From assembly GCA_050015395.1 (NCBI GenBank), contig JBEKBM010000002.1, positions 1 through 64,000 on the forward strand: a DNA stretch of 64,000 nt, read 5' to 3'. Source of the DNA: Candidatus Bathyarchaeia archaeon (GTDB lineage Archaea; Thermoproteota; Bathyarchaeia; Bathyarchaeales; Bathycorpusculaceae). Numbering within the stretch: the stretch's first letter is position 1; the number at the start of each line of letters is the position of its first letter. The translations under genes and the position numbers were made by a program. Positions 1 to 64,000 of the stretch are shown here, in pieces. The notes under the pieces are model-generated. The model was not told the origin of the DNA and did no database searches. It worked only from the letters and a program-made list of their open reading frames with translations.

Positions 1-122
1 CGGCTAGGCTCGGGAGAGAGCAACCTAAGTTTGGACGTTATGCGCTCAAGGGGGTGCGGGTAAGAGCGTAGGGCTTGAGGGTTCCAGGCGGAGTCTGGGC
101 GTCAAACCGCAGTGGTCCACCG
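1..122 (+). ncRNA. ffs: Archaeal SRP (7S) RNA, 3' part, truncated by the window edge
   Basis: TAGG-CTC-GGGA-GAG-AGCA at ~5-22 matches SRP helix 8 (CAGG-NNN-GNRA-NNN-AGCA); GC-rich non-coding stretch ending ...GGTCCACC. Confidence 0.75.
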
Positions 123-149
123 CTATTAGAAGACACTTAACTGCGACTA

Positions 150-347
150 TTACGAGTCTTCTTTCTTTTCTGTTTTACGCCTTCGTAATTTGCTAAGGGG
201 TATGTCTGGTGAAATGTCGCCGCTCCATTCGCAATCTCGACAGTAAATGTCATACACCTCTGACGCTTTAGATTGCGCTTGCATTTCTTGGATGTGTATG
301 TTTGGTGAGCCGCAGTTTGGGCAATGCTTTGGTGTCAATTTCCCCAT
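150..347 (-). CDS. Small Zn-ribbon protein
   Basis: CPNC...CRDC motifs, basic tail, GAGGA upstream. Confidence 0.65.
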   Translation of the reverse strand: MGKLTPKHCPNCGSPNIHIQEMQAQSKASEVYDIYCRDCEWSGDISPDIPLSKLRRRKTEKKEDS

Positions 348-358
348 GTTACAAATCC

Positions 359-670
359 TCAGTTATCTCCATATTTTTCTTTCAAATACTCCTTGATTGC
401 CTCAGAGTCATAGTTAATCGCAACGGATTTGTTCTCAAGCAAATCCCAAAACTCTCGCAAAGAAATATCTAAAATCTCCGCGCCTCGTCCAGCGCTTAGT
501 TTGCCCTTCGCATAAAGACGTACAACTCGGTCACGCAACCCATCCTCAATGAGTTCGTTAAATAATGTGGAGCGGTCAATGTTTTCAAGGGCTTGAACAG
601 CATCAACTCTGCTCAAAATCCGCTTTGATAAGCGCACAGTCACGGTGCTGCTTTTCTGGGCTTCGGTCAT
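359..670 (-). CDS. UPF0175-family RHH/HTH antitoxin-like protein
   Basis: N-terminal VTVRL RHH strand; LYAKGKLSAGRGAEILDISLREF typical of UPF0175. Confidence 0.75.
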   Translation of the reverse strand: MTEAQKSSTVTVRLSKRILSRVDAVQALENIDRSTLFNELIEDGLRDRVVRLYAKGKLSAGRGAEILDISLREFWDLLENKSVAINYDSEAIKEYLKEKYGDN

Positions 671-854
671 GTTGTTTTGCCTTACTTATGATGAATACAA
701 TTTAACACTTAAAACTTACGAGATTTTTTTAAGAGGGAGGCTGAAGTGCCTATTTGGGTGCTATATAGCATCCTATTTGGATCATATAGTAAACCGAGGG
801 GGTAGACTGAGAGAGAGAAAGAGAAGAACCCTAAAAACTTCCGCTATTACGCTG

Positions 855-1124
855 TCATAGCATTTTTGCGAAGTCATCATAAACGTTTTTTCGGTGCCCA
901 ATGAAGATTACCACTACTTGGTTTTTCTCTTTATCAATCTCATAAATAGCTCGGTAATCCCCTTCTCGTAGACCCCAATAAGTAGAAGGATTCAATTGTT
1001 TTCCAGCTTTCCATGGGTCACCAGCAAGCTTCCCAAGCGCCTTCTTAACTCGCGCCTTATCCGTGGGATCCAATTTTTGCAGTGCCTTAGCAGCTTTAGG
1101 ATGCAAAAGCACGCTAAACGGCAA
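855..1124 (-). CDS. RelE/ParE-family toxin
   Basis: 89 aa, LREGDYRAIYEID...VIFIGHRKNVY. Confidence 0.85.
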   Translation of the reverse strand: MPFSVLLHPKAAKALQKLDPTDKARVKKALGKLAGDPWKAGKQLNPSTYWGLREGDYRAIYEIDKEKNQVVVIFIGHRKNVYDDFAKML

Positions 1125-1125
1125 G

Positions 1126-1347
1126 TTAAGCTTCCTCTAAGGGAACAAGCTTTTCGGGGTGTTCTTTGGCTTCTTGGCTACGTTTGAGCAGCATTTGGTA
1201 GAACTCGCGTGTTTTCTCCCGTTCTTCATAGAGGCTTATTATAGTTTTTATGGCGTCGCTTCTGCTCTTGAATTTTCCTTCTGCTACCCAACGGTCGATT
1301 TCTTCCACGGTTTTTTCTGGTAGTCTAAGTTGAACCTGAGCCATCAT
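1126..1347 (-). CDS. CopG/RHH antitoxin
   Basis: VQLRLP...GKFKSRSDAIK; directly upstream of RelE. Confidence 0.85.
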   Translation of the reverse strand: MMAQVQLRLPEKTVEEIDRWVAEGKFKSRSDAIKTIISLYEEREKTREFYQMLLKRSQEAKEHPEKLVPLEEA

Positions 1348-1481
1348 AGTCGCCGTAAACAGTACTGTTTACAAAACACATAAACCTTTCCCGAAAAACC
1401 AAAACCTTAGCTTGATTCGTGGAGGCTTTTTTAGAGAGTGTGCATTTGTTCTGTTTTTTAGCCGCTTTTTTTGTTTAAGAA

Positions 1482-3926
1482 CTAGGAAGTTAAGGGTAAC
1501 TGTATTGTGAAGGTTGTTCCTTTGCCTTTTTCGCTTTCGAAGCTTATTTTTCCGCCTTGCGCTTCAACGAGACGTTTAACGACAGCTAAGCCGAAGCCTT
1601 GGCCTTTAGATTTTGTGGTAAATAATGGCGTGAAAAGTTTGCTTTTTATTTCTTCAGGGATGCCTTCGCCTGTATCTCCGATACTGATGTAGGCGTGGCT
1701 GCCCTTGCTTCTTGCATTTATTTTTAACGATCCACCTTTTGGCATTGCTTGAACTGCATTTCGGATTAAGTTTATGAGGGCACGTTTTAGCATTGCGAAA
1801 TCAGCAGTAAATTGTGGGAAGCCTTCTTCTATTGAAATTGATACTTGCAGGTTGTTTGGGATGGGAACGATGAGTAATGCTTCTTCAATAACTTTTTCAA
1901 TGCTTATTTTTTCTTTGTTCGGTTTCAAGGGTTTGGTGTAATGTTGCAAGTCCGCGACTATTTTATCTATATAAAACAGGTTTTCCTCGATGCATGTTAT
2001 GCTTTCCTGCAGGTTCTTTTTTGCGTCGCTGTCAGGCAATGAAACTGCTTCATCTTTTGCTAAGTAAAGTTCTCCAACGATGGCTTGCAGAGGATTGCGA
2101 ATATCATGCCCAACCATACCTGCAGTTTGTCCTATAGCAACTAAGCGCTCATTTTCTTTCAGTTGCTTTGCTCTTTCATTGGCAAGTTCTTCCATTTGAT
2201 TAGCATATTCCTCTAGCAAACAAGTATTTTCTTCAAGTTTAGTTTGTATTCTTATGCGTTCAGTCATATCAACATTTGATTCAAGAATTTCCTTAATCTC
2301 CCCATGCTCATCAGGTTTAACCAGCCAACAGCTTTGAACAACCACTTCTTTACCATCCTTGGTGTACTGAGTGAGTTCACCAGACCAATATCCATTCTGT
2401 GCGAGTTTTAGTTTTATATCATCAAAAGATTCAATGAATTTTGTCCTAACTAGCGAATGGGTTTGCTCCCCTAAGGCTTCCTCTTTCGTCCAGCCGTAGA
2501 GTTTTTCTGCGCCCGTGCTCCAAAAAGTCACTTTGCCTTCTAATTCTCTCACGATAATGGCGTCTGGGCTGAGGTCTATGAGGGCTGCCTGCTTGCGCAG
2601 GGTCTCTGCTGCTTTTTCTCTTTCTTTGCGGAGCCTTAGCATCTCGATGCCGTAAGCGAAGTCGTTTACTAGTTCTGTTAGGAGTTTGATTTCCTCATCT
2701 GAGAAAGGATTTGGTTCGCAGCTGTAAATGTTTAGGGCACCGAAGGTTTTGCCTTCAGATGTGGATAGGGGCAGGACAAGTGATGCGGTGTATCCCCTCT
2801 TTGTGGCTTGTTCGCTCCATGGCTTGAAGTTTGGGTCGGTTTGCATGTTTCTGCATAAGTAGGCTTTTCCCGTTCGGATGGCTGTTCCTGTGGGTCCGCG
2901 TCCTCGCGGTTTGTCTGCCCAGGTTATATTCAGTTGGTCAATGTAGTCTTTGTCGAAGCCTGCGAAAGCCACTGGGCGCACGCTTTTTTCTCTGTCTTGT
3001 TCTGCTAAGCCCACCCACACAAGAGCATAGCCACAGTCGTGGATTATTATGTTGCAGACTTCCTGGGTTAACGAGGCTTCGTCTGTTGCATGCATGAGGG
3101 CTTGGTTGCTATTACTGATGGCTCTCAGGTGCCTGTTGAGTTTACTCAGGGCTTCTTCCGCCTTTTTGCGTTCCGTGATGTTTCTGGCTACATGCACTGA
3201 CCCACTCATGTTCCCCTTTTCGTCTTTGAGAGGCGTAGTGCTTACTAAGAAGTCGCCTCCGAGGCGGGGTTCATGCACTTCAACTGTGTGCTCTTTTCCG
3301 TCTTTCACGGTTTGTGCGTGTGGACAAAAGTCAGGCGGATTGTCTAATCCATGAACACACTGGTAGCAGAATAGTCCGATGGCTTTTTCTGGGGTTACTC
3401 CTAGCTGTTGCGCCATGGCTCGGTTAGCGCGCACGATTCTATACTGATTATCAAGGATGGCTATGAAGTCTGGGACGCTGTCGAAAGTGCGTTCCCAATC
3501 GTTCTTTGCCTGCCAAAGCTCTTGCTCAGCTTTTTTGTGATGTGTAACATCCGTGGAGGCAGCAACTAAACCAGTCACTTCACCGGAACTGTTCTTCAAC
3601 GGTAAAGCGTAAATCTCATAAAACCCTACCTTATCCTCAAATTCTAGTCTAAATTCCTCTTGCCTAGCAACACCACTCTTCAACACTTCACTATAAAAAT
3701 TAATTAAAGCAGAAGCATCTTTGGGCTTGCTCATTTCACCAACCTTTTTCCCAATAAACTTCTCAGCAGGCTGCTCAACGGTAGGATTATTAATCCAAGT
3801 ATAACGCAACTCAGTGTCCAAAACAAAAATGGTAACAGGCGTATTCTTTAGGGCAGAACGAAAAATTTGCTCACTCGTGAACCCATCGACTTGCACAGGA
3901 GGGCTACTGGAAAACTTATCCGTCAA
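1482..3926 (-). CDS. PAS-PAS-GAF-PAS sensor histidine kinase
   Basis: PAS/PAC motifs, GAF, H-box GHDIRNPLQAI, N/G1/F/G2 boxes (NAVQAM, DTGEGI, LFTTKSKGQGFGL). Confidence 0.93.
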   Translation of the reverse strand: MTDKFSSSPPVQVDGFTSEQIFRSALKNTPVTIFVLDTELRYTWINNPTVEQPAEKFIGKKVGEMSKPKDASALINFYSEVLKSGVARQEEFRLEFEDKVGFYEIYALPLKNSSGEVTGLVAASTDVTHHKKAEQELWQAKNDWERTFDSVPDFIAILDNQYRIVRANRAMAQQLGVTPEKAIGLFCYQCVHGLDNPPDFCPHAQTVKDGKEHTVEVHEPRLGGDFLVSTTPLKDEKGNMSGSVHVARNITERKKAEEALSKLNRHLRAISNSNQALMHATDEASLTQEVCNIIIHDCGYALVWVGLAEQDREKSVRPVAFAGFDKDYIDQLNITWADKPRGRGPTGTAIRTGKAYLCRNMQTDPNFKPWSEQATKRGYTASLVLPLSTSEGKTFGALNIYSCEPNPFSDEEIKLLTELVNDFAYGIEMLRLRKEREKAAETLRKQAALIDLSPDAIIVRELEGKVTFWSTGAEKLYGWTKEEALGEQTHSLVRTKFIESFDDIKLKLAQNGYWSGELTQYTKDGKEVVVQSCWLVKPDEHGEIKEILESNVDMTERIRIQTKLEENTCLLEEYANQMEELANERAKQLKENERLVAIGQTAGMVGHDIRNPLQAIVGELYLAKDEAVSLPDSDAKKNLQESITCIEENLFYIDKIVADLQHYTKPLKPNKEKISIEKVIEEALLIVPIPNNLQVSISIEEGFPQFTADFAMLKRALINLIRNAVQAMPKGGSLKINARSKGSHAYISIGDTGEGIPEEIKSKLFTPLFTTKSKGQGFGLAVVKRLVEAQGGKISFESEKGKGTTFTIQLPLTS

Positions 3927-4148
3927 CGATAACGCACCTTTTAAAACTAGGATGAAATCTTAACAGAAACATATAAAACTTATTAAAAATAAAATCAAAA
4001 CACACCAGAAAAAAAGCCGAAAATCAAATTTGCCCTTTAAATAAGGAGGCTATACTTGTGATTTCTACGGCGGCTATCTTGCCTTTTTTGTCATAATGGA
4101 TTATTGTTTTTCCGTCGCTTGTTGGTTCGCCTTCGGTGGTGTTAACGT

Positions 4149-4418
4149 TTATTCGTATGCTGCTTCTCTTTGAGCGATTTTCAGAATAATTATTGTCCGT
4201 GTAGTTTTATCTACTGTAAACATGGCTCGCAAATTTCTTGTTCGCAACCGATAAAAATCTTTCTGGCCTGCCATCTTTACAATATCCAAATGCTCGTTAA
4301 ATTCCGGAAAAGTCTCCAGGAACAAAATTTTCTCAAGCAACCTTTGCCTTGTCTTTTTATCCAATTTATCTAATGCCTTATCCGCTTTTCTATGGAAAAT
4401 TATGCGGTATTTAGGCAC
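4149..4418 (-). CDS. RelE/ParE-family toxin
   Basis: YRIIFHRKADKAL...FYRLRT...LKIAQREAAY. Confidence 0.82.
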   Translation of the reverse strand: MPKYRIIFHRKADKALDKLDKKTRQRLLEKILFLETFPEFNEHLDIVKMAGQKDFYRLRTRNLRAMFTVDKTTRTIIILKIAQREAAYE

Positions 4419-4644
4419 GCTGTTTTACCCCGTTCTTCTTGAGCACTTTTTCCAAAGGAACACATTCGCCCCGTTCCGCTTCAAGCTTCAAGGCTTTTAG
4501 TTCTTCAATTTCTTCCGGGCTAACTTCTTCCTCTGGAATCAAAGACTCAACAAGGCTTTCAAGCGATTTCTCAATGGACTTAAGCTCCAGCCGCATACGT
4601 TTAACTTCAGCATAAACTTTGTCCAAATTTGCCTCAGTTGTCAA
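4411..4644 (-). CDS. Antitoxin partner of RelE
   Basis: Acidic 77-aa ORF overlapping toxin start; ERGECVPLEKV ending. Confidence 0.7.
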   Translation of the reverse strand: MTTEANLDKVYAEVKRMRLELKSIEKSLESLVESLIPEEEVSPEEIEELKALKLEAERGECVPLEKVLKKNGVKQRA

Positions 4645-4717
4645 ATAAACCCTCTCAAAAAGAATAATCCGAACCCAACCTAATAACTTTTAACCAAAAC
4701 ATCACACAAATTCCACG

Positions 4718-5248
4718 TTAGCTGGATTCATCGAGACTTTTTTTGTAAAGCGCTTTGTCGATTACTCTTACGTCCAGGTTTTGTTTAGCTGCTGTTTTCC
4801 TCATTGCCAAGAGCAGTTTTAGATAATTCTGAGTTGTTAACAAGTTAGGCGGTGGATTGCCAAGCAGCGCCTTCCATACCGCTACGTCTAGGATGCCATA
4901 TTGTTTTGGGTCAAAAAACGCGAGGATAACACTGGCTAACACTGGGCTGATGCCTTCCAGCAGTGTGAGGCAGCTCATTCGGTAAGCGTCTTCGCAAGAA
5001 GGAATGCTTAGAGCTTGGCTTGAAAGGCGATTAACTGTCGCCTCATCATTTCGAGTCACTAACGCTAAAACCCGCGCTTTCTTCTCAGGCTCTTCTTTGA
5101 ATTTCCACTCAACAACTTGCGCTAAATCAGACAGTGTTAACGCTTTCGCCTTTCGGAATTTAGAGCCCAACTCCCGCTCCCTCTGCGCCTGCCAACCGAA
5201 GCTTTTATCGTATTTGCGGCTCCACAACAAAAAATCAGCCTTATCCAC
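4718..5248 (-). CDS. Hypothetical protein, HhH-like motif
   Basis: LEGISPVLASVILAFFDP..Y.ILD resembles HhH glycosylase-like fold. Confidence 0.55.
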   Translation of the reverse strand: MDKADFLLWSRKYDKSFGWQAQRERELGSKFRKAKALTLSDLAQVVEWKFKEEPEKKARVLALVTRNDEATVNRLSSQALSIPSCEDAYRMSCLTLLEGISPVLASVILAFFDPKQYGILDVAVWKALLGNPPPNLLTTQNYLKLLLAMRKTAAKQNLDVRVIDKALYKKSLDESS

Positions 5249-5339
5249 ACTATCACCATGCAGTGAATAATTGAGAAATTGCTTACATTTCTGCCTTTGC
5301 CCAAAAAATAATCAAAAATAAATTAAGAAAAGAACATGG

Positions 5340-5465
5340 TTAGTTTTGGTCTACTAAATGGGCTGTTCCGTCTGGGCAGTACACTTTCTCGTCTTTGCTA
5401 ACGCGCCTGTAGCGTTCACTACACATGTGCAGGGACGTGCAGCCATCACAATCTCTACTCAGCAT
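5340..5465 (-). CDS. 41-aa Cys/His microprotein (not in ORF track)
   Basis: MLSRDCDGCTSLHMCSERYRRVSKDEKVYCPDGTAHLVDQN; AAGGAGG RBS upstream. Confidence 0.65.
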   Translation of the reverse strand: MLSRDCDGCTSLHMCSERYRRVSKDEKVYCPDGTAHLVDQN

Positions 5466-6444
5466 TTTTCCGCCTCCTTTTAGAGCGTTTAGCATCGGTG
5501 GAATCTGCTTATAAGGCTATGTAATATGCATGTATATACATTCAAGAGCGGATTAGCGGCGCTTCTTGCGTGCAGTACATGTCTTGTAAGCAATGCAGTC
5601 CTCCGAGCAGGAGATGGCTGTTTTGGTTTGGCAATCCAAAATTATTGTACTATACAAGTTTAAGCCACCTTGCCGGATGTTGCTCTTAGTGCTTGTTGCA
5701 TGCACGAACTGCCATACCCCGTAAATATGAAGGGTAAGGTGAACAGGCTTAAACATGCCAATATGAGGATTGTCAAATCCAACATGCCGTATCATCCTAT
5801 TTTTGTTTTGCTCTGAAACCAAAGTGCGTGGTTAAGGATATAAAGCGATTTGAGATTTGTTCACAAATATTAAGAATAACTATGTAAACGTCATAATATA
5901 CGCTGAAAAAGTAAATACTTGATAGCAGTTCAGGTAAAAATATGTGCAGATAAAAATCAAGGGCGCGCTATTATTAATCAGCGTTTTTACACTTGTCACA
6001 GTCGGGCAGTCACACATCCTTAACTAAAACTCATGCAAAACATTCAGTAGAGGAAAAGTTTTATGCAAACTCACGTTGGCAGCGACCTTTCATACAATAA
6101 ACATTTTATAGCTACTTGCAAGTTCTGTTAATTCTTCGTGTGCTGTAGAGCAATCCAAACATAATTGTCTTTGTGCCCTTCGCATGGAGTAATCTTGACT
6201 CCACCATTGTAGTTTTCAGTTACGCATCCGCATCGCATTCATACATCAATTCAATCACCCTATTAGAAAAATAGAATCCTCACGACTGCTATGACGTTGT
6301 TGATGCGAGACTAGGAGAAACTTTTAAGTGGCTATATTTCTTGGAAGATTTATTCTTGATGGGACAATTTGTTGTTTATCGAGAATCTGTTGAGGAGAAA
6401 GTCTTTTCTTGTCAGTGTAACAATGGTGTTTTGGACTGATTGAT

Positions 6445-7471
6445 GTGCCTTATCAGAAAGATGCAAAGTGGATTGACCTATTTCTCGAGATAATCGAAAA
6501 GGCGTACTCGGGAAGCGATTTTCGGTATGGAAGGCAAACTTTCAGGTTAGAGCCCACTCTTGTGGCTCCAGCTGATTTCTATAGAAGGACATTTGACTCG
6601 TCTTTGACATCTTATGAATCACTCTTGAAGGCTTTAGATTCTGGCTTCAAATCCCTCGCAAGTAGCGAGGTCTACAGAGTAAAAACTGGGTGGGTAGCTC
6701 GAGGGCTAAAAGGATATAATGGTCACAAAATAAGACGAGTAATGGTGGGCAATGATATCTTTCTGATACCTGATTTGTCAAAACAACCTTCCGTAGGAAT
6801 TGACACGAGTGGTTGCAAGAACAATGATAGTGTTATCGTAATTTGTTCAATCCCAGATTATGAAGGAGCATGTGTCTGGCTTGACAAACATCTTAAATTA
6901 CCCAGAGATCACAATAGAAATGAGTTTCACTGGACGAAACTGAACTCAACATGTAGACAGCGATTGCTTAGCAAATTTGAATTGACCCTTTCGATTTGCT
7001 GTGATGGTTTGCTTGCGATAAAGACTAACGCTTTGAATGAACGCAGAGGAACGATAGAGAATTTATTTACAAATCTGATTGAAGGATGCTTTTCCGGGTT
7101 CGAAGGAGACCCTAAGCAGAAGGATCTAAGACCTATTCTTAAGCGGAAGTTTTTCAATGCTGTAAATGGAGTTCAGATACACTGTGATTCTGATTTTCGA
7201 CCGTTGACACCTGAAAAAGTTGTACGTTTGTTGGTTCAGACACTGGCCAAACAGACTGGGGGGCGTTTCGAGGATTATACGCCATTGTTTGCCAAACTTG
7301 CACTCCCATGAGTCAAAACCTATCCAAATTACTGATATTGTGGCAGGAATGGTAAAGACAATAATTGAGGCTGAAGTCCCCCAGGGATTGTTACAACCAT
7401 TGCCTTTTGATTTACGCAAGATGAAAAAGTACTCTGACGACCCGCCAAAAGCGTATTTCTGGTTTGTGTAA
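6445..7471 (+). pseudogene. DUF3800-like (RNase H fold) protein split by a +1 frameshift near 7293-7296
   Basis: GIDTSG, EFHW and HCDSD in ORF 6445-7311; the C-terminal SHESKPIQITDIVAG motif continues in ORF 7220-7471; one extra A in gccAAActtgcac. Confidence 0.65.
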
Positions 7472-7479
7472 CTTGAAAA

Positions 7480-7587
7480 GGAAGAATTGTCAGGTGTCGT
7501 GTGCCTTTAAAAACGGTTCGCGGACGTTGCCTCCTCTGGAGACCACGTGACCCGCTGGGCGCACGGTCTTTGGTACCTTCATCTTCC
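7480..7587 (-). ncRNA. Candidate structured RNA convergent on the DUF3800-like gene
   Basis: GC-rich non-coding block closed by GGAAGA(7480-85)/TCTTCC(7582-87); TTTAAA box at 7607-7612. Confidence 0.45.
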
Positions 7588-7622
7588 TAATATTAGGGAA
7601 CCTACATTTAAATGATTTCTGG

Positions 7623-7886
7623 ATAACTCTTCCAGAGGGACCACAAGGCGTCCTGGCTTTCACGTCAGACTACATAAAAGCTAATCCGCAAGTAAGCGTG
7701 GATTTTAAACGGATAATTGCCGAAGGAGACCTTGCAGCAGTGCACAGTCACCTAAAACCAAACCCCCAAACACAGCGGGTAGCAGTCGTCGATATTTTCA
7801 AGGTAGAAAATGGCAAGCTAGTGGAGCACTAGGACGTAATGCAGCCTGTTCCACCGCAAACTGCAAATAAAAACGGCCTGTTCTAA
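7623..7886 (+). pseudogene. SnoaL/NTF2-like protein remnant
   Basis: KRIIAEGDLAAVHSH...VDIFKVENGKLVEH*DVMQPVP; TAG at 7830 at the usual Trp of EHWD; no start codon. Confidence 0.75.
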
Positions 7887-8407
7887 GCGTGAGTCTCCAC
7901 GCGGACAAGAGGCTTGCCCATTACGTCTCGGATTGTGTCAGCCACGGCGAATGGTGAGCAGACAAGCACAAGTTTGGTTTGGCGTTCACCCTGAGAGTTA
8001 ACTGTTATATCTCCATAACCGAAGATTCTGCCGCCGAGCGACTGGTAAACTAGTAAATCTCCAAAACCCATGGGCGTGACAACAAACGAATGCAGCCTAA
8101 TAATGCCGCGGCGAATTTCTAATCCATCTTGCCGTAGCACGTAAGTATTGGATGCCCAAAAAATCACCAGCCCCAACATGCTAAGCAGCCAAATCACGAC
8201 GAACACCAAAATCGTCCAAGCGAAAACTGGCAAACTGGCTAAATTTAAAAAAGAAACGCCAGAGTAAAATTCAAGCCCGAGAAATAGAACTGTAAGAATA
8301 ATAACAGTGACCGTGCGAATAATAGCGGCTGGGGCAACCCAAGGCTTTCCCAACCAAACGACAATGCCATGCTGAACATGCCTATCGGAAGACAAACAAA
8401 AACACAA
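7883..8407 (-). CDS. Membrane protein with bacterial PH (bPH_2-like) domain
   Basis: Two TM segments then Y.L...LEIRRGII...QSLGGRIFGYGDI. Confidence 0.75.
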   Translation of the reverse strand: MCFCLSSDRHVQHGIVVWLGKPWVAPAAIIRTVTVIILTVLFLGLEFYSGVSFLNLASLPVFAWTILVFVVIWLLSMLGLVIFWASNTYVLRQDGLEIRRGIIRLHSFVVTPMGFGDLLVYQSLGGRIFGYGDITVNSQGERQTKLVLVCSPFAVADTIRDVMGKPLVRVETHA

Positions 8408-8690
8408 CCACTAGGCAATAAGTAAAAAGTGTATTTAAGCATTCAAGGCTATTGAACAGAAAAAAATATCGCGTTTTAAAATAAGCATATCATAATCTAC
8501 AACATAATTCTTGAGCTTGTTAAGTAATTAATTTTTTTCAAAGCTAAGCTGCTTAGTTAGCTTTATCTTGTTATTACGTTTAGGTTTTCAAATTCCTTGC
8601 CTGTAAGGGGCAGAAAGGTTCCCGCGTCAAAGGCTAAATGTGACTAAAAAGTTGCTTTTAGTAAAAGCAAGAATGAAACAAGAAAGGAAA

Positions 8691-9254
8691 TTATTCTTTA
8701 GGCTTATTGTTTTCTGGAACAAAAACTGCTGCTGCAACGGTTGTTGTCCATAAGCCGTTTTTGTCTCCTGCCGCCGACTGGGTTATGTTGGCTGTTTTGA
8801 TGATTAGCCCTGTGGTTTTGAAGAGTTGTTTGCGTTCGTCCCATGCGGTTTCGGGGTCAAATTGGATGCCCATGGTTGTTGCAAGCATTGTTGCTGCTAA
8901 GTCTTCTGCGTAGTCGCCTGCTGTCTCGTCCGTTTGTCCATACGAGTGGTGTTCTGAGAGGTAGCCGTACTGGTTTTTGCCTGATGGAATAGCTATGCCG
9001 ATGGATGATGCGACAAGCCTGTGCGGTTCGTTGGTTGAGTTTCTAGCAATGACTACGAAGGTGATTTCGCCGGGCTGCACCATTTTCAAGCCTTTGTCGC
9101 GCGGGAGCTGTTCGCATCCAGGTGGTACAATGCTTGAAACGCTTACTAAGTTGCACATTTGTATGCCTGCGTCTCTTAGGGCTAATTCGAAAGATTGGAG
9201 TTGCTCTTTATGTTTGCCAACTCCTTTTGTTATAAAGAAGTATTTGGGTATCAT
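8691..9254 (-). CDS. pdaD: Pyruvoyl-dependent arginine decarboxylase
   Basis: [23 protein letters not shown] (SS cleavage site), GYLSEHH. Confidence 0.93.
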
Positions 9255-9794
9255 GTGATGTCGGAAAATAGGATTGCAGAATGCATTTAAAAAGGTTTTT
9301 ATGGAGAAGTCTCCCGCGTCATCTTCCCTTTTCTTTTTTGAATTAGTCTATTGGTCGTAACCCGCGAGCGATATGACCCACAAACACTCTTATTTGTTGA
9401 GAATAGCGGAAATTTGATAGTCTAATTCTTTTCAAGTTTTGGCAAGCATAGTATTGAAAACGAGCGTTATTGTTAAGCCTGAAGCTTCCTGATTGAAATG
9501 TGTTGCCGAAGCTGAAAAATACGAGTGTGTAGCGTTACCATCACTCTTAATGCGAAAATATAAAGTAGTTCCTCTGCGACCTGCTTGCGCCTATATAGCG
9601 CACCCAATTTGAAATCGCAACACCCATGCGCGAAAAATGGAACAGTGTGCCTACGCAATTGTTCTTCTTCCACCAAGATAAACACTCAGAAAGCAAGCTA
9701 GCTTAGACTAAAAGAATAACAATCCATGCGTGCGCTCTGTTTTTAACACGCAAACATGCCTGACCCGTTATGAACAGACGATCAGCCTATAGGT

Positions 9795-10532
9795 CTACGA
9801 GTCTTTCTTCATTTTCATCAGTTTAACTTCCAGAATGCCATTGCGATAGCTATATTCAATAGCCTTCTTTTTGACAGGAGTTGGAAGCTTCACTTCTTTA
9901 AAGTACGTTTGCGCTGAGGTATCCGTGCTTATCGTAAGAGTATTATCCTCTACATTCAAGCTTATCTCGTTCTCTTCAACGCCAGGCAATTCAGCCATCA
10001 CCCGCAGGTAATCTTCTTCTTCAAACACGTCAACAATTGGCTCCCTTTCCTTTATCGACCCAACTGTAGACGGCTTTGGCGCACTCGTTTTTGGAGCCTC
10101 TTTATTTGGTCTAGTAATATGCAACGCGCTCACAGGCGCAGCTGCATGAGATCCCATTATCGGGCGAGAACTCACATGCACATCAATTACGCCCCCTTTT
10201 CCAACGTTAATTCTCTTCTGGTAACTCTGAGACTTCTCCGTTAACTTCGCCAAGTCGTTGATTAATCCAACTAATCCTTCAGATTTTTCGTCTTGAACCT
10301 TGTTTGACACGCCAAATATGCCGAATCCGGAGTCAAGAAGCCGCGAGACATCGTTGAACATGCCGCCTATATCCTCAGTTTCACCCGTTTTTTCCTTGCC
10401 CTTAATTTGCTGCCTCATCTCTTCAACTGATTGCTTTAGCTGCTCGATTTCTTTTCCTTTCTGTGCAATCTCTTTCTTTAGTTGTTCAAGATCTTGCTTT
10501 TCCGCCACTTTTTGCCCTTCTTCTTTCGCCAT
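9795..10532 (-). CDS. Hsp20/alpha-crystallin protein with N-terminal coiled coil
   Basis: REPIVDVFEE...AELPGV...YRNGILEVKL. Confidence 0.88.
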   Translation of the reverse strand: MAKEEGQKVAEKQDLEQLKKEIAQKGKEIEQLKQSVEEMRQQIKGKEKTGETEDIGGMFNDVSRLLDSGFGIFGVSNKVQDEKSEGLVGLINDLAKLTEKSQSYQKRINVGKGGVIDVHVSSRPIMGSHAAAPVSALHITRPNKEAPKTSAPKPSTVGSIKEREPIVDVFEEEDYLRVMAELPGVEENEISLNVEDNTLTISTDTSAQTYFKEVKLPTPVKKKAIEYSYRNGILEVKLMKMKKDS

Positions 10533-10550
10533 TTTTTCACCTCCTCAATT

Positions 10551-11516
10551 TTACTTAAGCGCGATCTGTTTTTCTAATAGAGTTAGATACGTCTGGGGAT
10601 TCGCGAAATACTCTGCTTTAAGCGGTGGATAATTTTCCACGGCAAACCTTACCCCTTCAATTCCAAACTTCTCTAAAACAGCCTTTGCAAGCGCGTAGCC
10701 CAAGTAATATGAGACTCCTTTAATTATCTGAGAACTTCTGAGGATGTCTTTAGCCAGTTTCTCTTTATCCAGTGCTTGGTGACTCATTCGGTCCTTTTCT
10801 ACCGCGCTTTCGCCTTTTCTTGTATTCTCTATGTGGAACAGAAGTTCCATGCATTTTGAGCAGCCTGTCTGTAGCTCTTTCTCTAAAGAAGCCACTTCCG
10901 TTTCATAGCGCAAGCCCATGTTGCATAAGACTTGAAGTGCTATAGCCTCGCAACATCCTTCTTTGAAAACAGTCTTGAAAACGGCGTCTACGTATATGTT
11001 TAAAAGTTCCTGGTTCTTATTTGCATTTCTATCCTTCATGCCTTCGAGATATAGCTTAGCTGCCGATTGTAGGGATGACTTTGCGGGTTGCGAGATAATG
11101 GTGAATAGCAGTTTTTCTGAGAGCTCATGAGCACATACAGAAAGCATTTTTGTCGGGTAGTTTATCGCCATTTCTTCGCTTAAATATAACGCGTCATCTG
11201 GTGGGTTATAAAAAGCTAAATTTTCGAAAAATTGTGTCCCTAGATTTTTAGAGAGGGCTTCACTGACTTGTTTCCATTCAATGCTGTTGCGTATAATGCC
11301 GTTTTCTTCGAGATCATTTTGTATCCGTTGGATTAACTGATTGAGCATTGCTGAGTGCTTCAATATTTTGACATCGGTAAAGTAAGGAAAATTATAATGA
11401 TATAATTCCATCATTCTTTCGTGGATACTTTTGAGAGTTTGCTCGACTTCTTTGATTTTTTTGCTGTCTCTTTGAAAGTTTGCAGTTATGCCTTCTTTCG
11501 CGGCATGTGCTTTCAT
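10551..11516 (-). CDS. Hypothetical zincin-like protein
   Basis: AFYNP...CAHELSE...KEGCCE...YYLGY pattern; in tandem with cdc48 and hsp20. Confidence 0.55.
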   Translation of the reverse strand: MKAHAAKEGITANFQRDSKKIKEVEQTLKSIHERMMELYHYNFPYFTDVKILKHSAMLNQLIQRIQNDLEENGIIRNSIEWKQVSEALSKNLGTQFFENLAFYNPPDDALYLSEEMAINYPTKMLSVCAHELSEKLLFTIISQPAKSSLQSAAKLYLEGMKDRNANKNQELLNIYVDAVFKTVFKEGCCEAIALQVLCNMGLRYETEVASLEKELQTGCSKCMELLFHIENTRKGESAVEKDRMSHQALDKEKLAKDILRSSQIIKGVSYYLGYALAKAVLEKFGIEGVRFAVENYPPLKAEYFANPQTYLTLLEKQIALK

Positions 11517-11525
11517 GGGCTATGT

Positions 11526-13748
<2,223 letters not shown>

Positions 13749-13751
13749 TTA

Positions 13752-13781
13752 ATAACGAAATGTATATAAACATTTTGTTAT
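13752..13781. promoter_or_regulatory. Palindromic operator around a TATA box in the cdc48/regulator divergent promoter
   Basis: ATAACGAAATG-TATATAAA-CATTTTGTTAT, 11-bp arms with 1 mismatch. Confidence 0.65.
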
Positions 13782-13809
13782 ACACCATGTTTAAGGTAGG
13801 GCGTAGCCT

Positions 13810-14442
13810 GTGGAGTCAAATGACGACAAGATTCTCCAAATCGTTGGAAATGAAACTAGAAGAAAGATACTCACCACTCTTTCCGAGGAACCACGATACA
13901 TATCTGAAATATCCAAGCTGCTGGGAGTTACGCAGCCGGCTATTCTCAAACATCTCAGTATTCTCGAAAAAGCGGGTCTGATAAAGAGCTTCTGGAGAAA
14001 GAGTCCCGTCGGGGCGGCGAGAAAATATTATGTGATTTGTGACTCTGTAGGCGTAGAAATAGCCATTAACCCGAAAGTCTTCAGGGTCAATAAACAGCCC
14101 CAAAAATTAAGTTGCTCCAATTTTCTCAAGACAGAGCAAATAAGTAAACAGTTGATGGGCGAAATCAACGGAGCCAAGGATGCAACAACAAAAGCGGCCA
14201 AGGCGAAAGAATTAATCAGCGTAGTTGATACTCTTCTGTTATGTGCAGAATATGACAGAGGCCAGTGGAACTGCAAAATTTGTCATCAAGTGGCATCATT
14301 GCGGAAGGGTGCTTCTCAAATCACGATAGATGTGTCAATCGGAAACGTAGACTCAGGATTGCGCAAGCTTATAGACGCAATAGATCAAATTGCGACCGGC
14401 TTACAACCAACGCCAAACGTTAAGGATGGACATGCTGACTAA
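13810..14442 (+). CDS. ArsR-type wHTH heat-shock regulator (HSR1/Phr-like)
   Basis: GNETRRKIL..LSEEPRYISEIS..LGVTQPAILKHL..LEKAGLI...RKYY; adjacent to cdc48/hsp20. Confidence 0.8.
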   Translation: MESNDDKILQIVGNETRRKILTTLSEEPRYISEISKLLGVTQPAILKHLSILEKAGLIKSFWRKSPVGAARKYYVICDSVGVEIAINPKVFRVNKQPQKLSCSNFLKTEQISKQLMGEINGAKDATTKAAKAKELISVVDTLLLCAEYDRGQWNCKICHQVASLRKGASQITIDVSIGNVDSGLRKLIDAIDQIATGLQPTPNVKDGHAD

Positions 14443-14457
14443 TCGGCATTGTTAATT

Positions 14458-15042
14458 TTAACATGCACACTCGTTACTGTTTTTTGGGAAAAGTTTTTTC
14501 AGTTTCACTTGTAAGATATTGTTTCTGAAAGTGAACCTTGCCGTGTCTCGCTTAATGCATGTTGGAAGTTTAACTATTTCTAAGTACCTTTTCGTTGTGT
14601 TCTCAGTTGTTATGGTTATGGTATTGTCGTCTGCTTTTATGTGCACATCTTTTTCATCCACGCCCAGCAGTTCTGCCAAAACTACTATGTGGTCTGCCTC
14701 TTCAAAGACATCGACGAGAGGTTGCTTTTCTTTTATAACGCCCAGCGTATCAGGAAGTGATGCTGATCGTGGAACTTTAGCTTTCCCAGTAGTCATTGGT
14801 CGTGTTAAGTGAAAACCATAGGCGCGTTCTCTTAAAGAAATTGCTGCCACTGATTGTCTTTTAGGAACTTGGGTTTGTACAAAGCTGATGAAGCTTGGGC
14901 ATCTTCGGCAACCGACTATGCTGACGCGGTCTTTCTTTATGCTCCTAACTCTCGGGCAAAAAACCCATTCAGCCCCATGGTTACCCCTAACTAGGCGTGT
15001 GGTTGTCCCTCTTCCGAAGGCTGTTTGGCATATAAGCCGCAC
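14458..15042 (-). CDS. Hsp20 with Cys-rich N-terminal extension
   Basis: PLVDVFEE...AELLGV...FRNNILQVKL; FCPR...GCRRCPSF upstream. Confidence 0.8.
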   Translation of the reverse strand: MRLICQTAFGRGTTTRLVRGNHGAEWVFCPRVRSIKKDRVSIVGCRRCPSFISFVQTQVPKRQSVAAISLRERAYGFHLTRPMTTGKAKVPRSASLPDTLGVIKEKQPLVDVFEEADHIVVLAELLGVDEKDVHIKADDNTITITTENTTKRYLEIVKLPTCIKRDTARFTFRNNILQVKLKKLFPKNSNECAC

Positions 15043-15069
15043 TGAACATTCCCTCTCTTTTTGCTTTTA

Positions 15070-15084
15070 CTAACTTAGAGTTAG
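15070..15084. promoter_or_regulatory. HSR1-type heat-shock operator CTAAC-N5-GTTAG
   Basis: Exact CTAAC-TTAGA-GTTAG 28 bp upstream of the hsp20 start; matches the motif reported for A. fulgidus HSR1. Confidence 0.7.
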
Positions 15085-15126
15085 AACCCGCATATTTTTA
15101 AGTTATGAGTTATGACATGGCTACAA

Positions 15127-16217
15127 TAGACCTTAGTCGTTATTATTTTTAGTTCTTTGTTGTAGGTTTTATCGCTTTTTTGGAGCCTTTTCAGATAAGC
15201 AATGTCCCCGTTATTCGAAAGTTAACCAGTCCACACACTATGTCTGTCGCTTTATCGTAATGTTTAAGGCGATTCCTAAACTCATCAGCCCATATGTGAA
15301 ACTTCTTCAGCCTAGAAAAACGTATGCTCAACCACCACCCTCTCCTTTGAAAGCTCCTTATTGAAAGCTTTCTGCTCAGGCGAAAGCTCAGGACCCTTCT
15401 TGCCCCGTTTGCCTCGTCCAGGATTCTTCCTCTTGAAAGGCAATACACAGTTTAGCTTTGGATAATCAGTCTTTATGCCCTTATAGCCCAAATCTAAACC
15501 TAACCGGACGTTATCCGGCAAGTCTGGATGGCTATGCTTATACAAGGCGTAGTCATGAGTGCTTCCCCTAACATGAGCTGTCTTATGGACTATAAACCCG
15601 TTTTGATTCACTGTTATCTGGGTTTTTACGGTATGTTTCTTTTTCTTGCCGCTGTAGTGAGTCTTTTGTTTACGCTTGGCTTTGGGTCTTGGGATCTCCT
15701 GTTCAGTTGCGTCCAAGAAAGCCTTGGAGCCAGGGAACATGGCTTCAATTTCATCAACTGTCTCTATCTTCCTAACTTTGTCATGCTCTTTTTTTGGCAG
15801 CGGCAGCACCTCGCTAACCAGAGGTTCTAACTTTCTGATGGTTTTTAGCACGCTGGTCTGGCTAACGCCGAAGAGGTAGCCTAGCAAAGTTGATGATGTG
15901 TACATGTGGTAGTACAGCAGCAGCATGAGTAAATGGTCTGTTAGTGAGCGGTTGAATGGGTGGCCTGCGCCGACTGCTCTTTTTCTATCTGCTCTGAAGA
16001 GCCTTTTTTGCTCATAGGCATCGTATTTCTCTTTTATCTTCAGGTTTAAGGTGTCAAATTCTTGAACTTCAAGGCCTGAAAAATTCCTGAAATATGAAGG
16101 CTTTTTTGATAATACGTCGTAATTTAGCATGCAAACACCCCAAAAGCCAAATATTGCACCTATAGGCTAATACAACCTTCGTTTCAGCGCTAAAATCCTA
16201 ATTAATACTAATGTCTA
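15127..16217 (-). mobile_element. IS5-family-like insertion sequence
   Basis: Terminal inverted repeats TAGACCTTAGT (15127) / ACTAATGTCTA (ends 16217) enclosing a DDE transposase. Confidence 0.85.
15191..16130 (-). pseudogene. HTH + DDE transposase, frameshifted near 15316-15320
   Basis: FLDATEQ, YSGKKKKHTVK, DLGYKG, ERVVVEH; the tail SRLKKF...GLVNF lies in another frame after a T5 run. Confidence 0.85.
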
Positions 16218-16468
16218 TTAGACTTTCAAGATAACACAGATTCCTTCAGGATAATGCCTAGTTATTCTCTGAAATACTGTGTTTAAAGCTGACTTAAACT
16301 CTCATTCCTCTAACAAGAAATAGCTTATTTTCTAAATGTTGAAACTTACGCCAGTAATTATACTTGAGATTCACGTGCTGGTAGAGGTTAAAATGCTGTG
16401 AGCCCATAGTCACATATCCTTAAGTAGGTTGCAGAACATGTATTGTTTGTAATAGAGGTGAATTTTTT

Positions 16469-16885
16469 ATGGCTGATATTGTAGATACTGCTATTGCAGC
16501 GGGTTCTTTCAAAACCCTTGTTGCAGCTGTTACGGCAGCAGGATTAGTTGATACACTAAAAGGCAAGGGACCGTTCACGGTTTTTGCACCAAATGATGAG
16601 GCTTTCGCTAAATTGCCCAAAGGCACAGTTGAAGGTCTTCTAAAAGACAAACCGAAATTGACGGCGGTTCTAACTTACCATGTTGTCGCTGGAAAAGTCA
16701 TGGCGGCAGACGTTGTGAAGCTTAAGAGCGCAAAAACTGTTCAGGGACAGGAAGTCAAGATTGATGCGTCCAAATGGCATCTTCACAAGAACGTAAAGAT
16801 AAACGATGCTGAAGTAGTCAAAGCAGATATTGTTACAGACAACGGCGTTATCCATGTAATCGATAAGGTACTGATGCCAAAGTAA
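16469..16885 (+). CDS. Single-domain fasciclin (FAS1) protein, no signal peptide
   Basis: [31 protein letters not shown]; GAGGTGA RBS. Confidence 0.95.
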
Positions 16886-17022
16886 AAACGCATTAAATAT
16901 ATTCCTCTTATTATTTTTCGTTTTATTTTTTAATTTTTAAATGAGTACTCAAACGAAGAAGTGACCGTTAATTTAATTGATCTAAAATACCGAAGTAGAA
17001 AAAGTAGAAGGGAGGAATAACT

Positions 17023-17853
17023 ATAAACTACAAAGAAAGACAGGAAATAATAGCTAAATCGCCAATATCTTTCAGCTATCTGAAAAAATTCAACATTGGT
17101 GCAGGCATTCTGCAACTAATAAACGGCATCGTTATTCTGTCGCTGACATTTCTTTTAAAATGGCCCCACGGAACGAACATTTACACTTTCTACCTCCAAT
17201 TCCAACACGTTAGTCCAACAAATATCGCAATTACAGTATTCCCAAACCCTCAAGTGCTCTTCACAATTAGCCATTTAGGGGTGTTGCTAGCTGCTTTTCC
17301 GCTAATCTCCGCAGTTGACCACTTCCTTGTTGCCTTCCCAAGAAACCAATCTTACAATGAAAACCTAAAGAAAGGGATGAACCCCTACAGATGGTTCGAA
17401 TACGCGTTTTCAAGTTCAATAATGATCTGGGTTATCTCGACTTTCGTCGGAATCTGGGACTTCTGGTCCTTAGCAATGATATTTGTCTTGAACGCACTGA
17501 TGATAATGTTCGGCTACCTAATGGAGATCATAAATCAAAAAACCGAGAAAACAAACTGGTCCGCTTTCATCTTAGGCAGCATCTCAGGAGGCTTCCCGTG
17601 GGTGGTGTTGTTCGCTTACTTCATAGGAGACGTCATAGCAAGTGATAACAGCGTGCCAAAGTTCGTATACTTGATATTCTTCATTTATCTTGTTCTGTTC
17701 ATGAGTTTCGCAGTTAACATGGTTCTCCAATACAAAGGCATCGGACGCTGGAAAGACTACCTATACGGGGAAAGAGCATACATAGTATTGAGCTTCGTAG
17801 CAAAAACACTGTTAGTCTGGCTCGTATTCGCTGGCTTATTCAAACCGTTCTAG
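17023..17853 (+). CDS. Heliorhodopsin (frame open from 17008; probable start ATA at 17023)
   Basis: NPYRWFEYAFSSSIM (counterion Glu), GYLME, YLYGERAYIVLSFVAK (retinal Lys, SxxxK); TM1 KKFNIGAGILQLING is upstream of the ORF-track start; GGAGGA at 17011-16. Confidence 0.9.
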   Translation: MNYKERQEIIAKSPISFSYLKKFNIGAGILQLINGIVILSLTFLLKWPHGTNIYTFYLQFQHVSPTNIAITVFPNPQVLFTISHLGVLLAAFPLISAVDHFLVAFPRNQSYNENLKKGMNPYRWFEYAFSSSIMIWVISTFVGIWDFWSLAMIFVLNALMIMFGYLMEIINQKTEKTNWSAFILGSISGGFPWVVLFAYFIGDVIASDNSVPKFVYLIFFIYLVLFMSFAVNMVLQYKGIGRWKDYLYGERAYIVLSFVAKTLLVWLVFAGLFKPF

Positions 17854-18010
17854 ACATTAACACAATCTTCCCCTTTTTTTAGGGAGAAAATAGCGCGCAG
17901 AAAAGATTCAGAGTAATTTAAAATAAAAGGCTCAAAAAAGATTTAAAACTCGCGAAGCAAAGTAAAAGAAAGCGTTAATCGATCGATTCGACTCTACAGA
18001 ATGTGAGTAA

Positions 18011-18620
18011 GTGCACATGAGTGAAAACATGAAAGTGAAATGCTGTGCGGGATCCATTATGAAAGTCAAAATGGTTAACCGTTTTTCCAAGGATTCAGGA
18101 ACAAAAACTCAATTGGAACAACCGATATTCCCAGCAATTAGGGTCAATACAAATAGTTCAGGCTTTGCAGCTTCCAATTTAGGATTAAATTCTGCAAGCC
18201 CCGCTACAGACGACATTGTGGTGGTTGAGGATCTTCGAAAGACCTATGGCAAGGACATTTTAGCCGTAGACGGTATCTCTTTCCGAGTGCATAAGGGTGA
18301 AATATTTGGTTTTCTTGGGCCTAATGGTGCAGGAAAAAGCACCACAATAAAAATCCTTACGACTTTGTTAGAAAAGAGTTCAGGAAAGGCCACGATTGAT
18401 GGGTTGGACGTAGATGCCGACCAGGCACAGGTTAGACGCATTATTGGATACTCCTCCCAGGATGTAGGAGTGGATGATGACCTTACCGCACGTGAGAACT
18501 TGCTCTTACAGTGTGAGTTTCACCACATTCCCAAAGATAAAGCCAAGAAAAAAGTAGAGGAGCTGCTTGAGACTGTTAGGCTTATTGAGGCGGCTGATCG
18601 CAGATTGAAAACCTTTTCTG
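18011..18620 (+). pseudogene. DrrA-like ABC ATPase truncated just before the signature motif
   Basis: GFLGPNGAGKST Walker A and Q-loop; breaks at RLKTFS where IS sequence begins; no Walker B, no permease. Confidence 0.85.
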
Positions 18621-18827
18621 CTCGTAAGCAGGATATTTCTCTTTTATCTTTGAGTTTAAGGCGTCAAACTCTTGAACTTCAAGGCCTGAAAAATTCCTGA
18701 AAACTGAAGGCTTTTTCGACAATACGTTGTAATTAAGCATGCAAATAACCCAAAAGCCAAATATTGCGCTTATAAACTAATAAAACCTTCGTTTCAGCGC
18801 TAAAACCTTAATTAAAACTAAGGTCTA
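18612..18827 (-). mobile_element. Partial second copy of the IS (transposase 5' end and one terminal repeat)
   Basis: Diverged direct repeat of ~16002-16217; ends ACTAAGGTCTA, a perfect inverse of TAGACCTTAGT. Confidence 0.85.
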
Positions 18828-19003
18828 ATATATTTTTATGCCATAATTTAGCGTTTTACTCATGGAGAACATTATAAAGGCTTGTTTCTTTAATTTAAAA
18901 AATACTCTGCTTTATGTGTCGATTTTCGAATCGAATACTGTTTTCTTCACTTGAATACTGCTTAAGTAAGATCACGATAGATAGTTTGATAGGTGAAAAT
19001 AAA

Positions 19004-19231
19004 ATGGTATCACAAAGTCCGGATACGGGTAGCTTAGCCGAAGTTCTTGATCGAGTACTTGATAAGGGAATAGTCGTCGACGCGTGGGCAAGGGCTTCGT
19101 TGGTTGGTATCGAAATTTTAACCATCGAAGCAAGAGTGGTGGTCGCGTCAGTTGACACCTTCCTGCACTACGCCGAAGAAATCACAAAAGTGGAACAAGC
19201 TGCAATCGCTGCCCCCATCCCTGCAGCCTAA
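19004..19231 (+). CDS. gvpA: Gas vesicle major structural protein GvpA
   Basis: [51 protein letters not shown]; AGGTGA RBS before ATG 19004. Confidence 0.97.
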
Positions 19232-19262
19232 AGTCCAAAGCGAAATGTAGTTCGCAGTAGGG

Positions 19263-19625
19263 ATGACAGATATGCCTGCAGAAAAAATGAAAAAGAGCGT
19301 GGAAGCAACAGCTAAAACAGCGAAGGCAACAGAGGGAAGCGTGAACCCAAGTACAGTTAAAGGCAAAAAGACGTTATACCAGGAGACCGCCGTCAATTTC
19401 CAGTCAGCCGCCGCTGAAATGTTGGGGTCAGGCGTACGTGTCTTGCAAGAAGGCGTTCGCGATATGCAAGCAGGCATTAAGGAACAGATGCGTAAAAACA
19501 AGGAAGGCGTTGCTGACTTTCAAGCAGGCGTTGCTGACATGTTGTCAAATATTGTTGTCATGCGGTCAAGTATTGAGGCGCAGATGAAGGCGAACCAAGA
19601 GCACGTCAAGAAATTCTACGGATGA
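19263..19625 (+). CDS. Short GvpC-like helical repeat protein
   Basis: Position between gvpA and gvpN; heptad-like repeats (EGVRDMQ/AGIKEQM/EGVADFQ/AGVADML); ends FYG. Confidence 0.55.
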   Translation: MTDMPAEKMKKSVEATAKTAKATEGSVNPSTVKGKKTLYQETAVNFQSAAAEMLGSGVRVLQEGVRDMQAGIKEQMRKNKEGVADFQAGVADMLSNIVVMRSSIEAQMKANQEHVKKFYG

Positions 19626-19730
19626 CATACTTGTTCAAATAAGATAAGCATAGCTTCTATCTTCTCGTCCTCCTTTTTTTTATTGGGTCTCTATCGGATT
19701 CGCTATGAATGGCACCTAAAGGAGGTGAAA

Positions 19731-19895
19731 ATGTTGTTTAATATGCCGGTAAGTGCGGTGAACGCAAGAGAAAGAGATAAGAAAATAAGGTGGCTAAGGA
19801 AACATAGAGAAAGGGTGCAGTATTTTTCTGTGGTTCTCCGCCCACAAAGAGTTCGCATGTTGTGGGTACACGATCTTGCAAAAGAAGAAGTTTAA
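19731..19895 (+). CDS. Small basic hypothetical protein
   Basis: AAGGAGGTGA RBS before ATG 19731; Arg/Lys rich, 54 aa. Confidence 0.5.
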   Translation: MLFNMPVSAVNARERDKKIRWLRKHRERVQYFSVVLRPQRVRMLWVHDLAKEEV

Positions 19896-20098
19896 TTTAG
19901 GCGAACATCCATCTCATGCTACCAACTCACTTTATGGCACCGGTTTTGCAAAAAGTTGTTGTTACGTTTTTACCGCTTAACCTTAAATTCACTTCTTGGC
20001 TGATTTTTTATTTTCGAAACAGTTTTCGTAACGAAATTTTGAATATTGTTTAAAAAATTTGCCGTGATAATGATAACATGAGAAGGCTGACTTTTTAA

Positions 20099-21184
20099 AT
20101 GAAATTTGAACCTACCCATAAAAGAGTTGTGCGGGGCAAGCGGGTTCACGAAACAGCGGAGGAAAGACATTCAAAACAGGCATTGGAAAGAAGAACACGG
20201 GAACTCTCAGATATGCATGTAGAAACGGAGTGCTTGACGCCCGCAATTGAAAGTTTTATCGAGACTGAGCAGGTTAGGAAGCTAAAGGATAGAGTTAAAC
20301 TGTGGGTTAAAGCTGGGTGCTCTCCCCACATAGTTGGACCAACAGGTTGCGGAAAGACAACGCTGGCAATGCAAGTAGCAAAAGAGTTGGGAAGACCTAC
20401 CGTATGGATAAACGGCGACGACCAGATGACAACAACAGATCTAATAGGGGGATACTCAGAAATGGAAGCCGAGAGCCTGAGAGACAAATACATTCACAAT
20501 GTCTGGTTAACAAGAGAAACAGTGAAACGCCGGTGGGTTGATAATCCGCTAACGCTTGCATGCAAATACGGCTACACGCTAATTTACAACGAGTTCTCCA
20601 GGTCAAAGGCAGAAGCAAACAACGTTCTCCTATCGGTGCTAGAGGAACATGTACTCGAACTTCCAACAATGTTCGGAGAAGAAAGATACGTAAAAGTTCA
20701 TCCTGATTTCAACGTGATATTCACGAGCAACTCCATAGAATACGCAGGAGTACACAAACCACAAGACGCCCTGCTAGACAGAATGATAGACATATACATG
20801 GACTACTACGACTTTGATACAGAGACAAAAATCGTTCAGGCGCACTCTCGCGTCTCACTTCCTGAAGCGCAAAAAATTGTCACAGTCGTAAGGACAATGA
20901 GAGAAAAACTACCTGGGCCTCATAAACCCGGCACAAGATCAGAAATAATGATTTCTCAGGGTTTGAAGACTCTAGGCAACTACTCAAGCGAAGATTTTGA
21001 ACAGATATGCTTGGATGTTCTCGCAACCAAAATAGGCAACTCACTGGAGACCCTCAACAAAACCGACCACATAAAAGAAATACTTAACGAAGCCTACACT
21101 GAAGTCCAAATCGGGAAAACCAGCGCAACAATCCCAGCCATCAACGTCTGCAACACCTATGCCCACCAGAAACCGGAGGAATAG
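20099..21184 (+). CDS. gvpN: Gas vesicle AAA+ ATPase GvpN
   Basis: GPTGCGKT, WVDNPLTLAC..G.TLIYNEFSRSK.EANNVLLSVLEE, EYAGVH..QDALLDR. Confidence 0.95.
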   Translation: MKFEPTHKRVVRGKRVHETAEERHSKQALERRTRELSDMHVETECLTPAIESFIETEQVRKLKDRVKLWVKAGCSPHIVGPTGCGKTTLAMQVAKELGRPTVWINGDDQMTTTDLIGGYSEMEAESLRDKYIHNVWLTRETVKRRWVDNPLTLACKYGYTLIYNEFSRSKAEANNVLLSVLEEHVLELPTMFGEERYVKVHPDFNVIFTSNSIEYAGVHKPQDALLDRMIDIYMDYYDFDTETKIVQAHSRVSLPEAQKIVTVVRTMREKLPGPHKPGTRSEIMISQGLKTLGNYSSEDFEQICLDVLATKIGNSLETLNKTDHIKEILNEAYTEVQIGKTSATIPAINVCNTYAHQKPEE

Positions 21185-21186
21185 AA

Positions 21187-21474
21187 ATGGGAACGCAGAA
21201 GGCTTCAATATACAAAGTTATTGACAACGCGCTTGCCATAGCAGAGAAGTGCATTTCCAAGACTCCCGGGACCATAGTAGAAGTCAATGAAAAAAATGAC
21301 GAATGGACAGTTTTAGTTGAAGTTCTGGAGAGAAAGGCATGTCCTGACACTCAAGACATTCTAGGAAGATACCAGATCAGACTCACTAAGGATGGCGAAC
21401 TAATCGGCTGGACGCAGAAGATGATTAGAAGACGCTGCGACAGAATAACGCCAGAGCAAGCGGCAGAAGTATGA
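21187..21474 (+). CDS. gvpO: Gas vesicle protein GvpO
   Basis: WTVLVEVLERKACPDTQDILGRYQIRL...GEL. Confidence 0.9.
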   Translation: MGTQKASIYKVIDNALAIAEKCISKTPGTIVEVNEKNDEWTVLVEVLERKACPDTQDILGRYQIRLTKDGELIGWTQKMIRRRCDRITPEQAAEV

Positions 21475-21502
21475 CAACCAGCGACTAAACGGGGAAATAG
21501 CG

Positions 21503-22345
21503 ATGGAAACAACGTCCGCCTTCGGCACTCAAACATCTCCAAATAGAGAAGTCAAATGCCTAAACCACACCTTTCATCTTTACACACCGAAGGTCGACAA
21601 ATACACAATCCAGAGAGCATTTCTAATTCCTGCCCAAAACGAAAAGCAAATAGTGTATGTAACCACCAGCGACCAAGCAGCTCTGATGCGTGAGTTCAAC
21701 CCAGCGAATGTTAAGCTTAGAATTATCCCGCCCGAAGGACTCAAAGGACTCCAAAAAGAAGAAAACCGTGAAATGCAGCTCATCGTAGACGCAGGATCCA
21801 TGGTCGACCAGAAAAGCGCTGAAATTGAAGAAAGGGAGAATTTTCTGAACGCATTTTGCAAAGCGCGGAACATAGATTGCCTCTGCACATATGACGTTGC
21901 CAAACTTAGCTTTGAAAAAATCAAGCAATTGGCAGGCTACCACAATCAACTTCGCCTTACGACCAGTGATCTGACAATACTCTCTGGAGACTTGTTTGAT
22001 GAATCTAAAGTTTCAGGTGACTCCATCGAAAAAATGGTGAAGGACAATCTGGAAAACATCATCCTCGCTATCCTGCAAAAGGAGACGATGTGCGGGACCG
22101 ACATAATAGGAACTATACACTTGAAATTCAACGTTCTGCTGAGCCCTGGAACCATATACCCGCTGCTTCACTCGTTAAAACAGAAAGGATTACTATCAGT
22201 TAAGAAGTCTGGCAAGGAAATAGTCTACGCTCCAGTTGAAGACGCTAAACCGAAAATTAGAAGAATAGTTAATGAGCACATTCAAGCTCGCAGGTTTTTG
22301 AATCAATATTTGCAAGAGGAAATAAAATTCAGAGGTGCTGAGTAA
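21503..22345 (+). CDS. MEDS-like sensor fused to PadR wHTH (GvpE-like regulator)
   Basis: N-terminal H.FHLY...CLCTYD; C-terminal IILAIL...GTDII...F.VLLSPGTIYPLLHSL. Confidence 0.7.
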   Translation: METTSAFGTQTSPNREVKCLNHTFHLYTPKVDKYTIQRAFLIPAQNEKQIVYVTTSDQAALMREFNPANVKLRIIPPEGLKGLQKEENREMQLIVDAGSMVDQKSAEIEERENFLNAFCKARNIDCLCTYDVAKLSFEKIKQLAGYHNQLRLTTSDLTILSGDLFDESKVSGDSIEKMVKDNLENIILAILQKETMCGTDIIGTIHLKFNVLLSPGTIYPLLHSLKQKGLLSVKKSGKEIVYAPVEDAKPKIRRIVNEHIQARRFLNQYLQEEIKFRGAE

Positions 22346-23068
22346 ATGGAAAAGTGCGAAATACTTGAACACGATTCAAAGAACGAAATACCAATTAGAG
22401 AACACAGAGAACTGCAAAAGGAAGAGGGAAAATACTTCTACTGCGTAATGCTCTGTAACGAAAAAAAGAGTTTCGGCAAGATAGGCATTAACAACAGCGA
22501 AGTCTACACCATTCCTTACAAAAATGTCGCAGCAGTAGTAAGCGATTCCCCAATGAAAGACTACGAACTAACAGAAGACAATACCCAGAACCATGAAAAA
22601 GTCATCAGGCAAGTAATGGAAGAGCACACGATCGTGCCAGCGGAATTTGGAACACTAATAAAAAACGAGGTAATTCTAAAGCGCCTACTCGGCAAAGCCT
22701 ACTTACCCACAAGAGAATGCCTAAAGCTAGTTGACAACATGATCGAGCTCGGAGTAAAAGCAGTTCTAACCGAGAACGCTGTGGCTGTCGACGCAAAAAT
22801 AAGAAGGGAATGTGCCTCAGATATTTTGGAATCGCTAAAGGCTCAGGCAAAGCAAGCAGTCACAAGTGATTTGTTCAGTGAGCGGTTGATTTTAAACGCG
22901 TCCTTTCTTGTTAACAAAGAAGGCATTGATGCATTTTCAAACGAAGTGGAAAGACTGCAGAAAAAACACTCACTTATTAGGCTTCTTTACAGCGGACCAT
23001 GGGCTCCCTACAATTTTGTTTACATAAAAATCGGGGCAGATGGCATGAAGATAACACAGAACAGGTGA
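22346..23068 (+). CDS. gvpF: GvpF/GvpL-family protein
   Basis: GKYFYCV, HEKVI..VM...TIVPAEFG, ELGVK, LNASFLV, SGPWAPYNFV. Confidence 0.88.
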   Translation: MEKCEILEHDSKNEIPIREHRELQKEEGKYFYCVMLCNEKKSFGKIGINNSEVYTIPYKNVAAVVSDSPMKDYELTEDNTQNHEKVIRQVMEEHTIVPAEFGTLIKNEVILKRLLGKAYLPTRECLKLVDNMIELGVKAVLTENAVAVDAKIRRECASDILESLKAQAKQAVTSDLFSERLILNASFLVNKEGIDAFSNEVERLQKKHSLIRLLYSGPWAPYNFVYIKIGADGMKITQNR

Positions 23069-23073
23069 AACAC

Positions 23074-23364
23074 ATGCCTTTCTTTATAGATGACATTTTC
23101 CTGCGAATGGTGGGCCTTTCTCTGCCACCGTTTGACATGATTTGGCTTATGGAAACAATTACGGATCATGCTGACGAAATATGGGTAAAGGAAAATCAAC
23201 AAAAGATTAACAACAAAATAAGAGAGAACCGGTTACTCTACGAGCTAGGCGAAATAACAAAGGAAGAATACGATAAAAGAAACACGGCGTTGAGCCATCA
23301 GCGTCTCCTGTACAAACGGGTAAACAGAGTGCAACTTAGCCAGAGGATAAACTCACTAGGCTAG
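23074..23364 (+). CDS. gvpG: GvpG-like protein
   Basis: FFIDDIF...IRENRLLYELGEITKEEY; follows gvpF. Confidence 0.8.
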   Translation: MPFFIDDIFLRMVGLSLPPFDMIWLMETITDHADEIWVKENQQKINNKIRENRLLYELGEITKEEYDKRNTALSHQRLLYKRVNRVQLSQRINSLG

Positions 23365-23405
23365 TTTTAGACGGAACTGTAGAAAAAAAGAAGAGAAGTG
23401 AAAAT

Positions 23406-23792
23406 ATGGAAAACCGTACCTTAACACCTGAAAAAGAGCACTCAGGCCTAGCCGATGCCATCGATAGAATTTTAGACAAAGGATTAGTAATTAACGCCGA
23501 CATCGCCATCAGCGTTGCTGGAGTCGAGCTGCTTGGAATAAAAATAAGAGCCGCTCTCGCTTCTTTTGAGACAGCAGCAAAATACGGACTTGAGTTTCCG
23601 TCCGGAACTAACTTAGAAACACCTGCTTTTAAAGAAGCCATAACCGAAAAAGAGAACTGCCCCCAATGTGACAAACGAGTTGATAGGGAGGAACTGCTGA
23701 ACTTCGCGTGTCCTTGGTGTGGCTGGGAAAGCGTAAGGGCAAAAAAAAGCAAGGCAATTAAGGTCGCTGAAAAGGTGGGGGTTCGACGTTGA
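23406..23792 (+). CDS. gvpJ: GvpJ (GvpA family) with C-terminal Zn ribbon
   Basis: LADAIDRILDKGLVINADIAISVAGVELLGIKIRAALASFETAAKYGLEFP; CPQC...CPWC. Confidence 0.9.
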   Translation: MENRTLTPEKEHSGLADAIDRILDKGLVINADIAISVAGVELLGIKIRAALASFETAAKYGLEFPSGTNLETPAFKEAITEKENCPQCDKRVDREELLNFACPWCGWESVRAKKSKAIKVAEKVGVRR

Positions 23793-24325
23793 GTTTATCA
23801 GAAAAATTGAACTTGCTTCTCAAAGCAGTAGATGAGACGAGCCAACTAATAATGACTTATCTTTTGAAAGAAAGATATGCGGGTATTAGGGAGTTAACGA
23901 GTCTAGTTTGCGCTTCTTCCGACATGGAAGTGCTAATGAGAATTAGAGAAATCATAAACCCGAAAGCACAGGAAGTCATAGGAATACCTATTCTCAAGTT
24001 TGAAAGATCCAAAATCGATCTTTTAACTGGCCAAAAAATCTTGTTCAACTGGTGGATAAATGAAGAATTGGCGAACAGGGCACGCGACGACGAATTAGTA
24101 GACGTTATGGACGAAAAAAACTGCCTAAGAGTAATAGCCGCTCTGCCCCCACAAGAGGATAACGTCGCTGTCAAAGTGGAAGATTCTCTTCTGGTAATCT
24201 CGGGGAAGGAATACCACAAAGAGCTGCTCCTTTTTTGTCCTGTTGAAAAGAAGGCTTTCCAAACTATCAACAATGGTGTTTTAGAAGTCAAATTGAACAA
24301 AGTAGCTGATAAAATATGCCGATAG
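23789..24325 (+). CDS. GvpH-like Hsp20-fold protein with N-terminal HTH-like region
   Basis: LVDVMDE...INNGVLEVKL; position between gvpJ and gvpK. Confidence 0.65.
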   Translation: MSLSEKLNLLLKAVDETSQLIMTYLLKERYAGIRELTSLVCASSDMEVLMRIREIINPKAQEVIGIPILKFERSKIDLLTGQKILFNWWINEELANRARDDELVDVMDEKNCLRVIAALPPQEDNVAVKVEDSLLVISGKEYHKELLLFCPVEKKAFQTINNGVLEVKLNKVADKICR

Positions 24326-24630
24326 AAATCGATGAACACAACCTGAAATCTGGGCTCCTTGGACTAGTTGTAGCGCTAGTGGAGGTTGTGCAAGAGGTTC
24401 TTGAAAGAGAATCGATACGAAGAATGGAGTCTGGTAAACTAAGTGAGATGGAAATCGAAGGGTTAGGAAAGGGACTAATGGAGCTTGACGTAGCGCTCAG
24501 GCATATAAAAGAGGAGAATGATCTCGAAAGCCTTGTCAGGTCTGTGCGGTCTGATCTCGACAAATTGGTGGAAGAAACCATTGACGTGATGGCTAACCCA
24601 GAAAGATGGAAACAGCATAAGGGGGATTGA
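24316..24630 (+). CDS. gvpK: Gas vesicle protein GvpK
   Basis: GLLGLVVALVEVVQEVLERESIRRMESGKLSEMEIEGLG. Confidence 0.92.
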   Translation: MPIEIDEHNLKSGLLGLVVALVEVVQEVLERESIRRMESGKLSEMEIEGLGKGLMELDVALRHIKEENDLESLVRSVRSDLDKLVEETIDVMANPERWKQHKGD

Positions 24631-24631
24631 A

Positions 24632-25441
24632 ATGTCTCGAGAAAGCGATTACGGAGAGGGAAGATACATTTATTGCATAGTAAACAGCGTCAAAGAAAAG
24701 GATTTTGGGCAAGTCGGAGTTGAAGACAATAGAGTCTACGTCGTAGCCTTTAACGACATTGGTGCAGTTGTCCACAGTTGCGAGGCTAAGCCCTATAAAA
24801 CAGGCGCAAAAGAAAAAGCGAGTGAGTGGATCCTGTCCCATCAATACGTTATTGACTTAGCTACGAATGAATTCGACACAGTGATTCCTCTAACCTTTGA
24901 TACAATTTTCAAAGGAAATAATGAAACACTAAAAATGTGGCTCAGCAAGGAGTACGAACAACTTAAAGCTCTATCGGCAAAGCTTAAAGGGAAAGCCGAA
25001 TATGGCGTTCAGGTTTTCCTCGAGAACGATTTCGTTGACAGAAACGTGAAGGATAGTCAAGAAATTCAGAATCTGGAAGAACAACTTAAAAACGCAAGTA
25101 GTGGGGTTGCCTACTTGCTTAATAAGAATTTAAAAAAACGAAGGCAAATTGAACAGCATCTTGTCTTAGACAAATATGGAAATGAACTGTGCGCCAAGAT
25201 CGAGAAGCTTGTTGACGACCTAAAACTTGGTTCAATAAATAAGGAAGTTCCCGAAGAATGGAAAGGCAAACAGATGATCCTCAACATAACCTGCCTTGCG
25301 CAAAAAGATAAAATTGAAAACTTAGGAACCCTGCTGGGGCAGCTTAAGAAAGAGGGTTTCGCTGTGAGGTTCACTGGTCCTTGGCCTCCATACTCTTTTG
25401 TAGGGCAGTTAAATGAGTCAAAAACTGTGGGAAGTGGGTGA
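24632..25441 (+). CDS. gvpL: GvpL/GvpF-family protein
   Basis: GRYIYCIV, HQYVID, IPLTFDTIF, GKAEYGV, FTGPWPPYSF. Confidence 0.88.
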   Translation: MSRESDYGEGRYIYCIVNSVKEKDFGQVGVEDNRVYVVAFNDIGAVVHSCEAKPYKTGAKEKASEWILSHQYVIDLATNEFDTVIPLTFDTIFKGNNETLKMWLSKEYEQLKALSAKLKGKAEYGVQVFLENDFVDRNVKDSQEIQNLEEQLKNASSGVAYLLNKNLKKRRQIEQHLVLDKYGNELCAKIEKLVDDLKLGSINKEVPEEWKGKQMILNITCLAQKDKIENLGTLLGQLKKEGFAVRFTGPWPPYSFVGQLNESKTVGSG

Positions 25442-26430
25442 AAACTGAAATGGGAAAGTACCTTTATGGGATTATTAATTCGGAGAATAGACAAAGTTTT
25501 GGCAACATTGGGCTGGACAATGGTGAAGTATACAGTGTACAATTTGAGGATGTCGGAGCAGTCGTTAGCGACATTCCCGAAAACCGTGAGGTCGGAATAG
25601 CCGAGGTCAAAATTCACGAAGCGACATTACGGAAAATAATGGAGACTCACGCAGTAATTCCCATGAATTTCGGAATAATAGCCAAAGACGAGGCAGAAAC
25701 AAAAAAGGTTCTAAAACAAGCTCGGATGAAGCTGAAGAAGACGTTGGAAAAGGTTGACAATAAACTGCAGATCAATGTTAAGATCTCATGGGACAAAGTC
25801 GTCCTCGCAGATATTTTAAAAGAAAGCGGGGAAATACGGAAATTGACAAGGGAAGCGAAGGAAAAAGCTGACCAATCACTCATGATTGAGCTAGGGCGAA
25901 AAGTTAAGTTAGTGTTAGACAAATGGAAAAGCGAATACGTAGAGGACGTAAAAAGTTCGCTGAAAAGTTTATCAGATGAATTGGACGAAAACAAAGTCAC
26001 TGATCAAAATACACTGATGCATGCTGCTTTTTTGGTTAATAAAAAGCGAGAACAGGAATTCTACAGTAAACTAGAAGAGTTAGAGAAGAAATACGAGAGA
26101 AAACTCGAGTTTCTCGCCGTCGGTCCCCTGCCGCCGTACAATTTCACCAAAGTTGGAGTAACGCGAATAAATTTTGACGACGTGGAAGCAGCAAGAAAAG
26201 CCTTGGGGTTGAGCCATGAGGTAAGTATATCCGAAATCAGCTCCGCGTACAATATGCTTGTTCGGCGGTACCATCCTGACCTTCATCTAGGGGATCCACA
26301 TGCAGAAGAGAAATTCAAGGAAATAAAGAGTGCTTATAGCTTATTGACAAAGTATTGCGAACATTACCTTTGCTCCCTCCAGAAAACGGTAGTCGAAGAA
26401 ACTATTCTCGTGGAGGAAAAGGGCAGCTAA
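25438..26430 (+). CDS. GvpL/F-family protein fused to a C-terminal J-domain
   Basis: GKYLYGII...IPMNFG...GPLPPYNF then ALGL...ISSAYNMLVRRYHPDL...AEEKFKEIKSAY. Confidence 0.88.
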   Translation: MKTEMGKYLYGIINSENRQSFGNIGLDNGEVYSVQFEDVGAVVSDIPENREVGIAEVKIHEATLRKIMETHAVIPMNFGIIAKDEAETKKVLKQARMKLKKTLEKVDNKLQINVKISWDKVVLADILKESGEIRKLTREAKEKADQSLMIELGRKVKLVLDKWKSEYVEDVKSSLKSLSDELDENKVTDQNTLMHAAFLVNKKREQEFYSKLEELEKKYERKLEFLAVGPLPPYNFTKVGVTRINFDDVEAARKALGLSHEVSISEISSAYNMLVRRYHPDLHLGDPHAEEKFKEIKSAYSLLTKYCEHYLCSLQKTVVEETILVEEKGS

Positions 26431-26439
26431 AGCCTCTGA

Positions 26440-28377
26440 ATGGTGATTGCCATGTGTCGAACAATGGGAATCGATCTTGGAACATCCAACTCTGCTGCCG
26501 CTGTAATGAAAGATGGAAAAATAAGACTGGTACCAGCGTCTGAAGGGCCAACCGCTTATGGGAAAATGTTTCCGTCTATTGTTGCGTTTAGGGAAGATGG
26601 CGAAATAGTCGTAGGCAAGAACGCAAAGAGCTACGCCTACATTCACCCAGAAAGAACGGTACGATGGATTAAAAGAAAAATGGGCACAGATTACGTCGTA
26701 AACATAGACGGTTACGCGTATACTCCTCAAGAGATATCCGCATTAATACTAAAGAAGATGAAAAAAGACGCAGAAACGTATTTGGGCGAGACGATAGACA
26801 AGGCAGTAATTTCAGCGCCAGCGTACTTCAACAATAACCAGAGGAACGCCACGAAAGAGGCGGCGGAAATAGCTGGGCTGGAAGTTTTGAGGATCGTCAG
26901 CGAACCAACAGCGGCTTCACTAGCCTACGGTTTAGACCAGGCGGGAAAAAACCTTAAGATAGCAGTATTGGATTTGGGCGCTGGAACTTTTGACGTAACC
27001 ATTTTGCAGATAAACAACAGTGTATTCCAAGTCATATCTACCAGCGGAGATACAAACCTGGGTGGCAAAGACATGGATGACGCAGTTTTAGATTATCTCG
27101 TTAGCGAAATAGAGGAGAAATACGGCGTTAACTTAAGGGCCGACAAGAAAAACTTGAACAGGGTTAGGGATGCTGGAGAAATGGCGAAGATTCTCCTCTC
27201 AAGAAAGCGCTTAACAACTGTGAAACCCACACTTGACTTGGATGGATCCAGACTTAGCCCATGCATAACCTTAACCCGGAAAAAGCTTGAAGAACTCATC
27301 CAACCACAACTTGAGAGACTCCGATATCCACTGAAGCAGGCTTTAAGAGACTCAGCCATGGTACCTCAAGATATAGACAAACTGGTTCTGGTGGGTGGAC
27401 CAACTAGGACACCTATTGTTAGAGAGTATTTTAGAAGCTATTTTGAAGTGGAACCTGAGATAGGCATTGATCCTATGGGAATAGTAGCTACTGGCGCCAG
27501 TGTCCAGGCCAGTGTTTTAAACGGTGAAATAAAAGATATGCTGCTGCTTGATGTCACGCCCCTATCTCTAGGCGTGGAGACATCGGGCGGATTATTTACG
27601 CGATTGATCAAGAGAAATACTACCCTTCCAACTGAGGAAAACATGACATTTGCAACCGAAGAAGACAACCAGACCTCGATGATGATAAATGTCCTACAAG
27701 GCGAGCGGGAGCTCGCGAAAGATAACATATCCGTCGGTTTGTTCAAACTGAACGGCATCCCTCCAGCACCCAGATATGAGCAAAAGGTTGAAGTCGCCTT
27801 CAAGATAAATGCCGACGGCATATTAACTGTCTCTGCCGAGATTTTGGAAACAGGGAAAAGAAAAGTCATCAAGATTGCTGAGACAAAGGTTCTGTCAGAG
27901 GAAGAAATCACCAGGATGATCATCGAAGCAACCAAGTATAACGAGATTGATGAAGAAGCAAAGGAGGTCGTGGAAACTCGTAACCGAGCAGTGGCTGTGA
28001 TTTATTCAGCAGAGAAATCAATAGAAAGGCTGGGTATAAAAATCTCTGAAATGGACAAAAGAGCGCTGGAAGAAGCTTTAGAGAAACTAAGAGCTGCGTT
28101 GAATGGCTGCAAGCTTCAGAAAGTCAAAGCGTACACGGATGAGTTGTTGAGACTTATGGAAGAAGTGAACATAAAGTTGAAAAAGGTAAGTCAAGCGAAA
28201 ACGTTGTTGTCTTCTGTGGAGAGAAAAATAGGCGGCAAGTTGTCTAGCGAAACCAGAAGTAAACTCAGGGAAGCTGTTAAAAGGCTGGAAGAGGCGCCAT
28301 ACGAGCATGTTAGCGAAGAAGCCATCAAACTGAAAGAAATGGCAGCCGTACTAGAAGTTGACTACGGAGAATGGTGA
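26440..28377 (+). CDS. dnaK: Hsp70/DnaK, cluster-associated paralogue
   Basis: GIDLGTSNS, DLGAGTFD, LVGGPTR, linker DMLLLDVTPLSLG; extended helical tail. Confidence 0.93.
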   Translation: MVIAMCRTMGIDLGTSNSAAAVMKDGKIRLVPASEGPTAYGKMFPSIVAFREDGEIVVGKNAKSYAYIHPERTVRWIKRKMGTDYVVNIDGYAYTPQEISALILKKMKKDAETYLGETIDKAVISAPAYFNNNQRNATKEAAEIAGLEVLRIVSEPTAASLAYGLDQAGKNLKIAVLDLGAGTFDVTILQINNSVFQVISTSGDTNLGGKDMDDAVLDYLVSEIEEKYGVNLRADKKNLNRVRDAGEMAKILLSRKRLTTVKPTLDLDGSRLSPCITLTRKKLEELIQPQLERLRYPLKQALRDSAMVPQDIDKLVLVGGPTRTPIVREYFRSYFEVEPEIGIDPMGIVATGASVQASVLNGEIKDMLLLDVTPLSLGVETSGGLFTRLIKRNTTLPTEENMTFATEEDNQTSMMINVLQGERELAKDNISVGLFKLNGIPPAPRYEQKVEVAFKINADGILTVSAEILETGKRKVIKIAETKVLSEEEITRMIIEATKYNEIDEEAKEVVETRNRAVAVIYSAEKSIERLGIKISEMDKRALEEALEKLRAALNGCKLQKVKAYTDELLRLMEEVNIKLKKVSQAKTLLSSVERKIGGKLSSETRSKLREAVKRLEEAPYEHVSEEAIKLKEMAAVLEVDYGEW

Positions 28378-28973
28378 GCTTGGAACCTGCAAGAGATGGT
28401 GCACTCGTAGACCTTGTTGACAGAATCTTGGTCAAAGGCGTAATTCTTCAGGCAGATCTTGTCATATCAGTTTCCGGGGTGCCTTTGATTGGTGTTAACT
28501 TGAAAGCTGCAATTGCCGGCATGACAACCATGGTGGATTATGGGATTATGGAAGCTTGGGACGAAAAAATCAGAAAGTCCGTCCTAGTAGATAGCGAGGA
28601 AGAAGCCCCCTTAAATGAGAACGAAAAAATCATCTTCAAGACATTTGGTTCACATTATTATCGCGGCACGTCTCTTCCAGGCATTTGGAGAAATGGATAT
28701 CTTTATCTCACGAACAAAAGGCTCTTCTTGTTCCGGAAAAAACCCGCCCAAATCCTATTTGAAATAGCTCTGGACAAAATTGAAGGCATAACTATCGAAG
28801 GAAAGAATCATCTGAAGGAGAAGGAAGAAATCATTCTACTTTTGCTTGGAAATGATCAATCAGACAGTGATGTAGTGTTGCTTCGCACTGACGAAATAAG
28901 AGAGCTTAAAAGGAAAATTGAAGAAAGAATAACAAAGGGTGGACCAGTGGAAGTTTTATCTTCCATTCAATAG
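28371..28973 (+). CDS. gvpM: GvpM (GvpA family) fused to a GRAM/PH-like domain
   Basis: LVDLVDRIL.KGVILQADLVISVSGVPLIGVNLKAAIAGMTTM..YG; then GYLYLTNKRLFLF. Confidence 0.82.
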   Translation: MVSLEPARDGALVDLVDRILVKGVILQADLVISVSGVPLIGVNLKAAIAGMTTMVDYGIMEAWDEKIRKSVLVDSEEEAPLNENEKIIFKTFGSHYYRGTSLPGIWRNGYLYLTNKRLFLFRKKPAQILFEIALDKIEGITIEGKNHLKEKEEIILLLLGNDQSDSDVVLLRTDEIRELKRKIEERITKGGPVEVLSSIQ

Positions 28974-28998
28974 AACACCCTTTTAGGATGCACGTAGG

Positions 28999-29397
28999 TT
29001 AAGAAATTTCTACGCGGGTTTTTATGAAGTTATTCATTATTTGGAAAGATAAGTTATAAGCGGTGAATTTTTTTTCGAATATTTCTTTTCCTTTAGGGGT
29101 CAAACAGTAGATTGTTTTTCCTTTGTCAAAGGTTGGTTCTATCAGTTTATTTTCCTCTAAGAGGTGGAGTTGAGGATATAGGGAAGCGGGGCTGAGCAAA
29201 ATACCGAATTCTCTGTGGATGGTAGCCAAAATTTTGTAGCCGTGCATGGACCGCCCATTCAACAGGGCTAAAATTACTATATCTAAAAAAGTCTTGACTT
29301 GCCTTTCAATAATCCGCTCATCGAGCAGTACATCTTTTTCAATAACTTTCAAGTTTGTTCTCTCCAATATGGACTTTACGATAAAACAAAACTTCAT
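28999..29397 (-). CDS. PadR-family regulator
   Basis: LDIVILALL...HGYKI...FGILLSPASLYP.L..LEE...YCLTPKG. Confidence 0.85.
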   Translation of the reverse strand: MKFCFIVKSILERTNLKVIEKDVLLDERIIERQVKTFLDIVILALLNGRSMHGYKILATIHREFGILLSPASLYPQLHLLEENKLIEPTFDKGKTIYCLTPKGKEIFEKKFTAYNLSFQIMNNFIKTRVEIS

Positions 29398-29441
29398 GTA
29401 TCAAAAGTCTTCTCGGTTTTTGACGCAAAACCTGTTGGCAT

Positions 29442-29518
29442 TACTTTTTAGCGTCACGTTGGATGCTTTTTAGATACTTTTTAGCGTAACATTGGATACT
29501 TTTTAGCGTCATGTTGAA
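29442..29518. repeat. Three 22-bp direct repeats plus a half unit
   Basis: TACTTTTTAGCGTCACGTTGGA, TGCTTTTTAGA, TACTTTTTAGCGTAACATTGGA, TACTTTTTAGCGTCATGTTGAA. Confidence 0.85.
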
Positions 29519-29589
29519 CCGTGCTTCATAATGCTTTTTGTGAGGTATAAGAAGTTGTGACTGTCCTGTCACAATCACATGCAAATCGA

Positions 29590-29766
29590 CCCCACACAGA
29601 GGCTACACAGCATCTGTTTACGACAAAGTCTAAGGGGCAAGGTTTTGGTTTAGCTGTGGTTAAGCGTATGACTGAAGCTTTAGGCGGCACCGTAACGTTT
29701 GAAAGCCAACAGGGCAAAGGCACCAAATTCATAATACGTTTGCCCACCCCAAGAGATAAACGGTAA
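29590..29766 (+). pseudogene. Histidine kinase HATPase C-terminal remnant
   Basis: LFTTKSKGQGFGLAVVKR...GG...FES..GKGT.F.I.LP, nearly the same as the end of 1482-3926; rest of gene missing. Confidence 0.85.
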
Positions 29767-30065
29767 ATGGACCTTCAAATGAGGAGACGCACCGCAAGAA
29801 TTCACTGTGTCTTGACTGAAACTTCAAGTTCTGTTTCAGATGGTTTGAAGAATAAATTCTGAAAGTTCAATTCTATCTTCTCTTCTTGACCTTTTTTTGA
29901 TGCTTCTTGGCACAGATGCATTTCTAAGAAGACCTAAACGTTTCGGAGGCTTGTAATGAGTTTCAATTTATGATTATGTTGGGTTTACATTCAAAGGATA
30001 CTTTTATGTTTCAAAACATAATAATATTGTGAAAAGAGAAAAATTAATTCGCTGAGGAATCAAAT

Positions 30066-31247
30066 TTGGCTGCTCATCAAAGCGTGTTCAAAGACGAGGC
30101 TAAGCTTGACATAAACTACGTTCCGCAGAAGCTGCCTCACAGAGAAAAAGAACACCGCTTGCTGATGGAATTTTTCAGTTTTATCCTTCGTTATCCGGAA
30201 AGGATGTCTCAGCGCGTAATTGTAACAGGCGATGTTGGCACTGGAAAAACAGTCCTTGCACAACGCTTTGGAGCAAATATTACTTCTGAAGCCAACAAGC
30301 GAGCCATAAAATTCCGCTATGTACATGTTAACTGCCGAGAATACCGTGGAAGCCTCTCCCCCATTTTGCACCATGCCGTCACCGTTTTCCGCCCCAACTA
30401 TCCTGCCCGTGGCTACTCTGCAGAAGAAGTCCTCACAGTACTCATGCAAGTTTTAGATGAGGAAAACGCCTTCATAATATTAACCCTAGATGAGTTTGAC
30501 AGCCTCATCGAAAAGGAAGGCTCAGACGCTGTTTACAAGTTGACGCGTTTGCAGGAGATGCGGCAGGGCAAGCCGCAGAGGTTGTCATTTATTTTTATTT
30601 TACGTGATTTAAAAGCATTAGAGAAGTTAGATGCGAGCGCAAGAAGCACTCTACAACGCAGCATCATCAATTTAGAACGCTACGGCAAAGAACAACTCGT
30701 TGACATCTTAAATGACCGTGTTTCAATGGCGTTTGAGTTAGGAGCCGTTCAGGAAGACGTTGTTGACCTAATTTCTGATTTGGCTTTTAAAGAAACTGGG
30801 AATGCCCGTTTCGGAATTGAATTATTGTGGCGTGCTGGGAAATATGCAGACGCCCAAGATGCGGGCAGAGTCGAGCCTGAGTGCGTTCGCATGGCAGTGT
30901 CCAGTATTGTTCCTAGTATACGTCGAAGTGAGCTAGCTGGGCTCGGTTTACACCAAAAATTGTTCCTGCTCGCGGTAGCACGTTACTTTAAGGGCAATGA
31001 GCAGGCTTACGCTTTGTTATCTGAACTTGAGAAAACCTATGCGGTTGTTTGTGAAGAGTTCGGTGTGGAGCCGAATAATCACACGCAATTGTGGAATTAC
31101 GCCCAGTTTCTCTCATCAATGGGCGCTTTAACAGTTGAAGTAGCCACAACCCGCGGAAGGTCAACACAGGTTTCACTTTCCATTCCAGCAAGTGAGTTAG
31201 AGAAAGAATTAAGTGCCAGCTTAGAAGTAGAAAAAGAGAAAACGTGA
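30066..31247 (+). CDS. cdc6: Orc1/Cdc6 replication initiator
   Basis: YVPQKLPHRE, GDVGTGKT, VHVNC, LDEFD, GNARFGIELL, C-terminal wH. Confidence 0.92.
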   Translation: MAAHQSVFKDEAKLDINYVPQKLPHREKEHRLLMEFFSFILRYPERMSQRVIVTGDVGTGKTVLAQRFGANITSEANKRAIKFRYVHVNCREYRGSLSPILHHAVTVFRPNYPARGYSAEEVLTVLMQVLDEENAFIILTLDEFDSLIEKEGSDAVYKLTRLQEMRQGKPQRLSFIFILRDLKALEKLDASARSTLQRSIINLERYGKEQLVDILNDRVSMAFELGAVQEDVVDLISDLAFKETGNARFGIELLWRAGKYADAQDAGRVEPECVRMAVSSIVPSIRRSELAGLGLHQKLFLLAVARYFKGNEQAYALLSELEKTYAVVCEEFGVEPNNHTQLWNYAQFLSSMGALTVEVATTRGRSTQVSLSIPASELEKELSASLEVEKEKT

Positions 31248-31254
31248 AGCAATT

Positions 31255-31530
31255 ATGGAGTTAGAAGAAGTTTTTTCATCAAAGCTTCGAATCAAAATTT
31301 TAAAACTCATCTACCAATTAGGTTCCCTTAACGTTTCAGACATTGCTCGACGACTCAACAGTAACTTCACAGCGACATCTGAGAACTTGAAAATTTTAGA
31401 AGCTGAAGGCATTTTGCACGAACTCGTTTACGGCAGAGTTCGCATGTACAGGTTCAATGAGAACTCAGCAAAAGCTAAAGCCGTGCAAAACCTAATAGAA
31501 GCATGGGAACAAAATAAACAAGGTGAATAA
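31255..31530 (+). CDS. wHTH (ArsR-like) protein
   Basis: EEVFSSKLRIKILK...LNVSDIARRL. Confidence 0.8.
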   Translation: MELEEVFSSKLRIKILKLIYQLGSLNVSDIARRLNSNFTATSENLKILEAEGILHELVYGRVRMYRFNENSAKAKAVQNLIEAWEQNKQGE

Positions 31531-31533
31531 ACT

Positions 31534-31971
31534 ATGGCAATGGTTGATGTTTCAGGCAAAGATGAAATTTTCCGAGAAGCAACCGCATCCGGAACCATAA
31601 AGTTGAAGGCAGAAACAATCAATTTAATTAAGACTGGAAAAATCGCGAAAGGCGACCCACTTTACACGGCAAAAATCGCCGGCGTACTTGCAGCTAAGAA
31701 AACAAGCAGCCTTATTCCTCTATGCCACCCGTTGCCTTTGACGAACGTGCAGGTTGACGTAAAAGTGCTGAATGAGGGCACGGTTGAGGTTTCAGCAACC
31801 GTCAAAACAAAAGCGCAAACTGGTGTGGAAATGGAAGCACTTACCGCGGTTTCGATGGGTTTGTTGACTGTTTGGGACATGACAAAGCAGTATGAAAAAG
31901 ACGCTGCAGGTCAATATCCTTCTACGGCAATTGAGAATATTCATGTTGTCCGCAAGTTTAAGAAGGTGTAG
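31534..31971 (+). CDS. moaC: Cyclic pyranopterin monophosphate synthase
   Basis: MVDVSGK, LIPLCHP, TGVEMEAL. Confidence 0.95.
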   Translation: MAMVDVSGKDEIFREATASGTIKLKAETINLIKTGKIAKGDPLYTAKIAGVLAAKKTSSLIPLCHPLPLTNVQVDVKVLNEGTVEVSATVKTKAQTGVEMEALTAVSMGLLTVWDMTKQYEKDAAGQYPSTAIENIHVVRKFKKV

Positions 31972-31977
31972 CTTTGC

Positions 31978-32511
31978 ATGAGTGAAACCTCTAAGGCGCA
32001 TAAGGCTAAGGCACCTAAAACATTGAACTTTGGCATTTACATGTGCAGTACTTCACGATATAAGCAGATGCAACAGGGTGAAGCTGCGGTTAGTGATGTT
32101 TCAGGCGACACATTGACTGATTTGCTAAGAAACGCTGGACAAAACGTCCTGTTCAAAAAAATAATTGCAGACGATAAAGTCATGATTTCTGATGCAGTTC
32201 AGCAAGCCCTAAACACGCCCGATTTGGACGTTGCCATCTTTTCCGGTGGCACAGGAATCACGCCGACAGATGTTACGATTGAAACGGTTTCGCCTTTCTT
32301 TGAGAAAACCCTGCCGGGTTTCGGCGAGTTTTTTAGGCGCATAAGCTTTGACCGTGTTGGCTCTGCCGCGGTTTTGTCCCGTGCCGTAGCTGGGGTAGCT
32401 AAGGGCAAAGCATTGTTTTGTATCCCAGGTTCCCCTGATGCTGTGCATGTTGCGGTAGAAATGCTTATTTTGCCCGAGTCTCCACACATCGTTAAGCACG
32501 CGCGGGAATAA
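31978..32511 (+). CDS. moaB: MoaB/MogA molybdopterin adenylyltransferase
   Basis: GGTGITPTDVT, PGFGEFFR, SRAVAG, PGSP. Confidence 0.92.
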   Translation: MSETSKAHKAKAPKTLNFGIYMCSTSRYKQMQQGEAAVSDVSGDTLTDLLRNAGQNVLFKKIIADDKVMISDAVQQALNTPDLDVAIFSGGTGITPTDVTIETVSPFFEKTLPGFGEFFRRISFDRVGSAAVLSRAVAGVAKGKALFCIPGSPDAVHVAVEMLILPESPHIVKHARE

Positions 32512-32514
32512 CGA

Positions 32515-33447
32515 ATGAGTTTAACAGACAACTGTGGCAGACCTCTACTTAACCTGCGGATATCGATTACCCAGCGATGCAACATTCACTGTGTATACTG
32601 CCACAGAGAAGGCGAAGTAAAACGCGCAAACCGTTCCGCAGAAAAAATGTCAGTTCAAGAAATAGTCCGGATAGCCAAAATAGCCGTTAGCTTAGGCATT
32701 GCACGCATAAAATTAACGGGCGGAGAACCACTCATGCGCCAAGACCTCCCAGAAATCATCTCAGGCATAGCCTCGGTGCCTGGCTTGAAGGATTTGTCGT
32801 TAACAACTAACGGTCTTTTGCTTGGCGACATGGCGAAGAAGCTGCATGAGCGGGGGTTGAAGCGCATCAACATTAGTTTGCCATCTTTGAATGAGGAAAC
32901 GTATCGCAAGCTAACAGGCGGAAAACTCCAAGACGCACTGGCAGGAGTAAAAGCCGCCATTGAAGCGGGTTTCTGCCCGGTAAAACTCAACATGGTTATC
33001 CTAAAAGACGTAAACGTGAGCGATGTTCCAGATATGATAGAGTACGCGCGGCAAACTGGCGTGGTGCTGCAACTCATAGAGCTTGACCCCATAAACGTCA
33101 GCAACACCTACTACACGACGCACCACCGCAGCCTAGATGAGCAGGAAGAAATGTTGCGCGAGAAGGCTGTTACGATTGAGAAAAGACCATTTATGCATAA
33201 CCGCCTCATCTACCACTTGCCAAACGTAACCGTTGAAGTCGTGCATCCAATTGAGAACAGCGACTTTTGCGTGCACTGCACACGAATCCGCGTCACAAGC
33301 GACGGCAAACTAAAACCCTGCCTGATGAGAAACGACAACCTAACAGACATACTAACGTCTATACGACAAGGAGCAAACGACCAACAACTAAAGGAATTAT
33401 TCGTAAAAGCTAACCTGCTAAGAGAACCATACAACAAAAGCAGTTAA
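32515..33447 (+). CDS. moaA: GTP 3',8-cyclase
   Basis: LRISITQRCNIHCVYC, TGGEP, FCVHCTRIRVTSDGKLKPCL. Confidence 0.95.
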   Translation: MSLTDNCGRPLLNLRISITQRCNIHCVYCHREGEVKRANRSAEKMSVQEIVRIAKIAVSLGIARIKLTGGEPLMRQDLPEIISGIASVPGLKDLSLTTNGLLLGDMAKKLHERGLKRINISLPSLNEETYRKLTGGKLQDALAGVKAAIEAGFCPVKLNMVILKDVNVSDVPDMIEYARQTGVVLQLIELDPINVSNTYYTTHHRSLDEQEEMLREKAVTIEKRPFMHNRLIYHLPNVTVEVVHPIENSDFCVHCTRIRVTSDGKLKPCLMRNDNLTDILTSIRQGANDQQLKELFVKANLLREPYNKSS

Positions 33448-33562
33448 AGCCTGTGTTTGAAAATGTGACTAAAATGGCTAGGGTTAAAATTTTTCCGAAA
33501 ACGGAAGTAAACCCTACCCAACACCTTTTTTCAAAATATTTACGCAAAAAAACTAGGTAATA

Positions 33563-33614
33563 CTTCTATAAGTTAGTTTGATAAATCTCTTCTATAAGTT
33601 AGTTTGATAAATCT
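33563..33614. repeat. Perfect 26-bp tandem duplication
   Basis: CTTCTATAAGTTAGTTTGATAAATCT x2. Confidence 0.9.
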
Positions 33615-33636
33615 TTTATTTGTAAAGGAGACATAG

Positions 33637-33780
33637 GTGATTTTCCCGAGAGAGAGAAGGAAAAATGAGTTGTATTCTGCAAACAAACGTCTACTTCTCG
33701 TCAAGCTGGCTGTTGACTTATCACAGCTGGGTTTTGAGACTGAAATAGACTACAAAAAATGCAAAATATTGATAGTATAA
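33637..33780 (+). CDS. 47-aa hypothetical protein (not in ORF track)
   Basis: AAGGAG RBS, GTG start, MIFPRERRKNELYSANKRLLLVKLAVDLSQLGFETEIDYKKCKILIV. Confidence 0.45.
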   Translation: MIFPRERRKNELYSANKRLLLVKLAVDLSQLGFETEIDYKKCKILIV

Positions 33781-33876
33781 TGCAGCGGGTTCCTTTGTTT
33801 TCTAAAGGAGCCTACCACAATGTAGTGGCTATTAGAGGAGGGTTTAGTCTTCTCCGAGCACCAAAACGCTTGAGGT

Positions 33877-34374
33877 TTATAGTTCTATTATTTTTGCTTC
33901 CTGCTTAATTGTGTCTAATATGGCTATTGTGGATTTTCCTGTCAGGTACCCGCAGAGTTCACCTGGGTTGATGGCAAGGGTTTTTCCTTTGTTCTCAATG
34001 CTTTTGTTGTGTGAGTGACCATGAATTACAGCGTTGAAGTATCCGCTGTCTATTATCGCATTCAGCAGTTCCGTTTCTTCTCCATGCAGTACCGCGATTC
34101 TGTAGCCTTCCACTTCCACTGCGGCGAATCGGTCGTGGATTGTGCAATTGGTGGTTTCGCTGAACCGTTTCTTTAAAAGTTCGTGGTCTCCGTCATTATT
34201 GCCGAACACGCCGATTAGTTTGCAGTTTAGTTGTTTGAATTTTGGGATAACAAAACCTGCAACGTAGTCTCCTGCGTGAAGAACTAAGCCTACTTTTTGG
34301 TCATTTAGGTATTTCACAGCTTTTTCTACAAGAGGCAAATTATCATGCGTGTCCGCTATTACGCCTATCAACAT
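33877..34374 (-). CDS. YfcE/MJ0936-type metallophosphoesterase
   Basis: ADTHDN, HAGD, GNND, HG, HGHSH, NPGE. Confidence 0.92.
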   Translation of the reverse strand: MLIGVIADTHDNLPLVEKAVKYLNDQKVGLVLHAGDYVAGFVIPKFKQLNCKLIGVFGNNDGDHELLKKRFSETTNCTIHDRFAAVEVEGYRIAVLHGEETELLNAIIDSGYFNAVIHGHSHNKSIENKGKTLAINPGELCGYLTGKSTIAILDTIKQEAKIIEL

Positions 34375-34542
34375 GTTTGTTTCACATTTGTTGTTTTTCT
34401 CGCTGAGCAATAAAGGTTTTCTGTGCTTTTTTTTGTCCTCAGCATGCAGTGGTGTTACTAAAGACTTAAAAGTTAATTGATAAGATATGCTATATAGAAG
34501 TGAAAGGAGATTTTAAGCGCTAAATCTAAAAGAAGAGATACA

Positions 34543-34869
34543 ATGAGCATAATGGCGCAAATTCTCGAAATAACTAAAGAAGGCACACTAAAGACACAGA
34601 TAATGTATAAAGCAAATTTAAGCTTCACCCAACTCAATGATTACCTTCAATTCATGTTAAAAAGCAATCTAATCACCCACAAAACCCGTGAAGGCAGAGA
34701 AGTTTACATCATTACGCTAAAAGGCATCAATTTTCTTCAAATGCACAACGAATTACTTCAACTACTAAAAACGGAAATCAATAGCCCGAAAGTTAAGATT
34801 TCGCCAAAAAATCGCTTAAAACCTAAGACTTATTCTAGAAACGTTCAAGCACCAACGGCAGTTCACTAA
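34543..34869 (+). CDS. Archaeal wHTH regulator (true start probably ~34510)
   Basis: KTQIMYKANLSF.QL..YL; upstream in-frame KRRD. Confidence 0.85.
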   Translation: MSIMAQILEITKEGTLKTQIMYKANLSFTQLNDYLQFMLKSNLITHKTREGREVYIITLKGINFLQMHNELLQLLKTEINSPKVKISPKNRLKPKTYSRNVQAPTAVH

Positions 34870-35581
34870 GGCTCTTAATAGTCTGGTCCGGACGAACATG
34901 CTCAACTTTCTCGACACGTCTTTCAATATATACGGCTTTCATACCAACCGCTTTTGCCCCCTCAATGTCCGCATCTAAGGTGTCGCCGACAAAAACTGTT
35001 TCAAATGCAGAAACACCAAGCGCCTTTAAAGCGCATTTGAAGATTTCCGGGCTAGGTTTGCGCTTGTTAACTGCTCCAGAAACCACAATCGCATCGAACA
35101 GTTTATCTAAATCATGGGTTTTGAGAAGTTTGTGCACGCATTCGGGAATTGCAAAATTGGAAATTATGCCCAGCTTATATTTCCCATGCAAAGTACGCAA
35201 AAGCTTCTCGGTATTTTCGTCTAAATAAACAAAAGTCATGAATTCCTCGCAAAACTCAGCCGTTGCAGCAGCCACAATGGGACTAGAAACATCATAGTTA
35301 TAGCCTAAACTTTTCAATGTTTCAGAAACCCGAACGTTGAAGTGTGGCTCCTCTAAATTCGCATCTGCTTTAGCGTAGAGGTCGTCTCGGGCTTTGATGT
35401 ATGCTTTTTGGAATGTGTCAAAGGAAACGTTTATGCCGTTTTTATTTAGGTACCTGTACATTCTCATTAATGATGGGCTGTAAAACTCGTGGTTTTTCCT
35501 GATCATCATGAGAGTATCGAACATGTCAAATAGAACTGCTTTAGTCGGCATCGGCATTTTCCTAACACTAAACTTTATCAA
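34835..35581 (-). CDS. HAD-superfamily hydrolase
   Basis: FDMFDTL, ISN, KP, VGDTLDADIEGA. Confidence 0.9.
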   Translation of the reverse strand: MIKFSVRKMPMPTKAVLFDMFDTLMMIRKNHEFYSPSLMRMYRYLNKNGINVSFDTFQKAYIKARDDLYAKADANLEEPHFNVRVSETLKSLGYNYDVSSPIVAAATAEFCEEFMTFVYLDENTEKLLRTLHGKYKLGIISNFAIPECVHKLLKTHDLDKLFDAIVVSGAVNKRKPSPEIFKCALKALGVSAFETVFVGDTLDADIEGAKAVGMKAVYIERRVEKVEHVRPDQTIKSLSELPLVLERF

Positions 35582-35790
35582 GCCTTAAAATTCTTATCGC
35601 AATCTAAAACATTTTTTCTCGTCTGGTTATCCTGACTTTTGTTTTACTGTTTAGCCCAAGATTTTAAGCAATGCCTATCAAAAGCTTGCAAGTCATTAAG
35701 AACTTAATGCTTTTGGCCCAAAAGTATTACCAGATGGTTGGAAAGTATAAATAATTGTGGAACCAATTATTATTCGGTGACGGACGAAGA

Positions 35791-36042
35791 ATGCCTACAA
35801 AAAATGTTGGGCCAAAAGGACAAATTGTAATTCCTAAGCGAATGAGGGAGGCCCTTGGATTAAGGCCAGGTGTCGAAGTAACGCTCGAATTGCGCGATCA
35901 AGAAATAATTATTAAAAAACCACAAGTTAGAGGCAGCTACACTGAATACTTCATAACTACTTCTTCTCCAAAACTAAAGAAACGAATAAACATAAAAGAG
36001 TTATTAAATCAAGAAGTCGAAGAAAGAAATGCCCTACATTGA
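35791..36042 (+). CDS. AbrB/MazE-type antitoxin (VapB)
   Basis: VGPKGQIVIPKRMREALGL.PG. Confidence 0.88.
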   Translation: MPTKNVGPKGQIVIPKRMREALGLRPGVEVTLELRDQEIIIKKPQVRGSYTEYFITTSSPKLKKRINIKELLNQEVEERNALH

Positions 36043-36439
36043 TGCAAATGTTTTCATTTACCCGATATTATACACAGAAGAACAAGAACCCAAGGTTAAG
36101 CACGCTAAACAAATATTGCTGAGCATAGAAAAAGGCGAATTATCAGCATACACATCAACACTGACGTGGGATGAAGTTGTTTGGATAACAAGGAAGGCAA
36201 TGGGCAGAGATGAGGCAATAAGCCAGGGTCAAAAGTTACTTGGTTTTTTAAACTTGCAATGGATACTTGTAGACGAACATATTCTAAGCCAAGCCCAAGC
36301 TTTAATGAATAAATACAATTTGCATCCTCGCGATTCCATACATGTTGCTTCAGCGATTGACAGAAAAATCAATTTAATCATCAGCGATGATCTGGATATC
36401 GACCAAGTTAAAGAAATTAAAAGAACTCCACTACTTTGA
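36029..36439 (+). CDS. vapC: VapC PIN toxin
   Basis: YIDANVF, TWDEV, RDSIHVASA, ISDD.D. Confidence 0.9.
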   Translation: MPYIDANVFIYPILYTEEQEPKVKHAKQILLSIEKGELSAYTSTLTWDEVVWITRKAMGRDEAISQGQKLLGFLNLQWILVDEHILSQAQALMNKYNLHPRDSIHVASAIDRKINLIISDDLDIDQVKEIKRTPLL

Positions 36440-36466
36440 GTCAAAGGACGCTACAAATGGCATTAG

Positions 36467-36643
36467 TTATTTGTCCCAGAATTCTCTCGTACGCAAATAC
36501 TGAATCTTCGCCTTCAGCAAATCCATGTAAAACTGTTCCTCTTGGGGATGCATCTTCCCCAAAATCCTGGAAGCCGTTTCAGGACCAACACCTTTCACCT
36601 GCAACGCTCTGACCGCCTGTTTACCATACCTCAAAATCAAGTT
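36467..36643 (-). pseudogene. 3' fragment of an archaeal Lhr-like helicase gene
   Basis: NLILRYGKQAVRALQVKGVGPETASRILGKMH...FYMDLLKAKIQYLRTREFWDK*; no upstream coding part. Confidence 0.7.
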
Positions 36644-36837
36644 AAATTAGGCTGATTTGCCCTGAAATACATTTGAATGTGTATTCTATTATTCCTGTTT
36701 CTTTTGTATCAAATTAACAAAAAGGTTCATTCTGTTTCTCAACAAGGTTAATATGACTTGAGCTCTAAGGAAGATATAACGAAGAGTTGAACCTATAGTT
36801 AGCATAAACTTGACAAGTTATCGGTTGGTGGGGGAAG

Positions 36838-37137
36838 TTGAACTTAAAACTCTACGCAGTCAAGAGGGGGAATCAAAGACTTGACAGTTGCATCAAACTG
36901 GTCGTAGTTGACTTAGACAAAGGCAAACGTTACCCATTAAACTTCGTCTGCGTTCTGCCTCAATACCTCCGCTTACTTGAAAAACGTTCAAGCAACTTTG
37001 CTAAAATTTTTGGCGGAAAAAGCCTTCCTGTAGCAAAAGACCTTTTGGTTGAAGCAAAGCACAGGGAAGAAGACCCTGACGTCCAAAAAGTCATCAATAA
37101 ACGAATAAAAGACATCGACTCGGAACAGACTGTTTAG
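36838..37137 (+). CDS. Hypothetical protein
   Basis: 99-aa ORF with purine-rich RBS; DLDK...YPLNFVCVLP. Confidence 0.6.
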   Translation: MNLKLYAVKRGNQRLDSCIKLVVVDLDKGKRYPLNFVCVLPQYLRLLEKRSSNFAKIFGGKSLPVAKDLLVEAKHREEDPDVQKVINKRIKDIDSEQTV

Positions 37138-37171
37138 AAAATAGCAATTAAGCAAAATTCTCTTTTACAAA

Positions 37172-38386
37172 TTACCGTTTAGATGAAGAGATAAGAAGCG
37201 AAATAAGGTAGTCATGTTCCACTAGACCGAATGCCCCATTTCTTGCAGAAAACTCATCAAACTTTTTAACGCCGTCAGGCTTCAAAAACGGCGATTTAAT
37301 AGCGAAAGGCACGGGGTCTCTTGAATGCGTTCCGATCCTAATTGGCGTGGGATGATCAGGCGATATCGCAATCGCATAAGGCTCCGTTAAGCCGTCGAGA
37401 ATTCTGCCTAGCAGCCTCTTGTCTAAGTCCTCAATCGTTTTAACTTTTAGCGCGTAATTCCTAACGTGCCCCGCTTCGTCAGGTGCCTCAACATGAACAA
37501 AAACCAAATCATTATCCTCAAGAGCTTTCAGCGCAGCATCTGCTTTGCCCTCATAGTTAGTATTATACAAACCCGTTGCTCCGGGAACGTTGATTATTTC
37601 CATTCCGGCGTAAGTGCCGATTCCCTTCACCAAATCAACCGCAGATATGACTGCAGCTTTCAAACCGTACTTTTCTCTCAACGTCGGCATAGACGGTTTT
37701 TTGCCGCCTCCCCACGGCCAAATCAGGTTGCCAGGTCTCTTGCCTGCTTTTTCACGGGCAATGTTTACGGGGTGAGTCCGCAGAATGCCTCCGGAACGAT
37801 TAATTAGCTCTCTGAGCAATCGTGCTGTTTTTTCGGCTTCTGCCGACTTGGCTTTTGGTAACACCGCTGAAACATTTACTCCGATAGCGTCATGCGGTGG
37901 GGTGCATTGGATAAGCTCTGGCTTTGGGATGTTTCGCAGTATCAGAAAGTGCCTGTAGTCAAGGCCTGGATAGAATTCGATTTTGCCTAATTTTCCAAAC
38001 GCTTTATTTATCGATGCTATTAATTTGCTTGATTCTTCAGTTGTTATGTGACCCGCGGAATAATCAACGATAACTCCATCCTTCTCTGTTATCAAATTAC
38101 ACCTGTACGCTGCATCATTTTCCCCTAGCCTTATGCCTCTGGAAGGCGCTTCAAGCGGACCTCTGCCCGTGCAATACTTTCTTGGATCGTACCCCAGCAG
38201 TGAACATATCGCAGTTTCTGAGCCTGGGCTTAACTCGTCAGGAACTGTTTTGATGAGGCCGCTTTGGCCTTTGGCTGCTATTGAATCCATGTTTGGTTTG
38301 TATGCTGCTTGAAGAGGAGTCTTGTTTCCCAATTCAGGAACAGGGTAATCAGCCATTCCATCTCCAACAACGAGTATGTACTTCAT
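37172..38386 (-). CDS. apgM: Cofactor-independent phosphoglycerate mutase (archaeal type)
   Basis: GDGMAD, KTPLQAA, PGSE, GRGPLEA, HVEAPDEAGH, PDHPTP, H..DPVP. Confidence 0.92.
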   Translation of the reverse strand: MKYILVVGDGMADYPVPELGNKTPLQAAYKPNMDSIAAKGQSGLIKTVPDELSPGSETAICSLLGYDPRKYCTGRGPLEAPSRGIRLGENDAAYRCNLITEKDGVIVDYSAGHITTEESSKLIASINKAFGKLGKIEFYPGLDYRHFLILRNIPKPELIQCTPPHDAIGVNVSAVLPKAKSAEAEKTARLLRELINRSGGILRTHPVNIAREKAGKRPGNLIWPWGGGKKPSMPTLREKYGLKAAVISAVDLVKGIGTYAGMEIINVPGATGLYNTNYEGKADAALKALEDNDLVFVHVEAPDEAGHVRNYALKVKTIEDLDKRLLGRILDGLTEPYAIAISPDHPTPIRIGTHSRDPVPFAIKSPFLKPDGVKKFDEFSARNGAFGLVEHDYLISLLISSSKR

Positions 38387-38640
38387 TTAATCAGCTCCAG
38401 AGTAGCCTTTTGTACAATTATACCAGCCTTAAACCTATGTTTGCCTTTTCATTGCTTCTCAAGATATGGCAACCGTATATTTATCTACTTACATCAATTT
38501 TTTTAAACATAGCCTCATCCTTGAAAGAATGTTAGGTGAGTTGTGATTGTTAACGCAACGGTAACAACCATATTTAAGAATTTAAGGAGTTAATTTCTAA
38601 GCAGGAGATTTTATTCCTGAACGTTTAAAAGGAAACGCGG

Positions 38641-39243
38641 CTAAAATTTGTGGCTGCTTTCTGTTGTGGCTTTTAGGATCTCGTCTGTGGTCCTTAGCAG
38701 TCCGATTCTTGGAAAAATGTATTTTAGGGTTGCTTCATGCTCGTCTTTGCTGTTTGTGGCCATTGCGTCTATGGCGAAGACTTGGTTGTATCCGCGTTGA
38801 TATGCGTCTCTGGCAGTTGTCTCCACGCTTATGTTGGTTGAAACTCCGCATAGGACAATGGTTTCTATTTTTCTGCGTCTTAGTTGCAAATCAAGTTCGG
38901 TTCCGTAAAAAGCACCCCACTGCCTTTTCGCTATAACTATGTCCTTGTCCGTGGGCTTTATTTCTTCCACAAAGTCTGTCCAATCTGCAGGTCTCGGGCT
39001 TGAACTCCACTGAACCTGCTGATCGGTCACGGGATGCAGCGTGTCTCTTCCATCGATTGATGTCACATGTACTAAGAAAACAGGCATTCCAGCAACCCTA
39101 AACTTCGTGACAAGCTTTGAGACGTTTGCGACAACTTGGCTTGCAGTGTTAGGCTCAAGTTTTCTGTCGAGTGCAACTATGCCCTTTTGCACATCTATAA
39201 CAACCAACGCTGTCTTGTTCGAATCTATTTTCAAATCAACCAT
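38641..39243 (-). CDS. Isochorismatase-family hydrolase
   Basis: ALVVIDVQ, KRQWGAFYGT.L, GVSTNISVETTARDA. Confidence 0.9.
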   Translation of the reverse strand: MVDLKIDSNKTALVVIDVQKGIVALDRKLEPNTASQVVANVSKLVTKFRVAGMPVFLVHVTSIDGRDTLHPVTDQQVQWSSSPRPADWTDFVEEIKPTDKDIVIAKRQWGAFYGTELDLQLRRRKIETIVLCGVSTNISVETTARDAYQRGYNQVFAIDAMATNSKDEHEATLKYIFPRIGLLRTTDEILKATTESSHKF

Positions 39244-39311
39244 GCCAATCACTCCATTGAATGATATAAAATGATTCTTATATGGATTTTTTATCCCGGT
39301 CGTCCAACAAC

Positions 39312-39436
39312 ATACGAAGATAAATGGGTTGTAAAAGCAGCCAAAAACGGGGGAAGAGGCGACTGAACTCATTGAGGTTGGCTTTGAATATCAAGTGGAA
39401 ATTTATGAGTTCAAACTCTTTAGAAAACGCAAATAA
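39312..39436 (+). pseudogene. C-terminal remnant of an archaeal tyrosine integrase
   Basis: YEDKWVVKAAK/(frameshift)/EEATELIEVGFEYQVEIYEFKLFRKRK*, resembling the GFEY...FRKRK tail of these integrases. Confidence 0.6.
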
Positions 39437-39742
39437 GTTGGTGCGCTGTCCTATAATTTTGGACGATGAGGAAATCGAGGTACGAAGACGCTTAAGGCGA
39501 ATGACATCTTTTTCCGCTACCGAGTCCATAAACATCTAATTTCAATCGGCAGGCTCATGGTTCGTTACTGCGCATTCGAGCGGCTTGGGCCTGTATTTTC
39601 TGCTACAACATACAAATCTATCTTGCGTTCTAAGTTTCCCACTTTGGTTTACGGCAAAATGAAAAAGGAAGGATGTAGAAATTATTTTTTAGTTAAAAAT
39701 AAGATTTCAATAAAGAAAGGAGGCTGGAGAGTAGGCTATTAT

Positions 39743-39967
39743 TTAGAAAGGCTCTTTTTTCCCGGTCATATACGCCCAAGCACCGACTAGCACAACTGTT
39801 AGGCATGCACCAGCAAATCCCGAAATCAGGTAGCTTGTCGCACCGCCGAGCAACGGCAAAACTGCAACCATCCATGGGATAATAAAGACTGCTGTGATTT
39901 GTACTATAATGCCTGCTACGAAACCTAAAATAGCTATTACACCGAATATTTTCAATCTACTATTCAT
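39743..39967 (-). CDS. Small 2-TM membrane protein
   Basis: Hydrophobic 74 aa, AGGTGA RBS. Confidence 0.7.
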   Translation of the reverse strand: MNSRLKIFGVIAILGFVAGIIVQITAVFIIPWMVAVLPLLGGATSYLISGFAGACLTVVLVGAWAYMTGKKEPF

Positions 39968-40192
39968 TCAATCACCTTTTTGTTTTTAGCATTACTTGGC
40001 GCTTCTTTTTAGTCTAACTTACACATTTCTGTCTAAACGGTTTAGCGCTTACATCGCCTTTAACTCTTCCATTTAAAGCCTAAAGCAACTTTTTACGCGA
40101 CATATAGCTGTACAGCTATACGTGCATATCTCCATCATATTAACAATGCATAAGATTGTTCTCTGCATTTCTCTCTTCAGAGGTAATCGAAA

Positions 40193-40858
40193 TTGTCAGA
40201 AAGTTTTGCAAAAAAGTGGGAAAGTAAACGGGAAGATGAACCATTCTCAAACCGCATTAAAGACGCTGTAAAACCACCAGGACCATTGAAGCCACGACTA
40301 GACTTCGCCGTCAGGCGCATTGATCTTCAAGTACAGAAGCTTGATCAAGCCACGGACCGATTCAGCCAAAGAGACAAAGCAATCTTCGCTAGAATAGTTG
40401 ACGCTTATGCAAAGCATGACAGCGCACGCGCAAATGTATTCGCCAACGAGTTAGCTGAAGTTCGAAAAATGTCAAAGTTAATAATGAATGCTAAACTTGC
40501 ACTTGAACAAATTACATTAAGGTTACGAACAGTATCAGAACTAGGCGACGTAGTATCAACCTTAGGCCCAGCCGTAGGAGTTCTACGTTCAGTCAAAGCA
40601 GGCTTAGTGAGCGTGTTTCCAGAAGCAGAGAGCGAACTGGGCGAAATTGGAAACATGTTAAGCGGAATCATGATCGAAGCAGGCCAAGGTTCAGGAATGA
40701 CACTAAACTTTGACACAGTAAACGAGGACGCATCAAAGATTCTCACAGAAGCAGCAACAGTTGCAGAGCAGAAGATAAAGGACAAGTTCCCAGATCTGCC
40801 CCCAGGAATGCCATCAACCCCAGCCTCACAAACAGAAAAATCAACACAGAGTTTCTAA
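40193..40858 (+). CDS. ESCRT-III (CdvB1/2-like, Snf7 fold)
   Basis: ANELAEVRK...LALEQITLRL.TV.ELGD; C-terminal FPDLP. Confidence 0.9.
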   Translation: MSESFAKKWESKREDEPFSNRIKDAVKPPGPLKPRLDFAVRRIDLQVQKLDQATDRFSQRDKAIFARIVDAYAKHDSARANVFANELAEVRKMSKLIMNAKLALEQITLRLRTVSELGDVVSTLGPAVGVLRSVKAGLVSVFPEAESELGEIGNMLSGIMIEAGQGSGMTLNFDTVNEDASKILTEAATVAEQKIKDKFPDLPPGMPSTPASQTEKSTQSF

Positions 40859-40879
40859 AATAGGAGGAAAACAACAAAC

Positions 40880-41593
40880 ATGTCTAACTCCAATCTTTTT
40901 CTTTATATTGGTAAACCTATTAAAAACGAGTATGGTCGTATAATTGGTAAAGTTGCATCTTTCGCATTAACACCGAGCGGAAAATTTGACGCTGTATTCG
41001 TCGAATTTGGAGACGGTCAATTCACAAAACAGCCCATGGAAACCTTGAAATTTAATGGTGCTGAAGTCACATTCATATCAAAAATTAAAAACCAAGCAAG
41101 TATCCTTTGTGACCAGATCCCTTTCATATGGCGTAAAGACCAGGCTCTAAAAGATCTAAATGACAAAAGAAAAATCTCGCCAGACCTCTATCAGGAACTT
41201 CACAATAGTTTCACTAGCGTTTTAACTCAACTAAAGAAGGACGCCCAAATCATTGTCGACGAAGCTGCCATAGAAATAGAACGATGCCAAGAAGAAATAT
41301 CATCGCTTAGCTATGCCATTGCTAACCTTGAAATTGAACACGAAATAGGCAAAGTGGACGAAGAAAACTACAAGAACGCTTTTGCACTTCTGCAAGAAAC
41401 ACTGAAACGTGCCACTTTAGAAAAAACCGATTTCGAGCTGACAAAAAGCAAAGTCTCAAACGTACTGCTAGGCGATTCGCAAGACACCACACAGAGAACG
41501 AAAACTTACGCTGAACAAGTAAGTGTTGCCCAGAAACTGCCCGAGCCTCCAGTGGTTGTCTACGTTAAAGAGATCGCGAAAGCTGGCATATAA
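40880..41593 (+). CDS. cdvA: Cell division protein CdvA
   Basis: PRC-barrel N-terminus IGKPIKNEYGRIIG, coiled coil, terminal PPVVVYV motif. Confidence 0.88.
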   Translation: MSNSNLFLYIGKPIKNEYGRIIGKVASFALTPSGKFDAVFVEFGDGQFTKQPMETLKFNGAEVTFISKIKNQASILCDQIPFIWRKDQALKDLNDKRKISPDLYQELHNSFTSVLTQLKKDAQIIVDEAAIEIERCQEEISSLSYAIANLEIEHEIGKVDEENYKNAFALLQETLKRATLEKTDFELTKSKVSNVLLGDSQDTTQRTKTYAEQVSVAQKLPEPPVVVYVKEIAKAGI

Positions 41594-41639
41594 TAATAGC
41601 CAAACAAAGTGAAAATATCGTTCTGTGGAGGGATAAGAC

Positions 41640-42539
41640 ATCAAAAGTCTAAGCCTAATTAATCAAAACCCTCCACCTATACGTGAAGTCGCAAACAAAT
41701 CTATTACTACTCTTAGGGTTCAGCAAAATAAGCTGGAGCAAGCGAGTTTTCGATTAAAAGAAAGAGACCGCATACTTTTTGAAACTTGCATGGGTGCGTT
41801 GAAAAAGAATAATAGGGAAAAGGCTGCGATTTGCGCTACTGAGCTTGCTGAAGTCCGAAAGCTTGTAAAGTTTCTATATAATGTTCAGTTAGCTATTGAA
41901 CGAGTGATTCTCCGTCTTGAAACAATAAAAGAACTAGGCGACATTGTTTCGGAGTTGAAGCCTGCATTGCGGTTGCTTCAAAATGTTTCTCAAGAGCTAT
42001 TTCAGGTCTTACCTGATGTTAGCTCGGAACTCGATAACGTTAATTACGCTATCCAAGAGACGCTTCATGCAACAAAGCTCTCCACTGACGAAAATTTGAT
42101 TCCGGTTGGCAAGAAGACGGAAGGCGGCGAAGAAATACTAAAGGAAGTTACATGCTTCATGCAGCAAAAGATAGCTGAAACTCTTCCAGAGCCACCTGCC
42201 GTTTCACCAGTGAAAGAGAAGACACCGATTAAGGAGCTTGTTGCTCTCACCGCTAGCTCTTCACAGGTGTTTGGGCATAAAACTTCCGAAGAAACTGGAA
42301 TGGAATCATCAAAGACTTTATTCTCCTACAAGAAGTCTGAAATTAAAGAGTTCTCATTGAAGGTTGAGAAGCCTTGCTTGGAAGATGTGCTTCTCGAATA
42401 TGTCCGCAAGACTAATGGTGAGGTAGATTTAAGTCGCTGTTCAAGTGAACTGCAAACTTCCAATGAAGAAATTGAGCGTGCCCTTGAAAGTTTGGGAACA
42501 AAGGGCAAGATAAAAATTGAGTTAAAATCGCCTGAATAG
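41640..42539 (+). CDS. cdvB: ESCRT-III CdvB with C-terminal wH domain (frame open ~50 codons upstream of ATG 41790)
   Basis: Snf7 core ATELAEVRK...LETIKELGD, Pro-rich LPEPP, wH tail; GGAGGG then ATC at 41640. Confidence 0.85.
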   Translation: MKSLSLINQNPPPIREVANKSITTLRVQQNKLEQASFRLKERDRILFETCMGALKKNNREKAAICATELAEVRKLVKFLYNVQLAIERVILRLETIKELGDIVSELKPALRLLQNVSQELFQVLPDVSSELDNVNYAIQETLHATKLSTDENLIPVGKKTEGGEEILKEVTCFMQQKIAETLPEPPAVSPVKEKTPIKELVALTASSSQVFGHKTSEETGMESSKTLFSYKKSEIKEFSLKVEKPCLEDVLLEYVRKTNGEVDLSRCSSELQTSNEEIERALESLGTKGKIKIELKSPE

Positions 42540-42551
42540 GAAAAGAAAAAA

Positions 42552-43736
42552 ATGAGCGCCTCAAATGAACTAGAGAAAGCAGCGACAGGGTACGCTTTAG
42601 ATGCTGTACGCTTAGATAAGCAAGGACAAAAAGGCAGAGCCATAACTTTCTATCAAAAAGCAATCGAGAGTCTCTTGCAACTTGTGCAGCTTTACCCCGA
42701 ATACGGTTTGAATAAAGTTTACGTTCAACGAGCAATCGCTTACCAAGAAAGAATCAAAGCATTGCAAGGAGCCGTTTCATCAGCTGAAATGAATGAAGCA
42801 AGCAACACTGATGGTCAGGGTGGAGGAGCAACATTAGATGGAACCGGCAATGGAAGCGGAAAACCAAATAATGAAGAACTTATAATCACCGAGAAACCCA
42901 AAGTAAGTTGGGATGAAGTCATAGGATTAGAAACTGCCAAAAAAGCAGTGAAAGAAGCCATTGTTTATCCAGTTCAAAGGCCTGATTTGTTCCCGTTAGG
43001 CTGGCCACGTGGTATATTGTTTTTTGGTCCACCTGGCTGCGGTAAAACTTTGTTGGCGGCAGCGGTTGCAACGGAGATTGATGCTAACTTCTACTCTATT
43101 GATGCTGCATCTATTATGTCAAAGTGGCTTGGGGAAGCTGAGCAGAACGTCGCTAAATTGTTTGGTTCAGCTCGCAAATCCTCAAACGAGGGTAAACCAG
43201 CCATCGTGTTTGTTGACGAATTAGAATCGCTAATGGGAGCGCATTCCAATGAGGTCGGCGGAGAAATTCGCGTCCGCAACCAGTTCCTAAAGGAAATGGA
43301 CGGCATTGTTGACAAGGGCAAGGCTCTTCATGTTTACGTTATTGGCGCTACGAATAAGCCTTGGGATTTGGATTGGGCGTTTATTAGACGCTTCCAGAAA
43401 AGAATTCTTGTACCATTAGCAGATCATAACACCAGATTAAGCATGCTAAAGCTTTACTCGAGCAATCTGCAGATAGACACAGATGTGGACTTGCATGAGT
43501 TAGCTCGGCTTTCTGAGGGCTTCTCAGGAAGCGATATACGTGATGTTTGCCAATCTGCCCAGCTAAAACTTATCGGAGAATTCTTCGAGTCAGGCAAAGC
43601 AATGGATAGAGAGGCTAAGCCGAGATCTTTAACGATGGCTGATTTCCGCCAAATCTTGGAAGAGCGAAAACCAAGCGTCTCCTTAGATATGTTGTCGATG
43701 TATAACAGGTGGTTCGAGGCTTTCAAAGCGTTGTAA
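42552..43736 (+). CDS. cdvC: Vps4/CdvC AAA ATPase
   Basis: MIT domain, GPPGCGKT, SKWLGEAE, ATNKPWDLD..FIRRF. Confidence 0.95.
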   Translation: MSASNELEKAATGYALDAVRLDKQGQKGRAITFYQKAIESLLQLVQLYPEYGLNKVYVQRAIAYQERIKALQGAVSSAEMNEASNTDGQGGGATLDGTGNGSGKPNNEELIITEKPKVSWDEVIGLETAKKAVKEAIVYPVQRPDLFPLGWPRGILFFGPPGCGKTLLAAAVATEIDANFYSIDAASIMSKWLGEAEQNVAKLFGSARKSSNEGKPAIVFVDELESLMGAHSNEVGGEIRVRNQFLKEMDGIVDKGKALHVYVIGATNKPWDLDWAFIRRFQKRILVPLADHNTRLSMLKLYSSNLQIDTDVDLHELARLSEGFSGSDIRDVCQSAQLKLIGEFFESGKAMDREAKPRSLTMADFRQILEERKPSVSLDMLSMYNRWFEAFKAL

Positions 43737-44180
43737 CATGGAGGGCAAAAACAAAAACCAAAACAATGGGTTGGGTGGAAAGGTTTGGAGAAATTATATT
43801 TTTGCTCGCTCTCCCTTCTCCCCCTCAATGTGTCTCCAAACCCCACAACCCAATATTTTGTTTTGGATAACAGAAAAATTAAGGTTCTTTCATTTCTTCT
43901 CTGAATGTCTCTTCGAGCATTTTCTTGTTTATGCCTATTTCTTCTGCTAAGCGTTTAACCTGTTTACGTAAGTTCTGAAAAGGCTTTTCAAAATTTCAGC
44001 TTTTTCTTTTTTGAAAGTTCTTTTTCTTCGCCCAGCAACAGAGCAAATCATTTCCTGAGGTTTGTCAGTAGGTAGGCTTTAACCCAGTATGGTTGAAATT
44101 TTGCCGCTGGCATTTAGTAAACAAAGTACAATTAGCTTGCGGATTATGTCATTGTTTAAATATTTCTTGCGCACACTGGT

Positions 44181-45044
44181 TTGTTTATGAGCTACAAGCC
44201 TCAAACTGGTTCACGCCGGAGCGCTGCTCGGCAATACTCAAAGTCTGCGCATGAAAAGAAAGCAAAGGAAAAAAAGCAGCGGTTAGGCGGCAACTACTAT
44301 CAAGAAGAAACGGAGATTTCTGCAAAGGAGGTTGTCGAAAAAAATCTGGGCATCTTAAGCAAGCTTGGCAATCAAATTTTTGCGCTTTCACCTTTCAGCC
44401 AATATTTCGATGATTGGCTCGTTAATCTGCGCCAAATAATTTCAGAATTCGAGTCAAACCCCTCCATAAGTGTAGACGAGCAATTTGTTAAGGAGCGTTC
44501 CCAGGTTTTCTTAGACGTTGAAGGTGCACTTGCCGAAAAAAGGCTTCAAGAAACAAACCTCACGGGTGAAGAAAAGGAACTAGCGGACAACAATCATCTT
44601 CTGGTTGAAACCGATAAAGAATATGCTGAAAAAGTAAGAGAGCTAAGTTTCAAGCGAAACGCAGATGTTCAGCGTTTAAGTACTGAAATCCGCGAGTTAG
44701 AGGATGACGTGGCAGGTCAGGAAGAAATTAAAATCCGCTTTTACAAAGTGATGGCTCGGAGGAAAGCTGCAGAAAAACTTGTTCAGACAAGACAGGCATT
44801 AAAGTCCGCAAAGAACGGGTTAGAAGTAGCATTGCAGAGCTTCACTGCTGAACAAGAGAAGCTTCATGACAATTATGAGAAGAAGAAACAAGAGATTACA
44901 GAGAGAGTAGACGCTTTGCATAAAGCACTTGAAAAACTTGAAACCGACACATCCATAGATGCAAGACAAGCAGCATGCAACGCGCTGGCTAATACTATAA
45001 ATGCTCTTCTTCAAAGAACTCCTCCATCGTCTGAGAGTCAGTAG
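44181..45044 (+). CDS. Coiled-coil hypothetical protein
   Basis: 287-aa ORF, heptad-rich. Confidence 0.7.
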   Translation: MFMSYKPQTGSRRSAARQYSKSAHEKKAKEKKQRLGGNYYQEETEISAKEVVEKNLGILSKLGNQIFALSPFSQYFDDWLVNLRQIISEFESNPSISVDEQFVKERSQVFLDVEGALAEKRLQETNLTGEEKELADNNHLLVETDKEYAEKVRELSFKRNADVQRLSTEIRELEDDVAGQEEIKIRFYKVMARRKAAEKLVQTRQALKSAKNGLEVALQSFTAEQEKLHDNYEKKKQEITERVDALHKALEKLETDTSIDARQAACNALANTINALLQRTPPSSESQ

Positions 45045-45096
45045 CCAGAATTTACAAGGTAAAAGCTAACCGAGCGTTTAACCCACTTAAGCTGGT

Positions 45097-45288
45097 TTAC
45101 GCTTGTTGTTCTTGACCCATCAGGATTTTTAGCGATTTAGCTTCTTCTCGTAATGAGGCAATTTCACTTTCTAAAGCAGTAGCTTTTGCATCAGCCATTT
45201 TTTTGAGTTCTTCAATTTCAAGTAAAAGATTTTTCTTCTCAGCTTCTAAACTTTTTATTTTTTCAATTGTATCTTTTAGGCTGCTCAT
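45097..45288 (-). CDS. Small coiled-coil protein
   Basis: 63 aa continuous heptads; GAGGGG RBS. Confidence 0.7.
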   Translation of the reverse strand: MSSLKDTIEKIKSLEAEKKNLLLEIEELKKMADAKATALESEIASLREEAKSLKILMGQEQQA

Positions 45289-45532
45289 TTTCTGTTTCCC
45301 CTCAGCGGCTAATACATTTCTCTTTTTTACACTTAAAACTTTTGCAACTAAATCTTATTTCAAGAAAAGGCAAACCAAACCCTTTGGAAAAAATCTTTGA
45401 GAAAATGGCTAAAAATTCTTTTTTTAATTACACTTGAAACAGGACCTAGGGCTTCTGAAAAATGTAGCTTTTATATATGAATTTGCAAATTAAACATACT
45501 GTTTATCTCTCATATTGTTGGACTGAATCTCA

Positions 45533-46849
45533 ATGAGAAAGACGATATTTAAAAAGCTTGAAGCGCAAGGGCTAATTGCGAATTATAATCGTTTAAGAAA
45601 GAATCTGCCGCCTAAACTTCCCGACCGAGTGTTTATTTGGGATGAAACCTTCAGGGAAGGCATCAAAGCGCCAACAGTTTATTTAACTTACGTTGAGCAA
45701 GTTAGGCTGGCGAAGTTAATGGACGAAGCAGGCGTCGCTGAGATTAACGTGGGTTTCCCGGCTTTGTCAGAAGATGAAAAACGCAATGTTAAACGCATTG
45801 TAAATGAAAGTTTCTCAAACGTGAAGATTACGGCTTCCGCTGAGCCAACCAAAAACAGTGTAGGCGCCTGCCTAGAATGCGGTATAAAAGAAGTAACCAT
45901 TGAGTCACCCTTTAATGGTTTAAACTTGCAATACACGTTGAAATTAACTAAAGAGCAAGCCCAACAAAGAATAGTTGAAAGCATAGATTACGCAAAAAAG
46001 CATGGCGCAACCGTGAACTTCGTTCTCATGGACGGCACCAGAACCCCGCTTGAAGATATTTTACAAGTTTTTGAAGCAGCAGCCACCGCTGGAGCAAGAA
46101 GGTTAGCGATAGCTGACAGTGTTGGATTCATAAGACCGCTTTCTATGCGTTATTTAATGTCGCACGTTCGAGATGGTTTACCTGATTCCGTAAAAAATAA
46201 AGTAGCGCTTTCAATTCACTGTCACAACGATTTCGGGATGGCAACCGCAAACACTCTGGCTGCTGTGGAAGAAGGCGTATCATACGTGCACACATGCATC
46301 GCGGGCTTTGGTGAACGCGCTGGAATAGCTCCTTTTGAGGAAGTTGTAACAGCGTTAGAGCTCCTCTACAATATTGACACAGGCGTTGATTTAGGAAAAA
46401 TTTATAGGATAGCTCAAACAGCTGAAAAAGCCTTCGCTTTACCCATTCAATTCCATAAGCCCATAATTGGCGAAAACATTTTCACCCATGAAGTAGAAGA
46501 GGACGTAGAGGAAATGATGGCTCACCCCTTAGTTTTCGAGCCCTTCCCACCTGAAATCGTAGGCAGAGAAACAACAATTTTCGTCGGCAGAAATACTGGG
46601 CAAACACTCATACAGAAGCTTTTGGAGAAAGCAGGAATCAGAGCTTCACCACGGCAAATGGACGAGCTCTTCAGGCGCATTAAGGGTCCGCAGGAAAGCT
46701 TAGACAAAGGCGAAGCCCAAATGACATATTACCAAGTGAAAAAACTCATGAAGGACCTGCTTAAGGGCTATACCATGGACGAGTTCTGGCGTTTAGTTGA
46801 ACAGGTAACAAGACAAAAACCCAAATTGCCGAAAGAAAGCAAACAATAA
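45533..46849 (+). CDS. LeuA/homocitrate synthase (DRE-TIM) family protein
   Basis: DETFREG, HCHNDFGMATAN, GFGERAG. Confidence 0.85.
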   Translation: MRKTIFKKLEAQGLIANYNRLRKNLPPKLPDRVFIWDETFREGIKAPTVYLTYVEQVRLAKLMDEAGVAEINVGFPALSEDEKRNVKRIVNESFSNVKITASAEPTKNSVGACLECGIKEVTIESPFNGLNLQYTLKLTKEQAQQRIVESIDYAKKHGATVNFVLMDGTRTPLEDILQVFEAAATAGARRLAIADSVGFIRPLSMRYLMSHVRDGLPDSVKNKVALSIHCHNDFGMATANTLAAVEEGVSYVHTCIAGFGERAGIAPFEEVVTALELLYNIDTGVDLGKIYRIAQTAEKAFALPIQFHKPIIGENIFTHEVEEDVEEMMAHPLVFEPFPPEIVGRETTIFVGRNTGQTLIQKLLEKAGIRASPRQMDELFRRIKGPQESLDKGEAQMTYYQVKKLMKDLLKGYTMDEFWRLVEQVTRQKPKLPKESKQ

Positions 46850-46878
46850 TCCCCGTAAACAGCTGATCAGCTGCTAAC

Positions 46879-47928
46879 TTAACAGAATTTCAGTTGCTTT
46901 TTTATTTTTTCTATCTCTTCTCGGCTTGTTTTTCTTGGGTAATTGTAGATTGGTCCGCTTGGTTTTTCATTGTAAAAGGGTCGATTGCAATTTGGACAGC
47001 CGGAGGTAAGAAAGGGCGTTCCATCTTCAATTATCTGTTTTAACCTATGGCTTGCTATACCGAAATTTGTTATTTTGTCCTCATTATCAAAATGCATATC
47101 TTCATACCTTACTAAACCATTAACCATTAAGAACCTCATAAGCTGCACTCGCCTGTATGATTCAAGCGGCGGCGGAGAATTATTTTCCAATCTTGTGCCT
47201 CGAATTGGTGTGAAAGCGAAAAGAGCTGGCAGAACACTCATGTCTACGCATTTTTGAATTATTTGGGCTGCTTCCTTTTCTGTCTCGCCTAGCCCAACAA
47301 TCAGGTGAGTGCTCACGTTTCCCTTTCCAAAAACCGCTATTGCTTCACTTAACAGGCTGAACTGGTTTTCCCAACCGTAAGAGTTGCCTGCATCTTTACC
47401 CTTAACTTTATCGAATAAGGCTTCGGTTGCCGCATCCAATGCTACACCTAACCTGTTAACACCTGCCTTTGCCAAAAGCTCAATATTGACAGCATTAAGT
47501 GGTTGGCAAGAAACCGAGACTGGAACCGCAGCTTGTTTCTTTATTTCCTTCACGAGCGCTTCAAGATGCACAAAAACTTGTGGGTAATTTAGGGCTTGGA
47601 TGCAAACGCGCTTAATTTTTCCCTGCCTAGACATGGTGCCAAGTGCTGTTAGGACGTTTGAGGTTGGAAAAGTTGGCCATGAAACCCTTGACAGCAGTTC
47701 CGCGTTGCTTTTGCTTCCTCTGGCTTGGGGGCAAAAACCGCAGTTAGCCGTGCACTTGCCCATCTTGTAAGTCATCAGGTACGCCGTTGTAGGCTCGGCA
47801 TCTAACTTGCCTTTTAACAGTTCAAGAACTATAGCAGTGCCTGTTGAAACACGAATTTGCTCTGGTAAGCCGCTTTGATTTGAGCATGTTTTTTCTGGCA
47901 AAGACTGCACCGAAATTAAAGGTAGCAT
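46879..47928 (-). CDS. lipS2: Radical SAM protein, archaeal lipoyl synthase LipS2 type
   Basis: CTANCGFC plus TSGCPNCNRP, matching the LipS2 TxGCPxC(N/D)RP motif. Confidence 0.75.
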   Translation of the reverse strand: MLPLISVQSLPEKTCSNQSGLPEQIRVSTGTAIVLELLKGKLDAEPTTAYLMTYKMGKCTANCGFCPQARGSKSNAELLSRVSWPTFPTSNVLTALGTMSRQGKIKRVCIQALNYPQVFVHLEALVKEIKKQAAVPVSVSCQPLNAVNIELLAKAGVNRLGVALDAATEALFDKVKGKDAGNSYGWENQFSLLSEAIAVFGKGNVSTHLIVGLGETEKEAAQIIQKCVDMSVLPALFAFTPIRGTRLENNSPPPLESYRRVQLMRFLMVNGLVRYEDMHFDNEDKITNFGIASHRLKQIIEDGTPFLTSGCPNCNRPFYNEKPSGPIYNYPRKTSREEIEKIKKQLKFC

Positions 47929-48294
47929 AATGAGAAAACAGTATATTAGTTTAGGGTTAGAATCTATCCATTAAGAAATTTTGACTTAAAAATCTATGAG
48001 TAATGTCATTTCATTCAAGGTTAACCATATACTTTAGTCTCGCATGATTTCCCGAGTTTCTAGCATCAGATTCCACGCGGATGTAAAAAATTGCACCTGG
48101 TTAAGGGTCATGCGGAATACCTGCAGCTAACCGAACTTGCCCACATTTAGAACTATTTTTTTATAAATTCATCAACTATCCTGTGTCTAGGTTTCCTTGG
48201 CATAATTCAGGGTTTATGTCTGGGCAGATGAATTTTTTTAAATACCCCTATGATAAAATTTTGATAAAATACTTAGTCAAATAACCTTAAACCA

Positions 48295-50226
48295 TTGCTT
48301 GTGCGATATTCTTATCATGAAATGGAGTTGCCTGCAATGAAACAATTTTTAAGCGCATGTTTAATCGCCATCATTATTAGCGGCATTGCATTAGCAGGTG
48401 CTGTGCAATTTGGTACAGCTCAAAGCGGTACAAACGTACCTGACACAATTAGTAAAGACACCACATGGACACAAGCAAACAGCCCCTACACTCTTACTGG
48501 ACCTGTTACCGTTAACACTGGCGTGACATTGACAATCGAAGCTGGAGCAGTTATAGACTTCGGTAATGGCAACTACATTCAAGTAAACGGAACATTGGTA
48601 GCAACAGGCACAAACGCCAATAACATCCAATTCAACAATGGCACTATCACTTTTACTCCCGTGAGTAATGGCTGGAATGAACTTGCCAATTCAGGAAGCA
48701 TAATTCAACACGCAGACTTCGATGCCTGCCAAGTTAACGTACAATCGCCAGCGAAAATAGACCATGACACATTTAACGGTGGGAGGCCCAATTATGATGT
48801 TGACGCAAGTTGTGGTGTAATTTCAAACAATACCATGACCAACTTCTATGATTCTGGTATTGATTGCAGTGGAAATGCTTCAGTCTTGGATAACACTATC
48901 ATCGGCGGAAACACGGGCGGCATCAGCATCTCCTCGGGAAGCCCATTAATTCAGGGAAATCTGATAACAAACAATTTAGGTACAGATTCGAGTCAGAACG
49001 GAGGCGGAATTTATGTCGGATCTACAGCAGCAGCGCCAATTATCGAAAATAACGCCCTAACCGACAATGTCATCGGAATAGCTATAGGGTTCCAAGAAGG
49101 CACTGGCATAGTAGAGCCAAACATAATCAATAATAACATCTATAATAACCAGCAGTACAATTTCGAGTTGAATGGAATAGGCTACAATGTATCGGCAATC
49201 AACAATTGGTGGGGCACGACTGATACACAAGCGATAAACCGGACAATCTATGATTTTAAGGACAATTCCAACTTAGGTAACGTAAGCTTTGTTCCCTTCT
49301 TAGATTCTCCGAATACTCAAGCCCCGACTTTTGTAAATGCCACTGCCGGCTCGGGGGGCTCTATTTCCCCGAGCGGAGTCATCAGCACTAACTATGGTGG
49401 CAGTCAAACTTTCACCATAACACCGAATACTGGTTATTATGTCGTTAATGTTTTGGTGAATGGAACTTCTGTTGGCGCTGTTAGCTCTTATACTGTCAAA
49501 AACATTCAGGGAGCAACTACTATCTCAGCAACCTTTGCGATTAATACCTACAGCCTGACGGTTAATGTGGGTTCTGGTGGTTCTTCAAACATTGCTTCCC
49601 AGACGGTTAACTTTGGTTCAGTAGAGAACTTTGAGTTTACTCCTGATACAGGTTACAGCGTCGCTGACGTCGTGGTTAACGGAACTATCGGTGAAGGCGC
49701 AGTTACTTCTTTGAGTACAACTATTACTGGACCTACAACTGTATCTGTGAACTTTTCAATTAATACCTACACGATTACTATTACTCAGTCGGCTAATGGT
49801 CAGATTGCTCCTGGAACTACTACGGTTAATTATGGTGCCAATCAGAACTTCACTATAACGCCGAATAACGGATATTACATTGCAAGTATAACGGAGGATT
49901 CTGGTCCACTAATGGTTACTTCGCCTTCTGGTCAAACCGTTAACTTCACCCATGTTACTGCTGCTCACACGCTTACTGCGACATTTGCACCTAACCCAAC
50001 GCCAACACCAAGTTCAACACTTGCACCAACTGCATCTCCAACAGCCACACCAGCCCCCATTTCAACCCCAACGCCTGCACCAACTTTAACACCGAACCAA
50101 CTCTCTTCTACCTCAACCCAGAACCCAACTTCAATCTACGAAATACTCATTGTCGCCCTTGTTATCCTAATTATTGCATTTGTGATTGTTATAGCTGCAT
50201 TCATACGTGGGAAAAAGCATTTGTAA
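48295..50226 (+). CDS. Cell-surface protein: signal peptide, beta-helix, three beta-sandwich repeats, PT linker, C-terminal TM
   Basis: NNWWG, repeated F.ITP..GY.V..V.V, P/T-rich stalk, hydrophobic anchor. Confidence 0.85.
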   Translation: MLVRYSYHEMELPAMKQFLSACLIAIIISGIALAGAVQFGTAQSGTNVPDTISKDTTWTQANSPYTLTGPVTVNTGVTLTIEAGAVIDFGNGNYIQVNGTLVATGTNANNIQFNNGTITFTPVSNGWNELANSGSIIQHADFDACQVNVQSPAKIDHDTFNGGRPNYDVDASCGVISNNTMTNFYDSGIDCSGNASVLDNTIIGGNTGGISISSGSPLIQGNLITNNLGTDSSQNGGGIYVGSTAAAPIIENNALTDNVIGIAIGFQEGTGIVEPNIINNNIYNNQQYNFELNGIGYNVSAINNWWGTTDTQAINRTIYDFKDNSNLGNVSFVPFLDSPNTQAPTFVNATAGSGGSISPSGVISTNYGGSQTFTITPNTGYYVVNVLVNGTSVGAVSSYTVKNIQGATTISATFAINTYSLTVNVGSGGSSNIASQTVNFGSVENFEFTPDTGYSVADVVVNGTIGEGAVTSLSTTITGPTTVSVNFSINTYTITITQSANGQIAPGTTTVNYGANQNFTITPNNGYYIASITEDSGPLMVTSPSGQTVNFTHVTAAHTLTATFAPNPTPTPSSTLAPTASPTATPAPISTPTPAPTLTPNQLSSTSTQNPTSIYEILIVALVILIIAFVIVIAAFIRGKKHL

Positions 50227-50256
50227 TCGTTAAAGCTGTATTCATACGTGGGAAAA
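50193..50256. repeat. 23-bp direct repeat
   Basis: AGCTGCATTCATACGTGGGAAAA (50193) and AGCTGTATTCATACGTGGGAAAA (50234). Confidence 0.8.
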
Positions 50257-50260
50257 GGCG

Positions 50261-50656
50261 ATGAACGATCAAATGACAGTGGAGCTCTCTGGGCTTCATA
50301 AAATCCTGAAGGACCCTACAAGGAGAGAGATTCTAAAGTGCCTTAACGATAAAGGACCTTTGCCCTACGTCGAACTTATGGGTCTTGCAAAAGTTACTAA
50401 CACGGGCAGGTTCAATTACCACCTAAAGGTGTTGGGCGATCTTATAGAAAAACTGGGCGATGGACGATATAATCTAACGGAAAGAGGTCGCTTGGCGGCT
50501 CAAATGCTTGACGAGTTTCCAGAGAGGACAGTTCAAATACGCGAGCCAAAAAACAACAGCAAAAAATTGCTTATAGCAGCCGCAATACTTCTTGTTGGCA
50601 TTATTGCTATTTCTATACTTTTGATTATGATGGCAGCTAACGTAATCAAGCTTTAA
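50261..50656 (+). CDS. wHTH protein with C-terminal TM helix
   Basis: HKILKDPTRREIL...TGRFNYHLKVL..LI.K...Y.LTERG. Confidence 0.8.
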   Translation: MNDQMTVELSGLHKILKDPTRREILKCLNDKGPLPYVELMGLAKVTNTGRFNYHLKVLGDLIEKLGDGRYNLTERGRLAAQMLDEFPERTVQIREPKNNSKKLLIAAAILLVGIIAISILLIMMAANVIKL

Positions 50657-50807
50657 AGTAACATGCTGGAAACAACAGCCAGACAAGCCATCAAATCTTT
50701 TTAACCTAACTGGCACGTTAGGTTGGCAAAGCTTTATTATGTCACTGTGAAATTTTACATTCGGTCGAAAAAGAATGCTTGTGAACTTCTATGTGGCGTG
50801 AGTTGGT

Positions 50808-51473
50808 TTGGCGGCGAAGTTAACTGATTTAGGCTTCTTAAAAGGCGTAATTGCAGAGTGCATAGTTTCCACTTATAATATGGATGGGAAACCTAACGCG
50901 GCGCCAATGGGAGTCATCATGGAGGACGAGCAGCATCTCATCGTCAACCTTTTCAATTCGTCAACAACCTGCAGCAACATTAAAGCAAACAGGTGTGCGA
51001 TTGTAAATTTAACAAGTAACATAGAGGTTTTTTACAAAACAGCCTTCAAAGAAGCAAACATTGACGGCAAAGTGCCTCAAGAATGGTTTGAGCAAGCAAA
51101 AGCTGTTAACGCGCCTAAACTGCGTTTTGCAGATGCAACCATTGATGTTTCAGTCACTGATATGACGCAAATTGACACAGAAAAAACCAGAGTCGTGTGC
51201 AACGTAGAGTTAGTGCAGGCGACACGGAAACTTCCTCAGGTGCACTGCCGCGCCATGGACGCAACACTTGAAGCCATTATACATGCAACCCGCGTGAAAG
51301 CTTTTCTAAACGGTGAAGGGGAACAAAAAAAAGTTAGCAAACTTTTGGAACTGATTGAAGGCTGCAATGAAGTGGTTAATAGAGTAGCTCCAAACTCGTC
51401 CTATTCGATAGTTATGGCTGATTTGATGAAAAGAATAGATTCATGGAGGAACAAAACTGAAGGTTTACGTTAA
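50808..51473 (+). CDS. DUF447-family protein
   Basis: ECIVSTYN.DG.PNAAPMG...RA....LEAIIHATR. Confidence 0.8.
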   Translation: MAAKLTDLGFLKGVIAECIVSTYNMDGKPNAAPMGVIMEDEQHLIVNLFNSSTTCSNIKANRCAIVNLTSNIEVFYKTAFKEANIDGKVPQEWFEQAKAVNAPKLRFADATIDVSVTDMTQIDTEKTRVVCNVELVQATRKLPQVHCRAMDATLEAIIHATRVKAFLNGEGEQKKVSKLLELIEGCNEVVNRVAPNSSYSIVMADLMKRIDSWRNKTEGLR

Positions 51474-51572
51474 AGCTCCAGCTCGGCTACGTCTTGGGTC
51501 AAAAATGTCGGTGGGCAAGTCTTCATTGCAAAAGCAAACAATAAGGGAGCAACCATAAAACTTGTCAATTAA
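51457..51572 (+). pseudogene. Deletion scar of beta-RFAP synthase
   Basis: N-terminus (L)KVYVKAPARLRLG joined out of frame to C-terminus VGGQVFIAKANNKGATIKLVN*. Confidence 0.65.
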
Positions 51573-53136
51573 AACAGGTAAAGTTCTCTTGATTACAGGT
51601 GCGCTGGCAGAGGACACGGTTAAACGCTATGCACAAGAAAGCAGCGTAAACACCGAAATAGTTGCCCTCAAGATTCCAGTTGCTGCCCTGTTAACTCCTG
51701 AAACCATCGCCAAAGGCCTAAAAGATGTTGACGTTAAGGGTTTTGACGTGATTTTGGTGCCAGGGCTCGTCCGAGGAGACACATCCGTAATTACAAAAGC
51801 GTTCGGCGTCCAGACCTTTAAAGGTCCAAGGTACGCTGCAGATTTGCCAACGGTGCTGGATTCGCTGAGAGAAGTTCAGCTTTCAACAGTTGTGCCCGCG
51901 TGCGATTTGCTGCGAGAGAAGCTTCAGAAAAAAGCCTTGAAGGAAATAGAGAAGGCAGAGCAAAATCGTGAGGCGCTGCTTAAGAAGCCTAGCAGCATGC
52001 TGATTGGGGACTTGGCGGTTGGCAGAGACTTTCCCATGCGCGTCTTGGCTGAAATCGTTGATGCACCATTAATGGATAAGGAAACAATTCAGCGGTTAGC
52101 AAAACGTTTCGTCATGGCTGGCGCGGACATTATTGATGTTGGTATGGTTGCAGGCGAATCGAAGCCTTCAGATGCCAGACGTATTGTTCAAGCGGTTAAA
52201 GAGGTTGTGGATGTGCCTGTGAGCATAGATTCGCTTGACCCAGCAGAGATTCGAGAGGCGGTTCACGCTGGCGTAGACCTCGTATTGAGTGCGGATGCAG
52301 GAAACATTGAAGCGATTGCACCCTATATCTCTAATGTTGCTGTGGTTGTTATTCCGACAAATCAGCGCCAGGGCTATTTTCCTAAAAAAGCTGAAGAACG
52401 CGTCCAGTTACTAGAGCAAATAATTCAGCAAGCAAAGAAGTTAGGCGTGACAAGATGCATAGCGGATTTGATTCTTGAGCCATCAGACGTTTTGGAATCG
52501 TTTATTGCTTTTCGCCAATTCGCTGACAGAAACCCGAATGTGCCGTTGTTTGTTGGTGTTTCGAATGTTACTGAATTGATGGATGCGGATTCCGTGGGCA
52601 TTAATGCTTTGCTGGCGCGCTTATCATCTGAGGTGGGCGCAAGCATACTGTTGGCGACCGAAAAAAGTGACAAAGCGAAAGGAACTGTTGGCGAGGAAGT
52701 TGCTGCGGCTAAGATGATGTTTCTGGCAAAAAAACGTTGTTCAGTCCCCAAAGATCTCGGCGTAGACTTGCTGTTGTTTAAGGACAAAAGGAACCGGGAA
52801 GAACTGTATGATAAAGCGTTTGAAAAAAACGTGCAGGTGATTGCGGCCGAAAAATCGGATTTGACAGAATTGGATGCACTGGGTTCATTCACAATCGTGG
52901 TGGACCGCATTAATGAATACGTCGTGGCGTTGCATTATTCTCATGCGAAGATGGAGAAACCGGATAAGATAATCAAGGGCAAAACCGCTGAAGCCATCTG
53001 CTCAAAGATTATTGAATTAGGTTTGGTTTCAAGAGAAGACCACGTAGCGTACTTGGGAAGCGAATTGGCAAAAGCCGAAATCGCCCTGCGAACAGGGAAA
53101 GAGTACATTCAAGATAGAGCGATGTTTACAAAGTAG
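51562..53136 (+). CDS. Dihydropteroate synthase-related protein (methanopterin pathway, MJ0107-like)
   Basis: KVLLITG, VLAEIVDAP, GADIIDVG, SIDS, NVTELMDADSVG.NA, H..YLG.EL.KAEIAL..GK.YIQD. Confidence 0.85.
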   Translation: MSIKTGKVLLITGALAEDTVKRYAQESSVNTEIVALKIPVAALLTPETIAKGLKDVDVKGFDVILVPGLVRGDTSVITKAFGVQTFKGPRYAADLPTVLDSLREVQLSTVVPACDLLREKLQKKALKEIEKAEQNREALLKKPSSMLIGDLAVGRDFPMRVLAEIVDAPLMDKETIQRLAKRFVMAGADIIDVGMVAGESKPSDARRIVQAVKEVVDVPVSIDSLDPAEIREAVHAGVDLVLSADAGNIEAIAPYISNVAVVVIPTNQRQGYFPKKAEERVQLLEQIIQQAKKLGVTRCIADLILEPSDVLESFIAFRQFADRNPNVPLFVGVSNVTELMDADSVGINALLARLSSEVGASILLATEKSDKAKGTVGEEVAAAKMMFLAKKRCSVPKDLGVDLLLFKDKRNREELYDKAFEKNVQVIAAEKSDLTELDALGSFTIVVDRINEYVVALHYSHAKMEKPDKIIKGKTAEAICSKIIELGLVSREDHVAYLGSELAKAEIALRTGKEYIQDRAMFTK

Positions 53137-53398
53137 TGGTTTCAGAAGCCAACTTTTCTTGCGTTGATTTTGCTTCATAAAATCTTCTCCAAAAACAACA
53201 CTTCGATATTGACACATAAATGTAAATTTTGACTGCTGAAAAAGCATGGGAAAAACCCCCAGATTAGTCGCCTGATTTTAGGGTTATTTTGCTTATAGCG
53301 CCTATTTTTGAACCATTTTAGTGGATGCGTCAGAATGTTTAGCCTTTAGCAAATTTTAAATACAAATTGAAGTCAATTGTAACTTTGAGGTTATTAGA

Positions 53399-53449
53399 GT
53401 GGCTAAGGCTCCAAAGAAAGAAGATAAAAAGGGTAAAAAGAAGAAATAA
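53399..53449 (+). CDS. 16-aa Lys-rich micropeptide MAKAPKKEDKKGKKKK
   Basis: TTTAAATA box ~53355, GAGGT RBS, GTG start, T-rich tract downstream. Confidence 0.5.
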   Translation: MAKAPKKEDKKGKKKK

Positions 53450-53654
53450 GGCGCTTTCAAAGTTTGCCTAAACCCTCATTTTCTTTTTTCACAAAAAATA
53501 CTCGCTTCCTTCAATGATGTGGCAAATTAGACATAAAAAGTGTTATAACTATTCAAAATAGCACCTTAGCCTTTTTTTTGACGGGTTGAAGTAATTGGCT
53601 AAACGAAGCTTTATCTTTTTAAAAGTAAATAACTAGATTGAACAGTGAATATGT

Positions 53655-54578
53655 TTGGAAAGCAATCCGTTAAGTACACGCCTTGCAGGCTTGGAGCTGG
53701 AAAACCCAACCATTCTGGCATCTGGAATATTGGGTTACTCGGCTGAATCGCTTCACCGCGTTGCCAAGGGCGGCGCAGGAGCGGTAGTTACAAAATCCAT
53801 CGGTATAGAACCAAGAGTTGGCTATGCGAATCCAACGGTGGTTCAGGCAGAAAGCGGATTAATCAACGCTATGGGGCTGCCGAACCCTGGCATCGACTTG
53901 TACGCACAAGAAATAAAGTACTCAAAAATCATCTTGCGCCTTCCGCTTATAGTTAGCGTGTTTGGTTACTCAGCAGAGGAATACGCAACAGTTGCCAAAA
54001 AAGCCGTTGCTGCAGGCGCCGACGCAGTCGAGCTTAATGTTTCCTGTCCGCATGTTAAGCAAACTGGCGCAGAAATCGGTCAAAACCCTAAACTGCTCTC
54101 TGAAGTGGTTGAAATGGTGAAGGCGGCAGTTGGTAAACCTGTAATTGTGAAGCTATCTCCAAACGTTGCAGATATAGCCGCAATAGCTCGGGCAGCAGTT
54201 GAGTCTGGCGCAGACGCTCTAACCGCTGTGAACACGCTGAAGGCGATGGCGATTGATTCTGAAACGATGCGTCCAATTTTAAGCAATATTAAAGGCGGCT
54301 TGTCTGGTCCAGCCATCAAGCCAGTAGCCCTACGATGCGTATATGACATTCGCGAGGAGTTGCCTGATGTGCCAATAATAGGCTGCGGCGGAATAACGGA
54401 TTGGCGTGATGCCGTTGAGTTTTTCTTAGCTGGCGCTTCCGCAGTTCAAGTTGGCAGTGCCATAGCGTTGGAGGACACGGAGGTTTTCCAAGCTATAACT
54501 AAGGGAGTGGAAGTTTATTTGAGAAAGAAACATGTTGGGAGTGTGAGAGAAATTGTCGGCCTCGCTCATCGCAGCTAA
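53655..54578 (+). CDS. pyrD: Dihydroorotate dehydrogenase 1B catalytic subunit
   Basis: NAMGLPNPG, ELNVSCPH, VKLSPN, GGLSGPAIKP. Confidence 0.95.
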   Translation: MESNPLSTRLAGLELENPTILASGILGYSAESLHRVAKGGAGAVVTKSIGIEPRVGYANPTVVQAESGLINAMGLPNPGIDLYAQEIKYSKIILRLPLIVSVFGYSAEEYATVAKKAVAAGADAVELNVSCPHVKQTGAEIGQNPKLLSEVVEMVKAAVGKPVIVKLSPNVADIAAIARAAVESGADALTAVNTLKAMAIDSETMRPILSNIKGGLSGPAIKPVALRCVYDIREELPDVPIIGCGGITDWRDAVEFFLAGASAVQVGSAIALEDTEVFQAITKGVEVYLRKKHVGSVREIVGLAHRS

Positions 54579-55371
54579 CACGCTTAGAACGATGGAAATC
54601 GTGCAGGTTAGAGTTGAGAGTCCAACCGTTAAAACTTTCATCATGCCTGATAGGTTATGCTCTAAAGCTAAGCCAGGGCAGTTCTTGATGCTTTGGATTC
54701 CAGGCGTGGATGAAATCCCGCTGAGCATAATGGACGCAAGTAACGGGCTGGTCTCCGTGTCGGTGAAGCAGGTTGGCGATGCAACACGGCATTTGCACAG
54801 CATGGCGGCAGGCGAAACCGTCGGCGTACGCGGACCTTTCGGTAACAGTTTCACTGAAAGCAGAGGCAGAGTCCTCTTGGTAAGCGGTGGAACGGGAACG
54901 GCGCCTTTGCTGTTTTTGGCAAAGCAGCTTTCAGCTAAAACTGAACGGTTGTCCTTCGTTGAAGGCGCCAAAACCAAAGATGAACTGCTCTTTATTCGGG
55001 AGCTTAACGGTGTCTGTAATGAGAAAAGCTTGATTACAACAACAGAAGACGGCACATACGGCTTGCAATGCTTAGTAACTGAGCCATTAAACAGCCTGTT
55101 GGACAGAGAAAAATTCGACATGATCTACACATGCGGTCCAGAAGTCATGATAAAGAAAATCTTTGAATTAACAGAACAACGCAAACTGCCCATAGAAGCA
55201 AGCCTAGAGAGGCTAATGCGCTGCGGCATAGGCTTATGCGGAAGCTGCGTCATCGGCAAATACCGCGTCTGCAGAGATGGCCCAGTTTTCACCGCTGCAC
55301 AATTGAGGGAAGTTAAGGACGAGCTGGGAATTTCGAAGATTGGCTTTGACGGCTCGAGAATACCCTTCTAA
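54553..55371 (+). CDS. pyrK: Dihydroorotate dehydrogenase electron transfer subunit
   Basis: PGQFLMLW, RGPFG, CGPE.M, CGIGLCGSC...C.DGPVF. Confidence 0.93.
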   Translation: MSASLIAANTLRTMEIVQVRVESPTVKTFIMPDRLCSKAKPGQFLMLWIPGVDEIPLSIMDASNGLVSVSVKQVGDATRHLHSMAAGETVGVRGPFGNSFTESRGRVLLVSGGTGTAPLLFLAKQLSAKTERLSFVEGAKTKDELLFIRELNGVCNEKSLITTTEDGTYGLQCLVTEPLNSLLDREKFDMIYTCGPEVMIKKIFELTEQRKLPIEASLERLMRCGIGLCGSCVIGKYRVCRDGPVFTAAQLREVKDELGISKIGFDGSRIPF

Positions 55372-55384
55372 ACGGCGTTTTATC

Positions 55385-55672
55385 ATGAGTTTGCCTCAGG
55401 CGGAAATGGAAGAGCTCGTTCGCAAAGCCATCCTTCTCTACAACAGGGTTAGGAGCCCAGAGGTCACGGTTAAACTTATGTTCGTCTCGCCTGCGATGCT
55501 TAAGGTTTCTTTTTTGGGAGGCTTTTGCTACGGCTGTGGCGTAATGGATTATGTGGAAGGGTTCGCTCAACAATTCAAAGCCTTAAGCGGCAAAGCAGAG
55601 CTGAAGATTGGAAAAACAAAGCAGATAAACCCAAGAAACTTCGAAGCAGACTACATCATCAAAATCAAATGA
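55385..55672 (+). CDS. Hypothetical protein with CxxC
   Basis: YNRVRSPE...F.GGFCYGCGV.DY. Confidence 0.7.
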   Translation: MSLPQAEMEELVRKAILLYNRVRSPEVTVKLMFVSPAMLKVSFLGGFCYGCGVMDYVEGFAQQFKALSGKAELKIGKTKQINPRNFEADYIIKIK

Positions 55673-55724
55673 GCAAGGGCTTCATCCAAAAAGGTGTCCA
55701 TTAGCTCTGTGAAACGGGGGCCGA

Positions 55725-56087
55725 TTAATCGGAACTACGTACAGTTTCTTCTTTCATTTTAGTTAATGCTTCTTCAACTAAAGGTAGCACCGTGGGCAAG
55801 CGCTCTTTAATTGTCTTCCACACAACATCGAGTTGAACACCAAAATATCCATGTATCAATTTATCTCTCATTCCAGCCATATCTTTCCAAGGCACCTTTG
55901 GGTATTCCTGTCTTATCCTTCCAGGTATGTGCTTAGTAGCTTCACCAATAATCTCAAAATTCCTAATTACCGCATCAACGGTTCTTCTATCTTTAGCAAA
56001 TGCATCATAAGTCAGCCCTTTTGTGTACTCCTCTATGGCGTTAATGGCTTCAATTATATCTTCAATGTAAACCTGAAAATCTCTCAA
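55725..56087 (-). CDS. HepT (DUF86/HEPN) toxin
   Basis: DAVIRNFEIIGEA, GMRDKLIHGY (RX4HXY). Confidence 0.92.
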   Translation of the reverse strand: MRDFQVYIEDIIEAINAIEEYTKGLTYDAFAKDRRTVDAVIRNFEIIGEATKHIPGRIRQEYPKVPWKDMAGMRDKLIHGYFGVQLDVVWKTIKERLPTVLPLVEEALTKMKEETVRSSD

Positions 56088-56389
56088 AGGTAAACAGTCT
56101 CGCTTAAAATTTTTTCTTTCAGGCGAGGTTTAATGCCTTCTTTCATAACGAGGTCAACTTTCACTCCCAAAATATCGCTTAAATAATTTTCAAGCTCAAC
56201 AAACGAGAAAAGGTCGATTGTTTCATAAAAGGTAACCAGTATATCTACATCACTTTTTTTCGTTTGCTCTTCTCTCACGTAAGAGCCAAAAATTCCAATA
56301 TCTTTAACTTTGAATTTTTTCGAGAGTTCTTCCTTGTGTTCAGCTAAAGTTTCTTTTAGCTTTTCAAGTGTTTTCATTTCTATCTGCAA
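56084..56389 (-). CDS. MntA minimal nucleotidyltransferase antitoxin
   Basis: FGSYVR....SDVDILV, VDLV. Confidence 0.92.
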   Translation of the reverse strand: MQIEMKTLEKLKETLAEHKEELSKKFKVKDIGIFGSYVREEQTKKSDVDILVTFYETIDLFSFVELENYLSDILGVKVDLVMKEGIKPRLKEKILSETVYL

Positions 56390-56501
56390 ATGAGTAAGTA
56401 TATTTACCTTTTAAAGGATGCGTGAAATAACTTATTGAGGCATAAGATTGCCAACTAAAAGATTGTTTAAACAAAAACCGGCTGCGTAAGAGCATCAGTG
56501 A

Positions 56502-56521
56502 GGGTTAATTCCCATCCCCAG
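56502..56521 (+). repeat. tRNA 3'-end relic (att-like)
   Basis: GGGTTAATTCCCATCCCCAG, matches the copy at 57362. Confidence 0.6.
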
Positions 56522-56608
56522 GTAAGCTTTCTCATTTAGATTTTTATGAATAGTAGGAATCTTCTTATCATACGGGTTTGTTATACTGTATTGGTAATAC
56601 CTGTGGCA

Positions 56609-56833
56609 ATGGACGAAACTGTTTGCGCAAAGGTTCCAGCTGAACTTAAGAAAAAGTTATCCAGCTTAGGCGTAAATGTAAGTGAACTGATAAGAGAAAC
56701 CTTGCAGTCAGAAGTAGACCGATTGGAAAGAGAACGCCTAAACAAACTCGCCAAAGAGGTATCAGAAATTCTTAAAAAGATTCCACCTGAAGAATTTAAT
56801 GAATCCATTCGGGCTACAAGGGACAGCAGATGA
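56609..56833 (+). CDS. RHH antitoxin (VapB-like)
   Basis: TVCAKVP.ELKKKL..LGVNVSELIR. Confidence 0.8.
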   Translation: MDETVCAKVPAELKKKLSSLGVNVSELIRETLQSEVDRLERERLNKLAKEVSEILKKIPPEEFNESIRATRDSR

Positions 56834-57252
56834 CAAAGTCGCAGTTACTGTTTGACTCTAACGCCATATACAAGCTTATTAGAGAACTGCCACAGGACGC
56901 CGTTGAAAAACTAGTTAAAGGCACAACGATTTATTTAGCGTACTACGAGCTGGGCAATGCGTTGTGGAGAGAATGTCTTTTGCTTAAAAGGATAAGTATT
57001 GAAGAGGCTGAAAAATCATTGGATTTGATGTACTCGATTCTTGAACGTATGCAGGTAGCCTCGCTTGATAATGAGACAGGAAGCGAAGTATTGGACACTG
57101 CGTACAAATTTAACTTGACATTTTATGACACAGCTTATCTTATAGAGGCAAAGAAATCTGACAAGATGTTAGTCACAGACGACATAAAACTTGCCAAAGC
57201 AGCAGAAAACTTGGGCATAAAAACCTTATCCAGCAAGACGCTTATGCAATAA
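56830..57252 (+). CDS. vapC: VapC PIN toxin
   Basis: LFDSNA, YELGNALW, LTFYDTAYL, LVTDD. Confidence 0.88.
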   Translation: MTKSQLLFDSNAIYKLIRELPQDAVEKLVKGTTIYLAYYELGNALWRECLLLKRISIEEAEKSLDLMYSILERMQVASLDNETGSEVLDTAYKFNLTFYDTAYLIEAKKSDKMLVTDDIKLAKAAENLGIKTLSSKTLMQ

Positions 57253-57340
57253 TTGTCTGACAAACTTGAGACGCAATTGGAAAAAAGGCAACAGACTAAC
57301 TGTTTATTTAGCCTTCACGTTAGGCATCAATAATTAGACC

Positions 57341-57383
57341 GACTGCAGAGCTGTTGTATATGGGTTCAATTCCCATCCCCAGT
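57341..57383 (+). pseudogene. tRNA-Cys(GCA) 3'-half relic
   Basis: GACTGCAGA anticodon loop, ATGGG-TTCAATT-CCCAT T-arm, CCCCAG acceptor side; no 5' half. Confidence 0.6.
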
Positions 57384-57525
57384 TCAATTTCTAAGTTCAG
57401 TGCTTGGATTACTTTATAGAATCATCGAATTAGCCAAGCGGTGTACCTTATGCGCAATCTTATTACCTTAGGCAATGCCCAAAGTAAGTTAAAGATTAAG
57501 AATAAGATACTGGCGGTAAATTGCT

Positions 57526-58419
57526 GTGCATGCTTTGGAATTGAATGATGTATCTTCGGGGTATAATGGGCAAATCGTCTTGCATAATATTAGCTTTAAA
57601 CTGCAAGAGCCGTCAATATATGTTGTTTTAGGCCCTAACGGCGCGGGCAAGACAACTTTGTTCAGAACAATCGCTGGCATACTAGAGCCATACAGCGGGA
57701 AGATCCTGCTCGATAACGAAAACACAACAACATCAGGCGAAGTGAGAACAAGAATGAGCTATCTCTCACAGTATAACGCAATGCCTGAAGAGATGACTGT
57801 GTATGACGCACTAAAGTTTTATTCTGATATAGAAGGCGGAAATCCTGACGAGGTGATTGATCTGCTGGACCTTGGCCAACTGAAAAATAAAAAGTTCTCT
57901 GATCTTTCACAGGGACAAAAAAAGAGAGCTGCCATCGCAAAGGTGTTTCTTCACGAAAGCGATTTGTACTTGCTGGATGAACCCACCGCGAATTTAGACC
58001 CAGCGGTTTCAAAGGAAATCCGAGACATCATTCTAAAACTAAGTAAAGACAAAATGATTCTGTACTCTTCCCATAACCTCTATGAAGCAACCGACATTGG
58101 AACATACCTAATTTTAATCAAAAACGGTTCCGTAACATTGTTTGATAAGATCTCAAACATTAAACCGAAACAGTACCGAGTAGGCATCAAAGCCTCAACA
58201 GACATATCAAGAATTATAGACGCCCAACGCGAGGGCGATTACTTTGTTTTGAATGTGTCTAGCCCCGAGGAAGCAGGGCTCGCGTTGAAGAAATTGGTTG
58301 AAAGTGGGGTTTTGGTAACTGAAATGCGTCAGCTTGATAATCCCTTGCAAGAGCTTTTTGAGTCATCCAGTGAAAAAACGGAAAAAACACAAAAGGAGCC
58401 ACAGCAAGTTGCCAAATAA
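57526..58419 (+). CDS. ABC exporter ATPase
   Basis: GPNGAGKT, LSQGQ, LLDEPT, SSH. Confidence 0.92.
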   Translation: MHALELNDVSSGYNGQIVLHNISFKLQEPSIYVVLGPNGAGKTTLFRTIAGILEPYSGKILLDNENTTTSGEVRTRMSYLSQYNAMPEEMTVYDALKFYSDIEGGNPDEVIDLLDLGQLKNKKFSDLSQGQKKRAAIAKVFLHESDLYLLDEPTANLDPAVSKEIRDIILKLSKDKMILYSSHNLYEATDIGTYLILIKNGSVTLFDKISNIKPKQYRVGIKASTDISRIIDAQREGDYFVLNVSSPEEAGLALKKLVESGVLVTEMRQLDNPLQELFESSSEKTEKTQKEPQQVAK

Positions 58420-59083
58420 TACATTGATTTTCGCTAAAAGAAGCCTCAGTTTGAGCAAAATATATTCTGGAATGGGGATTTTCTTTGCTGCCTTTGGAAC
58501 CTTCATAGCAGACGCCATTACCTTTCTTGCTAAAGGTGCGCCTGAAGCAGTTTTTCTTATTGCTGTTCCGTTTATGGCTCTTGGAATTCTTATATTCACC
58601 ACATCTATTATTCTGCTTTACGTCTATGACAAAAACAATGGAGTTTTGGAGTATCTACTTTCACTCGGCTGGAGTCAAAGCGACATCTTTAAAAGTTACT
58701 TAAAAACCGCGCTCTTCCTTGCACTAACTCTTTTCATTGCCGAATTCGCCGCCAATGTCGTCTCAAGCGTTATTGCAGGGACAACACTTTTAGCTCTAGT
58801 GCTGTTAGCTCTCACCGCCGCGCTTGGTTTCTCTGCCGTTTCTTTAGCTACAGTTTCTATGATGGCTTTCAGTTCATTACAAAAACAGAGAGTGGGCGCC
58901 AATAGTCCTCTTGCTTTGACGATCGGCGCCGTGGTTATCATTCCAACATTTTATATTTCGTTCTTACCATTTTCTATCGCCTTCCTAGTTGACTTGTCTA
59001 TTGCTGTGGTTGCAGGTGGCCTGTCAATTGTGTTGCTGATTTTGTCAAGCAGACTAATTAGAAGGGAAAAAATGCTTCCATAA
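58409..59083 (+). CDS. ABC-2-type permease
   Basis: About six TM segments, YDKNNGVLEYLLS. Confidence 0.78.
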   Translation: MPNNTLIFAKRSLSLSKIYSGMGIFFAAFGTFIADAITFLAKGAPEAVFLIAVPFMALGILIFTTSIILLYVYDKNNGVLEYLLSLGWSQSDIFKSYLKTALFLALTLFIAEFAANVVSSVIAGTTLLALVLLALTAALGFSAVSLATVSMMAFSSLQKQRVGANSPLALTIGAVVIIPTFYISFLPFSIAFLVDLSIAVVAGGLSIVLLILSSRLIRREKMLP

Positions 59084-59381
59084 AAATATCGGGTGAATAA
59101 TAATGATAGTAACAAAAGAATTAACAAAAAGGTTCAAGTTCGGCTCGGCTTGCTTGTTTTTTTGATGCTCATTTTTATAAGCAGCTTTATCGATCTGAAG
59201 TTTTCAAGGTAATTAAGTATGCAAACCACTTCCTTAAACCCTAAGCGGGGAAGGGAATCGCACCTCAAATCAAAAGCCCATCCCCAGCTTTTTAGGCGAA
59301 TCCTAAGCTTTTTGATGAGTTGTTTGAGTTTTTCTATGTGGTGTTGTCTAAAGCGGTTTGGGTTGTTATGAGGTTATGTTG

Positions 59382-59786
59382 TTAGAGGTTTTTTCGGATT
59401 TCTTTGATTTTGTCGAGTAGTTTTGTTTCGGTGCTTTCTGGGGAATTTGCCTCGGGTGGGGGCATAGTATCGTTTGGGTTGCCTGCGGGGCTGATTGTGG
59501 CTTCAAATATGGCGCCTGCAAAGCTCTTTTCCTCCTTGCGCTCGAGGATTTTCATGGTGAGTTTTGGCACTGTTAGGCGTCCGTCAATGGCTGTTTTTGC
59601 CAGGAACTCTTCTTCTCCGTAGCTTTCTGGCTCGAGGGGTTTGACGGAGACTTTTAGCAGTTCACCTGACTCCATTTTGTAGCGCCACCGCAGAAGTGTT
59701 GGAACCGCAAGCCGGTTGTGGCGTTGGAGTTTAGCTTTGAATGTTTCCTGCTTTGTTAGCGGCATGTAGGATGCACCTTTTCCCAT
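59382..59786 (-). CDS. Tandem AbrB-like domain protein
   Basis: FKAKLQRHNRLAVP and FLAKTAIDGRLTVP repeats. Confidence 0.55.
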   Translation of the reverse strand: MGKGASYMPLTKQETFKAKLQRHNRLAVPTLLRWRYKMESGELLKVSVKPLEPESYGEEEFLAKTAIDGRLTVPKLTMKILERKEEKSFAGAIFEATISPAGNPNDTMPPPEANSPESTETKLLDKIKEIRKNL

Positions 59787-59971
59787 CTTCCCGTATCTTT
59801 CTCTACCTTTTTATATCTTTTTTAACCCTGACCTGCAACAGGTTCAAACGCTAAACCAAAAAACCAACCCAAAACACAAACACCCAAAACCCTCCCCCTA
59901 CCACTTTTTACAACAAAAAACCACTAAAGCATCGACGCAAAAGTCAAAAAACAATCAAAAAAAAGAAGAGC

Positions 59972-61153
59972 TTAGGTTTCTTCTTGTGGTAACCCGATCT
60001 TTCGCAAGTAGTCTCTTGCATACCTTGGATTGTAGGCTAACAGCTCTTTGCTTCGCAACAGTCTCCGCTCAAGACGGTCTAACGCCACTCTAAAAGTTGG
60101 TTCAACACCCCAACCCTCGCTTGCACTAAAGAAAGTTCCCCTCACCGTCCTAAACTGCAAACGACAATGAATCAGCGGCGTTCCCCTTAGGCTTGTGTTG
60201 CCATGACTCTTCATGTAGACAAAAAGTGTTCCTAACTGGAAAGCGTCCTGGTACTTATGCGCGAAGGAATCGAATTCTTCCATCATGAATCCCTGCTGAT
60301 CAGGACTTACATCTACGTCTTTAACGCCGAACTGCACCGATAATTTCTTCTCAACAACTTCTAACTGGGAAATTGGCTCAAGAAAGTCACGCTTTGTTAC
60401 AATGCCAACCAGTCGTTCGTTTGAAGTAACTGGTAAACAGGAAATGTCATGATCATGCATTATTTTCTCTGTGTCACGCAAGCTCGTTTGAGGTTCAACC
60501 GTGATAACCGGCCTATTCATTATGCCTTTAGCTGGCACGCTTAGGGTTTCAATTTTTTCTCCAACTATATCTCCAGTTGTCTGGCGCCTCTGCGGCCAAT
60601 AAATATTCTCCAAAACATCTTGAATGCTAATCATGCCTACAAGTTTGCCGCTGTCCATGACTGGAACATGCGAAATACCATACTCCCTCATTAAACTAAG
60701 AACCGCCCCCACAGAACGATTTGCCTCAATAGTGTGAGGCGCACGCGTCATGATTTTCTCTATTGCATTGTTACCCCACTCTTGAAGAACAGCCGCATGA
60801 ATAATATTCTCATCAGTAACAAACCCCAACAGCTTATTCTTCTCAAAAACCGGAAGCTGCCTCATCTCACTCTCAATCATCAACTTAGCCATTTTACTAA
60901 GAGAAAAATCAACAGTAACTGGGGGCGCAACCTTCATCAACGTTCTGACCTTGGTCGCAGTAGAATCAAGTCTTGACCTTAAAATCGAACGCCGAGTAAT
61001 CATGCCTTCATACTTGCCCTTATCATTTAAAACAGCTAAAACCGGAGGCATACCTGTTTCAAATGCTTCTAAACACCGAGACAGTGTATCACTTTCTTGA
61101 ACAGAGTTAAACCCACTTGAATAGACATCTTTAGCAAAAATTAAGCTCGCCAT
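59972..61153 (-). CDS. Four-CBS-domain protein with C-terminal HPF/RaiA-like domain
   Basis: Two CBS pairs, then ...SEGWGVEPTFRVALDRLERRL resembling the HPF terminal helix. Confidence 0.75.
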   Translation of the reverse strand: MASLIFAKDVYSSGFNSVQESDTLSRCLEAFETGMPPVLAVLNDKGKYEGMITRRSILRSRLDSTATKVRTLMKVAPPVTVDFSLSKMAKLMIESEMRQLPVFEKNKLLGFVTDENIIHAAVLQEWGNNAIEKIMTRAPHTIEANRSVGAVLSLMREYGISHVPVMDSGKLVGMISIQDVLENIYWPQRRQTTGDIVGEKIETLSVPAKGIMNRPVITVEPQTSLRDTEKIMHDHDISCLPVTSNERLVGIVTKRDFLEPISQLEVVEKKLSVQFGVKDVDVSPDQQGFMMEEFDSFAHKYQDAFQLGTLFVYMKSHGNTSLRGTPLIHCRLQFRTVRGTFFSASEGWGVEPTFRVALDRLERRLLRSKELLAYNPRYARDYLRKIGLPQEET

Positions 61154-61565
61154 AATAATCCCTTCTCACACAATAGTAAAAGTATAATTTAAACATTGCA
61201 AAATAGCCAAGATGCCAAGGAAGCCAGAGGTAATCCTTATTAGAGCAAAAATATTTACATAATTTCTGTAAAGAACCCAGCGTCTCCTAACCGCTCGCAC
61301 CTTCGCAATAGACACCGATAAATAAAATTCTTCTATTAAAAAACAGGATATGTTCTATAGCAAACAATAACAAAACCAAACATAAAATCAAAAAAAATAC
61401 AGAAAAAAACCTTAAGTTTTAGATAAAAATAGAACAATTCATCCTTACACTTTAAATAAGCCAACTCAGACATAAACTAGTTGAGGAATAAGTCCTCACG
61501 CTAGTTTTATCAAGCCAAAAACCCTTTTTCTCATCCGCTTCTATCATGGAGGGATTTTCGTAGTA

Positions 61566-61949
61566 ATGTCTCTGAACCAAAAAGAATTTGTTGAAGAATT
61601 AAAAATTGAATGGAAAAAGCTCTGGCGCGAAAGAATAGACGATAAAGTTAGAGCTGAAGGCATAGCAGTCAATGACTACAATCAATTGTTCATCGACAAG
61701 GGCACAATAATCCATGCGACAAGAGACTTCAAAGCCTTAAACTTTAAAGAAATCCTAGAAGAACACGAAATCTTGAACGCAGAAAGATATATCCCTCCTG
61801 ACCCACATGTTGGTGGATGGTCAAAATTTGTTAAAATTAATATTACCAGCCAGAAATTGAAAAGAGAAAGGTTAGATCAACTGCCTTCTGAGGAAAAGAA
61901 GGAAAAGCAGCAATTAAAGAAAAATGGTAGAGGCTGGCTACACATCTAG
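61566..61949 (+). CDS. Hypothetical protein
   Basis: 127-aa ORF with GGAGGG RBS. Confidence 0.7.
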   Translation: MSLNQKEFVEELKIEWKKLWRERIDDKVRAEGIAVNDYNQLFIDKGTIIHATRDFKALNFKEILEEHEILNAERYIPPDPHVGGWSKFVKINITSQKLKRERLDQLPSEEKKEKQQLKKNGRGWLHI

Positions 61950-61991
61950 AGTTTTAGAAATTTTTATTTGAGATTTTTAGGGGAAATCAGC

Positions 61992-62330
61992 TTGGGTAAT
62001 TATAGAGATAGAATAGATATAATAGCTGACATCCTTAATGTTGCAAGTCGAGACGCTAAAAAAACTCAGATAATGTACCAAGCTAATTTAAGCTACAAAG
62101 TCTTGCAGCGCTATCTAACCGAAATTATTGAGGCATCGCTTGTAACATTCGAAAACCATAACCAACGCTACAAATTAACCTATAAAGGGCAAGAGTATCT
62201 AGATGCTTACAAAGAATACGCTCGATGTAGCAAAAACATGGAAAAACACCTTTATGATTTTTCCATAAAAAAGAAAGTTTTAGAAGACTTGTGCCCAGTC
62301 AAACAATTCCTATCCCAATCAGCACACTAA
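61992..62330 (+). CDS. Archaeal wHTH regulator
   Basis: YRDRIDIIADIL...KKTQIMYQANLSY. Confidence 0.85.
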   Translation: MGNYRDRIDIIADILNVASRDAKKTQIMYQANLSYKVLQRYLTEIIEASLVTFENHNQRYKLTYKGQEYLDAYKEYARCSKNMEKHLYDFSIKKKVLEDLCPVKQFLSQSAH

Positions 62331-62348
62331 GCAATAGATGTCTAATTT

Positions 62349-62828
62349 TTGGCGGTGCCAAACTTGATTAAAGGTTTAAAGACTTTCCTCATAACCGCTA
62401 CGATTCTCTTTATAACTACTGCATTGTTTGCTTCTCCAGTTTTCGCCGATCAAAATAGCGCTCAAACAGCGATAATGTCAGCACAAAACAACCTCAAAAG
62501 CTGTTATGACGCAGCTAAAGAAGCGCAAGCTGCAGGAGCAAACGTAGATTCTTTAATGACTACTCTTAACGACGCGGCTGGATCGCTATCCGAAGCAGAA
62601 TTAGCTTACGCAAGTAACGATTATAATTCAGCCTATAGTTATGCGATCCAAAGCCAAAGCAAGCTTAACGGCTTTATTTTCCAAGCTACAGCCCTACAGC
62701 AAAATGCCGACAATAATGATAATCAAAATTTCAGGGTTACTATTTCGTCGATAATAGGTTCTGTAGCTATCTTATGCGTAGGCATAGCTGTTTGGGTTAA
62801 TTTGAATCGAAAAGGCAGGAAGACTTGA
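62349..62828 (+). CDS. Secreted, membrane-anchored helical protein
   Basis: Signal peptide, EAQAAGANV, C-terminal TM. Confidence 0.7.
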   Translation: MAVPNLIKGLKTFLITATILFITTALFASPVFADQNSAQTAIMSAQNNLKSCYDAAKEAQAAGANVDSLMTTLNDAAGSLSEAELAYASNDYNSAYSYAIQSQSKLNGFIFQATALQQNADNNDNQNFRVTISSIIGSVAILCVGIAVWVNLNRKGRKT

Positions 62829-63431
62829 ATGGCTCTCCAACAGTATAAAACACTTTTACTAGTTGTCACTGTTGTTTTAGCATTATTTGTTGCTTCACCC
62901 GCTATCCAGCAGCTTGTGGCAGTTCCGCAAACGACTTATTTCACCGAATTATCGATTTTCGGTGCTTACCACAATGCTACTTATCCCTATAACATTACAG
63001 TTGGGCAAAGTTACCCACTGTACATTAACGTTGACAACCATTTAGGATCCTGCGCTTATTACCTTATCGAAGTCAAATTCCGTAACCAAACACAATCGGC
63101 ACCAGACAGCTTCAATTATACCAGCAGTGATATGCCATCTTTGGGTAATATCTCATTTTGCGTGGCCAATAACCAGGCATTAGAATTGCCAATCGACATT
63201 TCCTTTCAGTACAAGCTTGACCTGAATAACACCGATCAACTTGACATGCAAAACATCATCGTTAACGGTTTCTCATTAAGCGTCAGCCCAACAACAACCA
63301 TAGCCTGGGACTCCCAAAGAATCGGATATTACGGAAACTTATTCTTTGAATTATGGATTTTCAACGACACAGCTAACGCTTTCCAGTATAATCAACGTTA
63401 TGTAAGCCTATGGCTAAACATGACCACATAA
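62829..63431 (+). CDS. DUF1616-like membrane-anchored protein
   Basis: FTELSI.G....YP.NI..G....LYI.V.NHLG...Y. Confidence 0.7.
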   Translation: MALQQYKTLLLVVTVVLALFVASPAIQQLVAVPQTTYFTELSIFGAYHNATYPYNITVGQSYPLYINVDNHLGSCAYYLIEVKFRNQTQSAPDSFNYTSSDMPSLGNISFCVANNQALELPIDISFQYKLDLNNTDQLDMQNIIVNGFSLSVSPTTTIAWDSQRIGYYGNLFFELWIFNDTANAFQYNQRYVSLWLNMTT

Positions 63432-63484
63432 ATTGACAGTCACCATTTTTCTAAAAAGAAATCTGAGAAGGTTTAATTTTGGTT

Positions 63485-64000
63485 TTGAAATCTGACGTGA
63501 TTCTAGCAGTAGGAGCACACCCCGACGACATAGAACTAGGCTGCGGAGGAACCATTAAAGCCGCTTCTAAACTTGGAAGAAAAGTGATAGCTGTCTTTAT
63601 GTCTAAAGGAGAACAAAGCGGAAACCCAGAAGTAAGACCTAAGGAAAGTATTGAAGCATTATCCTTGCTTGGCGTGAAAGAAGTATATTTCGGAGATTTC
63701 CCAGACACAGAGATTCCCTGTTCGAAACAAGCAATCGATTTCCTGGAAGCCTTTTTCGTCGCAAACAAGCCCGAGACAATATTGACCCATACAGTCAACG
63801 ATACACATCAAGATCACCGCCAAGTCGGTTGGGTATCTATGTCTGCTTTTAGAAATGCCCAAAAAATATTAGCCTATGAAACTCCAAGAGTTACCCCGGC
63901 CTTTTCCCCCACATACTTTGTAGACATAACCAACTGCGTAAACGATAAATGGACAGCGTTAAAATGCCATCTTTCACAGAAAACAAAAAGATACATAACA
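63485..64000 (+). CDS. PIG-L/LmbE-family deacetylase, runs off the window
   Basis: LAVGAHPDDIELGCGG, DTHQDHR. Confidence 0.9.
   Translation, partial: MKSDVILAVGAHPDDIELGCGGTIKAASKLGRKVIAVFMSKGEQSGNPEVRPKESIEALSLLGVKEVYFGDFPDTEIPCSKQAIDFLEAFFVANKPETILTHTVNDTHQDHRQVGWVSMSAFRNAQKILAYETPRVTPAFSPTYFVDITNCVNDKWTALKCHLSQKTKRYIT

Follow-up and report, generated by a model that had tools for sequence, protein, structure and literature searches.

The gas-vesicle (gvp) gene cluster of the window analysed here, a stretch of 64,000 nucleotides from Candidatus Bathyarchaeia archaeon (contig JBEKBM010000002.1), contains two adjoining genes, one for a GvpL/F domain fused to a C-terminal J-domain and one for an Hsp70, which likely form a dedicated J-protein/Hsp70 pair for gas-vesicle assembly and probably work without GrpE. 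This conclusion rests on comparative evidence, with no biochemistry. The domain make-up of the proteins, their conserved pairing, the separate lineage of the Hsp70, the conservation of the HPD motif, and the existence of genomes with the pair as their only Hsp70/J system are shown. Dedicated J-protein/Hsp70 pairs such as HscB-HscA and DjlC-HscC are a known kind of system; what is new is one in a gas-vesicle cluster, and we found no paper describing a gvp-linked J-protein/Hsp70 pair in the literature searched.

The fusion is an open frame of 330 codons on the forward strand (25438-26430). In Pfam, its residues 6-237 match GvpL_GvpF (PF06386, E = 2.7e-53, 182 bits against a cut-off of 23.6) over model positions 1-244 of 245, so that the criterion for a full-length GvpL/GvpF family domain is met. 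Residues 255-305 (nt 26200-26352) match DnaJ (PF00226, E = 1.2e-13, 51.4 bits against a cut-off of 27.8) and include an intact HPD motif at residues 279-281 (nt 26272-26280). The PF00226 match ends at model position 55 of 63 and is followed by a conserved, non-canonical Cys/His tail (residues 306-330), with neither zinc-finger nor DnaJ_C domains in Pfam. Profile searches against the PDB gave matches of residues 2-236 to the GvpF structures 6l5d_A (E = 9e-24) and 4qsg_A, and of residues 251-301 to the J-domains of E. coli DnaJ (1bqz and 5nro_B, E about 3-6e-10). With a J-domain above the curated threshold and the HPD between helices II and III, the protein meets the criteria for a class C (type III) J-domain protein; HPD-dependent stimulation of an Hsp70 ATPase is inferred, without biochemistry. 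In strict equivalog terms the fusion is neither GvpF nor GvpL, as it falls below the NCBIfam cut-offs for both (77.8 against 350 for GvpF, NF052351; 55.4 against 200 for GvpL, NF045778) and forms a separate paralogue clade in the GvpL/F tree. Since its database twin (P0003) is 326 aa long, translation possibly starts at the ATG at 25450, which would leave the overall picture unaffected.

The Hsp70 gene follows on the same strand (26440-28377) and encodes 645 aa (Pfam HSP70, PF00012, E = 3.2e-177). The fusion's stop codon ends at 26430 and the Hsp70 ATG lies at 26440, leaving a 9-nt spacer; the Hsp70 stop codon (28375-28377) is located inside the next open reading frame (28371-28973), a 7-nt overlap with a GvpM-like gene. 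Such close packing on both sides suggests operon coupling. The consensus of related Hsp70s begins near the fifth residue of the window protein, and the start may therefore be the ATG at 26452, again without consequence for the overall picture.

Both genes are embedded in a cluster that otherwise carries familiar gvp genes, its source being a peat archaeon. On the forward strand, the cluster opens with gvpA for the major shell protein (18914-19231; Pfam Gas_vesicle, E = 9e-15; NCBIfam GvpA NF006874, 127 bits against a cut-off of 100), followed by a gene for a gvpN-like AAA+ ATPase (20099-21184; Pfam AAA_5, E = 9e-21), whose place beside gvpO is kept in related loci, and gvpO itself (21187-21474; Pfam GvpO, E = 6.7e-18). 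A winged-helix regulator of the PadR type, its N-terminal part weakly MEDS-like (21503-22345; Pfam PadR, E = 4e-6; Penicillinase_R, E = 6e-6; MEDS, E = 7e-4, below cut-off), is encoded inside the cluster and kept in related loci. The first and second GvpL/F paralogues (22346-23068, Pfam GvpL_GvpF E = 2e-43; 24632-25441, E = 5.4e-57) each have their own clade in the GvpL/F tree. Between them lie a gvpG-like gene (22999-23364; Pfam GvpG, E = 2.4e-8, 34.5 bits against a cut-off of 30.6), a gene for a GvpJ-like member of the GvpA family with a C-terminal zinc-ribbon-like part (23406-23792; Pfam Gas_vesicle, E = 2e-16; NCBIfam GvpJ, E = 2.8e-29, below cut-off; Zn-ribbon NF011481, E = 1.6e-4), one for a small heat-shock (Hsp20)-like and possibly GvpH-like protein (23789-24325; NCBIfam archaeal Hsp20 NF041800, E = 1.8e-11, below cut-off; Pfam HSP20, E = 0.05), and gvpK (24316-24630; Pfam GvpK, E = 1.3e-18). 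The forward-strand gene overlapping the Hsp70 (28371-28973) joins a GvpM-like N-terminus to a PH-like domain (Pfam Gas_vesicle, E = 8e-12; Vps36_ESCRT-II, E = 1.3e-5; bPH_3, E = 4e-4; NCBIfam GvpM NF046091, E = 7e-27, below cut-off) and comes after the Hsp70 in most Bathyarchaeia loci. The cluster ends with a divergent PadR-family regulator on the reverse strand (28999-29397; Pfam PadR, E = 1.2e-11), for which several related loci have a weak counterpart in the corresponding position.

The pairing of fusion and Hsp70 is conserved. The Hsp70 lies immediately downstream on the same strand in all 14 archaeal fusion loci found (L006-L019), and among the archaeal loci compared the pair never occurs away from gvp genes. 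Full-length fusions are present in 4 of 201 sampled genomes of the same class, each with an adjoining Hsp70. The HPD motif is invariant in the 14 sequences of our fusion alignment (A1); among the best 150 representatives of clusters formed at 50% identity, 140 carry a J-domain, with the HPD kept in 136 of them, a sign of selection on the J-domain. In L008, a frameshift and in-frame stops interrupt the Hsp70 gene, which points either to dispensability at this locus or to an assembly error. No Hsp70 was found in the visible DNA of L022 and L025 despite the presence of the fusion, nor in 7 of the 10 bacterial fusion stretches examined, many of which are short contigs.

In two archaeal loci (L017 and L019), the pair is intact though detached from or opposite to other gvp genes. 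These loci bear on a regulatory reading, in which the Hsp70 would hold or inactivate a cluster regulator, for instance one of the PadR-type proteins, and so couple vesicles to stress in the manner of DnaK and sigma-32. In its favour, two PadR-family genes lie in and beside the cluster, and DnaK does regulate sigma-32 (PMC8215388). However, the targeting domain is GvpL/F and not a DNA-binding or regulator-binding module, and the pair stays joined in L017 and L019 where the regulator genes move; we consider this reading very unlikely.

The gvp-linked Hsp70s are also a lineage of their own. In a careful IQ-TREE analysis of 55 Hsp70s, 16 archaeal-type gvp-linked copies form one clade (support 100/99) that is separate from the housekeeping copies found in those genomes. 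A second gvp-linked clade comprises 4 bacterial copies (support 100/99), for which a separate origin is favoured (AU p = 0.017); Hsp70 thus seems to have been recruited to gvp clusters twice, the bacterial clade being likely independent. One contig from a bacterial bin (G480) groups with an archaeal contig, and it is possible that taxon labels of metagenome-assembled genomes are wrong. A tree of GvpL/F domains, built without the J-domain columns, places the fusion in a third, separate paralogue line and, for the archaeal fusions, repeats the inner branching order of the Hsp70 tree.

We compared residues in 15 archaeal gvp-linked Hsp70s and 24 housekeeping rows, using E. coli DnaK numbering and the criteria of Mayer 2021 (PMC8215388). 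The catalytic residues D8, K70, E171, T199, and D201 are kept in at least 14 of the 15 gvp-linked copies, the HPD-contact residues R167, Q378, L391, and P419 in all 15, and the interdomain linker LLLD is likewise kept. By these sequence criteria (catalytic residues and linker), the gvp-linked Hsp70 qualifies as a superfamily member with an active ATPase. One contact has changed: D477 of DnaK makes a salt bridge with K48 of the J-domain (PMC8215388), and this position is a lysine in 10/15 gvp-linked copies, while the fusion still has a lysine (K294) at the matching J-domain place. The contact between the J-domain and the substrate-binding domain (SBD) therefore cannot be the textbook one.

This change, together with the early end of the PF00226 match and the non-canonical Cys/His tail, could be taken to mean that the J-like domain is a structural remnant, deaf to any Hsp70, and that the neighbouring Hsp70 is a coincidence. 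Against this reading stand the retention of the HPD among diverse J-bearing representatives, the adjacency in every archaeal locus, and the apparent double recruitment of Hsp70 to gvp clusters; we consider it very unlikely.

In other respects, the gvp-linked Hsp70 departs from canonical DnaK. The substrate arch of DnaK is typified by the pair M/L404-A429 (PMC8215388). Position 404 is a serine in 13/15 gvp-linked copies but leucine or methionine in 23/24 housekeeping rows, and position 429 is glutamate or glutamine in 12/15 but alanine in 24/24; in the window protein these two positions are S and E. The salt bridge R56-E264 lacks its arginine in 14 of the 15 (R56 is present in all 24 housekeeping copies), whereas the K55-E267 bridge is kept in 13. 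Within the GrpE signature (residues 290-295), G292-P293 is deleted in 13/15 copies but kept in the housekeeping rows. A conserved, structured extension of roughly 60 residues replaces the usual DnaK tail at the C-terminus. The protein thus fails the criteria for canonical DnaK in its arch residues, its GrpE signature, its R56-E264 bridge, and its lack of a grpE-dnaK-dnaJ neighbourhood. In NCBIfam, it narrowly passes the DnaK model NF001413 (657.6 bits, cut-off 648; housekeeping copy 847.2) and falls below TIGR02350 (652.5 against 822.55), while the housekeeping copy passes both. An assignment to HscA was also rejected: the score for TIGR01991 is 492.1 against a cut-off of 708.55, and E. coli HscA lies outside the gvp-linked clade. 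In the same tree, HscA falls outside the DnaK-like rows and E. coli HscC forms a very long, separate branch.

The genome also has a canonical grpE-dnaK-dnaJ operon on another contig (C33), whose DnaK shares 49% identity with the gvp-linked Hsp70. No grpE or canonical dnaJ was found near the fusion; across the assembly, GrpE matches occur only on C33, and J-domain matches only on C33 and in the fusion. Three claims of the sequence-only reading are confirmed, namely a third GvpL/F paralogue ending in a J-domain with intact HPD, a dnaK directly after it that overlaps gvpM, and the lack of a nearby grpE or canonical dnaJ. That reading would have been refuted had this DnaK been the sole, vertically inherited copy, which it is not, because the separate operon exists; the phylogeny against the housekeeping copy that it had proposed gives the distinct gvp-linked clade described above.

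Other genomes differ. Full housekeeping systems accompany the pair in the source genome, G197, and G172, while G018 (marker completeness 100%) and G008 yielded no J-domain besides the fusion and no Hsp70 besides the gvp-linked copy; GrpE was not found in either draft assembly. These genomes would offer a natural experiment, with the caveat that all these absences rest on draft assemblies. They might also suggest a general-purpose Hsp70 system that merely rides on the gvp island and serves ordinary proteostasis, for example in DnaK-less archaea. Such a reading could point to the 47 of 201 sampled genomes of the class without an Hsp70 (E <= 1e-60), to G018 and G008, and to the Hsp20-like gene in the cluster. 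However, the only J-domain of those two genomes is fused to a GvpL/F domain, the substrate arch is unlike that of DnaK, three genomes retain a full housekeeping system as well, and the archaeal pair is never apart from gvp genes. We therefore regard it as very unlikely.

Our preferred explanation is that the two genes would constitute a private two-component Hsp70 machine of the gvp cluster. The fusion would be its client-selecting J-protein, with the GvpL/F domain either part of the accessory-protein scaffold or holding hydrophobic GvpA-family proteins (GvpA, GvpJ, GvpM), and the C-terminal J-domain would, through its HPD, trigger ATP hydrolysis in the adjoining Hsp70. The latter is predicted to clamp an aggregation-prone shell protein or scaffold component, after which the client would be passed to the growing vesicle or the scaffold released from it. 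With its reshaped substrate cleft and lost GrpE-binding features, the Hsp70 would probably cycle without a nucleotide-exchange factor, like HscA and HscC. The mutual binding of fusion and Hsp70, the identity of the client, GrpE independence, and the choice between assembly and release are all inferred. Previous work identified GvpF as the binding partner of GvpA and GvpL as a hub of the accessory proteins (PMC7688916), proposed GvpF as a shell-protein chaperone (PMC11445434), and showed that aggregated shell protein is proteotoxic (PMC12848028).

A variant of this explanation assigns the pair to release or recycling, in the manner of auxilin: Hsp70, brought in by the J-domain, would detach the GvpL/F scaffold or further accessory proteins from the forming vesicle, and would not chaperone shell protein ahead of its insertion. 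Consistent with this, the J-domain sits on the scaffold-type protein itself, GvpL has been described as a hub that binds all accessory proteins (PMC7688916), and the binding of GvpF to shell protein is transient and superseded by GvpG (PMC11445434), so something must release GvpF. However, no data here separate release from hand-over, and most gvp clusters work without an Hsp70; L023 and L024, which lack the fusion, show none within the fetched flanks. We consider the release reading unlikely. The analogy with auxilin-Hsc70 and clathrin coat removal, drawn in the sequence-only reading, gains no evidence here, HscB-HscA and DjlC-HscC being closer precedents, whereas its central proposal, that the working J-domain of a GvpL/F scaffold recruits a specialised Hsp70 distinct from the housekeeping one, is supported by every comparative test run, with binding and ATPase stimulation remaining inferences.

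The dedicated assembly pair, our favoured reading, addresses how an extremely hydrophobic shell protein stays soluble and enters the growing gas vesicle. Accessory proteins such as GvpF have so far only been proposed as chaperones (PMC11445434); a J-protein and Hsp70 of the cluster's own would provide a concrete, testable ATP-dependent step with a likely adaptor named. Shell-protein aggregation and proteotoxic stress restrict the production of gas vesicles in heterologous hosts (PMC12848028), which makes a matched chaperone pair a candidate helper module. For chaperone biology, it would add a specialised Hsp70/J pair apparently freed from GrpE dependence, a natural minimal system where it is the only Hsp70 system of an archaeal genome, and the use of a J-domain to mark a prokaryotic organelle scaffold. 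A bolder reading, which in our judgement falls a little short of probable, is that a self-contained two-gene Hsp70 machine without exchange factor is a feature of gvp clusters in many anaerobic archaea and in some bacteria, that Hsp70 was recruited at least two times independently, and that gene transfer moves the pair together with the cluster, including into hosts that otherwise lack Hsp70, J-proteins, and GrpE. In that case, shell assembly in clusters of this type would include, as an integral step not recognised before, the ATP-driven action of Hsp70 on GvpA-family proteins, and the gvp-linked protein would join HscA and HscC as a third or fourth kind of specialised Hsp70 in prokaryotes.

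Compared with known systems, the gvp-linked Hsp70 shares with canonical DnaK the domain plan, the catalytic residues, the interdomain linker, and the HPD-contact residues. It differs from the DnaK-DnaJ-GrpE system in the absence of GrpE-partner features, the altered arch, the C-terminal extension, its separate clade, and a J-partner without zinc-finger and DnaJ_C domains. The fusion shares its fold family, over residues 2-236, with the GvpF/GvpL proteins of Halobacterium, cyanobacteria, and Bacillus megaterium (6l5d, 4qsg), which lack a J-domain. Auxilin (GAK) binds the assembled clathrin lattice and brings Hsp70 there through its C-terminal J-domain; by analogy, the fusion would also be a lattice-binding protein with a C-terminal J-domain that brings Hsp70 to its lattice. 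Auxilin, however, uses the general cytosolic Hsc70 and not a private paralogue, acts in disassembly, and is not known to be related in sequence to the fusion beyond the J-domain. In the DjlC/DjlB-HscC system of E. coli, a specialised Hsp70 is stimulated by no J-protein except its own neighbour and presumably does not depend on GrpE (PMC8215388). The gvp pair differs from it in that the role of HscC is unrelated to gas vesicles and HscC, which has large deletions and an SBD insertion (PMC8215388), sits on its long, separate branch. The closest known parallel is HscB-HscA of bacterial Fe-S cluster assembly, where the non-J part of a dedicated J-protein binds one client scaffold and the J-protein is encoded beside its dedicated Hsp70 (PMC8215388). 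HscA has changed arch residues, no GrpE signature, and lost cleft salt bridges, and does not need GrpE (PMC8215388). The gvp-linked Hsp70 has changed in all three respects; it differs from HscA in mostly retaining the K55-E267 bridge and in scoring below the HscA equivalog cut-off, and its J-protein carries a GvpL/F domain in place of the HscB_C domain of HscB.

The third GvpL/F paralogue of the gas-vesicle (gvp) cluster (25438-26430, +; hereafter the fusion) carries a complete GvpL_GvpF domain (residues 6-237, E 2.7e-53) followed by a C-terminal J-domain (residues 255-305, E 1.2e-13, over the Pfam cut-off) with its HPD motif at positions 279-281. When 14 relatives were combined into a profile, residues 2-236 matched GvpF crystal structures (6l5d, 4qsg) and residues 251-301 matched the E. 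coli DnaJ J-domain, with chain B of the DnaK-J complex 5nro among the hits. The J-domain is followed by a 25-residue tail with conserved Cys/His positions (residues 306-330; 26353-26427, +), in which Y306, C307, E308 and C312 are invariant and H309 is nearly so across 14 sequences; the wider family shows a looser 'YC....SF' form. This tail might constitute a metal site or an element that docks the Hsp70. The Hsp70 itself (26440-28377, +) is 645 residues long, starts nine bases 3' of the fusion, and shares its last 7 nt, stop codon included, with the following gene. A sequence-only reading had described this layout, namely a third GvpL/F paralogue with a J-domain and HPD, an Hsp70 directly downstream and an overlap with gvpM, and it held in every point.

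The surrounding gvp cluster (~18.9-29.4 kb of the window) is tightly packed on one strand. It begins with gvpA, two small unassigned ORFs, a gvpN-like AAA+ gene, gvpO, a PadR-type regulator, GvpL/F paralogue 1 and gvpG, and continues with a GvpJ-like gene with a zinc-ribbon tail, an Hsp20-like gene, gvpK, GvpL/F paralogue 2, the fusion and the Hsp70; a GvpM-like gene with a PH-like domain and then a divergent PadR gene follow. The Hsp20-like gene (23789-24325, +) matches the NCBIfam archaeal Hsp20 model with E 1.8e-11, under the cut-off, and is kept in related loci; the cluster thus holds two chaperone types. The zinc-ribbon-like segment at the C-terminus of the GvpJ-like protein (23406-23792, +) gives weak matches to HypA, ZPR1 and NF011481. 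The GvpM-like protein (28371-28973, +) has its PH-like domain at the C-terminus, matched by the Vps36 GLUE (E 1.3e-5) and bacterial PH (E 4e-4) models. In most loci from Bathyarchaeia its gene comes after that of the Hsp70, and the protein might be either a client or a partner for docking. Neither an Rfam match at gathering score nor a tRNA was found across the window. A search of sequencing runs returned 24 DNA data sets, each from a peat or wetland metagenome from which this DNA may derive, and none of RNA.

Upstream of the cluster lie a DDE transposase gene a few kb away (15312-16130, -; DDE_Tnp_4, E 1e-19), a fasciclin-domain gene (16469-16885) and, ~1 kb from gvpA, a heliorhodopsin gene (17254-17853, +; Pfam PF18761, E 5e-78). 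The heliorhodopsin match covers model positions 53-241 of 242, and its N-terminus may be missing or its start mis-set. A link between heliorhodopsin and gvp clusters was considered and dropped, as none was found beside the gvp genes at the other loci retrieved. Just past the cluster (30066-33447, +), genes for Cdc6/Orc1, a small winged-helix regulator and the molybdenum-cofactor proteins MoaC, MoaB-like and MoaA form an ordinary chromosomal context.

The gvp-linked Hsp70 is a second copy, separate from the housekeeping system. The assembly (2.59 Mb, 42 contigs, 98.9% complete) yields exactly two Hsp70, two J-domain and one GrpE matches, and the remaining Hsp70 and J-domain lie with GrpE on another contig (C33) in a grpE-dnaK-dnaJ operon. 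Identity between the two Hsp70s is 49%. Of the two NCBIfam DnaK equivalog cut-offs, the housekeeping copy clears both; the gvp copy clears one by a small margin and falls short of the other. The most closely related genome carries the gvp pair and the housekeeping system on one contig, ~180 kb apart, so the presence of two Hsp70s is not explained by a binning mixture of organisms. The sequence-only reading had named a sole, vertically inherited DnaK as one outcome that would refute it; this possibility is rejected by the separate housekeeping copy, the 49% identity and the placement of the gvp copy in a clade of its own.

We found the fusion to be widespread. The database contains 772 relatives at E<=0.001, and both Pfam domains are present in each of the top 120. 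At E<=1e-30 there were 154 matches among 50%-identity cluster representatives, and 140 of the best 150 include a J-domain, with HPD kept in 136 of these 140; a search for the GvpL_GvpF plus DnaJ architecture had been proposed from the sequence alone. Species-representative genomes provided 20 loci, 14 of which (L006-L019) encode the fusion and, immediately 3' of it, an Hsp70. By record title, nine of these belong to Bathyarchaeia/Bathyarchaeota and one each to Micrarchaeota, Thermoproteota, Thermoplasmatales, Halobacteria and Methanocellales. The pair remains intact even where the cluster is rearranged, lying in L019 on the opposite strand to the remaining gvp genes and in L017 detached from them; in one related locus (L008), the Hsp70 is frameshifted. 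Two loci with a plain GvpL/F lacking the J-domain (L023 and L024) have no Hsp70 in the flanks fetched. Within an evenly drawn sample of 201 genomes from the window's class, only four encode a full-length fusion, and an Hsp70 adjoins it in all four; the other J-domain matches are ordinary DnaJ genes.

Bacteria also carry the fusion, as seen by record title in Deltaproteobacteria, Anaerolineae and Alphaproteobacteria, with HPD in all, and the fusion clusters of a language-model protein atlas are mostly bacterial. Sampling 301 genomes from the phylum of the deltaproteobacterial hit (G005), we detected GvpL/F genes in 23 and a fusion reaching the J-domain in 11. An Hsp70 lies within the gvp stretch in three of ten newly fetched bacterial regions and in L020, a previously retrieved locus; short contigs are frequent among the rest. 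One contig binned with a genome of this phylum (L086, G480:C35) carries an archaeal-type pair, and in the tree its Hsp70 is the sister of the copy in a Bathyarchaeia genome (G172); this reflects either mis-binning or transfer between domains. The genomes analysed are metagenome-assembled, and some may be mis-binned or mislabelled.

A careful IQ-TREE analysis of 55 Hsp70 sequences (LG+G4, a simple substitution model that is not site-heterogeneous) united the 16 gvp-linked copies of archaeal type in a single clade (support 100/99), with the housekeeping copies of the same genomes grouping on their own, apart from it. A DnaK phylogeny against the housekeeping copy was another check that the sequence-only reading had suggested, and FastTree and quick IQ-TREE runs with LG+G4 recovered the same separation. 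The frameshifted L008 Hsp70, a 258-aa fragment from genome G350 and the truncated L086 fusion were left out of the trees. In a tree of the GvpL/F domain with the J-domain columns removed, the archaeal fusions likewise form one clade (SH-aLRT 99), and one change suffices to account for J-domain presence. Their inner branching order is that of their Hsp70s, as expected if both genes are inherited as a unit. A 'Halobacteria' MAG also contains an extra, very divergent Hsp70-like gene (L057, G010:C29; 38% identical) on a long branch outside all tree groups.

The bacterial gvp-linked Hsp70s group together in a separate clade (100/99), away from the host DnaKs. A single origin of all gvp-linked Hsp70s would place the 20 gvp-linked rows together, and it is disfavoured: constraining them to one clade costs 39.5 log-likelihood units (p-AU 0.0173), and none of 200 bootstrap trees unites them. 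These results therefore favour two independent recruitments of Hsp70 to gvp clusters, with the reservations that the substitution model is simple and that the group was defined only after the first tree had been inspected. Bacterial Hsp70 diversity was represented by a small sample.

Applying the residue criteria of a recent review (Mayer 2021), we aligned 15 archaeal gvp-linked and 24 housekeeping copies to E. coli DnaK, whose numbering is used here. The catalytic residues D8, K70, E171, T199 and D201, the LLLD linker and the HPD-contact residues R167, Q378, L391 and P419 are each kept in at least 14 of the 15 gvp-linked copies. The peptide arch is changed: M404 is replaced by S in 13/15, A429, present in 24/24 housekeeping copies, by E or Q in 12/15, and V436 by M in 13/15. 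The cleft salt-bridge residue R56 is gone in 14/15, and, within the GrpE signature, G292-P293 is gone in 13/15 while K294 and H295 are not conserved. In an unbiased scan, subdomains IB and IIB showed the highest density of sites that are conserved among the housekeeping copies yet free to vary among the gvp-linked ones. HscA and HscC differ from DnaK by the same kinds of change (Mayer 2021). The usual tail is replaced by a conserved, helical-looking C-terminal extension of ~60-65 residues (28180-28374, +) ending in LLEAD.GE, which the gvp-linked Hsp70s of Bathyarchaeia and Thermoplasmatales have in common and those of Methanocellales and the 'Halobacteria' MAG lack. D477, the DnaK partner of J-domain K48 in a salt bridge, is K in 10/15 gvp-linked copies, and the fusion keeps the matching lysine (its residue K294). 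This combination does not fit the textbook J-Hsp70 interface; a K48-D477 charge swap, which would have been proof of a private interface, was not found.

Two related genomes appear to hold the pair as a natural minimal system. In G018 (100% complete, 1% contamination) and G008, the fusion is the only J-domain and the gvp-linked Hsp70 the only Hsp70 found, and no GrpE was found in either. If these assemblies are representative, the fusion must serve as the J-protein of that Hsp70, which must itself work without GrpE.

GvpA of Halobacterium has GvpF as its sole partner, and all other accessory proteins are attracted by GvpL (PMC7688916). Transient chaperoning of the shell protein by GvpF has been proposed for the B. 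megaterium system (PMC11445434), and without a chaperone the shell protein aggregates and is proteotoxic (PMC12848028). A J-domain on a GvpL/F paralogue thus corresponds to the classic design of a client-specific J-protein. We infer that the two genes probably encode a dedicated gas-vesicle J-protein/Hsp70 pair, in the absence of expression, biochemical, structure or complex data. The fusion would bring ATP-state Hsp70 to where GvpA-family proteins are held, and its J-domain would trigger hydrolysis, upon which the Hsp70 may close on these proteins or on the scaffold. The comparative data do not decide between delivery into the shell and release of the scaffold. Within the dedicated-pair reading, we give most of the weight to chaperoning or hand-over and a small share to scaffold release.

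Both the GvpL/F and the Hsp70/J families are well known, and automatic database names already label the architecture (e.g., 'DnaJ/GvpL/GvpF domain-containing protein'). Our full-text literature search, which did not cover supplements, returned no paper linking GvpL/F with a J-domain or describing Hsp70 as a gvp-cluster gene, and the main text of a large J-protein survey (PMC10410713; supplements likewise not covered) contains neither 'Gvp' nor 'gas vesicle'. As a dedicated pair, the fusion and its neighbour would represent a specialised Hsp70/J system of the HscB-HscA kind, linked here to a prokaryotic organelle.
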